Below the pieces are notes generated by a model. That model was not told the origin of the DNA, ran no database searches, and saw only the letters and a list, made by a program, of their open reading frames with translations. Below are positions 1-41,809 of a stretch of 41,809 nucleotides of DNA, in pieces. Source of the DNA: Nitrospina sp. (lineage in GTDB: Bacteria > Nitrospinota > Nitrospinia > Nitrospinales > VA-1); NCBI GenBank assembly GCA_018664975.1, contig JABIXH010000253.1, positions 1-41,809 of the forward strand, written 5' to 3'. Within the stretch, counting starts at the first letter, position 1, and every line of letters starts with the position of its first letter. The position numbers were made by a program, and so were the translations under genes.

Positions 1-2
1 AG

Positions 3-1538
3 GTGCTTGATCTTCGAGACGCTCTGTTTCAGGCGCAGCAGTCTGCTCAGCAATATGCGCTTAAAATCAAGATATTAGAAGAAGCCATTGAAAAGTTGAA
101 ATCTCCGGCCCACCGCATTGGCACCATCCTGGGCCAGGGGGAAGAAGGATTGGTGCGTCTGGTTTCTGGAGGAACAGAATATCAGGCGGCCGTTGTACCG
201 GAACTGATGGAAAATGGTGAATTAAAAACCGGTGATCAGGTAGCCCTCAATGAAGGATTCGTGGTGATTGCCCGGTTATTGTTTCCCAATCAGGGGCCAT
301 TAGCCAAAATTTCCGGAAAACTGGCGGGTGGACAATGGCTGGTTCAAGCGGCGACCGGCAATACGGAAACGATTGTAATGGCCCGTGATGGTTTGGATGA
401 AATGCAATTGAAAGAGGGAGAAGAAATTTTTCTCGATTCCAGCCAAAGGGTTATTTTGGGCAAACTTCCAAAACGGGAGTCACACACTCTTATTGAAGAT
501 GACTATGAACAGGTGGAATGGTCCCAAGTAGGCGGGCAGGAAAAAGTTAAGGAAGAAGTGCGCAAAGTCCTTGAATACCCTTTGCTCCACAAAGAGATTC
601 TGAGCAAAATGGAATATCAGGTGCCCAAGGGGTTTTTGTTTTATGGTCCACCCGGTTGCGGCAAAACCCTCATTGGCAAAGCAATTCTCACCGAAGTGAT
701 CCGTGAACTTTCTGCACACGAAAAATCAGAACTACAAGGCCGATTCATTCATGTGAAAGGGCCGGAGATTCTCAATATGTGGCTTGGGGAATCGGAACGG
801 AAAATTCGTGAAATTTTCAAGAAGGCCCGGGACTATAAAGAGAAGGGCCAGATCCCTTTTATATTTATAGATGAAGCGGAATCAATTCTGGGAACTCGGC
901 AGGCTTGGCGAGGATCTAATATTAGTAACACGGTTGTACCCATGTTTTGTGCGGAGATGGATGGTATCCAATCCCTTCGCGAAACAGTGGTGATTTTGGC
1001 AACCAACCGACCCGACCTGATCGACCCGGCTGTTATCAGACCCGGCAGAATTGATAGAAAGATCAAAGTATCACGTCCTAATCGCGAAGAGTGTAAAGCC
1101 ATCTTGCGTGTTTATCTAAAAGAGGGACTACCCCGTGAGCATGAAGATTTTGATGCTATGGCAGAACCTTTTCTGGATCGGCTCTTTAATCGAAGTGCCG
1201 CTCAGGAAGTACTGGTGCTGACCTTGCGGAGCGGTGGCAACCGCAAAATGTACTGGGACGATTTTATTTCCGGAGCAACCATAGAGGGAATTATGAAGCG
1301 TGCCAAGGAAAGAGCCATCGAGAGGGCAATTAATGGTGGAACACTTTCCCTGACCGTGGACGATCTGATTGTTTCTCTGGAAACCGAATTTGAAGAAGGT
1401 AGTTTGCTTCCGGCCGAATCCAATCTGGAAGATTGGCTGCAACTTCTGGATATGGAGTCCAAGAATGTAGTGCGGGTTAGGCGGCCTAACGAATCGGACA
1501 AAGCGACCGAAAATACGATTCGCAGGTCTATTATATGA
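3..1538 (+). CDS. mpa: Proteasome-associated AAA+ ATPase (Mpa/ARC family), 5'-truncated by the window edge
   Basis: N-terminal coiled-coil (LKIKILEEAIEKLK) is followed by an OB-like region. Walker A is GPPGCGKT and Walker B is FIFIDEAES. The protein is colinear with actinobacterial Mpa through the C-terminal domain (MYWDDFISGATIEGIMKRAKERAIE; NLEDWLQLL). Its stop overlaps the next gene start (ATGA at 1535-1538). Confidence 0.9.
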   Translation: MLDLRDALFQAQQSAQQYALKIKILEEAIEKLKSPAHRIGTILGQGEEGLVRLVSGGTEYQAAVVPELMENGELKTGDQVALNEGFVVIARLLFPNQGPLAKISGKLAGGQWLVQAATGNTETIVMARDGLDEMQLKEGEEIFLDSSQRVILGKLPKRESHTLIEDDYEQVEWSQVGGQEKVKEEVRKVLEYPLLHKEILSKMEYQVPKGFLFYGPPGCGKTLIGKAILTEVIRELSAHEKSELQGRFIHVKGPEILNMWLGESERKIREIFKKARDYKEKGQIPFIFIDEAESILGTRQAWRGSNISNTVVPMFCAEMDGIQSLRETVVILATNRPDLIDPAVIRPGRIDRKIKVSRPNREECKAILRVYLKEGLPREHEDFDAMAEPFLDRLFNRSAAQEVLVLTLRSGGNRKMYWDDFISGATIEGIMKRAKERAIERAINGGTLSLTVDDLIVSLETEFEEGSLLPAESNLEDWLQLLDMESKNVVRVRRPNESDKATENTIRRSII

Positions 1539-3004
1539 GCGTTCCTCTTCTGGGAATGGAAACTGAGTATGGAATAATCCGGGAAGACCTGGAAAATTCT
1601 GACCCGGTAGAAGAATCGATGAAACTATTGCAGGCCTGCAAGCGCAAAAGTGTTTTCTGCAAATGGGCTTACTCGCAAGAAAACTCGCATCTGGATATGC
1701 GAGGGTTCCGTGTAGGATCTTTGGCCCAGGATGAAGAAGAAGATGCTTTTTGCGCAGAAGATAGAAAAAGATCCTATTCCTATCTGGATATGAAGTGCGA
1801 CCGGGTTTTAACAAATGGTGCCCGTTTCTATAATGACCATACCCACCCTGAATATAGTACTCCAGAGTGCCGGTCCGTATTGTCTCTGGTCGCTCACGAT
1901 GTGGCAGGGGAAAGGATTGTCGGAGAATGTGTTGCGACCCGTAATCAGGAACTGGGGGATAATTCGCTTCAAGTTTTCAAAAATAATACTGACTACAGCG
2001 GTCACAGCTATGGAACCCATGATAACTACCTGATCCCTCGCGAAATTCCGTTTGATAATGTGGTAAACAGGCTGACTTCTTTTCTCGTAACACGTCAGCT
2101 GTATGCTGGCGCAGGAAAAGTGGGATCTGAAAATTCAGCAACCGCAAACTTTCAGGGCTTACAGTTGGCCCAACGATCTGATTTTATCGAAACGCTTTTA
2201 AGCATTGAGACCATGACGAAGCGTCCCCTCATTAACACTCGGGACGAACCCCATGCGGTGAGTAATAAGTACCGGCGTTTGCATTTGATTCTTGGCGATG
2301 CGAATATGTCTGCTTATGCAACAGCTTTAAAGGTGGGAAGTACTTTACTGGTTTTAAATTTAATAGCTGGTGAAGAGAAACTTCCAGACTTGGAATTAGC
2401 GGACCCCGTGGCCGATGTGCTGAAAGTATCCATTGATAAGGATGCCGTTTTACAGCGCAAATCAGGAGGAACCATCACGGCTCAGGAAATTCAGGAAGGC
2501 TATCTGGAAGCAGTGGAAAAGGCCTTTGCCGGGAAGAATAAAGAGTGTATCTGGATCATTGAGGAATGGAAGAGGACGCTAAATGAACTCAGACACAGTC
2601 CGGAAAAACTTTCTGACCGTATTGACTGGGCCATTAAGGAAAAATTATTCACTGAGTTTATGGATTCAGAAGGCATGGGCTGGGAAGACCCCTGGTTAAA
2701 GAGCCTGGATTTGGAATACCATAATCTGGATGCTGATCGGGGTTTATATCGGGGACTCCAACAGGAGGGCGCGGTCTATTCCCTGCTCAGTGAGAAAGAA
2801 ATCGCCGATGCGGTGGAGTCTCCCCCCGAAGGGACACGGGCCCAGATAAGGGGTCAGGCGGTAGCGCAAGATGCAGAGACTATTAAAAGTATTCATTGGA
2901 CCGGAGTAGAATTTGCAAATGGAGAGGTCCTCGACTTGACCGGAGTTATCAGCTCCGAAGAGGTTGAAAATATTCTCCACTCCAGGAAACAACTTGCTTT
3001 GTAA
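1535..3004 (+). CDS. dop: Dop-like Pup/UBact deamidase-depupylase (PafA/Dop carboxylate-amine ligase fold)
   Basis: N-terminus is GMETEYGI and there is an NGARFYNDHTHPEYSTPEC motif (compare Dop VDHAHPEYSAPEC). It has 80 residues between the ETEYG glycine and NGAR, against 50 in the paralogue at 4797. This fits the Dop-specific loop insertion. Confidence 0.8.
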   Translation: MSVPLLGMETEYGIIREDLENSDPVEESMKLLQACKRKSVFCKWAYSQENSHLDMRGFRVGSLAQDEEEDAFCAEDRKRSYSYLDMKCDRVLTNGARFYNDHTHPEYSTPECRSVLSLVAHDVAGERIVGECVATRNQELGDNSLQVFKNNTDYSGHSYGTHDNYLIPREIPFDNVVNRLTSFLVTRQLYAGAGKVGSENSATANFQGLQLAQRSDFIETLLSIETMTKRPLINTRDEPHAVSNKYRRLHLILGDANMSAYATALKVGSTLLVLNLIAGEEKLPDLELADPVADVLKVSIDKDAVLQRKSGGTITAQEIQEGYLEAVEKAFAGKNKECIWIIEEWKRTLNELRHSPEKLSDRIDWAIKEKLFTEFMDSEGMGWEDPWLKSLDLEYHNLDADRGLYRGLQQEGAVYSLLSEKEIADAVESPPEGTRAQIRGQAVAQDAETIKSIHWTGVEFANGEVLDLTGVISSEEVENILHSRKQLAL

Positions 3005-3024
3005 GCAGAGAGGAATAGTAGAAT

Positions 3025-3762
3025 ATGTTTGAAGAGCCATATCGCTGGATGGAGGCGGTTTCCACCCGACACAGTTACGTTCAGGAAAAGCTGAAAATGG
3101 GTCAGCCCGTGTTGTCTGTTCCTTTCGATGAAGGGGTGCTGATAATGGGGTTTGCTCCTCAGCCGGGTAAGATATTCGAAATTTATGATCGTATCGCCTT
3201 GGGTGGTGTGGGACATCCCGCAGATGTAGAGCGGTTGCGCATGACTCTTCTGGAAATGGCGCATTTAGAAGGATTCAATCGCTCGGCTCAGGATGTGACT
3301 TTGGCCAGGCTCCTGCAGTTTGGAGTAGCTCCGGCACTCAAACAAAACTTTGAGGAAATTCAACGGGCACCCTATATTATTCGACTTCTGCTTATCGAAC
3401 TGGATGGCGAAGGCAAGCCAAACTTTTTCCGCATAAATTATGATGGGCATTGGGAAACTTTTAAAAAGGGAACGGTCATTGCCGGTAGTGAAAAAGTTAT
3501 GGATTGGATTCAAAATGAAATCCAAAAAATTCCCTTTGAAACGTATACGCTTGAAAAGGCTTTAGAGGAAACCTGTCGACTTTGGGTTGAAAGCAAAAAA
3601 CAAGAAGACGAGGAAAATAAAGATTCCCCCGGGACTTTGAAAGAGGCTTTCGACCAATGGTATCTTGAAGGAGCCATGTTGTTGGGTAAACTGGATCGAA
3701 GGGCAATATATAGGACGCTCACCAAGGAAGAGATTGAAAAGTTGAAATCATCGGTCGGTTGA
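3025..3762 (+). CDS. prcA: 20S proteasome alpha subunit
   Basis: KIFEIYDRIALGGVG and FFRINYDGHW match PrcA blocks (KISELYDRVGFAAAG; LYRITYDGS). No catalytic Thr or propeptide. It lies within the proteasome operon. Confidence 0.8.
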   Translation: MFEEPYRWMEAVSTRHSYVQEKLKMGQPVLSVPFDEGVLIMGFAPQPGKIFEIYDRIALGGVGHPADVERLRMTLLEMAHLEGFNRSAQDVTLARLLQFGVAPALKQNFEEIQRAPYIIRLLLIELDGEGKPNFFRINYDGHWETFKKGTVIAGSEKVMDWIQNEIQKIPFETYTLEKALEETCRLWVESKKQEDEENKDSPGTLKEAFDQWYLEGAMLLGKLDRRAIYRTLTKEEIEKLKSSVG

Positions 3763-3813
3763 ACCCCTCTTAATGATGAGCAGAAACCACCCGTCAAAAA
3801 AGGAGTTGATCTC

Positions 3814-3990
3814 ATGGAAATGAACGATCCCCTGAGAAGGGAAGAAAAAAAAGAAACCAATCCAGATCGCCATGATTCCGGTCCCACCAGCCCGGAACCT
3901 TCACGGCCGGGCAGGGATAATATTTTGAAACGGATGAAAAAGGTGGACCCTAAACAGACAGAAAAATACAAACAGAGAACCGGCCAATGA
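3814..3990 (+). CDS. Small ubiquitin-like/Pup-like modifier, UBact-type (58 aa, absent from the ORF track)
   Basis: Manual translation: MEMNDPLRREEKKETNPDRHDSGPTSPEPSRPGRDNILKRMKKVDPKQTEKYKQRTGQ*. SD AGGAG (3801-3805) lies 8 nt before the ATG. The stop overlaps the prcB start (ATGA, 3987-3990). The N-terminus is low-complexity and probably disordered; the C-terminus is basic and helical and ends in Gly-Gln. It sits between the proteasome subunit genes. Confidence 0.75.
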   Translation: MEMNDPLRREEKKETNPDRHDSGPTSPEPSRPGRDNILKRMKKVDPKQTEKYKQRTGQ

Positions 3991-4787
3991 GTTATCAATC
4001 TGATCCCAAAAGTTCGCCCGGAGATTTTTTTGATCTCCTGGAAAAATCCGGTTATCGCTGGCAGGCCCGGATCGATCTTTCTCGCGCGCAAAATGATATT
4101 ACCGTCACCCATGGAACAACCGTCCTGGCATTCCATTTTAAGGATGGAGTGATTGTTGCCGGTGACCGGCGAGCGACAGCGGGTAATAGCATAATGTATG
4201 AATATTGCGACAAGGTTATTCCCATTGATGATCATTCATTGATGGCTATTGCCGGAGTTCCCGCTACAGCCTTTGAGATGGCCCGTGTGCTCACTCATAA
4301 TTTTGAGTTTTTCCGGCGTTCGCAGATGCAATCCATGAGTGGAGAAGGGAAAATTCGCGCCTTATCGAGACTGTTGAAAGAAAATGTGGGTATGGCTGTT
4401 CAAGGGCTGGGAGTGGTTAGCCCTATATTTGCCACCTATGATTTGAAAACGCGAAAACCCTGCATACATTTTTACGATATGTTAGGTGCGGATTTTCAGA
4501 TTCGTACCCATACCTCGACAGGATCGGGTTCCCCTACTATCCGGGGAATTCTGGAACATGAAGACCTGTGGGGCGAAAAACCTCTGGCAGAGAGGTCTGA
4601 AAAAAATGCCGTCACCCTGGCCGTTCGGCTTTTGCAAACTGCGGCACAGTTTGATTCTGCAACCGGTAAAGCGCGTCCGGAGGAAGAAGTTTACCCCACT
4701 GTGGCATTGATAACTGAGGCGGGTTACCGGTTTATGAATGATCAGGAACTGGCAGAACTATGCAAGACATCGCTGCAACGGGGTTAA
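3987..4787 (+). CDS. prcB: 20S proteasome beta subunit (Ntn hydrolase with propeptide)
   Basis: ...VTHG|TTVLAFHFKDGVIVAGDRRAT shows the classical Gly-Thr autoprocessing site and catalytic Thr1. GSGS and DSATG blocks are colinear with actinobacterial PrcB. Confidence 0.9.
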   Translation: MSYQSDPKSSPGDFFDLLEKSGYRWQARIDLSRAQNDITVTHGTTVLAFHFKDGVIVAGDRRATAGNSIMYEYCDKVIPIDDHSLMAIAGVPATAFEMARVLTHNFEFFRRSQMQSMSGEGKIRALSRLLKENVGMAVQGLGVVSPIFATYDLKTRKPCIHFYDMLGADFQIRTHTSTGSGSPTIRGILEHEDLWGEKPLAERSEKNAVTLAVRLLQTAAQFDSATGKARPEEEVYPTVALITEAGYRFMNDQELAELCKTSLQRG

Positions 4788-4796
4788 GGTTCATCT

Positions 4797-6305
4797 ATGA
4801 AAAAGCGTATCTACGGCATCGAAACGGAATACGGACTTCTGGTCAAAAATGTTGAGGAATTTCCTTATGATCCCATGGAGATTGCCAACAAGATCAAGAA
4901 CCATGTTTTCTCAAAGAATCTTGGGGTGCTGGATCTTCACTATCGTGCCAACGATGAACCTCCTGGTAATGGAGGCTTCTTGCTGAACGGTGGACGCCTG
5001 TATCTGGATATGGGCCATTTGGAATACGCCTCACCGGAATGCTCCAACCTTGTTGACCTTGTCACTTTTGACCGTGCCGGAGATACACTGATCCAGGAGG
5101 CTGTAGAAGAGTTGGGCTGGGCGGATCATATTTCCTTCATTAAGAACAATGTAGACCTCGAAACCAACGCCACTTTTGGATGCCACGAGAATTATCTGGT
5201 TGGCAGAGGGTTTCCCTTCGATGAACAGAACAACCTGAAACTGCTGTCTTCATTTTTAACAACGCGACTCATCTATTGCGGTGCCGGTCGTATCGGCTCC
5301 TGTGACCCTCACCCGTTTAGGGATTGGGAAGGTGTCACGCCTGATGAAAATCAAGGCGATGAAGTGGACTTTCAGATTTCACAAAGGGCCGATCATATTC
5401 CCAACGAATTTTACCGGTGGGTTCAGTATAACCGGGCCATCGTCAACACGCGCGATGAACCCTTATCGGACCCGAGCAAATACCGGCGAATACATCTTTT
5501 AGTTGGCGACTCTACTATGAGTGAGTTTGCGACTGCCATGAAGATGGGGACGACAACGCTCATGCTGGAAATCATGCAATTAGGTGTCGCTAAACGGGAA
5601 TGGATTCTCGCCGATTCGGTTCAGTCCATGCGATCTATTTCGCGTGACCCGGATTTCAAATGGCATGTGAAACTGGCTTCGGGAAATTCTTCCAGCGCTC
5701 TGGAATTGCAATGGGATATTTTGAACACCTGCAAACAACACCTGGGCGGGAAAGATCGCGAGACCGATTGGATTTTGGAGGGTTGGGAATCCGTCTTAAC
5801 CGATTTGCCTAAAGGCCCGGAAGCGGTCATCGGTAGAGTAGACTGGGCCAGTAAATACTGGATGCTTAACGAATTTAAAAATGAAGAAAATCTGGAATGG
5901 AGTGACCCCTGGCTAAAAAGCCTGGATTTGGAATATCATAATTTAAATAAGGAATCGGGCCTGTTCTGGGGACTGGAGGCCAACGGAGAGGGTTACAGAA
6001 AAACCACCGATGAGGCTGTGAACTTTTCAAAGGTTAATCCTCCTCGAGGGACTCGGGCGCATGGTCGAGGAGAACTCGTCAAAAGACTTATGGACCAGCA
6101 TTCTCACATGGGTTATCTCATAGACTGGATCGGGTTTCGCTTGGGCAAAACAGATGAGCCGTTTCTCATGCTGGATCCGTTCATTTCCTACAAGGAAGAA
6201 ATAATAAGTCACCTGACTCAATTTGATCCTCTACCTAATAAGGAAAGCGGGGAAGGTAAGGATGTAGGAAACCCTGGCGGAGAAGGGAAAAAACCTTATG
6301 AGTGA
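4797..6305 (+). CDS. pafA: PafA-like modifier-protein ligase
   Basis: GIETEYGL and NGGRLYLDMGHLEYASPEC (compare PafA [20 protein letters not shown]). It lacks the Dop loop. YRRIHLLVGDS and WLKSLDLEYHNL blocks are shared with the paralogue at 1535. Confidence 0.8.
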   Translation: MKKRIYGIETEYGLLVKNVEEFPYDPMEIANKIKNHVFSKNLGVLDLHYRANDEPPGNGGFLLNGGRLYLDMGHLEYASPECSNLVDLVTFDRAGDTLIQEAVEELGWADHISFIKNNVDLETNATFGCHENYLVGRGFPFDEQNNLKLLSSFLTTRLIYCGAGRIGSCDPHPFRDWEGVTPDENQGDEVDFQISQRADHIPNEFYRWVQYNRAIVNTRDEPLSDPSKYRRIHLLVGDSTMSEFATAMKMGTTTLMLEIMQLGVAKREWILADSVQSMRSISRDPDFKWHVKLASGNSSSALELQWDILNTCKQHLGGKDRETDWILEGWESVLTDLPKGPEAVIGRVDWASKYWMLNEFKNEENLEWSDPWLKSLDLEYHNLNKESGLFWGLEANGEGYRKTTDEAVNFSKVNPPRGTRAHGRGELVKRLMDQHSHMGYLIDWIGFRLGKTDEPFLMLDPFISYKEEIISHLTQFDPLPNKESGEGKDVGNPGGEGKKPYE

Positions 6306-6642
6306 TTGTCTTTTTTGCAAAATTAGTGAAGGTAGTATTCCTTCCGATAAGGTTTATGAATCGGACACGTTGTTTGCAATTAATGATATCAATCCACAGG
6401 CCCCTACGCATATACTAATCATTCCCCGTATTCATCAGTCCACTCTGCTTGATGTCGAGGAAAAAGACCATACGATGATGGGTTCGGTAATCAGTGTGGC
6501 CAACCAACTGGCTAAGGAAAGAGGACTCGATAAATCAGGATTCCGGCTGGTGGTCAATTGCGGAGCAGGTGCCGGGCAATCTGTATTCCATATTCATTTT
6601 CATTTAATAGGTGGGCGTGCCTTGAACTGGCCGCCGGGTTAG
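6298..6642 (+). CDS. HIT-family (histidine triad) nucleotide hydrolase
   Basis: CLFCKI N-terminus and the histidine triad HIHFHLIGG. The start overlaps the pafA stop by 8 nt. Confidence 0.85.
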   Translation: MSDCLFCKISEGSIPSDKVYESDTLFAINDINPQAPTHILIIPRIHQSTLLDVEEKDHTMMGSVISVANQLAKERGLDKSGFRLVVNCGAGAGQSVFHIHFHLIGGRALNWPPG

Positions 6643-6646
6643 AAAG

Positions 6647-7660
6647 ATGGTTACCGCAGAAAAACTCTACGAAAAACTAAAGGATATTCAGGTGGGCAAT
6701 CCGGTTTGCCGGTTTACTCGCGAGAATTGTGAATTGTTGCTCCCCACAATTCAAAGGATTGAAGATCTCAAGCGCGAAAAGAATGCCATCATTCTGGTTC
6801 ATAATTATGTCGCGCCGCAAATTTACTATAGCGTGGCCGATTTCACCGGCGATTCATATGGACTGTCAAAAAAAGCGAAAGAATCCAATGCCGATGTCAT
6901 CGTTTTTTCAGCCGTTCGCTTTATGGCAGAAACCGCCAAAATTCTTAATCCGGGCAAAATGGTGCTGGACCCTAATCCGAATGGCGGATGTTCTCTCGCC
7001 GATGGGATAACGGCAAATGATGTAATCAAGCTTCGTAAAGAATTTCCCGATCATACATTCGTTTGCTATATCAATACGACTGCGGAGGTAAAAGCCCAGT
7101 GTGATGTATGTGTAACCTCCTCAAATGTTTATGGCATTATTGAAAAAATCCCCAACGACAAAATTTATTTTTTGCCCGATCGGCTCATGGGCGAAAATGT
7201 TATTGCCCATCTTAAAACTCGTGGCGTGTATAAGGATATTCAACTTTGGGATGGCACCTGCTATGTTCATGAGGAATACCAGCCCGAAAGCATTGATCAG
7301 GTGCGGAATAATTTTGAAGATGTGGAGATTCTCGTTCATCCCGAGTGCAATTCTTCAGTCGTGGACAAGGCGGATTATGTAGGAAGCACCAGTCAAATGC
7401 TCGACCATGTGCGTGAGTCGAAGAGAGATACATTCTTTTTGCTCACGGAGTGTGGGTTGACCGGTGTTTTGCAATCGGAGTTTCCAGAAAAAACATTTGC
7501 AGGAAGCTGTACCCTTTGCAAATACATGAAATCCAATTCTCTGGAAGACATATTAAACGTCCTGGAAAATCCTGGTCCAAATAGCATCGTTGAAATCAAC
7601 CCGGAAACTCAGAAACGTGCTCTTCAATGCGTGGATCGCATGTTTGAATACACCTCTTGA
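6647..7660 (+). CDS. nadA: Quinolinate synthase
   Basis: VHNYVAPQI..ADFTGDS, RFMAETAKIL and VHPEC motifs, with a typical length of about 335 aa. Confidence 0.85.
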   Translation: MVTAEKLYEKLKDIQVGNPVCRFTRENCELLLPTIQRIEDLKREKNAIILVHNYVAPQIYYSVADFTGDSYGLSKKAKESNADVIVFSAVRFMAETAKILNPGKMVLDPNPNGGCSLADGITANDVIKLRKEFPDHTFVCYINTTAEVKAQCDVCVTSSNVYGIIEKIPNDKIYFLPDRLMGENVIAHLKTRGVYKDIQLWDGTCYVHEEYQPESIDQVRNNFEDVEILVHPECNSSVVDKADYVGSTSQMLDHVRESKRDTFFLLTECGLTGVLQSEFPEKTFAGSCTLCKYMKSNSLEDILNVLENPGPNSIVEINPETQKRALQCVDRMFEYTS

Positions 7661-7816
7661 ATCAATAAGTCAAATAGTACTCCAAAACCTCTTGATTTTT
7701 CAGTTTCTACAACCCTTTTTAAATAAAAGCTTATGCCATTTTTTACCCTTGCCGTTAAGGATATACAGGGCATGGAATAGCCCGAATTAAATATCTTTTC
7801 GGTGGAGGATGACTCA

Positions 7817-8290
7817 ATGATTGGAGACAGTGGAGGACTCGGTTCAACCATTCTCAATAGTTTTACCCAGAAGGCTTTTCAGCAGGTTCAAAAGGATGAC
7901 ACCAACCGCTCGGGTGGACTGGATCTCAGCGAAATTCAGAAGAAATCAGATGAGACCGGAAGTGGTAAAGACCTGATAGATAATTTTGATTCCATCGATA
8001 CGGACCAAAGCGGAGAATTATCAGCTACGGAATTGATTGCTTTTCGAGCAAAGTCTACGGAAGGGCGAGAAGAGCTTTTTAACCAATTAAAAAATATTTT
8101 TGACCAATCAGGAATTTCCAGTAACAGCATTACTGATTTCTTGAGTGGCCAGACAGGCCAGCAAAATGATTTAACTTCCCTCCTGCAATCGAGCACAGAT
8201 CTGGATGCCTTGATTGAATCTAGAGTTCAGGAGATTCTGACTAGTACCGGTGAGACAGCCTCTCTCTTAAACTTCGATACCACTATTTGA
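7817..8290 (+). CDS. Small EF-hand calcium-binding protein
   Basis: Two canonical 12-residue EF loops are present, DTNRSGGLDLSE and DTDQSGELSATE. The track start is GTG at 7802. ATG 7817 is preferred because SD GGAGGA (7804-7809) lies 7 nt upstream. Confidence 0.55.
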   Translation: MIGDSGGLGSTILNSFTQKAFQQVQKDDTNRSGGLDLSEIQKKSDETGSGKDLIDNFDSIDTDQSGELSATELIAFRAKSTEGREELFNQLKNIFDQSGISSNSITDFLSGQTGQQNDLTSLLQSSTDLDALIESRVQEILTSTGETASLLNFDTTI

Positions 8291-8353
8291 TGATTATTTT
8301 CTTCAGGTAAATTAGGGGGGAGTTATAGCCATAAGGGAAAATGCGCGGTGGTA

Positions 8354-9286
8354 TTAAACCATCCGATAGCCCCCATTTTTCTCTTTTAGGGCGACCAACA
8401 GGGTGCCTTGAAATTCCTTATTGGTACCTTTTTTCATAACCATCTCATGAGGCACACTCCACATTCCTGTAGCAGTCATCATAAAGTTCATGCTATTGCA
8501 GAAATCGTAGAGATTGGACTGTTCATTTACTTTCAGAGATATTTCCATATCAGACGTAGCTCTGGGGCCAACGCGCCGGGTCAAAATATGAGCCCGGGTT
8601 GAATTACTGAGTACACCATCATAAAATTCATTAAAGTCATGACCAATCAGGTCAAACACATCAAACCCTATAAAGCTGACGGCTTTATTGGCAAAATTAA
8701 TTTTACCTTCCGGGTCGGTCTGGATAATCAGGTCTGATACCGAGTCAATAACCTTGCGGTATTTTTCACGGCTGTTCCTGATCTCCTGATAACCGTCCTC
8801 AATGATTTCGAGATCACTCCGGTTTCTGGCTGAGACAGTTTTTAAAATTTCCCATACCACCTTGGGGTTGGAAGCAAAATACTTAAAGAAAGTATCTTTT
8901 TCTATTTCCAGCACTTCAGAATTGGCAAGGGCTCGGACACTGGCTGCCCGGGGTTTGGATTCCACCAACGCCATTTCACCTACAAAATCCCCGGTTCCAC
9001 GAACCGCGATTTGTTTATGCCTTTTATAAACCTCCATTTTTCCGGAAAGAATGATGTACATGGTTTCCTGAAAAGCGCCTTCAGAAAATAGAACCTGGCC
9101 TTTTTTCAGAAAAATTTGTTTTCCGGCTTCAAAAACCTGCTCCAATTCCATATCCCCAAATAAACTGGAGAAGGCGGTTTGTTTCAGGGCTTCTAAATCT
9201 TTAGAAAGATCCATATCACTAAAACCATCTGTAATAATTTTTAATGGTGTTAATGTTAATCTATCTGCTAAATTATTTAAATGCAA
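8354..9286 (-). CDS. Cyclic-nucleotide-binding domain protein with C-terminal PAS-like domain
   Basis: CAP-effector-domain signature FSEGAFQETMYIILSGKMEV...GDFVGEMALVESKPRAASVRA, followed by a PAS-like segment (VSDLIIQTDPEGKINFANKA). No HTH or enzymatic output domain is recognisable. The track start is TTG; the first ATG would be at 9214. Confidence 0.7.
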   Translation of the reverse strand: MHLNNLADRLTLTPLKIITDGFSDMDLSKDLEALKQTAFSSLFGDMELEQVFEAGKQIFLKKGQVLFSEGAFQETMYIILSGKMEVYKRHKQIAVRGTGDFVGEMALVESKPRAASVRALANSEVLEIEKDTFFKYFASNPKVVWEILKTVSARNRSDLEIIEDGYQEIRNSREKYRKVIDSVSDLIIQTDPEGKINFANKAVSFIGFDVFDLIGHDFNEFYDGVLSNSTRAHILTRRVGPRATSDMEISLKVNEQSNLYDFCNSMNFMMTATGMWSVPHEMVMKKGTNKEFQGTLLVALKEKNGGYRMV

Positions 9287-9521
9287 GCCATTATATGATT
9301 TTCATTATTTTGTCACAAAACCGTGACGGAAGCGAAAAGTTAAAATTGGGGTGATTTGCACCCGTAATTGCGGATTTTCAACAGGTTTGAAGTGCTTTGA
9401 CTTACCTCATTTGTGGGATTGCAAAAAACTACCAGAGCCCATATTTTATGAGGGTGACTTATAAAATACTGCGGTCTTAAAAAAATTCTTAAGAATTTCC
9501 AAACTTTTATGAGGTCAAATT

Positions 9522-9890
9522 ATGACGGCAATTGAAAAGTTTGTTTCCCCTACACCCACTTTGGATTCAAGTACCTCTATTTTTGACACGATTGAATATC
9601 TCATCATTAATAATTGCGATCATGCTTTTGTTCAACAGGATGGAAATATGATTGGCATTGTATCTGCGAATCTATTATTAGAGAATTACAAATCACAGGA
9701 TTTATCGGGTACTTCGATCCGGGAGTATATGGGGCCTTTTATAACCATAAAGGGAAATGCACCAAAGTCCCAAGCGGTGGAAATCATGTCAGAACATGAC
9801 ATAGATTGTATTGCGGTGACCAACCTTAACGGAGTGCTTCTCGGGGTTGCGGCTTTTAATAACCTGGGAAACTCAAGTTCAGTGGCATAA
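9522..9890 (+). CDS. Stand-alone CBS-pair domain protein
   Basis: 122 aa with two CBS-like repeats (HAFVQQDGNMIGIVSANLLL; DCIAVTNLNGVLLGVAAFNNL). Confidence 0.65.
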   Translation: MTAIEKFVSPTPTLDSSTSIFDTIEYLIINNCDHAFVQQDGNMIGIVSANLLLENYKSQDLSGTSIREYMGPFITIKGNAPKSQAVEIMSEHDIDCIAVTNLNGVLLGVAAFNNLGNSSSVA

Positions 9891-10051
9891 ATCTCTGCCA
9901 GGCAAAGTAGTCAATACAACTTCTTTAGAATGATAGGAAGTAAAATAGCCAGGACGACTACAATCCCTATAAAAGTTTGCCAATTTTGAAACATTATTTT
10001 CTTACCCCCGCTTTAGGCCATGCTTCTAAAAGAGTTCAGATCGGGTGACCC

Positions 10052-11443
10052 TCATTCCTTCGGACCAATCATTTTTTCTGGACGTACTTTTTCCTCGAAC
10101 TCCTCGGGAGTGAGCAACTTCAAGGCGACCGCCGCTTCCTTCAAGGTGCTGTTATCCTGATAGGCTTTTTTGGCCACTTTGGCGGCGTTGTCATAGCCGA
10201 TATGCGGATTGAGTGCCGTGACCAACATGAGGGAGCCATTAAGATGTTTTTCGATCTGTACTTTGTTGGGCTCTATACCGACCACACAATGGTCATTGAA
10301 AGACCGGCAGGAATCAGCAAGCAGGCGAATGGACTGAAGGAGATTATATATCATCACCGGCTTGAAAACATTGAGTTCAAAATTACCTGATGACCCACCC
10401 ACATTAATAGTGGTGTCATTGCCAATCACCTGCGCGGCAACCATTGTCATCGCTTCGGACTGAGTGGGGTTGACTTTGCCTGGCATGATGGAACTTCCTG
10501 GCTCGTTGGCAGGTAAAATAATCTCCCCCACTCCACATCGAGGACCGGACCCGAGCCAGCGAACATCGTTGGCAATCTTCATGAGTGAGCAGGCAATGGT
10601 TTTCAAAATACCACTGGCCTCAACAATGGCATCGTGTGCGGCGAGAGATTCAAATTTATTCGGTGCAGTGACAAAGGGGCACCCGGTAAGTTCGGAAATT
10701 TCTCGGGCAACTTTGACGGCAAATTCCTTATGCGAGTTAAGGCCGGTTCCCACTGCTGTTCCCCCCAGGGCAATTTGATACATTCTGGGCATACAACCAT
10801 TAATGCGATCGAGTGCATATTCCAGTTGCGTGGTATATCCGCTAAACTCCTGACCCAGGGTAAGCGGAGTGGCATCCATCAAATGGGTTCGTCCGATTTT
10901 GATGATATCTTTAAAGTCGTCGGTTTTTTTTCTGAACGATTTTGCTAGAGTGGATATGGCAGGAATGAGCGCATCCCGAATACGCTCCACAGCCGCAATA
11001 TGCATGGCAGTTGGGAAAGTGTCATTAGAAGACTGCCCCATATTCACATGGTCGTTGGGGTGCACCGGGTCTTTAGAACCTATTACCCCACCTGCTATTT
11101 CAATAGCCCGGTTAGCGATCACCTCGTTGCTGTTCATATTGGATTGAGTTCCGCTACCTGTTTGCCAAACCCTAAGTGGAAAATGCTCATCCAGTTTTCC
11201 TTCGATCACTTCATCGGCGGCTTGACAGATCAGGTTTTTAACATATTCAGACATGAGACCTAATTCACAATTCACTATGGCGGAAGCCTTTTTCAATATA
11301 CCCATGCCTCGGATGATTTCGCGTGGCATGGTTTCGGTGCCAATGTTGAAGTAGATCAATGATCGTGCGGTTTGGGCTCCATAATAACTACTGGCCGGGA
11401 CATCGATTTCTCCCATGCTGTCGGTTTCGGTCCGGGTACTCAT
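10052..11443 (-). CDS. fumC: Class II fumarate hydratase
   Basis: Fumarate lyase signature [16 protein letters not shown], 463 aa. SD GAGGAGG overlaps the upstream gene's stop. Confidence 0.95.
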
Positions 11444-11452
11444 ATATCCTCC

Positions 11453-12385
11453 TCAGTTTTGAAAATAATCAGCCGCTTCTGGCATGTTTTCTTCAATAAA
11501 AATTTTAAATTTTTTCAACAATCGTTGTTCGGCCTGGCGCACTGCTTCTCGGGTAACTCCTCTACGATCGCCAATTTCCTGCAACGATAATGGGTCTTCG
11601 GAAAGAACGCGGTCGGTGAGAATTTCTATTTCGTTAGGATTCAACCCCTCCTTAAAATTTTCAATGTTCTCATTAAGAATCTGCCGAAACTGGCTTAGCT
11701 CCGCAGTCCTTTCGACAGAGGGTCCTCCTTGTGAAAGGGTTTGTGCAGGAGTCATGGGACTATCAGGCCGGACCGGGGTGTCTATGGAAACATCCATGGC
11801 ACCAATACTGGCAGAAACATCAATAATTTCTCCTTCGTCTACTCCAAACCGCTCTGCCAATAATTTAGTGGTGGGGTCAAACCCCTCCTGCTCCAATTTT
11901 TCTTTTTCCTTCTTCAGATTGAATAACAGTTTTCGTCGTGCATTGGTGGTGCCCACCCTCACCAGTCTCCAGTTATCGAGAATATGTTTCAGAATGTACG
12001 ACTTGATCCACCAGGTGGCATACGCTGAAAGCCGTACCCCGCGAAAGGGGTCAAAATTTTTAACCGCTTTCATCAGGCCAATATTGCCCTCCTGAACCAA
12101 ATCCATCAGGGTTTGCCATTCGCGTTTGAAAGTCATGGCAATTTTAATGACCAGCATCAGGTTGGCGGTAGTCAGTTTGTAGGCGGCCCCCAGATCTCCA
12201 GATTCTTTATAAAGAATCGCCAGTTCCTTTTCCTCCTCTTCTGACAGGGTCGGATACTTGCGGACTTCCTGCATATAAGCGGAAAATGGATCAAGTGGAA
12301 CCAGAGAACCTTTTGTCCGAACCGCCGGTACCAAAGACTTTTCCTGATCCGATTGATCTAGCTCAAATTTTGTTTCATCATTCAT
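11453..12385 (-). CDS. rpoH: RNA polymerase sigma-70 family factor, RpoH (sigma-32)-like
   Basis: DNWRLVRVGTTNARRKLLFNLKKEKEKL resembles the RpoH box (Q(R/K)KLFFNLR). Regions 2 and 4 are recognisable (YATWWIKSYI; GVTREAVRQAEQRLLKK). Confidence 0.8.
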   Translation of the reverse strand: MNDETKFELDQSDQEKSLVPAVRTKGSLVPLDPFSAYMQEVRKYPTLSEEEEKELAILYKESGDLGAAYKLTTANLMLVIKIAMTFKREWQTLMDLVQEGNIGLMKAVKNFDPFRGVRLSAYATWWIKSYILKHILDNWRLVRVGTTNARRKLLFNLKKEKEKLEQEGFDPTTKLLAERFGVDEGEIIDVSASIGAMDVSIDTPVRPDSPMTPAQTLSQGGPSVERTAELSQFRQILNENIENFKEGLNPNEIEILTDRVLSEDPLSLQEIGDRRGVTREAVRQAEQRLLKKFKIFIEENMPEAADYFQN

Positions 12386-12486
12386 AATTCGGGAATACCA
12401 AAATTATCAATTAAATAATATTCATACTTGTTCTTGCCGACTAATGCCGGGTTGTATTTAGTGTGGCGAAACTTTAAAATAGGGAC

Positions 12487-12726
12487 ATGGTCCGTTTAGC
12501 ACTATTTGGAATTGTCGTTGTCTTGCTCGTTCTTCTTGCGCGTTCAATTTTTCCTTCGAAAGATTCATCCGCAGAACAAGAACCTACAGAAATGGTCGAG
12601 GACCCTAATAACGGGGTATTTATCCCCAAATCTGAAGCGATCAACAAAACCATTAACGGCAAGGAATATTATTTTTCAAGCGAACAAAGCGCTGAAGAAT
12701 TCATTAAAAAGCAAAAAAGACCATAG
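12487..12726 (+). CDS. Membrane-anchored YHS-like domain protein
   Basis: N-terminal TM segment (LALFGIVVVLLVLLA) followed by DPNNGVFI...INGKEYYFSSEQSAEEF, which follows the YHS pattern (DPVCG...G..YYFCS..C...F) with the Cys positions replaced. Confidence 0.5.
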   Translation: MVRLALFGIVVVLLVLLARSIFPSKDSSAEQEPTEMVEDPNNGVFIPKSEAINKTINGKEYYFSSEQSAEEFIKKQKRP

Positions 12727-12800
12727 ATCGGAACATATAACGATCAGGTCAATATATTATAACAGAGGATTTGTTTTTAACCGGAGAAACAGGAAAATTC

Positions 12801-13385
12801 ATGATGCAAACAAAAAAACATCGGTTTAGGCAGTTATTGAAACGTTATATGAAGCGGAGCGTTCCTGTTTTGATGGTTCTGGGGCTGGTGGGTGCGGCTC
12901 CCGTTTTTGCGGAAGAAAAATGTGAGCCTGTGGATAAAAAACGCATCAAAATTGAGGGTTTCATTTCAAAATCTTATCGAAAGCAAAGAAAACAGGTCTT
13001 TAAGGAGTTTGGCGAGATCGGTTCAACAAAGGTGGCTTTGAGGGTGTATCCCATGGGGGAGACCTCAAAAGTGATTGCGGTGGGGCGATGTGTTCCAGCT
13101 TATATCGCCCAGCATATTATCAAAAAATCTATGGAATACAGCACGGGTGTGGAGAGTCTTGTGCAACAGCAATTTATCCATACCCACTGGGTGGGTGTTG
13201 GCGTCACCATGTTCGATGAACCTTCACAGCAGATTGTATCCGCCGACCAGGTCCAGCAACTCTTAAAACAGGATCTCTCGGATGAGGAGTTTCATGTTCT
13301 CTATCGAAAATTGTCCGTACCCAATGCCCTGGTTCCATTTTTTGGCTTGAAATCGCCAAATGTTAAAATTGCGCAACCGAACTAA
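12801..13385 (+). CDS. Secreted hypothetical protein
   Basis: Signal peptide MMQTKKHRF...VLMVLGLVGAAPVFA|EEK. The track start is TTG at 12771; ATG 12801 is preferred. No family recognised. Confidence 0.5.
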   Translation: MMQTKKHRFRQLLKRYMKRSVPVLMVLGLVGAAPVFAEEKCEPVDKKRIKIEGFISKSYRKQRKQVFKEFGEIGSTKVALRVYPMGETSKVIAVGRCVPAYIAQHIIKKSMEYSTGVESLVQQQFIHTHWVGVGVTMFDEPSQQIVSADQVQQLLKQDLSDEEFHVLYRKLSVPNALVPFFGLKSPNVKIAQPN

Positions 13386-13465
13386 TTTTTTCCTGTTCTT
13401 GATAGCAAAGTATTTTTTTCCAATTAGCGAGTTAGGTAAAAAAAGGGGAATACAATCTCGGTACC

Positions 13466-13684
13466 ATGCATCTGCTGCATCAGGGTTTTGTCTCTTCGCA
13501 CTGGACCGGAATCGGCGCCTCCCTGTTTTCAGAAAACTTGAGGAATGCCATCACCCAGCAATAACTGGTGGTCTTGATGGGCAACACGCTTGATACAGAG
13601 TCGTTTCATGAACTGTACCGCAATCTGACCCGCTTGAATATCTTGGTGGAACTTTTTGCCATTCACCATATTGATGATAGGTAG
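13466..13684 (+). pseudogene. Decayed partial duplicate of the C-terminal region of the 12801-13385 gene, with an in-frame TAA
   Basis: The frame-2 translation MHLLHQGFVSSHWTGIGASLFSENLRNAITQQ*LVVLMGNTLDTESFHELYRNLTRLNILVELFAI aligns without gaps to LVQQQFIHTHWVGVGVTMFDEPSQQIVSADQVQQLLKQDLSDEEFHVLYRKLSVPNALVPFFGL, with about 22 of 64 identical. The stop at 13562-13564 aligns with a Gln. No convincing SD. Confidence 0.4.
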
Positions 13685-13719
13685 TCCCCAGCCTGTAAAG
13701 CAGAGTGGGCTGTGTCAGC

Positions 13720-14781
13720 CTAATCTAAAACTTTTCCCATATCCAATGCGATTCGGCGTAGTAATTCAGGATCGTCGGTTACAATTCCATCTACACCCAG
13801 ATTAATCAGGCACCTCATTTTTTTCTCATCATTGAAAGTCCAACTGATAATTTTTATATAATTAAAAGTACTTTTTTTGTAGTTGTCCCGGATTTTAAAA
13901 TCCAGTGTCAGAATGAATTTATAGATCAGCCATGGGTCTGGACCAGAAGCGTCAATAAGGTGGATATGAGTGGGGAAACCAATACCAGCAAAACGGTTTT
14001 TAAAATCCATGGCTGTAGGGACAGTGGTAAAGCTGTGATAATTTATGATTCCATCAGAAGGGATTTCCCGGTCATAAGAAAACAGGAATTCATCAAATTG
14101 ACTTCTGACCAAGCTTAAAATTTCTTTATGCGGTGTTAGCATTATGAATTGAAGGGAGGGGATAGAATTCATACTGCCAATAATCCTCCTGATTTCCTCA
14201 AGCATAGTTGGAGCTAAATGGCTTTCCTCTGCTGGGATTTTCAGTTTTAACAGCACCAATTTCAGCTTATCCTGTTGTACGGACCATTCTAATAAATCCT
14301 GAAAGGTGGGAATCTTCGCATCCGATTTGATGCCAGTGGTTTTATCCACATATCCGTAATGCTCAGTTAGTTCTGAAAAATTAAGTTGGCTGACGTTTTT
14401 TCTCCAGCTTGAGTTTGAGGGGCTGAATGGTTTGAATTTTCCAACGAGTTCACCTCTTTCCTGGCGGATTAATGCAGAAGGACTGTTTGGGTTCCAATCG
14501 TGCCAGAGTACAATTTTTCCATCTTTGGTCAGGGACAGGTCGACTTTGAGAGAGTTGGCTCCATCAACATTCAAAGCTTCTTGAAATGCGGGAAGGGTGT
14601 TTTCGGGGAATTTTGTGACTGATCCTCCGCGGGCGAGCACTAAAAAATGATCCGAAGCAAAAATAGAACCCATCCGGGTAGGACATTTTGCCATGCTGTT
14701 CAGACTGAAGCAGGGCAAAAATACAAGCACTATCCAAAACCCCAGAAAGATTTTGGATCTTCCTTTCTTTTTATTAGTCAT
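13720..14781 (-). CDS. Secreted glycerophosphodiester phosphodiesterase (GDPD)-like protein, divergent active site
   Basis: FPENTLPAFQEAL...VDLSLTKDGKIVLWHD follows the GDPD pattern. There is an N-terminal signal/TM segment. The track start is TTG at 14808; ATG at 14781. It lies downstream of phoU in the same orientation. Confidence 0.65.
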   Translation of the reverse strand: MTNKKKGRSKIFLGFWIVLVFLPCFSLNSMAKCPTRMGSIFASDHFLVLARGGSVTKFPENTLPAFQEALNVDGANSLKVDLSLTKDGKIVLWHDWNPNSPSALIRQERGELVGKFKPFSPSNSSWRKNVSQLNFSELTEHYGYVDKTTGIKSDAKIPTFQDLLEWSVQQDKLKLVLLKLKIPAEESHLAPTMLEEIRRIIGSMNSIPSLQFIMLTPHKEILSLVRSQFDEFLFSYDREIPSDGIINYHSFTTVPTAMDFKNRFAGIGFPTHIHLIDASGPDPWLIYKFILTLDFKIRDNYKKSTFNYIKIISWTFNDEKKMRCLINLGVDGIVTDDPELLRRIALDMGKVLD

Positions 14782-14879
14782 AAAAAGATCCGAAATTATG
14801 GTAAGCAACGGCGTAAGCTAAGATAATAACTTAAACTTCGGGCAGGGATACAGAATTTATCGAAGGAGCCAATAAATTT

Positions 14880-15563
14880 CTAGAATTCAGCTTCTTCTGT
14901 TTTACTTCCATGGCGGATTATTTCTCCGGTGACCAGATAAATCACGTCTTCGGCGATATTGGTAGCATGGTCGGCCATTCGCTCAAGATACCGTGAGGCG
15001 GAAAGAAGCTGGATATAACTGTTTAAATTATTGGAGTCCTTTTTAATGGCTTGTGCAACGCAACCATACATTTCCCGATTCAAATCATCCACGGCATCAT
15101 CATCTTCACAAACTTTGCGGGCAAGTTTCTCATCCCGATTCACCAGGGAATCCAGTGAGCGTTTTAGCATGGAACGAACCTTCTTAGCCATATTCTGCAA
15201 ATCGAAAGGTAGTTCTACTTTTGCTTCTGTGGAAAGGTAAACCGCTCGCTCTGCAATGTTTACGGAAAGATCGCCGATACGTTCCAAATCATTATTAATT
15301 TTTAAGATCGCAATGATCAAGCGCAAGTCGTTGGCCACTGGCTGGTGAAGAGCGAGAATTTTAAGACATTCTTCCTCCACATAAACTTCCCGCTGATCAA
15401 TTTCGTAATCCGCTTCGATGACCCTCTTTGCAAGATCAGAATCTCGTTGGGTCAAGGATTGAACTGCAAGTCGGGCACTTTCTTCAACATCAGTTCCAAG
15501 CGAAAGTATTAAACGTTTGAGTTCATCAATAGCTTTTTCAAGATGAATGGCATGTCGTGACAT
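14880..15563 (-). CDS. phoU: Phosphate signalling complex protein PhoU
   Basis: Two PhoU repeats (IDQREVYVEEECLKILALHQPVANDLR; ERIGDLSVNIAE / ERMADHATNIAE), 227 aa, immediately after pstB. Confidence 0.9.
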   Translation of the reverse strand: MSRHAIHLEKAIDELKRLILSLGTDVEESARLAVQSLTQRDSDLAKRVIEADYEIDQREVYVEEECLKILALHQPVANDLRLIIAILKINNDLERIGDLSVNIAERAVYLSTEAKVELPFDLQNMAKKVRSMLKRSLDSLVNRDEKLARKVCEDDDAVDDLNREMYGCVAQAIKKDSNNLNSYIQLLSASRYLERMADHATNIAEDVIYLVTGEIIRHGSKTEEAEF

Positions 15564-15573
15564 TAAAAACCCC

Positions 15574-16428
15574 TTAACCGAATCTGCCGGTTATATAGTC
15601 TTCCGTTTTGGGTACGGAAGGATTGGTGAATAATTTTTCGGTCGGACCAAACTCAATCAATTCTCCCAGCAACAGGAATCCTGTAAAATCTGCAACCCGG
15701 GCGGCTTGTTGCATATTGTGTGTCACAATCACAATGGTGAAATGCTCTTTCAATCCTACCATTAACTCCTCAATTCTTGCGGTAGCAATTGGGTCCAGGG
15801 CCGAGCAAGGCTCATCCATTAAAAGCACTTCTGGTTCTACTGCAATGGCCCGAGCGATACAAAGTCTTTGTTGTTGACCTCCAGACAAGGCCAGAGCGCT
15901 GGAGCCCAGCCGGTCCTTGACTTCATCCCAAAGAGCCACCGACTTCAGGCTTTTTTCTACAATTTCATGCAACCTGTTTTTATCTTTCATCCCGTGGATC
16001 CGAGGACCATAGGCCACATTTTCAAAAATAGTCTTTGGAAACGGGTTGAATTTTTGAAATACCATGCCCACATTTTTCCTTAGTTCGCTCACATCCAAGG
16101 CGGGGTCCATGGTATTCAACCCACCAATTTGTATTTTTCCCTCCATGCGGGTGCCTTCTACCAGATCATTCATACGATTCAGGCATCTAAGAAGGGTGGA
16201 CTTGCCACAGCCCGAGGGACCAATAAATGAAGTGATCTTCCTCTCAGGAAGAGTCATATTGATATTTTTAAGCGCCTGGGTCTCACCGTAGAAAAAGTCC
16301 ACATTTTCAATTTTGATCATCAAGCTTTGATCATTGTTAGAATCTGTAACCTTCATTCCAATGGCATTTGAAGATGAATAGTCAATGTTAGTACGGTCTA
16401 CTTTATTTTTAATTTTTATTTCAGCCAT
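15574..16428 (-). CDS. pstB: Phosphate ABC transporter ATP-binding protein
   Basis: Walker [13 protein letters not shown] signature LSGGQQQRL, Walker [12 protein letters not shown]. The PstB-typical C-terminus is [10 protein letters not shown]. Confidence 0.95.
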
Positions 16429-16449
16429 TATAATTTACCCGATTTCATA

Positions 16450-18081
16450 CTAAACCGCTGAAGCAGTAAGTTGTTTTCTGAGACGGTTTCTCAAGTATAT
16501 GGCCGCCATGTTTAAAAGAATGATCATCAAAAGGAGCAATAAGGTCGTGGCAAAAACCATGGGCCGAGCCGCATCAACATTTGGCGATTGGAACCCGACA
16601 TCATAAATATGAAAACCCAGGTGCATAAATTTTCTTTCCAGATGCAGAAAAGGCCACAAACCATCAATAGGAAGAGAGGGCGCCAGTTTTACTACCCCGG
16701 TGATCATTAAAGGTGCAACCTCGCCAGCGGCTCTTGCCATAGCCAGGATGAGTCCTGTTAAAACGGAGGGCATGACGGCGGGCAGTACAACCCTCCAGGT
16801 AGTTTCAAACTTGGTGGCTCCTACAGCGAGAGAGGCTTCTCGGATTCCTTTTGGAACTGCGGCTAAACCTTCTTCGGTCGATACAATCACGACCGGAACG
16901 GTGAGTAAAGCCATGGTGAGTGATGCCCATAAAATCCCTCCGGTTCCGAAGGTTGGGGTTGGAAGTGACTCTGAAAAAAATATCTGATCAATAGAGCCTC
17001 CAATAAAATAAATGAAAAAACCAACTCCAAAAACTCCAATGACAATAGATGGAATGCCCGCCAGATTGTTAACGGCGATTCGTACAATGCTGACCAAGGT
17101 TCCTTGCTTGGCATATTCCCGCAAATAAAATGCGGCCAAAACACCTAAGGGAGTTGCCAAAAGGCTCATCATCAATACCATAAGAATAGTGCCGTAAATG
17201 GCAGGAAACACCCCTCCCTCTGTATTGGCTTCCCGAGGATCATCCCAGAAAAAATTATTAATTCCTTTCAGGAGGTATGCAATTTTATCCGGCAGGGAAA
17301 AAGCGTTGGGGTTGTTGATATCCAGCATTTGTGAAAGCGGAAGAGTTTTTTCTCGACCTTCTAGGGTTTGCAAAACAATTTTCGCGGTTTGCGCAGTGCG
17401 CAGTTGGTGGAGCTTGTTCTCCAGCATGTCATAATGAGATTGCAGGATGGGAACTTCACTTTTCAATGCTTCTACTTCTGCCCCTTGAGTGACACCTTTC
17501 AGGTTGAGTTTTCTCAGCTTTAAACGAACCCGTTCTAACTTGTAGTTGATGGCTCCAATTTCCTTTTTCTCAATTTTTTCAATATCTTTATTTTTTTTTG
17601 TGACACCCGGTAAAAGGTTCCGAGCAACCTTCAACCCTTCCACGGTACCTTTGGCAATGACTTGATCTCCATCCAGAACCTCCTTGATATATCCAAAGAA
17701 AACCCCCCATTCTCTTCGTGTTACAGCAACTACATCTTTTGGAGTTTGAGAAATTTTTATACTCTCTTCATCGATCCAGACGAAATCTGAATTATAAATA
17801 TCTCTATTGGCCTTTTTAATCTGTATTCGATATAGCTCAGGCTTCCCATTGGCTGGCCCAAAGTCTGGGATTACTTCCCGAGCCATTTGAATTCCCAATA
17901 CACGCGATCCATCTTTAAGGTCCAGGATTTTTAACTCCCCCGGCCAGAAAGAACCCATTGCATTGACAACAATAGCCATGAGGAGTGCGGCTGTCATGAT
18001 GAGAGAAAGCGCAAGCCCTGCTCCCGTCAACCAGATGAACAGGTCTCCTCGTTTCCAGACTTTTTTTCCTTTATCAAACAT
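16450..18081 (-). CDS. pstA: Phosphate ABC transporter permease PstA, long form with an extracytoplasmic insertion of about 240 aa
   Basis: The C-terminal half is a standard PstA permease core (EASLAVGATKFETTWRVVLP). Residues about 47-289, between TM1 and the core, include a coiled-coil-like stretch. Confidence 0.9.
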   Translation of the reverse strand: MFDKGKKVWKRGDLFIWLTGAGLALSLIMTAALLMAIVVNAMGSFWPGELKILDLKDGSRVLGIQMAREVIPDFGPANGKPELYRIQIKKANRDIYNSDFVWIDEESIKISQTPKDVVAVTRREWGVFFGYIKEVLDGDQVIAKGTVEGLKVARNLLPGVTKKNKDIEKIEKKEIGAINYKLERVRLKLRKLNLKGVTQGAEVEALKSEVPILQSHYDMLENKLHQLRTAQTAKIVLQTLEGREKTLPLSQMLDINNPNAFSLPDKIAYLLKGINNFFWDDPREANTEGGVFPAIYGTILMVLMMSLLATPLGVLAAFYLREYAKQGTLVSIVRIAVNNLAGIPSIVIGVFGVGFFIYFIGGSIDQIFFSESLPTPTFGTGGILWASLTMALLTVPVVIVSTEEGLAAVPKGIREASLAVGATKFETTWRVVLPAVMPSVLTGLILAMARAAGEVAPLMITGVVKLAPSLPIDGLWPFLHLERKFMHLGFHIYDVGFQSPNVDAARPMVFATTLLLLLMIILLNMAAIYLRNRLRKQLTASAV

Positions 18082-18087
18082 TTAACC

Positions 18088-20343
18088 TCATAGGCCTTGA
18101 TAGCGTTTGCGTAATCTCAGACGAACCAGTTCCGCCAGAGTGTTAACAAAAAATGTCATGGTAAATAACAGGAATGCCGCAAGAAAAAGAATACGAAACA
18201 GAGTTCCTCCCTCAGGAGCTTCCGGGAGTTCTACGGCAATATTTGCGGACAAGGCGCGAAAACCATTAAATATGCTCCACTCCATAACTGGGGTGTTTCC
18301 TGTCGCCATGAGCACAATCATGGTTTCACCAATGGCTCGTCCGAACCCGATCATGATCGCAGAAAAAATTCCTGGACTGGCAGTTGGCAGAATCACATTG
18401 AGAGCGGTCTGCCAGGGTGTCGCTCCTAAAGCGAGTGAAGAAGCCTTAAGATGTTCCGGGACATTGGATAGTGAATCCTCGGCTATTGTGAATATGATAG
18501 GAATGACTGCAAACCCCATAGCCAAACCGACAACCAACGCGTTTCTCTGGTCATAGGTAACATCAAATACCTGCTTCAGCCAAACTCGGTGGTCCCCTAA
18601 AAGGACGGAGGATTCTATCAAGGTCCCTGCGTAAAATGACAAGACCCCTCCAAGAAAAGTAATGACGATCAATAAATAAATCTCCCTGCCACCTTTAGCC
18701 ATAAACTGTAAAGCGGGAAATTTTTCATAAGCCAGTAAAGTTGTAACTATCATGATAGTTACAATTATCGGCATGATCATGATTCCTGGGAGAAATGTCT
18801 CTACCTGTGGGGCAATCACCAGAGCCGCAAAAAATCCAAGTACCACACTGGGAAGTGCGGCCATGGTTTCTATTGTTGGTTTAATTATTCTTTTCAAATC
18901 AGGCTGCATGAATTGGGATACGTAAAAGGAAGCGAACAGAGCTAGAGGAACAGCAAAACACATGGCATAGAGTGTTCCTTTTAATGTCCCAAACATTAGT
19001 GGCACAAGGCTGAATTTAGATTCGAATTCATCCGTTCCACCCGTGGATTGCCAAACATAAGTGGGTTCTTCATATCCCTCATACCAGATTTCACCGAATA
19101 ACCCTTCCAGTGAAATTTGCGGGTAGGGATTCTCCATTTTCCAGAGATACAATATCCCTTGAGTATCGGCTGTCAATATTCCATCAAACTTGGGGGCTAT
19201 AATCGCTGTTTTGTAAGCGGTTTTTTCCTCTGCGGGGAGTTGAATCTGGGTTTCCCCTGTTGTCCCATAATGCAAACGAATCATTTCATTAGATCCAGTC
19301 AGAAACCCTTTATTGCGAAGAGAAAAACTGAAAAATTTTGCCGGAGTTTTATGTGACGAAAAGTTATATATTTTCTTTAGAGAAAATATTTTAGTTTCAG
19401 ATTTTGCCAATTGAAAGGAACTTACCCTCCCATCTGATTCTGTTACTATCAAAGTGTAGCCACCGAGGGTAAAACCTAAATGTTCCACAGCTATTCCGGG
19501 ATTGCTGGTTGCTCCGATCAATTGGGCCGAGTTTTGAGTGTTTTCCAGGTCAGCCCGAAAGATCTGGCCAAATGAAGTTCCTATTAAAAGACTGTTATAA
19601 GCTTCATCAAAAATCATTGATGTGATTTTGCCTTCTACCGGAACAGTAATCGATTCTTGTGATTGGGTTCGTCGAATCGTCCCCATCATGGTTTTACGTA
19701 AACGTACTTTAATGAGAGAGACCTGACCTGGCCCAGACTGGGCGGCAATCTGATATCCTTGCTCATTTTTAATATGGGTCAATAAAGTAACGGGCGAACC
19801 ATCGGGACGAACCTGAACCGGAGATTCAGCGCTTAGATGTGGTTCAATAGAACGTTGACTATCAGAATTATAAACCGGGCGAAACTCAATGTTTATGGGA
19901 TAAACCCTGCCATCGGAAAGACCCAATACCGGAAAATTTTTTAAAGAAGGGGATACACCTGTAACGTGCGCTGATCCCCATTCAGGTAATTCTGGTTTGG
20001 ACTCAAATTTTTTATCGCTTAATGAATAAAAACGTACGCCATCTGCTTCCACTGTGTAACCCTTATCCTGATAAGGATCTAAACCAATTGCCAGTGGAAC
20101 GCTCTGTGCTTTGAATTTTGAAACCAGGGAAATAGATGGTTTTTTAAATAGAGGATAAATTTCTGAGATAATTACAAAAAGGATAGCGAAAATGGATGCG
20201 ATGATGATCCAACCGCCGGCTGTGACAACATTACGGGCTATACCATCTGCAAATTGCCGTTGGAGTAAACTTTTGCCGAAAAAAGCCCGGCCGGGTCTTG
20301 AAGAACCTTGGCCGGGCAGAATAGATTTTGCTTTATCGTCCAT
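18088..20343 (-). CDS. pstC: Phosphate ABC transporter permease PstC, very long form (751 aa) with an extracytoplasmic domain of about 380 aa
   Basis: The C-terminal 300 aa or so form a PstC permease core (EDSLSNVPEHLKASSLALGATPWQT). Residues about 67-444 lie between TM1 and TM2. Confidence 0.85.
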   Translation of the reverse strand: MDDKAKSILPGQGSSRPGRAFFGKSLLQRQFADGIARNVVTAGGWIIIASIFAILFVIISEIYPLFKKPSISLVSKFKAQSVPLAIGLDPYQDKGYTVEADGVRFYSLSDKKFESKPELPEWGSAHVTGVSPSLKNFPVLGLSDGRVYPINIEFRPVYNSDSQRSIEPHLSAESPVQVRPDGSPVTLLTHIKNEQGYQIAAQSGPGQVSLIKVRLRKTMMGTIRRTQSQESITVPVEGKITSMIFDEAYNSLLIGTSFGQIFRADLENTQNSAQLIGATSNPGIAVEHLGFTLGGYTLIVTESDGRVSSFQLAKSETKIFSLKKIYNFSSHKTPAKFFSFSLRNKGFLTGSNEMIRLHYGTTGETQIQLPAEEKTAYKTAIIAPKFDGILTADTQGILYLWKMENPYPQISLEGLFGEIWYEGYEEPTYVWQSTGGTDEFESKFSLVPLMFGTLKGTLYAMCFAVPLALFASFYVSQFMQPDLKRIIKPTIETMAALPSVVLGFFAALVIAPQVETFLPGIMIMPIIVTIMIVTTLLAYEKFPALQFMAKGGREIYLLIVITFLGGVLSFYAGTLIESSVLLGDHRVWLKQVFDVTYDQRNALVVGLAMGFAVIPIIFTIAEDSLSNVPEHLKASSLALGATPWQTALNVILPTASPGIFSAIMIGFGRAIGETMIVLMATGNTPVMEWSIFNGFRALSANIAVELPEAPEGGTLFRILFLAAFLLFTMTFFVNTLAELVRLRLRKRYQGL

Positions 20344-20347
20344 TTAA

Positions 20348-21322
20348 TTAATTGGTCATGACTGCTGAGATTTTTTGTAAATCCGCATCGGTCACAGCCT
20401 TGGCAATCGGAAAGTAACCGCCCTTAACCACCACTTGCTGGCCTTCTTTGGAAAGGATCATTTTGACAAACTCCTGAGTCAACGGATCAAGAGATTTACC
20501 GGGAGCCTTGTTGACATAGATGTATAGAAATCGAGCCAGAGGATAATCGCCGGTGAGGGCATTCTCTGCTGAGGGTTCAACAAAGCTAGAGCCACTTTGT
20601 GCCAATGGCAGAGCGCGTACGCTGGCAGTTTTATAACCGATACCACTGTATCCCGCTGAGAAGGGATCAACACTTACACTCTGAACTACCGAAGCAGAGC
20701 CAGGCTGTTCTTTCACTTCATCTTTGTAGTCGCCTTTTTTCATGACCAGCTTTTTGAAAAAGCCATAAGTACCGGAAGCTGAATTCCTTCCATAGACACT
20801 AATGGGCCTGTCTGCCCAGTTCCCCGTAACCCCCAGGTCGCCCCAGGTTTCTACAGCTTTGTGGCCTCTTCTGCGACTTTTGGAAAAAAGAGCATCCACT
20901 TGTTCCATATTTAATCCCTGAATCGGATTGTCCTTGTTGACGAAAACCGCAAGGGCATCGACTGCAACACGAACCGGGGTGGGTTTGTAGCCGAACTTGG
21001 ATTCAAAAGCATCCAGTTCTTTTTGCTTCATCGCGCGAGACATGGGACCCAATTGCGCGGTTGCTGAAATTAAGGCTGGCGGGGCAGTTGAGGAACCCTT
21101 GCCCTCCACCTGAATATTAACGTTTGGATAAAATTGCTTAAACTTTTCACTCCACAATGTCATCAGGTTATTCAAAGTATCTGATCCCACACTGGAAAGA
21201 TTTCCACTGACTCCGCCCTGCTTACTGTAGTCGGTGAGTTGAGGGTCCACCTGAACCGGTCCTCCAAAAGCGTTATTAGTCCAGACCAAAACCAGTAAAA
21301 TTATTCCTATTTTTTTGTACAT
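20348..21322 (-). CDS. pstS: Periplasmic phosphate-binding protein
   Basis: [18 protein letters not shown] and [10 protein letters not shown] phosphate-binding blocks. The track start 21355 is probably an over-extension. ATG 21322 has SD AAGGAG (21329-21334) 6 nt upstream and yields the signal peptide [20 protein letters not shown]. Confidence 0.9.
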
Positions 21323-21400
21323 TGCCTGCTCCTTAAAAGATTGCTGTTGATTCATAGCAACAATCTAAACATTTATTATTAGATTTATAACTGCTCAGTA

Positions 21401-21417
21401 TTAGGATTGTGTTAGGA
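21401..21417 (-). promoter_or_regulatory. Candidate Pho box upstream of pstS (two 11-bp-phased hexamers)
   Basis: TTAGGAttgtgTTAGGA on the + strand (TCCTAA in gene orientation). Exactly 11 nt separate it from a -10-like TATAAA (complement of 21384-21389). It lies about 80 nt upstream of the pstS ATG. Confidence 0.4.
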
Positions 21418-21440
21418 GTGGAAAATTAAGAAAAGGAGTG

Positions 21441-21490
21441 AGAAGAAAAAAAACCGTTGACCTGACTTTAAAGCCAGACCAACGGTTTTT
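21441..21490 (-). terminator. Rho-independent terminator after the porin gene
   Basis: AACCGTTG (21452-21459) pairs with CAACGGTT (21480-21487), with further partial pairing inside. On the - strand the hairpin is followed by TTTTTTTTCTTCT. Confidence 0.55.
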
Positions 21491-21536
21491 TATAGACTCA
21501 ATCTTGGAGGAGGTTGAATGCTAAAACAATGACTTA

Positions 21537-22697
21537 TTAGAATTTGAATTTCAAATCTGCCTGGAACGTCTGGTTGTTTCTGTCTGCTCCCTGTTCCTCT
21601 CTTGTATCAAAGTAGGTGAGTGAAACCTTTACACCTTTTGCCAGACCGAATCCACCACCGAATTCAAAACCTCTGGCGTTGCTTCGTCCACCATGGAAAT
21701 CTGAGTCAGAAATAGAGTCCAAAACGGATGCCGCCTGAACGACCCTGTAAATCACTTTCAAGTCGTAATCTCCGAACTTTTTACCGGACTTGCCATATTT
21801 AGCCCCCACCTGCCAAGCCGTATCCTGATCCTGGTTTGCCTCTGTGAGTTTGCCGACATTTTGAGTATATTCGCCAAAAAGTTTAAGCTTGTTGCCAGCG
21901 ATTTTTTCAGACCATTCCGTCATAATGTCTAACATTTTGACTTCATCAGTAGTGTCGAGAAAGCCTCCGTTACCGGAAAAATCCGAATTTGGATCCTCCG
22001 CGTTTGTGACATCATAATAAGCGACTGCTATTTTGAATTTACCTATATCTGTTTTCTGAGTGATGACCCCCTGATAACCTAAGATCAGGATATCGTCCCC
22101 CGGGTTCAATTCATCGTACATAAACTGACCAAAATTGGCATCCAGCACTGTATTGCCGAACTTTTGGGAGAACTGCTCGCTGATTCCCTCTGGCGTAACA
22201 TCACTATCCCAAATGATTTCAGATTTCATGAAGGGAGGTTTGAATTTCCCACCATGCAGAGTGGTTTTCCATCCGGCAAGGTTGGGAGTATATTTAAAAT
22301 ATGCCAAATCCAGATCAAAAGCCCTATGGGTAAAACCTCCATCCAGTGTCTGGTTGCCAGAGTCCCTGCTGGTTAATCCGGCAGTTGACATGCGAAATCC
22401 GATATCCAGATTCTTAAACATATGTATTTGAGCCCCTACACGTAAACGGATGCGGGCTCGATCTCGCTCATCAAGTACACCACTTTGCTCGGTGCTTTCA
22501 GACTGCCAGCGGGTTCTCAAATCTCCGTACCAGGAGAAACGTTGTAGAATTTCAAGAATCCTGGCATTCGCCTCTTGCTTTTCCTCCAATGCCTGAAGCC
22601 TTAATTCTTGTTCAGACATTTCTGCCAAGGCTATCGTTGGCATAGTCCAGATCAATAAAATAACCCATACACTGGTAAAAAAACTATGTTTTAACAC
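21537..22697 (-). CDS. Outer-membrane beta-barrel porin, probably Pho-regulated
   Basis: Signal peptide, an N-terminal coiled-coil (SEQELRLQALEEKQEANARILEIL) and alternating beta-strand pattern. The C-terminus DLKFKF ends in the OMP-type terminal Phe. The track TTG start 22715 contains the SD itself. GTG 22697 has AAGGAGGAG (22704-22712) 6 nt upstream. Confidence 0.75.
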   Translation of the reverse strand: MLKHSFFTSVWVILLIWTMPTIALAEMSEQELRLQALEEKQEANARILEILQRFSWYGDLRTRWQSESTEQSGVLDERDRARIRLRVGAQIHMFKNLDIGFRMSTAGLTSRDSGNQTLDGGFTHRAFDLDLAYFKYTPNLAGWKTTLHGGKFKPPFMKSEIIWDSDVTPEGISEQFSQKFGNTVLDANFGQFMYDELNPGDDILILGYQGVITQKTDIGKFKIAVAYYDVTNAEDPNSDFSGNGGFLDTTDEVKMLDIMTEWSEKIAGNKLKLFGEYTQNVGKLTEANQDQDTAWQVGAKYGKSGKKFGDYDLKVIYRVVQAASVLDSISDSDFHGGRSNARGFEFGGGFGLAKGVKVSLTYFDTREEQGADRNNQTFQADLKFKF

Positions 22698-22762
22698 TGT
22701 AATCTCCTCCTTCAAAAATCAATAATTTTGACAATTTCATGAGGAATAATACAAATATCAAA

Positions 22763-22790
22763 TTAGGAAATTGTTAGGACTGGATTAGGG
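22763..22790 (-). promoter_or_regulatory. Candidate Pho box upstream of the porin gene (three 11-bp-phased hexamers)
   Basis: TTAGGAaattgTTAGGActggaTTAGGG. Exactly 11 nt separate it from a -10-like TATTAT (complement of 22746-22751). This is the same geometry as at pstS. Confidence 0.45.
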
Positions 22791-22852
22791 TTTTAAAGGT
22801 CGGGGGGGGATATAAAAATTATTCTATTGATATACGTAGATTTTTGCTGAGC

Positions 22853-24628
22853 TTAACGGATTGGAAGGTGGATGGAAAATTGGCTTCCTTTTCCGAGCCT
22901 GCTTTGTGCTGAAACCTTACCGCCATGTGCTTGGGCGATATGCTTGACGATGGCAAGACCCAGACCTGTCCCACCCAGTTTTCTACTGCGGGCTTCATCG
23001 ACTCGGTAAAACCTTTCGAACAATCTGGGCAAATGCGCGGAATCGATTCCACATCCATGGTCCATGACTTCGATTATTACTTCTGTTTTATTTTTGGATA
23101 CTTTAATTTCGATCTGTTTGTCAGGGCCACTGTATTTGAGCGCATTGTCCACAAGGTTTATCACTGCTTGACTCATAAGGGGAGGGTTTACGGGAGCCAA
23201 TAAATCTTCATCGCAAATGAGGTGAATGGAGGCGCTATTGTCGGAGGCTTTCCACTCACAATCCCTTATTACAGATTCCAGCAGATTCTTTAGCCCAGTA
23301 TTTTCGAAGGCCATTTCCGAGTTTTCCGAATTTTGCTCAAGGCGGGAAAGGGTAAGAAGGTCTTCGATGATTGCGTTCAATCGATCCACTTGCTTAGCCA
23401 TAATCTGCAAAAATCGTTCGGCCTCTTCCTTATTTTGCAAGGCCCCCTGCTGAAGAGTTTCAACAAACCCCTTGATTAAAGTAATGGGAGTTTTTAGTTC
23501 GTGGGAAACGTTGGCGACAAAATCCCTGCGAACCGTTTCCAATCGGCGAATTCGTGTGATGTCATTGAGCACAATGACAGCACCCACTGCTTCCCCTAGG
23601 CTATCGTGTAAAACTGCGCCATGCGCTTGAAGATATTTCTCATTTTCATTTCCTATTGCAAGATCTGTTTCTGCGTTTTCTCTGCCTTGGAGGGTTTGCT
23701 GAACAAATTTTAGGAGTGTTGGATTCCTAACGACCTCCTGAACGGATCTGCCTTCGGCCTGCTTAGGATCGACTCCAATTAATTTGGCGGCCGCATGATT
23801 CATGCTGATCAACTTTTCCTCGGCGTCAACTGCCAACACACCCTCTACCATACTTGAAAGCACTGCCTCTCTTTCGTTCCGTTGAGCGGTGATGGTATGA
23901 ATTCGTTTGTCGAGTTGTGTCACCATCTGATTTAACGCATCGGCAAGTGCAGAAATTTCAAGGGAATCGCTTTGCACAGATATTTCATCGCTCCAATCAC
24001 CTTTTGAAATGGATTCAGCGGCGGATTTCATTTTTTCAATAGGTCGACTGATTCTTCGTGAAACCATTAAACTAATGCCAGCTACTAACAAGCTAACTAA
24101 CAGGCTGGCACTGGCTATCTTAACTTCAATAGACCTCAATGCGTGGTCGATGAAGGTGACGGGAATGGAGGTCCGCACAACTCCTTTTATTGAATTCTCG
24201 TAAATTAAAGGGACAGCGATATACATCATTCGCTCTTCTAAAGTGTTGCTAAACCTAATTGAGGTACCAAATTCCCCTTTCATTGCAAAAATAAATTCGG
24301 GGCGATCGGAGTGATTATTCATTCGTGAAGGGTCTTCGTGAGAATCTCCCAGCACTTTACCCGATAGATCTATTATTGTGATCCGGGTGTCAGTTTTATT
24401 ACCTAATTCGTGACTCAGTTTATTTAGGAGATCAGATTCCAGGGAAGGTGAAGTTTTTAATACCTGATGTTCAACCAACCAGGCCCGATTTTTTAAATCC
24501 TCTGCGGTCCTGTCGTAATAGAAATCCCTCAATGAGTTCACAGAAAACCAACCCACTGCCAAGATGGCTGTAAGGGTGATGAGTAGATAGGTTGGAAAAA
24601 GTTGCCAGAGAATTCTTTTTTTTACCAT
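22853..24628 (-). CDS. phoR: Phosphate-regulon sensor histidine kinase
   Basis: Two TM segments flank a periplasmic domain of about 150 aa, followed by HAMP, PAS, H-box FVANVSHELKTPIT and N/G boxes (NALKYS; [10 protein letters not shown]). It is paired with the phoB-like regulator. Confidence 0.85.
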   Translation of the reverse strand: MVKKRILWQLFPTYLLITLTAILAVGWFSVNSLRDFYYDRTAEDLKNRAWLVEHQVLKTSPSLESDLLNKLSHELGNKTDTRITIIDLSGKVLGDSHEDPSRMNNHSDRPEFIFAMKGEFGTSIRFSNTLEERMMYIAVPLIYENSIKGVVRTSIPVTFIDHALRSIEVKIASASLLVSLLVAGISLMVSRRISRPIEKMKSAAESISKGDWSDEISVQSDSLEISALADALNQMVTQLDKRIHTITAQRNEREAVLSSMVEGVLAVDAEEKLISMNHAAAKLIGVDPKQAEGRSVQEVVRNPTLLKFVQQTLQGRENAETDLAIGNENEKYLQAHGAVLHDSLGEAVGAVIVLNDITRIRRLETVRRDFVANVSHELKTPITLIKGFVETLQQGALQNKEEAERFLQIMAKQVDRLNAIIEDLLTLSRLEQNSENSEMAFENTGLKNLLESVIRDCEWKASDNSASIHLICDEDLLAPVNPPLMSQAVINLVDNALKYSGPDKQIEIKVSKNKTEVIIEVMDHGCGIDSAHLPRLFERFYRVDEARSRKLGGTGLGLAIVKHIAQAHGGKVSAQSRLGKGSQFSIHLPIR

Positions 24629-24720
24629 AGCTTTTGATTTGCGAACTTAACCTGTATTTTCTCACCTGTAAAATAGGGGGAATGAAACAACTAAAAACCT
24701 GTTCAGAATTTAACCCGGTT

Positions 24721-25410
24721 TTAAATTTCTGCGAATCGATAACCAACACCACGCACGGTCTCGATATATTTTGAGACTTTGCCTAATTTTTTACGCAAAC
24801 CTACAATTTGAAAATCTATAGCTCTATCGGTAATTGCGTACCCGTTACCTCGAACCGTATCGACAATTTGACCACGGGTAAATACCCAACCGGGCTTGTC
24901 TGCAAGAAACTCTAAAATTTTAAACTCAGTAAGTGTTAATTTTATCAGCTTTCCTTTTACATAGACTTCATGTTTTCCCAAGTGAATTTCCAGGTCTGGA
25001 AATACGATTGATGTGGATTCAGATGAAGTGCTCTGCTGTTTTCTCCTGAGGACAGCTTTCACTCTACTTAGAAAAATTTTAACACTGAAAGGTTTGGTGA
25101 TGTAGTCATCTGCTCCCAATTCCAACCCAACAACAATATCAGACTCTTCTCCCTTAGCTGTCATCATTATTATAGGAATTTGATTGGTATTCGAATCGTT
25201 TTTTAATTGTCGACAAACTTCTAACCCATTCATTCCCGGAAGCATCAAATCGAGCACCAGCAAATCAGGTAATTCTTTTTTAGCTTGCTGTAATCCCAAT
25301 TCTCCAGATCCTACGCAATGGACCTGATAATTTTCTTTGGTTAAGTTGTATTTGACCAGTTCCTGAATACCTTCTTCGTCTTCGACAACAAGAATTTGTT
25401 TTTGGGTCAT
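24721..25410 (-). CDS. phoB: OmpR-family response regulator PhoB
   Basis: Receiver domain (ILVVEDEE...DLLVLDLMLPGMNG), winged-helix C-terminus (LTLTEFKILEFL...VETVRGVGYRF). It lies upstream of phoR and the pst operon. Confidence 0.9.
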   Translation of the reverse strand: MTQKQILVVEDEEGIQELVKYNLTKENYQVHCVGSGELGLQQAKKELPDLLVLDLMLPGMNGLEVCRQLKNDSNTNQIPIIMMTAKGEESDIVVGLELGADDYITKPFSVKIFLSRVKAVLRRKQQSTSSESTSIVFPDLEIHLGKHEVYVKGKLIKLTLTEFKILEFLADKPGWVFTRGQIVDTVRGNGYAITDRAIDFQIVGLRKKLGKVSKYIETVRGVGYRFAEI

Positions 25411-25473
25411 GCTGAATCAATCCTAGTTTGTTTTAATTTATTCAATATTAAAAAAATTATATTCTTAGTTTAA

Positions 25474-25500
25474 TTCAGATGCGTTAGATTTTGGTTAGCT
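25474..25500 (-). promoter_or_regulatory. Weaker candidate Pho box upstream of phoB
   Basis: TTCAGA (25474), TTAGAT (25484) and TTAGCT (25495) are spaced 10 and 11 bp apart. They lie 12 nt from a perfect -10 TATAAT (complement of 25456-25461). Confidence 0.3.
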
Positions 25501-25880
25501 TTTCAAATATTAGCCCAACCCATTAAAAAGTTGAAATATAAGGGCGGATGGAGGTGGCTGGAGGGAGGATAGAAAAGATATGATGCTATTCAATTCGATA
25601 TCAAAACAGGAAAACCTGTTTTAATTTCTGACAAAGTTATTTCAGGGGACCAGCGCTTTTATCAGTAGTTTAATGGCCTGAGAGTTAAAACGAATGCTCC
25701 GCATATCAACGTAATCTCTTTGAGCAAACCGTTGCCCTTTGGCAAGTTAATGCAGGAGCAGAATACAACAATTTAGTCAAAATTAATATAAAGCTACCTT
25801 TTACCAAAAGCTTTAAAGTTGGACGACGGTTGGCCTATTTCCAATATAAATGTTATCGCAATTACTTTTGAGGCTTTTGC

Positions 25881-26312
25881 CTAATTGTTGTCACGACGGA
25901 CCAATCGCACTGCATGGGAAATAGTTTTATCATTCTTACCGTACCAATAGGCGCAACCATTCATATAGAACAGGATTTGCGCTTCCTTGCCGCGAGTAGA
26001 TGAGGTCCAGGTGCAGTTCGCGGCACCAGGAGGGAATATGGAGTCGAGATGAATGTCGCCGCCCTTAACATCTTTATTTAATTTTTCCTTATCAAATATG
26101 GAGGATGCCTCATGAACGGTGGGGAGCCTCCAATCATCAAACCCACCCACTTTTTTTTCGTTGGTTTTTTTCAGGTATTCTTCTGCCTCTGCATAAGAAA
26201 CTTCTTTATCAAGATCCAGCCGCGAATCGTTTGCCATCCAGGTAACACTGGTCAGTGAATCGTAAATAGTTCCATCGTCTCTTTTTAAAAATCGTGATTT
26301 TTCGTTGCCCAT
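25881..26312 (-). CDS. DUF1566 (Lcl C-terminal-like) domain protein
   Basis: TWMANDS...SYAEAEEYL...GGFDDWRLPTVHE...WTSS...AVRLVR follows the DUF1566 pattern. SD GAGGAA lies upstream of the ATG. Confidence 0.6.
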   Translation of the reverse strand: MGNEKSRFLKRDDGTIYDSLTSVTWMANDSRLDLDKEVSYAEAEEYLKKTNEKKVGGFDDWRLPTVHEASSIFDKEKLNKDVKGGDIHLDSIFPPGAANCTWTSSTRGKEAQILFYMNGCAYWYGKNDKTISHAVRLVRRDNN

Positions 26313-26753
26313 TCTATTCCTCTTCAGTAATTAACAGAGCTCCTTTTCCCTCTTTTCGGGAGCCTAATATCTTTAGTTTTAACCTAATGGTTTTATTTTA
26401 ACCGATGCACCCACCATTTCAAATAGGGTTCCTGCCTAAACCTCTCATCTTGTAAAAATATATTTTTCCAGACGACTAAATTGTACATAAATATTTACAT
26501 CTTGGAAGGTCGGGAGTTGTATTATTGCATTCCTACCCTTGAAAGTTTTGTTATTTTTCTCCTTCCAAAAAAATAGGGAACGTTTTGTAGCATCACTTTG
26601 TTATCAAAAATTCATTTTCACAAAAAAGTTTTTATCTTGCACCCGAATTTTTTTGTAAAAATCAGAATGTAATAAAGACATTCTGCGATTTATGGGTACA
26701 ATTATAAGTAAGCCGATTATTCCTTTGGGGAAAGAAAAAAGGCAGAAATAACT

Positions 26754-29174
26754 ATGTCCATATTTTCAACTTTTCGAAACATATTTATAATTATTGTTGC
26801 TCTGTTTAGCCTGGTCAGTTTTTCAGTTTACAAAATGAATATCCTGGAAAGAGCCCACGATAATGCTTTAGCCCAGCAGGAAGAATTGAAGGAAATAGGG
26901 GAACAACTGGCTAGAGGTTCTGATTATTTAACGAGTGAAATTCGTCGCTATGTTCAATTTGGAAATCGGATACATCATGACAATTTCTGGAATGAGGTGC
27001 GTATTATCCAGTCCCGCGACAAAGCTGTTGAAAGACTGAAGGAGCTTAAGGTGTTGCCGGAAGAATTGGCATATATCGAAAGGGCCAAAGGGTTTTCGGA
27101 CAATTTAATTAAAACAGAAGAAAAGGCTATGGCCGCAGTAGCACGAAATGATTTTGACGAATCAAGAAGGCTGGTATTTGGAAAATATTATGATGAGCAA
27201 AAGGGCTTGATCATGGGAAACATAAAAACCTTTCAGGCCATTGTTAATGCCCGTGCGCAAGCCATGACACAACATTTTCATGATCAAAGGTCCTTCTTCA
27301 TGATGCTCACGAATCTTCTCCTATTGGTTTCTGGAGTCCTTGTTTTATTTCTTGTATACAGCATCGGAATCAGGCGCCTTCTCAATCCGCTTAAATATTT
27401 AACCCATATCATGCAAGAACTTGTAAGAGGCCATCTGAATACTCCAATTCTGGTATCGAATAAAAGGGATGAGATGTCTGAAATGGGTCAAGCACTTCAA
27501 GTTTTTAAAGAAAACGCTATCAACAAAAATAAGGCTGAACTGGAACTTGCAAAAGTCAACAAGTCCAGAAGCCTTATTCTGGAATCCGTTGGGGAGGGAA
27601 TTTTTGGACTGGATCTGGGTGGCAAGGTGACTTTTCTCAATCCCATGGCGGAAGAACTATTGGGATATTCATTTGAAGAATTGAAAGACCAACCCATCCA
27701 TTTAATGATTCACCATTCCAAGGCAGACGGAACGCCCTACCCTATTGAAGATTGCCCTATTTATCATTCATTTCGTGATGGTGAAGTTTATAGTGGCGCG
27801 GATGAAGTGTACTGGCGGAAAGATGAATCAAGCCTTCCTGTTGATTTTACTAGCACACCTATCTATGAAGAAGGAATGCTTACCGGTGCAGTCGTGGTTT
27901 TCAAGGATATTTCCGAATATAAGCGTGCAGATGAAGTGCTAAAGCAGATTGTTGTGGGTACCTCTGCGGCTACTGGTGATGAGTTTTTAAAGTCACTGGT
28001 CAAGAACCTGGCAACATCTCTCAGGGTTAAATACGCCTTCATTGGAGAATTTAAAGATGGTCAACTGGAAAAAGCTTCAACCCTTGCTGTATGGGCGAAT
28101 GGAGAACTGGCTGAGAACTTTGACTATAGTTTAAGGGATACCCCCTGCAGAATTGTGGCAGAGGGTAAAGTTTGTCACTACCCGAATAACGTTCAGAAGC
28201 TTTTTCCTAAGGATCAGCTATTGTTTGATATGGGAGTCGAAAGCTATCTGGGTGTGCCGGTGTATGATAAAGAAAAAAAATGCAACGGACTTTTAGTGGT
28301 TATGCATGACATGGAAATATCAAAAAGCATCAACCCCGAGGCTATTGTGCAAGTATTTGCTAACCGAATCGAAGCCGAACTGGAACGTCACAAAGCAGAG
28401 ATGGAACTGGAAAATCACCTTGAAGACCTTGAAAAACTGGTCGGGGTACGTACAGCCGCCTTGGAAAAGAGCAACCAGAATCTCAGTGATTTTGCTTTCA
28501 TAGCCTCGCATGATTTACAGGAACCTCTTCGTAAAGTGAGTATATTGGGGGACAGGTTGAAGGATTTAAATACGAGTTTAGACGAGGAAAGCTGTGATTA
28601 TATCAATCGTATGCAGATCGCAACATTACGGATGCATGATTTAATTAATGACTTGCTTATTTACTCCAGACTAACCATCGAGGACTCTCCATTTGTAAAG
28701 TTTGAATTAAATCAAATCATTGAAGACACTTTGTCAGACCTTGAGACCCGGATTTCCGAAACCCGAGGAACCATAAATGTAGCCAAATTGCCAGACATAG
28801 AGGCGGACCCAGTCCAAATGCGTCAGTTGTTTCAAAACCTGATCAGCAATGCATTGAAATACCGTAAAGAGGGTATTGATCCTGTTATCAATATTTCTTC
28901 CCCAAGTGGTGATAATGGAGATGTAACTATAAATATTGAAGATAACGGTATTGGATTTGATGAAAAATTTAAGGATAAAATTTTTCAACTCTTTCAACGA
29001 TTGCATGGAAAAAATGAGTACGAAGGAACCGGGATGGGCCTTGCGATCTGTAAAAGAATCATTGAACACCATAATGGAACCTTAACCGTTCATAGCACCC
29101 CCGGTACGGGGACAACCTTTACCATAAACCTGCCTAAGAAGCAGAGCATGATAACCCCTGACTCCGAAGCATGA
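26754..29174 (+). CDS. Membrane sensor histidine kinase (helical periplasmic sensor-HAMP-PAS-GAF-HisKA-HATPase)
   Basis: Two TM segments bracket a helical domain of about 160 aa, followed by HAMP, PAS (GIFGLDLGGKVTFLNPMAEELLGY) and a GAF-like region. H-box is FIASHDLQEPLRKV; ATPase boxes are NALKY and GTGMGLAICKRI. Confidence 0.85.
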   Translation: MSIFSTFRNIFIIIVALFSLVSFSVYKMNILERAHDNALAQQEELKEIGEQLARGSDYLTSEIRRYVQFGNRIHHDNFWNEVRIIQSRDKAVERLKELKVLPEELAYIERAKGFSDNLIKTEEKAMAAVARNDFDESRRLVFGKYYDEQKGLIMGNIKTFQAIVNARAQAMTQHFHDQRSFFMMLTNLLLLVSGVLVLFLVYSIGIRRLLNPLKYLTHIMQELVRGHLNTPILVSNKRDEMSEMGQALQVFKENAINKNKAELELAKVNKSRSLILESVGEGIFGLDLGGKVTFLNPMAEELLGYSFEELKDQPIHLMIHHSKADGTPYPIEDCPIYHSFRDGEVYSGADEVYWRKDESSLPVDFTSTPIYEEGMLTGAVVVFKDISEYKRADEVLKQIVVGTSAATGDEFLKSLVKNLATSLRVKYAFIGEFKDGQLEKASTLAVWANGELAENFDYSLRDTPCRIVAEGKVCHYPNNVQKLFPKDQLLFDMGVESYLGVPVYDKEKKCNGLLVVMHDMEISKSINPEAIVQVFANRIEAELERHKAEMELENHLEDLEKLVGVRTAALEKSNQNLSDFAFIASHDLQEPLRKVSILGDRLKDLNTSLDEESCDYINRMQIATLRMHDLINDLLIYSRLTIEDSPFVKFELNQIIEDTLSDLETRISETRGTINVAKLPDIEADPVQMRQLFQNLISNALKYRKEGIDPVINISSPSGDNGDVTINIEDNGIGFDEKFKDKIFQLFQRLHGKNEYEGTGMGLAICKRIIEHHNGTLTVHSTPGTGTTFTINLPKKQSMITPDSEA

Positions 29175-29215
29175 GCTACTAAATATTTAGAGAGCCTGGT
29201 TAACTAGTCCAGCAA

Positions 29216-29998
29216 CTAGCAGTAAAAATCTTCGCGACGGTCTTTGAAAATGTGGTTTTTTGAGGTAAGAAATTTTTCGCGGGCTTTTTCCAGATCGATT
29301 TCAACAACGTGAACCTCTACTTCTGTTTTGGATGCACGGATCAGGACATTGCCATCAGGATCTACCACCTGACTTTGTCCTATAAATTTTAGTGGCTCCA
29401 CCCGGTCTTCTATCCCGACCCGGTCAGCGGTGACCGCAAAGACCCGATTCTCCAGACAACGAGTAATCATTGCTTGCGGACAATGGGACAAGACTAAATT
29501 AGAGGGATGGGCTATCAGGTCGGCTCCCATAAGTGCCAGAGTTCTCGCGGTTTCAGGAAAGCGCCAGTCAAAACAAATCATAACCCCTACTTTTGCGTCA
29601 GCGATGTCAAATACCTGGAGTGGCAGGTTTCCCTGATGGAAGCAGGCTTTTTCTGTATCAAAGAGATGGATCTTGCGATATTTCCCGATATACCCATTGG
29701 GTCCAGTGATCACTGCTGAGTTGTATACTTTATCCTGGTCTATTTCTGCAAGGCCGGCAATGATATAGGCATCGATTTTCTTTGCGAGAGCAGTCAGGGC
29801 GCTGGTGGTCACTCCTCCAGGGACCAACTCTGCCAGGTTTCGGGACTCTTCCAAATCTTTGAACTGATAGCCGGTGGCAAAAAGCTCGGGAAGAACAAAC
29901 AAGTCAGCACTATGACCTTCGAGAAGGGCTTCAACCTCATCGAGGTTTTCCAATACACTTCCAAAAACGGGATTGTTTTGAACGAATCCAACTCTCAT
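29216..29998 (-). CDS. Carbon-nitrogen hydrolase (nitrilase superfamily)
   Basis: The Glu-Lys-Cys triad context is present: LFVLPELF, YRKIHLFD, VGVMICFDWRFPE. Confidence 0.85.
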   Translation of the reverse strand: MRVGFVQNNPVFGSVLENLDEVEALLEGHSADLFVLPELFATGYQFKDLEESRNLAELVPGGVTTSALTALAKKIDAYIIAGLAEIDQDKVYNSAVITGPNGYIGKYRKIHLFDTEKACFHQGNLPLQVFDIADAKVGVMICFDWRFPETARTLALMGADLIAHPSNLVLSHCPQAMITRCLENRVFAVTADRVGIEDRVEPLKFIGQSQVVDPDGNVLIRASKTEVEVHVVEIDLEKAREKFLTSKNHIFKDRREDFYC

Positions 29999-30022
29999 AG
30001 CAGGCTCAGTCCATTGAGAGGG

Positions 30023-31093
30023 TTAAGTCAATCGGGAAGTTTTGTTTCTCAAGAGATGGTCTACGAGGGTCAGAGCGACCATAGCTTCAGCAATAGGAAC
30101 AGCTCTAGGGGCAACACAGGGGTCGTGTCGGCCTTCAACGCGAATTTCAGATTTCTTTCCCTTTTGGTTGATGGTTTCCTGCGCTTTATTGATGGATGAG
30201 GTAGGCTTTACAACCAGTTTGACCACGATATCCATGCCATTGGAAATGCCACCTAGAATTCCCCCCGCATTATTAGTTTGGGTTGTCATTTTTTTGTTTT
30301 TCATGACGAATACATCATTGCATTCCGAACCGCTCATGGTGGCGGTTTCGAATCCCGCCCCAATTTCCACTCCCTTTACAGCGGGAATACTCATGACCCC
30401 TTTGGCCAGATCGGCATCCAGTTTATCGAAGACGGGTTCCCCTAATCCTGCGGGCACACCCTTGGCAACCACTTCGACGACACCTCCTAGTGAGTCCCCA
30501 TTTTTACGAGCCTGCATGATGGCCTCCACCATTTTTTCGGCGGTTTTCGAGTCCGGGCAACGCACGATATTTTTTTCTATTTCCTTGAAATTTATAGCTT
30601 CTGCTGTGTGGGGCCCGACTTGTCGGGTGAATCCGGTGACGGTAATTTTATCCCGGGCCAAAAGTTTTTTGGCGATAGCTCCAGCGGCGACTCTGCCAAC
30701 CGTTTCTCGGGCACTGGCCCGTCCCCCTCCCCGATAATCCCGAAATCCGTATTTCATATCATAGGTATAGTCTGCGTGGCCAGGACGATACAGGTGTTTA
30801 ATCAATTCGTATTTTGAAGAATCAGCATCTTTGTTGATAACCAACATTGAAATGGGGGTGCCTGTCGTCTTACCTTTAAAGACACCAGACATAATTTGGA
30901 TCTGGTCACCTTCTTTACGAGTAGTAGTGACTTTGCTTTGACCGGTTTTCCTGCGATCTAAATCTTTTTGAATGTCAGACTCTTTAAGCGACAAACCTGC
31001 GGGGCAACCTTCTACCACAACGCCGATTCCACTACCATGAGATTCGCCCCAGGTCGTGATTTTAAAAAGTTGTCCGTAAGAACTGCCAGCCAT
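30023..31093 (-). CDS. aroC: Chorismate synthase
   Basis: [16 protein letters not shown] and [10 protein letters not shown] signature blocks, 356 aa. Confidence 0.95.
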
Positions 31094-31293
31094 AAATTTA
31101 AAAGTCCAATACTATGGTTTCTGCAGGAGCCTCTTCCAGATTGCAGAACGATTATTCGGGTAACTACAGATAAGGTATTGATACTAAAGGTTGTTTTTCG
31201 GAGAGGGCACTGTCAACCATATCAAAAGGCCCTGGTCAAGCGGTCCAAATATTGATGTAAATGGAATGATGGTTCTGTCTAAAAAATCTCGGA

Positions 31294-31596
31294 TCAGGAT
31301 TCCTGCTCTTGAGCTTTTTCATGCTCGTCCACCAGTTGCCTCAACTCTTTCCCCGCTTTAAAAAAAGGCACCTTCTTAGATGGAACATCTACTTTTTGTC
31401 CTGATTTTGGATTGCGTCCGACCCGGGCATTTCTTTGCCGAATCCGGAAACTTCCAAACCCTCTCAACTCGACTTTTTTACCTTCTGCCAACGAATCGGT
31501 AATACTTGAAAAAACAGTATTCACCACAACCTCAGTCTGTTTTTTTGTCAAGTTGATCTGGTTGGCTACTCTTTCAACAAGTTCTGCTTTAGTCAT
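31294..31596 (-). CDS. ihfB: Integration host factor beta-like subunit (HU/IHF family)
   Basis: MTKAELVERVA...LRGFGSFRIRQRNARVGRNPKSGQKV closely parallels IhfB. ATG 31596 has GGGGGGAG upstream; the track GTG 31614 is probably an over-extension. There is an acidic C-terminal tail. Confidence 0.85.
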   Translation of the reverse strand: MTKAELVERVANQINLTKKQTEVVVNTVFSSITDSLAEGKKVELRGFGSFRIRQRNARVGRNPKSGQKVDVPSKKVPFFKAGKELRQLVDEHEKAQEQES

Positions 31597-31837
31597 TAAA
31601 AAGTCTCCCCCCACCGGTAAACATTTTAACCGCTACTTTGAAAACGAATTCGGGGAAGTATATCATTAGCTGAAATTAAGTCAAGCCCAATATTTTAATG
31701 GGTTTACCCGTTTTTGAGGTCTGAATTTGGTACCCAAATAAATCAATTTAAGAGTCCAATGCCAGAAGATTCTATGACTTGAGTAAAGAGGGAGGGGTTA
31801 CTTTTTTTTATAGAAAAAGTTCAACAACTATCTGTTT

Positions 31838-32746
31838 TTATAGGGGGTTCCAGATATATTGGAGAAATGGGCCCGGAGAAGGGATTAAGCTTGCGGCTAG
31901 CCTGCCGGGAAATGAGCCTTGGAGAAGCCAGGCAAAAAAAGGAGTTTTTTCTTTTTCTTCAATGACTTTAGGCCTTCCTTGAACCCCAATTTTTTTTGCC
32001 AGGAGTTCTTTGGCTTTTTCAAGACCTCCCAATTCATCTACCAGTTTCAGCTCAAGAGCCTGCTTACCCGTCATGATTCTGCCATCAGCAATCATACTGA
32101 CCTCCGAAACGGGTAGTCCTCTACCCTTAGCAACGGCCTGAACAAATTGCTGATGCACATCGTCTACGACATTTTGTAATAGTTCCCGTTCTTCCGGTTT
32201 CATGGCTCGTAATGGCGAACCTACATCCTTGTATTTGCCACTCTTGATGATATCTGGCTTAATCCCAAATTTTTTAGTAAGTTCTTCGATATTGTTAAAA
32301 GCCATTACAGCGGAGATGCTTCCCGTTAAAGTACCGGGATTAGCAAGAACGTAATCTGCCGCACTAGCGATATAGTATCCACCCGATGCCGCCACCGTTC
32401 CCATAGAAGCATAAACCGTTTTTTGTTCGGCCCGCAGTTTCATAATTTCATTATAAATTTCTTGTGCCGGAGCAACGGCTCCTCCTGGAGAATCAATACG
32501 TAGCAGAATGCCTCGCACTTCTTTGTTATGGCGATAATCAGAGAGCTGGCGAACAATATCCTGAGAATCCATGAGCATTCCCTGAATATGGATCAAGGCA
32601 ATATCGCCTGAGGGAGTTTTCCAGCGATCCGGAATCAGAACAGAACCCATAGCTATCAAAACCACCAATATTAAGAGACCTGCGCAGAACCTAAATACAG
32701 ATCTCAAAAAGGATCTTTGAGGCTGGTTTGGAATCGTGTTTTCCAT
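31838..32746 (-). CDS. sppA: Signal peptide peptidase SppA, 36K type
   Basis: N-terminal TM segment, then DSPGGAVAPAQEIY and ASGGYYIASAAD serine-protease blocks. The first ATG is at 32746; the track start is TTG at 32752. Confidence 0.85.
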   Translation of the reverse strand: MENTIPNQPQRSFLRSVFRFCAGLLILVVLIAMGSVLIPDRWKTPSGDIALIHIQGMLMDSQDIVRQLSDYRHNKEVRGILLRIDSPGGAVAPAQEIYNEIMKLRAEQKTVYASMGTVAASGGYYIASAADYVLANPGTLTGSISAVMAFNNIEELTKKFGIKPDIIKSGKYKDVGSPLRAMKPEERELLQNVVDDVHQQFVQAVAKGRGLPVSEVSMIADGRIMTGKQALELKLVDELGGLEKAKELLAKKIGVQGRPKVIEEKEKTPFFAWLLQGSFPGRLAASLIPSPGPFLQYIWNPL

Positions 32747-32789
32747 AATCAAATCTCTGGACCCTTGCGGGTCCAGAGCTCATCAAAGT

Positions 32790-34493
32790 TTACTCTTCAT
32801 CTTTAAAGTCTTCCAGATCTACCTGTTCCTTTTCGATTTGCGAAATGTCGAGGTTTTCCTGAAAGGCTTTAATGCTTAAAGCAATCTTTTTGTTAGTAGT
32901 ATCCACTTTGATTACCTTTGCTTTGATATCATCGTCTACTTTCACAGCAGATTCGGGATCAGTAATTTTTTCCGAACTGAGTTGTGAAACATGGATCAAA
33001 CCTTCCAATCCATCGCCAAACTCTGCAAAAGCACCGAACCCGGTTACCTTGATGATCTTGCCTTCGACTTCGGTACCAATAGGATAATTGGCCGCGATAT
33101 CATTCCATGGATCAGGTTGTAACTGTTTAACACCAAGGGAAATCCGACAATTCTCTTTATCGATGCTGAGGACTGCTGAAGTAATTTTATCCTTTTTCTT
33201 CAAGACTTCCGAAGGATGCTTGATTTTTTTCCAACTCAAATCGGAAATATGAATCAGGCCATCCACACCGTCCTCCAACTCAACAAAAGCTCCAAAGTCG
33301 GTCAGGTTTCGAACCGTGCCCTCAACTTCAGTACCAATGGGATACTTATCTTCAATCTTTTCCCATGGGTTAGGTTCAATTTGTTTCATTCCGAGGGAAA
33401 TCCGTTTTTTATCTTTATCGAGAGTCAGCACGATGGCTTCCACTTCGTCCTCAATCGAAACAATTTTGCTCGGGTGTTTGACATGGCGGCTCCAGCTCAT
33501 TTCAGAAATGTGGACCAATCCCTCGATACCTTTTTCTAGTTCCACGAACACTCCATAATCTGTGATGCTGACCACTCTTCCTTTGATTTGGGTATTGACC
33601 GGATATTTGTTATCAACATCCACCCAAGGATCGGCACTGGTTTGTTTGAGTCCCAGTGAGACGCGCTCCTTGTCTTTGTCATATTTGAGAACCATAACGG
33701 TAACTTTGTCCCCAATGGAAAACATTTCGGAAGGATGATTGACCCGGCCCCAGGACATGTCCGTAATATGAAGCAGGCCGTCAATTCCGCCCAGATCAAT
33801 GAACACTCCGTATTCAGTGATATTTTTAACAATACCCTCAATGAGGTTACCCTCACCCATTTTCTCCAGAGTCCCTTCGCGAAGTTGCTTGCGCTGCTCT
33901 TCAAGAAGAATTCTCCGCGACAGAACAATATTTCCGCGTTTTTTATTCATCTTGATGATTTTCATGTCAAACTTTTCGCTAATCAGTTTTTCCAGATTTC
34001 GAATCGGGCGCAAGTCGATTTGTGAACCCGGCAAGAATGCTTTAAGTCCGATATCAACGGTCAATCCGCCTTTGGCTTTGGCAACCACCACACCTTGAAT
34101 GATTTCATCGGCTTCATAAGTCTTGACCAGATCGTCCCAGATTTTAATTTTATTAGCCTTCTCTTTGGACAAGACGACATTGCCATGGTTGTCTTCGACC
34201 TTTTCAAGAAAGACCTCAACCTCTTCATCAACTTGCAGGTTCTTGCCGTTTTCAGGGAATTCGGAAAGCGAGACCAGTCCTTCCGACTTAAAACCTACGT
34301 CGATGGTGGCTAGCCCATTGGAGATGGCAATTACCTTTCCCATAATAATCTGCGAAGCCTTGAAGCGGCCCAGGCTGTCGTTAAAATATTCTTCCATCTC
34401 TTCATAGGCCGTGACCTGGCTGGGAGTTAAATCCTCCAGTTCCGCCTTGTCATCATTTTCCATTTGCTCTAGTAATTCTTTGGATATTTTCAT
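32790..34493 (-). CDS. rpsA: 30S ribosomal protein S1
   Basis: Six S1 repeats (G.V....D.G.FV.L..G..GL.H.S). The first ATG is at 34493; the track start is GTG at 34499. Confidence 0.95.
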   Translation of the reverse strand: MKISKELLEQMENDDKAELEDLTPSQVTAYEEMEEYFNDSLGRFKASQIIMGKVIAISNGLATIDVGFKSEGLVSLSEFPENGKNLQVDEEVEVFLEKVEDNHGNVVLSKEKANKIKIWDDLVKTYEADEIIQGVVVAKAKGGLTVDIGLKAFLPGSQIDLRPIRNLEKLISEKFDMKIIKMNKKRGNIVLSRRILLEEQRKQLREGTLEKMGEGNLIEGIVKNITEYGVFIDLGGIDGLLHITDMSWGRVNHPSEMFSIGDKVTVMVLKYDKDKERVSLGLKQTSADPWVDVDNKYPVNTQIKGRVVSITDYGVFVELEKGIEGLVHISEMSWSRHVKHPSKIVSIEDEVEAIVLTLDKDKKRISLGMKQIEPNPWEKIEDKYPIGTEVEGTVRNLTDFGAFVELEDGVDGLIHISDLSWKKIKHPSEVLKKKDKITSAVLSIDKENCRISLGVKQLQPDPWNDIAANYPIGTEVEGKIIKVTGFGAFAEFGDGLEGLIHVSQLSSEKITDPESAVKVDDDIKAKVIKVDTTNKKIALSIKAFQENLDISQIEKEQVDLEDFKDEE

Positions 34494-34516
34494 GACCACC
34501 AGATTCTCACTTTCTT

Positions 34517-35176
34517 TCAGGTTGGGTTGTTTATATTTTTCAAAACTTGATCTGTAACTTCGTCAATGCTTAATTGAGTGGTGTCGACTTCCAGAGCATC
34601 TTCTGCTCTGACCAGAGGAGAAATCTTTCGATTACAGTCCTCATAGTCACGTTGTCGAATTTCCTCGATAATAATTTTCAAATCCAATTCCGGATTTTTA
34701 GATTTCAGTTCCTCATATCGCCGCCGCCCACGCTCTTCCGCATCGGCAACAAAAAAGAATTTCTTATCAGACTGGGGAAATACCACGGTCCCAATGTCTC
34801 GGCCATCCATTACCACATTGCCCATCTCTCCGATCTGACGTTGTCGGGCTACCAGCACCTCACGAACCGTCTCCTGCGCGGCAACTGTTGCGGCCCCTTT
34901 GCCCACTACTTCATTTTTTAAATAGCTTGTCGCGTTTTCGCCATCCACCAGAACAGATTGCCCCTTCGCACTTGGAACAAATTCTATCTTCAAGTTTTCG
35001 GCAATCTTTGCCATCGCTGTTTCATCAGCGAGGTCCATGCCGTTTTTCTGGGCCACCCAGGCCACAGACCGATACATGGCACCGGTATCGATGTAGCGGT
35101 AGTTCAGCTTTTTGGCGACTAATTTTGCGACAGTACTTTTTCCACTGCCTGCTGGTCCATCGATGGCAATAATCAT
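34517..35176 (-). CDS. cmk: Cytidylate kinase
   Basis: IAIDGPAGSGKSTVAK P-loop and YIDTGAMYR motif. Confidence 0.9.
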   Translation of the reverse strand: MIIAIDGPAGSGKSTVAKLVAKKLNYRYIDTGAMYRSVAWVAQKNGMDLADETAMAKIAENLKIEFVPSAKGQSVLVDGENATSYLKNEVVGKGAATVAAQETVREVLVARQRQIGEMGNVVMDGRDIGTVVFPQSDKKFFFVADAEERGRRRYEELKSKNPELDLKIIIEEIRQRDYEDCNRKISPLVRAEDALEVDTTQLSIDEVTDQVLKNINNPT

Positions 35177-35180
35177 TCCC

Positions 35181-36041
35181 TCAAATCACCTTGAGCCGGT
35201 AATTGTTTGCGGCTATAAATTCATTTTTTAAAGTTTGTCCGTCTCCCTTTTCGATAATGCTACGGATTTCATCCAATTTAATTTGAAACTGGTCGATCAG
35301 GTCCAGCGAATGGCTACGATTGGAAAGGCATATGTCTCGCCACATAACCGGGTCACTGGAAGCGATCCTGGTGATGTCTTTCAGCCCCGCTCCCGAAAAT
35401 GCAGTGACTTCAAGGTTGTCCTTGGTTCTCAAAGCCCCGAGCGTGTTCATCAGTGCATAAGCTACGATGTGGGGCAAATGGCTCACCGCACCAAAAATAA
35501 AATCATGTTCCTCTGCAGACAACTTAATGACATTCATGCCCACTGCCTGCCAGAGAGCACAGATTTTTTCCAGAGCTTTTTTATTGGTTTTTTCGGTCGG
35601 GGTCACAATGCATTTAGCGTCCTGATACAAATCCGCATAGGAAGCTTCCAAACCAGAGTTTTCACCTCCAGCGATGGGGTGCGACCCGATAAAAACACCT
35701 TCAGGAATCAGTTTGTCCGCTTCTGAGACGACAGGGTCTTTCACCGAGCCGACGTCGGTAATCAGAGTCCCAGGTCGGATTTCTGAAATCATATTTCTAA
35801 TCAGCGGAACAATGGTGGCAACTGGCGTACACAAAACAATCAGGTCCGCATCAGCCACCGCATCAGATAGATCGGTGCAACAATGATCGATGATTTTTAA
35901 GGACCTGGCTTTTTCCAGGTTTTCCCAGCTTCGGCCAAATCCCGTAATCTCTTCAACAAGACCTCGTTCCTTACAGGCCTTGGCCAAAGAGGCACCCAAC
36001 AAGCCAACGCCGATCACCGTCATTTTTCTGAATAGCTTCAT
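35181..36041 (-). CDS. tyrA: Prephenate (arogenate) dehydrogenase
   Basis: Rossmann N-terminus VIGVGLLGASLA, then GSHPIAG and SHLPH motifs. ATGA overlap with the pheA stop. Confidence 0.85.
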   Translation of the reverse strand: MKLFRKMTVIGVGLLGASLAKACKERGLVEEITGFGRSWENLEKARSLKIIDHCCTDLSDAVADADLIVLCTPVATIVPLIRNMISEIRPGTLITDVGSVKDPVVSEADKLIPEGVFIGSHPIAGGENSGLEASYADLYQDAKCIVTPTEKTNKKALEKICALWQAVGMNVIKLSAEEHDFIFGAVSHLPHIVAYALMNTLGALRTKDNLEVTAFSGAGLKDITRIASSDPVMWRDICLSNRSHSLDLIDQFQIKLDEIRSIIEKGDGQTLKNEFIAANNYRLKVI

Positions 36042-37201
36042 GCTTGCCCTTTTTCAGGATAAGAACCCAGCACCCGCAAAAACAGAGCTTGCTTGCCCAA
36101 GGTTTTTAAAACGCGCTCAACCGACTTATCTTCAATGTGCCCCATAAAATCGACGTAGAACAAATATTCCCAAGGCCGGTTGCGTAGAGGACGAGACTGT
36201 ATTTTCGATAAATTTATTTTATTCCTGGCAAATAACTGTAATGTTTTGAGCAAAGATCCGGCTTCATCGGCAATTGAAAACATGACCGATGTTTTGTTCC
36301 GTTTGGCTTTTTTAGCCCGGTCTTTTGAAATGATAAGAAATCGGGTATGGTTTTCAGCCCGGTCCTGAATATTTTTTTCGACTATTTTTAAGCCATACAC
36401 CTCCGCCGCAAGTTCTCCGGCGATAGCGGCGGCATTCTTATTTTGCTTTGCTAACTCCGCCGCCTGGGCCGTGCTTGAAGCGGGAACTTGTTCAACACCT
36501 GGCAGGTTGCGGTTCAACCAGTTTCTGCATTGTGCCAAAGGCTGGGGATGCGAATAGATTTTCTGAATCTTTTTCCGGTCCGATGCGTTGGATAAAAGGA
36601 ATAGACCAATAGGAAGCCGTGTCTCATTGCAAATATGAAGAGGGGAGTCGACAAAGCAATCCAGAGTTAGATTGATAACCCCTTCAATGGAATTTTCTAC
36701 CGGCACGACTCCATAGTCGGAGTTGCCCAGTTCGACTTCTGAAAAAACGGCTTCAATATTTCCACAAGGATTGAACGTGCAGGAATGTCCAAAATGCCGC
36801 ACCGCCGCCTGGTGGCTGAACGTGGTCTTCGGCCCGAGAAAAGCAATCTTCAAAGGCTTTTCCAAAGCTAAAGTGGCCGAAAACAGCTCACGAAAAATGA
36901 ATTCAATAGAAGGATCGGGAAAAGGGCCATTGTTTTGGTCCTTCAGCCTCTCAAGGATAGCCCGCTCACGATGAGGGACATGAAAGTGCTTTATCTTCCC
37001 CTGACGGGACTTTTCATCGCCGATTTTCTGAGCCAATAGGCCACGACGACTGATCAGCTTTAACAGCTGATCATCAATTTTGTCAATCTGCTGGCGCAGA
37101 TCATCTAACTGGGACAAAAAACAGATACCGCCTTTACTAGGATTTCCCGCAATCTCTTGATGGGATGGTTGATCATTCCATAATTCCCCCCTAAAATGCA
37201 A
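36038..37201 (-). CDS. pheA: Bifunctional chorismate mutase / prephenate dehydratase (P-protein)
   Basis: CM domain (LDDLRQQIDKIDDQLLKLISRR), PDT domain (IAFLGPKTTFSHQAA; VPVENSIEG) and a C-terminal ACT domain. The track start is TTG with no in-frame ATG before the CM domain. The true start is uncertain; one alternative is TTG at 37117. Confidence 0.8.
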   Translation of the reverse strand: MHFRGELWNDQPSHQEIAGNPSKGGICFLSQLDDLRQQIDKIDDQLLKLISRRGLLAQKIGDEKSRQGKIKHFHVPHRERAILERLKDQNNGPFPDPSIEFIFRELFSATLALEKPLKIAFLGPKTTFSHQAAVRHFGHSCTFNPCGNIEAVFSEVELGNSDYGVVPVENSIEGVINLTLDCFVDSPLHICNETRLPIGLFLLSNASDRKKIQKIYSHPQPLAQCRNWLNRNLPGVEQVPASSTAQAAELAKQNKNAAAIAGELAAEVYGLKIVEKNIQDRAENHTRFLIISKDRAKKAKRNKTSVMFSIADEAGSLLKTLQLFARNKINLSKIQSRPLRNRPWEYLFYVDFMGHIEDKSVERVLKTLGKQALFLRVLGSYPEKGQA

Positions 37202-37259
37202 GCAATAATTATTAGCGCATCGCTAATATTTCAATATTTTACGTTTGAGGTTATGAATC

Positions 37260-37568
37260 ATGATATTGCTTGAGTTCAGCATGAGCCCCATGGATAAAGG
37301 GGAAAGCGTCAGTGAACAAGTCAGCCGTTCTCTTAAAATTATTGACGAAAGCGGTTTGCCCTACCGGCTCAATCCGATGGGAACTGTGCTGGAAGGTGAA
37401 TTTGATGAAGTGATGGGAGTGGTCAAACAATGTTACGAAACCATGAGGACGGATTGCAAGCGCATCACCTGCGGCATTAAGATTGATTACCGCGAAGGCA
37501 AATCAGGCCGACTGGACTCCAAAATGGCCTCGATTGAAAACAAACTGGGAAAAGAAATGAAGAAGTAG
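37260..37568 (+). CDS. MTH1187/YkoF-family (UPF0045) small protein
   Basis: LLEFSMSPMDKGESVSEQVSRSL...LPYRLNPMGTVLEGEFDEVM matches the family pattern, about 100 aa. Confidence 0.7.
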   Translation: MILLEFSMSPMDKGESVSEQVSRSLKIIDESGLPYRLNPMGTVLEGEFDEVMGVVKQCYETMRTDCKRITCGIKIDYREGKSGRLDSKMASIENKLGKEMKK

Positions 37569-37649
37569 AAACCTTTTTTTACCACCGATGTACCCGTGCC
37601 GGGCATGAATCAAAGGGTGAATATCACAAACACAGATAAACAGAGATAA

Positions 37650-37672
37650 AAATTCCCCCCTGAGAAGGGGGG
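37650..37672 (-). terminator. Rho-independent terminator after the cytochrome c gene
   Basis: CCCCCC (37655-37660) and GGGGGG (37667-37672) form a stem with a 6-nt loop. On the - strand this is followed by AATTTTTAT. Confidence 0.5.
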
Positions 37673-37714
37673 CTAGGGGGGTTGCTTTTGCCCGTCATTG
37701 CTGTTTATCGGTCG

Positions 37715-38104
37715 TTACAATTGCATTAGTTTTTGCCGGATGTAAATCACGACCGCCTGGATTTCTTCCTGCGTGAGGTTCGATTCCCAAGGCATCATGG
37801 CGGTGCCTTTCCTGCCTTTTGTGACAGAGTGGATCATCCGCTTTTCTGTCAGTTCCTTTTTTGATTTTTCTGCGGTGAAGTTTTTTGGGGGAGGATTTAG
37901 CACGTTGGCGGCGAAGGTTTTGCCATCGCCTTTATCACCGTGGCAGGCTTTGCAATGTTTGTAGAAAATATCGCGTCCGGTTTCGAGGTCGACCGAGAGA
38001 GCCATAACTTGTGATACGCAAAACAGGATCAATAAGAGACATGAAAAGAAAATGAAGTTCCAATTTAAGCGCAAAGAAATTTTCAACCTATCTAACCTTT
38101 TCAA
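37715..38104 (-). CDS. Class I c-type cytochrome (monohaem, secreted)
   Basis: Signal/TM segment, haem motif CKACHG, distal Met in GTAMMPW. The start is TTG, so the exact start is uncertain. Confidence 0.8.
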   Translation of the reverse strand: MKRLDRLKISLRLNWNFIFFSCLLLILFCVSQVMALSVDLETGRDIFYKHCKACHGDKGDGKTFAANVLNPPPKNFTAEKSKKELTEKRMIHSVTKGRKGTAMMPWESNLTQEEIQAVVIYIRQKLMQL

Positions 38105-38211
38105 TCAGTGCAGTTCCTTTTGATATCTCTTCATCAGCCGTTAACTCCGGCAGAACAATATGCCGGGTAAATTGTTCTCAGCGGTTTAGCACTCACGCCT
38201 GGAAAGATAAT

Positions 38212-40917
38212 TTATTTTTCCCCCGTATTCAATTTTTCAACGATTTCACATATTCTATCCATATCATATAAGCTCAGCAACTTTCCCATTTCAACCGCAA
38301 GTCGATTGCAACCTTCATCCATGCCTTCGAGTTGATTTATCAGCCTCTCTATTTCTGTAATATTATAGAGTTCTGCCGCAACTTTTATTTGATCTGACAA
38401 GTCCTGCGGCAAGGAAATATTAGAATAGTCAAGCTCTTCTGAGCTTGAGGGTAACACCTCTTGTTCATCTTCATATTCGAATTTGACATCCAAAAGCTCG
38501 TCAAGGCAATTTAAGATTTGTTCAGTGCGAAAAGGTTTTGAAATAAAATCGTGTGCCCCCATTTCAATATAGCTTTCCCTGCTCTGGTCAAGTGCCGAAG
38601 CCGTGATTACCACAATTTTGAATCGGTCACCCCCAAATTCTTCGCAGATTTTTTGTATCGCTTCTTTTCCATCCATAACTGGCATTCGAATATCCATGAA
38701 AATGATATCTGGAAGATACTCGCGAACCTTTTCCAAACCATCCTGGCCATTCACCGCCCCAATGACTTCAACTTTCAAACTCGATAAGAATTTCGACAGC
38801 ACCTCACGATTTTCCTGAATATCGTCTATAACCAGTGCTTTTACATGGCTTCCTTCAGACAGATGAAGGATATTCTTCACGCGCGCAATGCGCGTTGGAA
38901 TATCACCGGTTGCCTGAGGTAGAGTCAGAGTGAAATAAAAACGGGAACCTTTACCTAATTCGGAGTCGATACTCAACTCCGTTCCCATTAATTCCAGCTG
39001 TTTGCTGGAAATTGCCAGCCCCAAACCGGTTCCGCCCATCTTCGCACCAGACTCTTCCTGGTGAAATGGCTCCAGGATATGTTGCTGATCCTTGGTTGCA
39101 ATACCTCTTCCTGAATCTATAACTTCGAACAAAATTTGACCCCCTTCCATGGGAGTTGTATAAAACAGGACCTCGCCTTCCTCGGTGAATTTTACCGCGT
39201 TGCCGATCAGGTTGATTAATATTGCCCTCAACTTGAGTTCATCTCCAAAAACATTTCGGGGTCCGCTCAACCCTTTAACTTTCCAATTCAATCCCTTTTG
39301 TTGGCAACGGAGTTGGAACATTTGGGAAATTCCTGTCGTGAGTTCCTTGAGGTCAAAGTTGACCGGGTGCAATTCCATTTTTCCCGCTTCAATTTTTGAA
39401 ATATCCAGAATTTCATTGATCATCTCAAGGAGGTTTTTTCCACTTGTATCAATAGTCTGAATTGCCTGACGTTGATCTGAGTCCAGATCTTTACCTCGTA
39501 ACAAGATTTGAGCATAACCGAGGATAGCATTCATGGGGGTTCGAATTTCATGACTCATATTAGCCAGAAAGGTAGACTTGGCCCGATTGGCGGTCTCTGC
39601 TTGTTCCCTGGCAATGTCAGCTAATTGTTTTGCTTCCAGAAGACTTTTCTCCGATGCTTTTCGCTCACTGATATCACGGATGCTTCCCACATAAAATTTG
39701 TGTTCCCCTAATATCATTTCGTTGACCCCCAGTTCCATCGGGAATGTAGTCCCATCTTTGTGACGTGCCTCCAGTTCTCGTACCATTTCGATAATATTTT
39801 TTTTACCGGTACGAAAGTATTGCAGGAGATATCCATCATGCTCTGAATGATAGGGTTCCGGCATCAGCATTTTTACATTTCGGCCTATCACTTCCTCTGA
39901 AGAATAACCAAACAGTTTTTCAGAATACCGATTAAAAACGCTCACTGTCCCTTCCTGATCAATAACAACAATTCCTTCCTGGGCGCTTTCAATGATGGTG
40001 CGGGTCTGTTTCTCCGAGATCTGCCGATTTTTATAGGTATCAATATATTCCAAAGTCAATCCGATGAATGGGATCAAATAGGCAATGATTTTAAGGAAAT
40101 GGGCAATATTAAAATGGTTGTCAAATAAAGAAGAGGAACCAAAAGCCATATGGACCTGAGTGGCAATATGAGGAATCATACTGATCAAGATAGAGTAAGA
40201 AATATAATTTCTGCTCTTGTTGTAAAATTTTGGAATTAGAAAAATCCCTGCAAACAAATAAAGTCCTAAAGGCCCCACATCCCAGGGGCGTGTCAGTATT
40301 GCCTCGGGAAACATGGTTTGCGGAAGCTGAGAACTGGTCGCGCAAATATGGATGATTGCGTAAGCCAACAAGCCAAAGACCATACTTACCGAAATTACAA
40401 ACAGGAAATTCCCCCGGCGTTCCTTATAGTTTCCAAAGAGCAAAAGGCTGATGCCGCCAATTAGAATCAACGCATTGAATAATCGACAAATCGCCCAGGT
40501 GAAGGGGACAAGATTGCGGGTGTCGGCAACGGATTGAATCAATCGATCTGCGGCCAAAGTATGAAACGCATCCATACAACCGGCGCAGAATAATGCCACA
40601 CCCAGAATAGGGGTTCCCACATCGCGCTTGATGGCAAAGTGGGCGAAGGAAAGAATGACCGTAAAGAAAGCGGCGCTGAAAGCGCTCCATTCCAGAATAG
40701 TATGGATAAAGGCGCCTGACAGGGTTCGAAACATACCATCAATAAGCTCAGAGGGACTCATCCCAGCTGAGGCCTCGCCTAGAAACGGAATCTTGGTGGT
40801 GGCGAAATCATATCCCATCAAATTGAGAACAAATGGCCCGATAGATATTGCCACCGTAACGAACAGAAGGGATAATGGTTGCTGAAATGCGGATTCCTTT
40901 TTTTGAGCTATTTCCAT
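38212..40917 (-). CDS. Hybrid sensor histidine kinase / response regulator with multi-TM N-terminal sensor domain
   Basis: About 290 aa of repeated TM helices, then PAS ([24 protein letters not shown]) and H-box [17 protein letters not shown]. ATPase boxes are GNAVKFT and [10 protein letters not shown]; the receiver has [14 protein letters not shown]. The C-terminal helical tail of about 100 aa has no HPt His motif. Confidence 0.85.
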
Positions 40918-41324
40918 ATTTTTTTGTTTATTCTAAATTAAATCCAAAAGTTCCCCATTAATCAACACTTCGGTCACTCCAGTTCAAACTCCCAATTCAG
41001 TGAATTCTGTAATTCAAATTCCCACTGGGACAATAATCTTTCCAAATATACCGCTTTTTGAAACACATGCGAGGGGAACTTCCGGTCGGGAAAGGGTATT
41101 TTTCGAAAAGCCTCTTCATAATTTCCTGAATAAAAATTTTTCTCCAAGTGTTTAATTTCTGACAACAATAAAGAAACCAGGTCATAAACGTCGCCAGGTG
41201 AAACGGGAAGCTGTTCATCCTCATAAGGGCATCTCTAAAAATAGGATAAAAAGTTGAAGGATGAATTAAAATAGGGAAGTGGTTAGTATTTTTTATTTTC
41301 CCTTCGTCCTAAAAGGAATTCTCC

Positions 41325-41809
41325 ATGAGCCAGCCCGGATTTTTTGACCTCGATAACCGTTATGAATCTATCAGTAAGCTGGGTGATCCGCTGGAAGTTC
41401 TGGATCAGGCGATTCCGTGGGAAACATTTCGTCCTGTGCTGAGTAAAGCCCTGCGTAAATTCAAAAAAAGCAACGCTGGTTGTAAACCCTACGACAGTGT
41501 TTTCATGTTCAAGGTCCTTGTATTGCAAAGCCTCAATAATTTAAGCGATGATAAAACAGAATTTATGATCAAAGATCGTTTATCGTTCATGCGTTTTCTG
41601 GGTCTTGATTTCGAAGACAAGGTGCCAGATGCGAAAACCTTATGGTTGTTCCGAGATACACTCACAAACAAAAATGCGATCGATAAACTGTTCCGCAGGT
41701 TCAATCGTTATCTTGACCGTGCAGGTTTGTTTGCGCGTCAGGGCCAGCTCATTGATGCCAGTATTGTTCCTGCCCCTGTACAGCGCAACACTCGCGAAGA
41801 AAACACCAA
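41325..41809 (+). mobile_element. IS5-family transposase gene, N-terminal 161 codons (runs off the window; not in the ORF track)
   Basis: Manual translation: MSQPGFFDLDNRYESISKLGDPLEVLDQAIPWETFRPVL...GCKPYDSVFMFKVLVLQSLNNLSDDKTEFMIKDRLSFMRFLGL...PDAKTLWLFRDTL...GQLIDASIVPAPVQRNTREEN. This is the InsH-type N-terminal domain pattern of IS5-family transposases. SD AAGGA lies 7 nt upstream of the ATG. Confidence 0.8.

Follow-up and report, generated by a model that had tools for sequence, protein, structure and literature searches.

UBact is a ubiquitin-like modifier that Lehmann et al. reportedly described in 2017 in gram-negative bacteria, and its C-terminus is said to carry the motif R-[T/S]-G-[E/Q]. 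The UBact clusters of Nitrospina watsonii and Nitrospira comprise the same six gene families as the locus analysed here, and the C-terminal region of their modifier, ...KRMKKVDPKQ.EKY[KR]QRTG[QE], is almost identical to that of the modifier found here. Homologous parts make up the Pup system of M. tuberculosis and Actinobacteria: an ATPase, a Dop/PafA pair that includes the Dop loop, and 20S alpha and beta subunits with Thr1, Asp17 and Lys33. The gene order of the Pup cluster has been called 'rigidly conserved' (PMC3511204). Nitrospinae are listed among the carriers of Pup, Dop and PafA, and Actinobacteria have been proposed as the source of an ancient transfer into Nitrospirae and Nitrospinae (PMC7947786). 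The UBact-proteasome system is already known, from sequence analysis alone, and the host group is a known carrier. The preliminary description of the present locus, which stressed the rarity of bacterial 20S proteasomes outside Actinobacteria, implied a novelty that is overstated in view of the existing UBact models, the GenBank names and the published Nitrospinae carriers; what is unusual here is the gene order only.

The archaeal PAN-20S system resembles the locus in having an OB-fold and AAA unfoldase and a Thr1 20S core, but HMMs of PAN and archaeal beta subunits match the proteins described below much lower than the bacterial models do. Archaeal tagging proceeds by E1-like SAMP activation, unlike the Dop/PafA chemistry expected for this locus.

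The window, by which we mean the whole 41,809-nucleotide stretch of DNA that was analysed, belongs to an uncultured marine, nitrite-oxidising member of Nitrospinaceae (phylum Nitrospinota), a diderm. The nearest homologues of its Dop-like protein and its modifier come without exception from Nitrospina, Nitrospinaceae or Nitrospinota. A diderm host had initially been proposed from a porin ending in Phe, and this holds: the porin ends in ...KFKF. The features of the window that matter here are as follows.

1-1538, plus strand: mpa/arc, proteasomal AAA+ unfoldase; 5' end cut by the window edge
1535-3004, plus strand: dop-like, predicted UBact deamidase/deconjugase; start overlaps the mpa stop
3025-3762, plus strand: prcA-like, divergent 20S alpha subunit, here upstream of the modifier
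3814-3990, plus strand: UBact, 58-aa ubiquitin-like modifier ending in QRTGQ
3987-4787, plus strand: prcB-like, 20S beta subunit (propeptide of 43 residues); begins in an ATGA overlap with the end of UBact
4797-6305, plus strand: pafA-like, predicted UBact-protein ligase
6298-6642, plus strand: HIT-family hydrolase gene (Pfam HIT, 88 bits); overlaps pafA by 8 nt
6647-7660, plus strand: nadA, quinolinate synthase (Pfam NadA, 352 bits); starts 4 nt past the HIT gene
21537-22715, minus strand: porin (Porin_5)

Positions 1-6305 are occupied by a UBact (Pup-like) tagging and proteasome gene cluster of a kind already described. Its six tightly packed, co-oriented genes encode, in this order, the Mpa/ARC ATPase, the Dop-like protein, the 20S alpha subunit, the modifier, the 20S beta subunit and the PafA-like protein; the ORF listing of the window gives the same coordinates as above, except that the first frame reads 3-1538. 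Start/stop overlaps of the form ATGA can be read directly at the mpa/dop (1535-1538) and UBact/beta (3987-3990) junctions, and the remaining genes are separated by 20 nt (dop-alpha), 51 nt (alpha-UBact) and 9 nt (beta-pafA). The coordinates and junctions thus agree with the earlier account of six components in one compact operon. In this the locus differs from the actinobacterial Pup system, as it does in having a diderm host. The module had also been called complete. All six genes are indeed there, but mpa is truncated by the window edge: the ORF runs past the left end, and the GTG with which it opens at position 3 lies inside the gene. Because Mpa is 538 residues long both in close relatives and on contigs that encode an identical Dop protein, 511 of 538 codons lie in the window, and 27 codons together with the promoter region lie outside it. 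Within the cluster, promoter-like and terminator-like sites are not above chance frequency. The co-oriented string extends beyond pafA into the HIT-family gene and then nadA, which is probably its final gene. The HIT gene follows pafA in most Nitrospinota loci whose downstream region is present, irrespective of gene order, and in none of the Nitrospira loci; nadA after HIT is likewise conserved in Nitrospinota. The six genes are functional and under strong purifying selection, with dN/dS of 0.04-0.13 across all of them in comparison with a related locus (L004).

The modifier is UBact and not Pup, as judged from its family matches. It scores 66.8 bits against UBact PF20513 (cut-off 27.8) and 66.2 bits against NCBIfam NF033388 (cut-off 35), and UBact is the sole Pfam family that matches it at E <= 10. 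At the same threshold neither Pup in Pfam nor any PDB chain, Pup-containing entries included, matches it. It ends in ...KQRTGQ, that is, in TGQ and not in GG[Q/E] as in Pup, and QRTGQ or QRTGE is the ending of each of the 74 related UBact sequences examined. The last 25 residues are near-invariant across Nitrospinota and Nitrospira, and the C-terminal half is strongly basic (pI 10.7), a further difference from Pup. The position of the ORF between alpha and beta, amid genes for Mpa, Dop, PafA and the 20S core and with its ATGA overlap onto beta, fits this assignment, as does the GenBank label on close Nitrospina homologues, "ubiquitin-like protein UBact". The preliminary description called the module 'Pup-like'; the precise name of the modifier is UBact.

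Both candidate tagging enzymes belong to the Pup_ligase family (PF03136), with 499 bits for the Dop-like and 417 bits for the PafA-like protein. The Dop-like protein scores 417 bits against TIGR03688 Dop (cut-off 492) versus 355 bits against the PafA model. It aligns with Dop structures 9cku and 4b0r from residue 5 and through the Dop-loop (KWAYSQENSHLDMRGF vs RWDYEVESPLRDARGF), whereas its alignments with PafA structures do not begin before residue 91. The segment that separates its ETEYG and NGARFY motifs is 30 residues longer than in its PafA-like paralogue, which lacks the insertion. For the PafA-like protein the margin is small: 319 bits against TIGR03686 PafA versus 304 against Dop, and among PDB sequences it even scores slightly higher to Dop (233 bits) than to PafA (225 bits). 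Only PafA structures align with it over its full length (residues 2-470), and at every UBact locus examined pafA is the closing gene.

For the 20S beta subunit, TIGR03690 is by far the best model (161.8 bits, cut-off 191.9), compared with 20-27 bits for HslV models, and Pfam Proteasome gives 101 bits (cut-off 22.4). In the alignment with Rhodococcus PrcB (2h6j), Thr44, Asp60 and Lys76 correspond to Thr1, Asp17 and Lys33, and the GSGS and DSATG motifs are also aligned. The processing site, ...VTHG/TTVLAF, is intact, as had been claimed initially. The alpha subunit has TIGR03691 20S_bact_alpha as its sole NCBIfam match (59.1 bits, cut-off 139; model positions 14-227 of 229) and scores 33.4 bits against Pfam Proteasome (cut-off 22.4). 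Its best PDB matches are the alpha subunits of Rhodococcus and M. tuberculosis, its translation lacks a Thr nucleophile where beta has Thr1, and its dN/dS is 0.085 (vs L004).

Mpa contains the Pfam domains AAA, Prot_ATP_ID_OB_N and Prot_ATP_ID_OB_C, and its best NCBIfam model is TIGR03689 pup_AAA (381 bits, cut-off 505). A single alignment pairs residues 13-494 with residues 78-586 of M. tuberculosis Mpa (7px9), and the architecture of coiled coil, double OB and AAA matches that of the M. tuberculosis protein. None of the five NCBIfam equivalog models that cover the enzymes and subunits reaches its curated cut-off; the proteins are distant relatives of the actinobacterial ones rather than equivalogs. 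Mpa ends in ...RRSII; the GQYL tail is absent from it and from Mpa at 66 related loci, where the terminus reads [R/N/S][S/Q][I/V/M][I/V] (NQII in Nitrospira). The window Mpa has no HbYX tail either, which sets it apart from archaeal PAN. In M. tuberculosis GQYL is required for docking and gate opening (PMC8142254), and therefore docking to the 20S core may differ here. The conservation of the [S/Q]-[I/V]-[I/V] tail suggests that it has a docking role of its own.

The feature that distinguishes the window from other UBact clusters, which share its [S/Q]-I-I type Mpa tail and, in Nitrospinota, its HIT and nadA neighbours, is the central order alpha-UBact-beta instead of UBact-beta-alpha. We sampled 98 related loci, with those from the genome collection being the best 80 of at least 576 and spanning two phyla; gene order was visible in 90. 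When synteny was compared across them, the order of the window was found in 17 Nitrospinaceae loci (L001-L017) from independent assemblies, including two closed chromosomes (OZ253496.1 and OZ253582.1), and also on the contigs with the identical Dop protein. The actinobacterial order, Dop-UBact-beta-alpha-PafA, was found in the other 73 of the 90 (20 other Nitrospinota, 44 Nitrospira, the cultured N. watsonii and 8 metagenome clusters), and every sampled Nitrospira locus has it. The new junctions relative to this canonical order are dop/alpha, alpha/UBact and beta/pafA. N. watsonii has a tight dop/UBact overlap, a beta/alpha abutment and an alpha/pafA junction, in place of which the window has its 20-, 51- and 9-nt junctions. 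In a tree of concatenated Mpa, Dop and PafA (1444 columns) the alpha-first loci form a single clade in all 200 bootstraps. Among the loci sampled, the alpha-first order is confined to one uncultured Nitrospinaceae subclade; it is derived, and the ancestral order is mpa-dop-UBact-beta-alpha-pafA. The non-actinobacterial order claimed in the preliminary description is real here, breaking the conservation reported for Pup clusters (PMC3511204), but it does not typify diderm or UBact systems.

How might this order have come about? A clue is provided by the sister subclade, A2, in which five genomes have the order dop-beta'-alpha-UBact-beta-pafA. The gene of the additional subunit, beta', has stayed intact in three of them, where it evolves under purifying selection (L009, L010 and L013; dN/dS 0.04-0.08), and is frameshifted in L011. 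One more genome, L014, retains a 208-nt deletion relic in which only the 5' and 3' ends are left. It is 53-54% identical to Nitrospinota beta subunits as opposed to 43% to those of Nitrospira. It keeps Thr1, Asp17 and Lys33, while GSGS has become GAGAG and DSATG has become DNKQEN, and the Ser129 and Asp166-Gly170 regions are altered. A comparable case is the 20S proteasome of Rhodococcus erythropolis with its two alpha and two beta paralogues. Among solved structures it is the nearest to alpha and beta of the window (1q5q, 2h6j), and it resembles the three A2 genomes with intact beta' in having two beta paralogues, whereas the window encodes a single alpha and a single beta; its host is an actinobacterium and its tag is Pup, unlike in the window. 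The UBact/beta ATGA junction is identical in both gene orders, and therefore UBact and beta moved as one block. These observations suggest that duplication of the UBact-beta block and later gene loss gave the alpha-first order. A duplicated block would have been placed downstream of alpha, or alternatively UBact-beta-alpha would have been duplicated in tandem; the upstream UBact would then have been lost, and the upstream beta (beta') lost later, with the loss complete in the lineage of the window.

The main alternative is a simple swap of adjacent blocks that put alpha ahead of UBact-beta, with beta' of A2 being a later, unrelated duplication. One such event yields exactly the three new junctions observed, and in subclade A1, to which the window belongs, neither beta' nor a first UBact nor a second alpha has left any trace. 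A late duplication would also be compatible with the beta tree, in which beta' sits on a long branch of uncertain position, and only two sites are informative on the time of its origin. However, beta' occupies the position of the ancestral beta, directly upstream of alpha, and a repeat of its own 3' end abuts alpha. It is 53% identical to beta of its own locus, compared with at least 77% between orthologous A1 and A2 beta subunits, so that, had it arisen recently within A2, its evolution would have had to be extremely fast. The swap reading also takes two events, whereas a single duplication covers both the new order and beta'. We therefore regard the swap as rather unlikely, albeit the most serious competitor. 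That the locus is a UBact-proteasome operon, the diderm counterpart of the Pup system, with a derived order most likely produced by duplication and loss, seems to us highly probable. It is tempting to go further and to see in the alpha-first order the footprint of a UBact-beta duplication that passed through a two-beta stage persisting in L009, L010 and L013, and, more broadly, to propose that UBact systems dock Mpa to the 20S particle through its conserved [S/Q]-I-I tail, not through GQYL or HbYX, and recognise a tag that is basic and not acidic; this extended reading we put forward tentatively, at somewhat less than an even chance.

The steps of the pathway can be outlined by analogy with the M. 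tuberculosis system. UBact would be made with a C-terminal Gln (...QRTGQ). Like the Pup tag, it has Gly-Gln at its end, and deamidation would accordingly have to precede ligation. The Dop-like protein, with its Dop-loop insertion, would convert this Gln to Glu and may later remove the tag. The PafA-like protein would use ATP to activate the gamma-carboxylate of Glu and link UBact to substrate lysines. The N-terminal coiled coils of an Mpa/ARC hexamer would bind the tag, and the substrate would be threaded through the OB and AAA rings into an alpha7-beta7-beta7-alpha7 20S particle, in which self-processing of beta at Gly43/Thr44 would expose Thr1.

There is a possibility that UBact tagging is mainly regulatory or non-degradative, or that the 20S core works largely independently of the tag, without the delivery of tagged proteins by Mpa that occurs in mycobacteria. 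The RSII and NQII ends of Mpa, in place of the GQYL required in M. tuberculosis (PMC8142254), would fit this view, and so would the basic C-terminal half of UBact, which lacks sequence similarity to Pup. Moreover, pupylation loci without proteasome genes occur in other bacteria (PMC2588565; PMC3511204). On the other hand, across Nitrospinota and Nitrospira the six genes are tightly linked, translationally overlapping and subject to purifying selection; Mpa has retained coiled-coil, OB, AAA and C-terminal regions that align with those of M. tuberculosis Mpa; and the [S/Q]-[I/V]-[I/V] tail is itself conserved. Taking both sides into account, we consider a non-degradative role improbable.

Much less credible still is an ordinary actinobacterial Pup operon that arrived by recent horizontal transfer or by actinobacterial contamination of the bin. 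The gene content is the same as that of the Pup system, and the ancient transfer already mentioned has been proposed (PMC7947786), but the tag ends in RTGQ (GGQ in Pup, for which there is no HMM match), and all the enzymes fall below the actinobacterial equivalog cut-offs. In addition, the porin and other diderm genes are on the same contig. The GC content of the cluster (0.46-0.48) lies inside the range of the remaining window, and its flanks are conserved with closed Nitrospinales chromosomes and N. watsonii. The idea that the ORFs belong to unrelated families (HslV/Anbu-type, generic AAA) or that the order is an assembly artefact was tested and found unsupported, with a negligible probability, for although alpha matches proteasome models weakly (33 bits in Pfam, 59 bits for TIGR03691), beta scores 162 bits against 20S_bact_beta versus 20-27 against HslV, alpha finds its best PDB matches among bacterial 20S alpha subunits, both proteasomal OB domains are present in Mpa, and the order recurs in 17 independent assemblies, two of which are closed chromosomes. 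Profile and PDB matches uphold all six family assignments made initially, and the profiles point neither to HslV nor to generic AAA proteins.

The alpha-first order leaves the classification of the system unchanged. Nonetheless, it is worth pointing out that the window is a clean exception to a conserved gene order, confined to one clade, and that the intermediates (a second beta, a copy with a frameshift and a deletion relic) illustrate how an operon can change its order and stay functional. The lack of GQYL in all sampled UBact-type Mpa proteins bears on the docking of bacterial proteasomal ATPases to the core particle. If the two-beta stage is real, the diderms L009, L010 and L013 would have a bacterial proteasome whose beta ring is naturally mixed. 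Among marine nitrite oxidisers the Nitrospinaceae are the main group, and regulated proteolysis in this family is of ecological interest; a well-annotated UBact locus may serve as a starting point for experiments.

The left end of the window is an essentially complete UBact-proteasome operon that had been read correctly, and its host belongs to a group already known to carry the system. The six + strand genes claimed in the preliminary description are borne out, at the same coordinates, by the ORF listing, and further genes follow them:

3-1538 (as ORF), + strand: mpa, with AAA and both proteasomal-ATPase OB domains
1535-3004, + strand: dop-like, Pup_ligase family
3025-3762, + strand: alpha, 20S_bact_alpha match
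3814-3990, + strand: UBact modifier, matching Pfam UBact and NCBIfam ubiq_like_UBact
3987-4787, + strand: beta, 20S_bact_beta match
4797-6305, + strand: pafA-like, Pup_ligase-type, without the Dop loop
6298-7660, co-oriented with the cluster: HIT-family hydrolase gene and nadA, downstream of pafA

The compactness of the cluster is as described: at 1535 and at 3987 the window sequence shows an ATGA start/stop overlap, and the intergenic gaps measure 20, 51 and 9 nt. One correction concerns mpa, which had been taken to start at position 3: the GTG there is an internal codon of an ORF that extends past the window's left edge. Since Mpa is 538 aa long both in a close relative and on contigs with an identical Dop protein, the window lacks 27 mpa codons and the upstream region, so that the module called complete has all six genes but not the whole of the first. 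Past pafA the co-oriented string goes on, with the HIT gene overlapping pafA by 8 nt and nadA following 4 nt later. The HIT-nadA pair is found 3' of pafA in most Nitrospinota loci regardless of gene order, and in none of the Nitrospira loci; its spacing from pafA is 100-230 nt in Nitrospinota genomes with the canonical order, mpa-dop-UBact-beta-alpha-pafA. Counts of promoter- and terminator-like sites in positions 1-8400 did not exceed those in shuffled sequence and are uninformative on transcript boundaries, and Rfam and tRNA scans of the whole window gave no matches.

The enzymes and proteasome subunits of the cluster all score below the NCBIfam equivalog cut-offs and are distant relatives rather than equivalents of the actinobacterial proteins. 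Mpa has pup_AAA as its top NCBIfam model (381 bits) and aligns in a single stretch with residues 78-586 of M. tuberculosis Mpa; its two OB domains led us to reject a generic AAA protein. The Dop-like protein scores 417 bits to the NCBIfam model of Dop versus 355 bits to that of PafA, aligns with Dop crystal structures from residue 5, Dop-loop region included, and is 30 residues longer than its paralogue in the segment from ETEYG to NGARFY. The PafA-like protein has scores that separate poorly (319 bits to PafA vs 304 bits to Dop); it has no Dop loop and aligns over its full length with PafA structures only. The alpha subunit is divergent: its sole NCBIfam match is 20S_bact_alpha (59 bits, near full length), it lies above the Pfam Proteasome cut-off, and its top PDB matches are the alpha subunits of Rhodococcus and M. 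tuberculosis. The beta subunit keeps HG|TT, Asp17, Lys33, GSGS and DSATG, and since it scores 162 bits to 20S_bact_beta versus 20-27 bits to HslV models, an HslV/Anbu identity was discarded. In most Nitrospira betas (loci L038-L081), the predicted propeptide cleavage site reads Ala-Thr-Thr (A|TT) instead of Gly-Thr-Thr.

The modifier, a 58-aa protein ending in QRTGQ with a strongly basic C-terminal half (pI 10.7), scores 66.8 bits to Pfam UBact and 66.2 bits to NCBIfam ubiq_like_UBact, well above the respective cut-offs of 27.8 and 35. UBact was the only Pfam family it matched at E <= 10, and a PDB comparison gave no matching chain. Actinobacterial contamination was rejected, given a modifier without a Pup match and enzymes below the actinobacterial cut-offs. 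Across the loci compared (L001-L081), the last UBact residue is Gln in 32/34 Nitrospinota and Glu in 33/40 Nitrospira; therefore, the need for a deamidation step would differ between the two groups.

For both Dop and UBact, all the nearest homologues come from Nitrospina, Nitrospinaceae or Nitrospinota. Several homologues, including a protein of the cultured Nitrospina watsonii, already bear the GenBank name "ubiquitin-like protein UBact". Pup-type systems outside Actinobacteria have been on record since 2008 (PMC2588565), Nitrospinae are among the carriers of Dop/PafA (PMC7947786), and the name UBact goes back to a 2017 paper on gram-negative bacteria. The system is thus already known; the literature consulted contained no experimental study of it. 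The host had rightly been called diderm, and the rest of the window fits this: it carries a pst/phoU phosphate-uptake cluster and a Porin_5 porin with a C-terminal Phe. This phosphate-uptake region (14880-25410, - strand) encodes PhoU, PstB, a phosphate-binding protein and the porin, together with two unusually long permeases (543 and 751 aa) and a PhoR/PhoB-like two-component pair. Elsewhere the window encodes two-component systems, aromatic amino-acid synthesis, ribosomal protein S1 and a c-type cytochrome. An EF-hand calcium-binding-like protein of 162 aa (7802-8290) adjoins a protein with cyclic-nucleotide-binding and PAS domains (8354-9286); both genes also lie 3' of nadA on a JGI contig with an identical Dop.

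To place the gene order, we searched one-genome-per-species collections for related loci by alignment with a 23-sequence subset of diverse alpha homologues, and annotated the best 80 of at least 576 confirmed loci with the window's proteins. These 80 are all from Nitrospinota or Nitrospirota, with Verrucomicrobia, Planctomycetes and Armatimonadetes lying outside the named-genome sample. Below, "canonical" stands for the order given above, at loci where the order is readable.

Gene order at loci related to the window's cluster
Closest Nitrospinaceae, alpha at least 74% identical; 17 loci (16 from the scan and related locus L001): mpa-dop-alpha-UBact-beta-pafA-HIT-nadA, as in the window
Other Nitrospinota, alpha 57-66% identical, including an isolate and Ca. 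Nitromaritima; 20 loci: canonical
Nitrospira-type; 44 loci: canonical
N. watsonii chromosome; 1 locus: canonical
Metagenome-scan clusters; 8 loci: canonical

The alpha-first, non-actinobacterial order had thus been read correctly and is common to 17 Nitrospinaceae loci; since two of the 17 are on closed chromosomes, an assembly artefact can be dismissed. In a distance-based tree of Mpa, Dop and PafA (1444 concatenated columns), the alpha-first group is monophyletic in 200/200 bootstraps and nests among canonical-order Nitrospinota. The comparison of synteny across relatives proposed earlier therefore confirms the order as genuine but confines it to one clade of uncultured marine Nitrospinaceae; it is atypical of diderm hosts and of UBact systems generally. 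A metagenome scan with a distant alpha group returned mostly stand-alone alpha-like genes and only the 8 clusters with readable order. These genes (L083-L147) form a proteasome-alpha-like family of about 220 aa with 25-30% identity to the window's alpha (e.g. L124:8001-8687 and L106:8001-8681). On most long metagenome contigs they stand alone, with no gene for Mpa, Dop, UBact, beta or PafA within 8 kb; on two contigs the alpha-like gene is preceded by rplK, a 5'-nucleotidase C-terminal-domain gene and a peptidase M28 gene.

As to its origin, the alpha-first order probably arose by duplication followed by loss. The clue lies in A2, the sister of the subclade (A1) that holds the window, where in five genomes (L008-L011 and L013) dop is separated from alpha by a second beta gene, beta' (L009:9116-9916; fragmented in L011:736-1512). 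Beta' retains G|TT, Asp17 and Lys33, with GSGS changed to GAGAG and DSATG to DNKQEN. Its identity of 53-54% to Nitrospinota betas, equal for both order classes, versus 43% to Nitrospira betas places its origin within Nitrospinota. On this reconstruction, beta' and alpha would be the original adjacent pair; a copy of the UBact-beta block would have been placed 3' of alpha, or a tandem duplication would have taken in all three genes, after which the upstream UBact and later beta' would have been lost. The UBact/beta ATGA junction is identical in both orders. Loss of beta' would be complete in A1, where the dop-alpha gap is 20 nt. Within A2, beta' is frameshifted in L011, and the 208-nt dop-alpha spacer of L014 (3086-3293), which keeps roughly the first 33 codons and the 3' end, is an internal-deletion relic showing gene loss in progress. 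L015 has only the 3' piece. In L009, L010, L011 and L013 the 3' end of beta' also recurs, as a 76-nt direct repeat immediately 5' of the alpha start codon (in L009, copies at 9844-9919 and 9927-10000, about 80% identical). A plain block swap with a later, separate beta duplication is a less likely alternative; in its favour, tblastn and blastn found no remains of beta', UBact or alpha in the dop-alpha and beta-pafA gaps of A1. In a neighbor-joining tree, beta' joins the Nitrospinota betas basally through a long branch, and only two sites are informative on the timing of its duplication.

Strong purifying selection acts on each of the six window genes (dN/dS 0.04-0.13 against the related locus L004). 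By homology with the mycobacterial system, the Dop-like enzyme is predicted to deamidate the terminal Gln of UBact and the PafA-like enzyme to ligate UBact to lysines with ATP; Mpa would then recognise and unfold the tagged protein, and the Thr1 20S core would degrade it. One difference from M. tuberculosis may matter. Mpa of that species needs its C-terminal GQYL motif for gate opening (PMC8142254), whereas every UBact-type Mpa examined (L001-L081) ends in [S/Q]-[I/V/M]-[I/V] instead, a tail conserved across two phyla (RSII in the window, 1506-1538; RSVI elsewhere; NQII in most Nitrospira). The alpha-first order itself is genuine, specific to one clade and traceable in its origin, and the working of the system is unlikely to be altered by it. 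Since beta' is under purifying selection (dN/dS 0.04-0.08 in L009, L010 and L013), the 20S particle of the genomes bearing it may contain beta subunits of two kinds.

Follow-up and report, generated by a model that had tools for sequence, protein, structure and literature searches.

A UBact modifier gene between the 20S proteasome subunit genes in an apparent operon of Nitrospina

We analysed a 41,809-nt contig of Nitrospina sp. (JABIXH010000253.1, positions 1 to 41,809; hereafter, the window), which opens with a run of plus-strand genes for a proteasomal ATPase, two enzymes of the Pup_ligase family and both 20S proteasome subunits (Table 1). Between the end of the alpha-subunit ORF at 3762 and the ATG of the beta-subunit ORF at 3987, a gap of 224 nt holds a further ORF of 58 codons, running from an ATG at 3814 to a TGA at 3988-3990. 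The first-pass annotation had described this ORF together with its AGGAG, the 8-nt spacer that follows (3806-3813), the length of the gap and the ATGA (3987-3990) in which the stop overlaps the start of prcB; all of these were confirmed in the sequence, and our translation was identical to the one given there. The peptide ends in T-G-Q (ILKRMKKVDPKQTEKYKQRTGQ-stop). Given the ATGA overlap, synthesis of the peptide is probably coupled to that of the beta subunit. The window carries one copy of the gene. On the opposite strand, a 241-aa ORF at 3510..4235 is a shadow of the plus-strand genes.

Table 1. Genes and signals of the ubact region in the window
Feature	Coordinates	Strand	Evidence and remarks
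Proteasomal AAA+ ATPase (Mpa/ARC-like)	3..1538	+	TIGR03689 pup_AAA, 380.7 bits; Pfam AAA and both proteasomal-ATPase OB domains
Dop-like deamidase/de-conjugase (Pup_ligase family, with Dop loop)	1535..3004	+	Pfam PF03136, 498.9 bits
prcA, 20S alpha	3025..3762	+	TIGR03691 20S_bact_alpha, E 4.2e-16, 59 bits; Pfam Proteasome
Shine-Dalgarno AGGAG	3801..3805	+	8 nt before the ubact ATG; read from the sequence
ubact	3814..3990	+	58-aa UBact modifier ending ...YKQRTGQ; both curated UBact models matched
prcB, 20S beta, 43-aa propeptide	3987..4787	+	TIGR03690, 161.8 bits; start overlaps the ubact stop
PafA-like ligase (Pup_ligase family, no Dop loop)	4797..6305	+	Pfam PF03136, 417.5 bits
HIT-family hydrolase	6298..6642	+	Pfam HIT, 88 bits; 8-nt overlap with the end of pafA

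The peptide was assigned to the UBact family by two curated models, with scores far above their thresholds: NCBIfam NF033388, the equivalog for 'ubiquitin-like protein UBact' (66.2 bits, cut-off 35, E 2.2e-18), and Pfam PF20513 (66.8 bits, cut-off 27.8, E 1.4e-18). This upheld the assignment made in the first-pass annotation, which had rested on a C-terminal motif, LLKRM.KVDP....YRQR[TS]G[EQ]. That motif is indeed the pattern of the wider family, in which 112 of 140 representatives end in [TS]G[QE] (71 with Q and 41 with E), and the window peptide carries [IL]LKRM[KR]KVDPxQxx[KR]Y[KR]QR[TS]G[QE] at its extreme C terminus. PF20513 was present in all 152 homologous clusters, several of which are named UBact by NCBI. 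The named homologues come from Nitrospina and Nitrospinaceae, with close orthologues in N. watsonii. The ORF had been called unannotated, which is true of the ORF track used in the first pass but not of the databases, as NCBI nr, JGI and ENA all contain the exact sequence, and NCBI applies the name 'ubiquitin-like protein UBact [Nitrospina sp.]' to its cluster mates, orthologues at least 90% identical.

Other hallmarks of the family are also found here. The host lies outside the Actinobacteria (in Nitrospinota), and one locus encodes the tag, two Pup_ligase enzymes, the 20S alpha and beta subunits and a proteasomal AAA ATPase. With other UBact proteins the peptide shares its C-terminal motif, short length, predicted mostly disordered state, partner-gene set and non-actinobacterial host; it differs at the lineage level only, with KYKQRTGQ in the Nitrospinota version and RYRQRTGQ in the majority of the family. 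The window ORF is an ordinary member of an already catalogued family and no new kind of element. UBact was described in 2017 (cited as ref. 195 in PMC5751360). The searchable literature mentions it in passing only, and no experimental work on any UBact was found there; this is consistent with the earlier statement that the system has no experimentally defined substrates. No UBact structure was found among PDB entries, and the best match of the UBact profile to PDB sequences was titin (E 0.51).

Thirty syntenic related loci, 29 of them labelled as Nitrospinota MAGs and one (L028) as an uncultured bacterium, were fetched with PrcB, not the peptide, as query; the nearest, Nitrospina sp. SI036_bin78, has a PrcB 96% identical to that of the window. 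A same-frame ORF ending KYKQRTG[Q/E] stood directly before prcB in all 30, with Q as the terminal residue in 29 and E in one. AGGAG at a similar spacing was kept upstream of ubact in the related loci, and the ATGA overlap with prcB recurred in 29 of the 30 (L028 has GTGA instead). Among 29 ungapped orthologues of 58 codons, 23, 12 and 53 of the 58 sites were variable at codon positions 1, 2 and 3, respectively, and pooled pN and pS were 0.082 and 0.734. The resulting dN/dS is ~0.03-0.05 in frame, whereas the other two frames give 2.2 and 4.0; with synonymous sites near saturation, the ratio is approximate. The last residues of the tag are its most conserved part, Y52-K-Q-R-T-G57 being invariant and the end always Q or E. 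The first 33 codons are strongly constrained too (dN/dS 0.065), and a conserved motif at the N terminus, M-x-M-N-D-P-L-R-R-E-E-K-K, is particular to Nitrospinota-type UBact. The earlier reading had been tied to the conservation of such a frame between prcA and prcB of relatives; the frame and its terminal G-Q/E held before every prcB, with prcA as the upstream neighbour in part of the loci only, and the bias towards synonymous change held across the 29 ungapped orthologues.

ubact is therefore a real, strongly constrained coding gene. An ORF of only 58 codons that overlaps a downstream start, as leader ORFs do, might have been a chance frame or a leader whose translation drives prcB, and so no functional protein gene. 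To this we give practically no weight, as it is already refuted by the scores against two curated family models, by the conservation in 30 of 30 loci and by the dN/dS: non-synonymous change stands at 8% where synonymous sites are saturated, and the amino-acid sequence of the tag is conserved across loci whose PrcB proteins are only 65-70% identical.

ubact is surrounded by all the partner genes of a Pup-type conjugation-proteasome system, with their diagnostic features intact. The ATPase gene has lost its 5' end at the start of the window, and relatives carry 27 further N-terminal residues (MGDQTHIVELIDQVLNETQDRPQLQEK). Residues 13-494 of its product aligned with Mpa (7px9_A), and its stop overlaps the ATG of dop in another ATGA (1535-1538). 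The ATPase ends in ...NTIRRSII in the window and in RRS[IV]I in most relatives, the last two residues always being [IVM]-I; a penultimate Tyr was found neither in the window nor in the relatives. Actinobacterial Mpa, by contrast, ends in GQYL, the penultimate-Tyr docking motif, and the absence of this Tyr from the ATPase is a minor new point. In PrcB, T44 aligned with residue 1 of the mature beta chains 1q5q_H and 2fhg_H, and D60 and K76 are positions 17 and 33 counted from it, so that Thr1, Asp17 and Lys33 are complete.

The two Pup_ligase paralogues could be told apart. The product of the gene after the ATPase scored 417 bits with the NCBIfam Dop model and 355 with PafA, aligned end to end with the Dop structures 9cku, 5lrt and 4b0r (~297 bits) and, in that alignment, has the loop region with its conserved Trp and RGF motif as well as the active-site Asp in DHxHPEYS. 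The second paralogue, downstream of prcB, scored 319 bits with PafA over its full length and 304 with Dop over part of it; it aligned end to end only with PafA (4b0t, residues 2-470), whereas its alignment with Dop began at residue 53 and skipped the loop. Because this 15-bit margin is small, its assignment as PafA-like rests mainly on architecture and position. A Dop loop in one Pup_ligase paralogue and its absence from the other is the distinction used in PMC8599861, and the same division is seen at this locus.

In its components (loop-bearing Dop-like enzyme, PafA-like enzyme, Thr1-bearing beta subunit and OB-domain ATPase) the locus is the same as the Pup-proteasome system. All five partner proteins, however, fall short of the NCBIfam equivalog cut-offs (score/cut-off: ATPase 380.7/504.75, Dop-like 417.1/492.3, PafA-like 319.2/551.3, alpha 59.1/139.05, beta 161.8/191.9) and are therefore divergent relatives, not orthologues of the actinobacterial type. 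Next after pafA, most related loci of both gene orders described below have the HIT gene, which is a conserved neighbour and a possible member of the operon.

The genes of the window run in the order AAA ATPase, Dop-like, 20S alpha, UBact, 20S beta and PafA-like (then HIT). prcA stands between dop and the tag gene in the window and in 23 related loci. Six deeper-branching Nitrospinota loci have prcA downstream of prcB, in the order ATPase-dop-tag-prcB-prcA-pafA, which is that of the actinobacterial Pup locus. The grouping of the partner genes with the tag recurs in every related locus that is long enough to show it. Pup-proteasome gene order has been called 'rigidly conserved' (PMC3511204), and the adjacency of the Pup gene to a PafA-family gene 'invariable' (PMC2588565). 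The window departs from the former, and its tag gene, like those of the 23 relatives, does not adjoin a PafA-family gene, an adjacency that the six kept. The move of prcA to a place upstream of ubact in the window's clade is a minor new point.

A second beta paralogue, carried by a sister clade, shares ~50% identity with every main beta subunit. As the main ones are 65-70% identical to each other, the extra copy is old or foreign, and an origin of the prcA-ubact-prcB order by recent tandem duplication followed by loss is unsupported at that identity. A scan of 1..8400 gave no excess of promoter- or terminator-like sites over shuffles, and neither tRNAs nor Rfam families were found anywhere in the window. 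The cluster is apparently a tightly packed single operon.

Coupling to prcB that is conserved, together with adjacency to dop that was lost in the window's clade, might also be expected of a peptide that is never conjugated and serves the proteasome as a free accessory factor, either as an assembly or gating cofactor stoichiometric with beta or as an adaptor of the ATPase; nor was a demonstration of UBact conjugates found in the searchable literature. We regard such a role as very unlikely. The invariant residues 52-57 and the unfailing Q or E after them correspond to the chemical requirement of PafA-type ligation, two Pup_ligase-family enzymes co-occur with the tag wherever the loci extend far enough, and an unconjugated cofactor would need neither a C terminus alternating between Q and E nor a deamidase.

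The peptide had been described as unlike actinobacterial Pup, and sequence comparison bore this out. The Pfam Pup model did not match it even at E<=10, where UBact was the only Pfam family, and no Pup model was among its NCBIfam matches at E<=0.01. Against Pup, BLASTP gave no alignment and hhalign a probability of 0.33%. For comparison we used the Mycobacterium tuberculosis (Mtb) Pup sequence, checked against PDB 7px9_G. Pup 37-64 and UBact 35-58, when aligned with an anchor (D..L.....V.....E----.Y.Q..GQ), scored 24 against 8.8 +/- 3.8 for shuffles (p ~0.002, or 0.009 with GQ fixed); this alignment was picked after the sequences had been inspected. The two tags have in common the spacing Y(-6), Q(-4), K/R(-3), G(-1), Q(0), a hydrophobic pattern i, i+1, i+4, i+7 in helix 1, a similar size and a Gly-Gln/Glu conjugation end. 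AF2, at a mean pLDDT of only 67, predicted coil for residues 1-33 of the window tag and helices for 34-42 and 46-56. A disordered first half followed by two short helices, as predicted here, is compatible with the two helices that Pup forms on Dop and PafA (PMC8599861). The end of the window tag matches the G[EQ] terminal signature of Pup-type tags given by Iyer et al. 2008 (PMC2588565); it lacks the G-G-[QE] of Pup itself, reading T-G-Q where Pup reads G-G-Q.

The differences lie in charge, composition and likely shape. Net charge is +5 in the enzyme-binding half of the window tag and -8 in that of Pup, and +4 and -12 over the whole tags. This charge inversion of the enzyme-binding half is a further minor new point. 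The window tag has 8 lysines compared with 3 in Mtb Pup, and its inter-helix linker is 4 residues shorter. Its centre, unlike that of Pup, is proline-rich (residues 17-33, predicted coil). Pup binds the Mpa coiled coil through a long helix, and the proline-rich middle makes it unlikely that the window tag forms a helix of that type.

These data are best explained by ubact encoding a Pup-like modifier in an operon of Nitrospina type, working by Pup-type deamidation, ligation and degradation, a reading to which we give a probability of roughly 80%, with the mechanism drawn by analogy. UBact would be synthesised in a largely disordered form whose last residue is Gln58, which the Dop-like enzyme would deamidate to Glu. 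The PafA-like enzyme may then phosphorylate the gamma-carboxylate with ATP and ligate it to target lysines at their epsilon-amino groups, with the two predicted helices of UBact docking in the enzyme groove. The ATPase would recognise the tagged protein and thread it into the 20S particle formed by the alpha and beta subunits, and the Dop-like enzyme might also be able to remove the tag.

In general role such a tag would resemble ubiquitin and the archaeal SAMP/Urm1-type beta-grasp modifiers, which are small proteins joined through their C terminus to substrate lysines and linked to the proteasome. Fold and chemistry are unrelated: those modifiers have a beta-grasp fold, whereas for UBact AF2 predicts disorder and two short helices. 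Ubiquitin is conjugated through the main-chain carboxylate of Gly, and UBact, to judge from the biochemistry of Pup, would be conjugated through the side-chain gamma-carboxylate of a terminal Glu. The enzymes of ubiquitin are E1, E2 and E3, and those of UBact belong to the glutamine-synthetase-like Pup_ligase family (Pfam matches; PMC2588565).

The departures from Pup could also mean that UBact, although attached to proteins by the PafA-like enzyme, does not serve mainly as a degradation signal, or that the ATPase reads it in another way than Pup, so that tagging is regulatory or protective. Roles of that kind have been proposed for pupylation in actinobacteria that have no proteasome. Consistent with this are the inverted charge of the C-terminal half, the proline-rich coil, the constraint on the N-terminal 33 codons, whereas the Pup N terminus is loosely conserved, and an ATPase that lacks the penultimate-Tyr motif and whose score falls short of the equivalog cut-off for Mpa. 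However, ubact is physically locked to the proteasome genes, through its ATGA with prcB in nearly all related loci and an operon shared with alpha, beta and the ATPase, which argues for a proteasome-tied function, and the beta subunit keeps its complete catalytic triad. We therefore consider a mainly regulatory or protective tag, or an altered reading of it, unlikely. Also unlikely is that the UBact system of marine Nitrospinaceae has departed from the Pup model in how the tag is recognised, either with a different interface or with tag production coupled to proteasome assembly in a manner unlike that of Actinobacteria. This is suggested by the basic half of the tag, its proline-rich centre, the constrained N-terminal motif, the Tyr-less ATPase, the separation of the tag gene from dop together with its ATGA to prcB, and the second beta of the sister clade.

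The window provides clean comparative evidence that a catalogued ubact gene is expressed as a protein. For Gram-negative bacteria, UBact-type tagging is, to our knowledge, the only degradation system of ubiquitin-like kind that has been proposed. Nitrite oxidation in the sea is mainly the work of Nitrospina, and with close orthologues in named species such as N. watsonii, an ecologically important organism could serve to study the system, provided that cultured strains are available. The comparison also flags lineage-specific departures from Pup, in gene order, in the charge of the tag and in the tail of the ATPase, as a guide for reconstitution.

The product of the 58-codon open reading frame ubact, between the proteasome alpha and beta genes, is by its sequence a member of the UBact family of ubiquitin-like tags. 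Both curated models were passed far above threshold (66.2 bits for NCBIfam NF033388, the UBact equivalog model, whose cut-off is 35; 66.8 bits for Pfam PF20513, whose cut-off is 27.8), supporting the UBact reading that the first-pass annotation had made without database searches. Profile searching across 1.84 billion representatives yielded 140 family members; 112 of the 140 end in [TS]G[QE] (71 Q, 41 E), with the motif LLKRM[RK]KVDPxQxx[KR]YRQR[TS]G[QE], the C-terminal signature named in that annotation. A search of 5.8 billion proteins matched 152 clusters, all carrying PF20513; among the matches listed (120 of the 152 clusters), identity to the window peptide was 74–91% and every named one was Nitrospinota. 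At least one distant cluster named UBact comes from Gemmatimonadota. Several matched clusters are already called 'ubiquitin-like protein UBact' at NCBI, including one from Nitrospina watsonii, and the exact window peptide is found on 11 contigs across NCBI nr, JGI and ENA, with 90% cluster mates bearing the UBact name (for example, MBT3183118.1). Since the family, its occurrence in Nitrospina and the exact protein are all in public annotation, the finding is already known; Lehmann et al. described the family in 2017, as cited in a later paper. A search of 8.3 million papers and preprints turned up no experimental study of UBact.

The gap between the prcA stop (3762) and the prcB ATG (3987) is 224 nt, and the ubact stop overlaps that ATG as ATGA. 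The gap, the overlap, the frame and its AGGAG with an 8-nt spacer are all present as first described, and the translation is identical to the peptide then reported. Related loci were fetched with the downstream PrcB protein, not the peptide, as query, so the conservation test is non-circular. In all 30 syntenic loci (29 titled Nitrospinota MAGs and one, L028, titled uncultured bacterium; PrcB identity to the window 65 to 96%), an open frame in the same register ends in KYKQRTG[Q/E] directly 5′ of prcB (29 Q, 1 E). The AGGAG and its spacing are kept, and the overlap is ATGA in 29 of 30 and GTGA in L028. In an ungapped set of 29 orthologues of 58 codons each, 23 first, 12 second and 53 third codon positions varied, and change was strongly synonymous-biased (pooled pN 0.082 versus pS 0.734). 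The dN/dS ratio was ~0.03–0.05 in the annotated frame versus 2.2 and 4.0 in the two other frames, values that are approximate because synonymous sites are near saturation, although their direction is beyond doubt. The N-terminal 33 codons are constrained too (dN/dS 0.065). Residues 1–33 of UBact (3814–3987) are predicted to be disordered yet are strongly constrained, with a lineage-specific motif, MxMNDPLRREEKK. Because only the + strand frame fits the pattern over codon positions, an antisense 241-aa frame at 3510..4235 (−), spanning the prcA end, ubact and the prcB start, was rejected as a shadow ORF. Within the window, ubact is single copy.

Features of the ubact cluster and of the remainder of the window
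Feature	Position	Strand	Remarks
AAA ATPase, proteasomal	3..1538	+	both OB domains; aligns with Mpa over residues 13–494
Dop-like, Pup_ligase family	1535..3004	+	end-to-end alignment with Dop structures
20S alpha (prcA)	3025..3762	+	
AGGAG 5′ of ubact	3801–3805	+	8-nt spacer to ATG
ubact ORF	3814..3990	+	ATG 3814, TGA 3988–3990; 58 codons, read from sequence
20S beta (prcB)	3987..4787	+	T44 aligns with residue 1 of mature PDB beta chains
PafA-like, Pup_ligase family, no Dop loop	4797..6305	+	end-to-end alignment with PafA only
HIT-family hydrolase	6298–6642	+	8-nt overlap with pafA stop
Phosphate uptake	14880–25410	−	pst-phoU operon, porin, PhoR/PhoB-like pair
Metabolism/housekeeping (1)			HIT, fumarase, glycerophosphodiester phosphodiesterase, nitrilase-family hydrolase, chorismate synthase, HU, SppA
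Metabolism/housekeeping (2)			ribosomal protein S1, cytidylate kinase, prephenate dehydrogenase, P-protein, thiamine-binding protein, cytochrome c
Regulation/signalling			cNMP-binding/PAS protein, sigma-70 factor, several sensor kinases

The cluster is compact and co-oriented, with ATGA junctions at 1535–1538 and 3987–3990 and gaps of 20, 51 and 9 nt; promoter-like and terminator-like sites over 1..8400 did not exceed the number seen in shuffles. None of the five proteasome-system proteins reaches its NCBIfam actinobacterial equivalog cut-off, and they are thus divergent relatives. The alignment of the Dop-like protein covers the DHxHPEYS aspartate as well as the Dop loop, in which the conserved Trp and RGF are found; the PafA-like protein scores 319 bits for PafA versus 304 for Dop (NCBIfam), a small margin. 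Counted from T44, positions 17 and 33 of the beta subunit are D60 and K76. The window start truncates the ATPase, which has 27 extra N-terminal residues in relatives (MGDQTHIVELIDQVLNETQDRPQLQEK). In both gene orders the HIT gene, which may belong to the ubact operon, lies 3′ of pafA at most related loci; next comes an ORF (6647..7660 in the window) labelled 'NadA' from a reading of its sequence and used as a synteny marker only. We know of no functional link between the HIT gene and the tagging system.

By homology with the Pup–proteasome system, UBact most likely follows a scheme of deamidation, ligation and degradation. The Dop-like enzyme would deamidate Gln58; the PafA-like enzyme, with ATP, would activate the resulting Glu gamma-carboxylate and ligate UBact to substrate lysines; the ATPase would recognize and unfold the tagged protein, and the 20S particle would degrade it. 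The Dop-like enzyme could also take the tag off. The last seven UBact residues, invariant save for the Q/E alternation at the final position, count in support of such a Pup-like mechanism, and their G[EQ] end matches the signature set out for Pup-type tags by Iyer et al. 2008 (PMC2588565). So does the AlphaFold2 prediction (39-sequence alignment, mean pLDDT 67), in which residues 1–33 are coil and the short helices at 34–42 and 46–56 resemble the two Pup helices in the Dop and PafA grooves (PMC8599861). An anchored alignment of Pup 37–64 with UBact 35–58 (D..L.....V.....E----.Y.Q..GQ; Mtb Pup checked against PDB 7px9_G) shares the spacing of an aromatic, Gln, basic, Gly and Gln counted from the C-terminus; its score of 24 versus 8.8 ± 3.8 for shuffles (p ~0.002, ~0.009 with GQ fixed) is supportive, not decisive, since the alignment was picked after sequence inspection.

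Although UBact may be likened to Pup in its working, it fails sequence tests for Pup family membership: the Pup Pfam model gave no match even at E ≤ 10, hhalign gave a probability of only 0.33% and BLASTP returned no alignment, in keeping with the first-pass remark that the peptide is unlike actinobacterial Pup. Net charge is inverted, at +5 versus −8 in the enzyme-binding half and +4 versus −12 over the whole tag, and the inter-helix linker is four residues shorter in UBact. Pup forms a long helix on the Mpa coiled coil, which is unlikely for UBact given its proline-rich centre (P17...P32). The conserved C-terminus of the ATPase, RRS[IV]I, lacks the penultimate tyrosine of the Mpa tail, GQYL, and its docking to the 20S alpha ring may therefore be different. 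Together these differences would allow for another mode of recognition, and the main rival explanation, a less likely one, is built on them: in this lineage the ATPase may read the tag otherwise than Pup, or the tag may not chiefly signal degradation. UBact also has eight lysines, whereas Mtb Pup has three, which could permit tag-on-tag chains.

The remainder of the window is ordinary chromosomal content. The phosphate-uptake region runs phoU, pstB, two permease genes of unusual length (543 and 751 aa), pstS and porin, then a kinase resembling PhoR and a regulator resembling PhoB. Pfam gave no match for a 204-aa ORF (12771–13385, +) and only weak EF-hand matches for a 162-aa ORF (7802–8290, +); no tRNA genes or Rfam matches were found in the window.

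Three ubact-locus architectures were seen among Nitrospinota loci. Six deeper-branching loci (L021–L024, L026 and L028) have ATPase-dop-ubact-prcB-prcA-pafA, the same order as in Actinobacteria. A second order, ATPase-dop-prcA-ubact-prcB-pafA, is that of the window and 14 loci, and nine loci (L011–L016, L018–L020) add to this order a beta-type subunit between dop and prcA. The window, with a dop–prcA gap of 20 nt, lacks the extra beta gene. In L011 (4135..4950, +) its 271-aa product keeps the GTTVLAF Thr1 motif intact and is ~52% identical to the main beta. A recent tandem copy was rejected because the extra beta lies at much the same distance from each of the main betas, which points to an old paralogue or transfer; it may form mixed beta rings. 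Barandun et al. (PMC3511204) called gene order at Pup loci 'rigidly conserved', and Iyer et al. 2008 (PMC2588565) described the tag gene as 'invariably' next to a gene of the PafA family. The dop-prcA-ubact-prcB-pafA clade of the window (compared over L001–L020, L025, L027 and L030) is an exception to both, and ubact-prcB stays an overlapping unit in all architectures.
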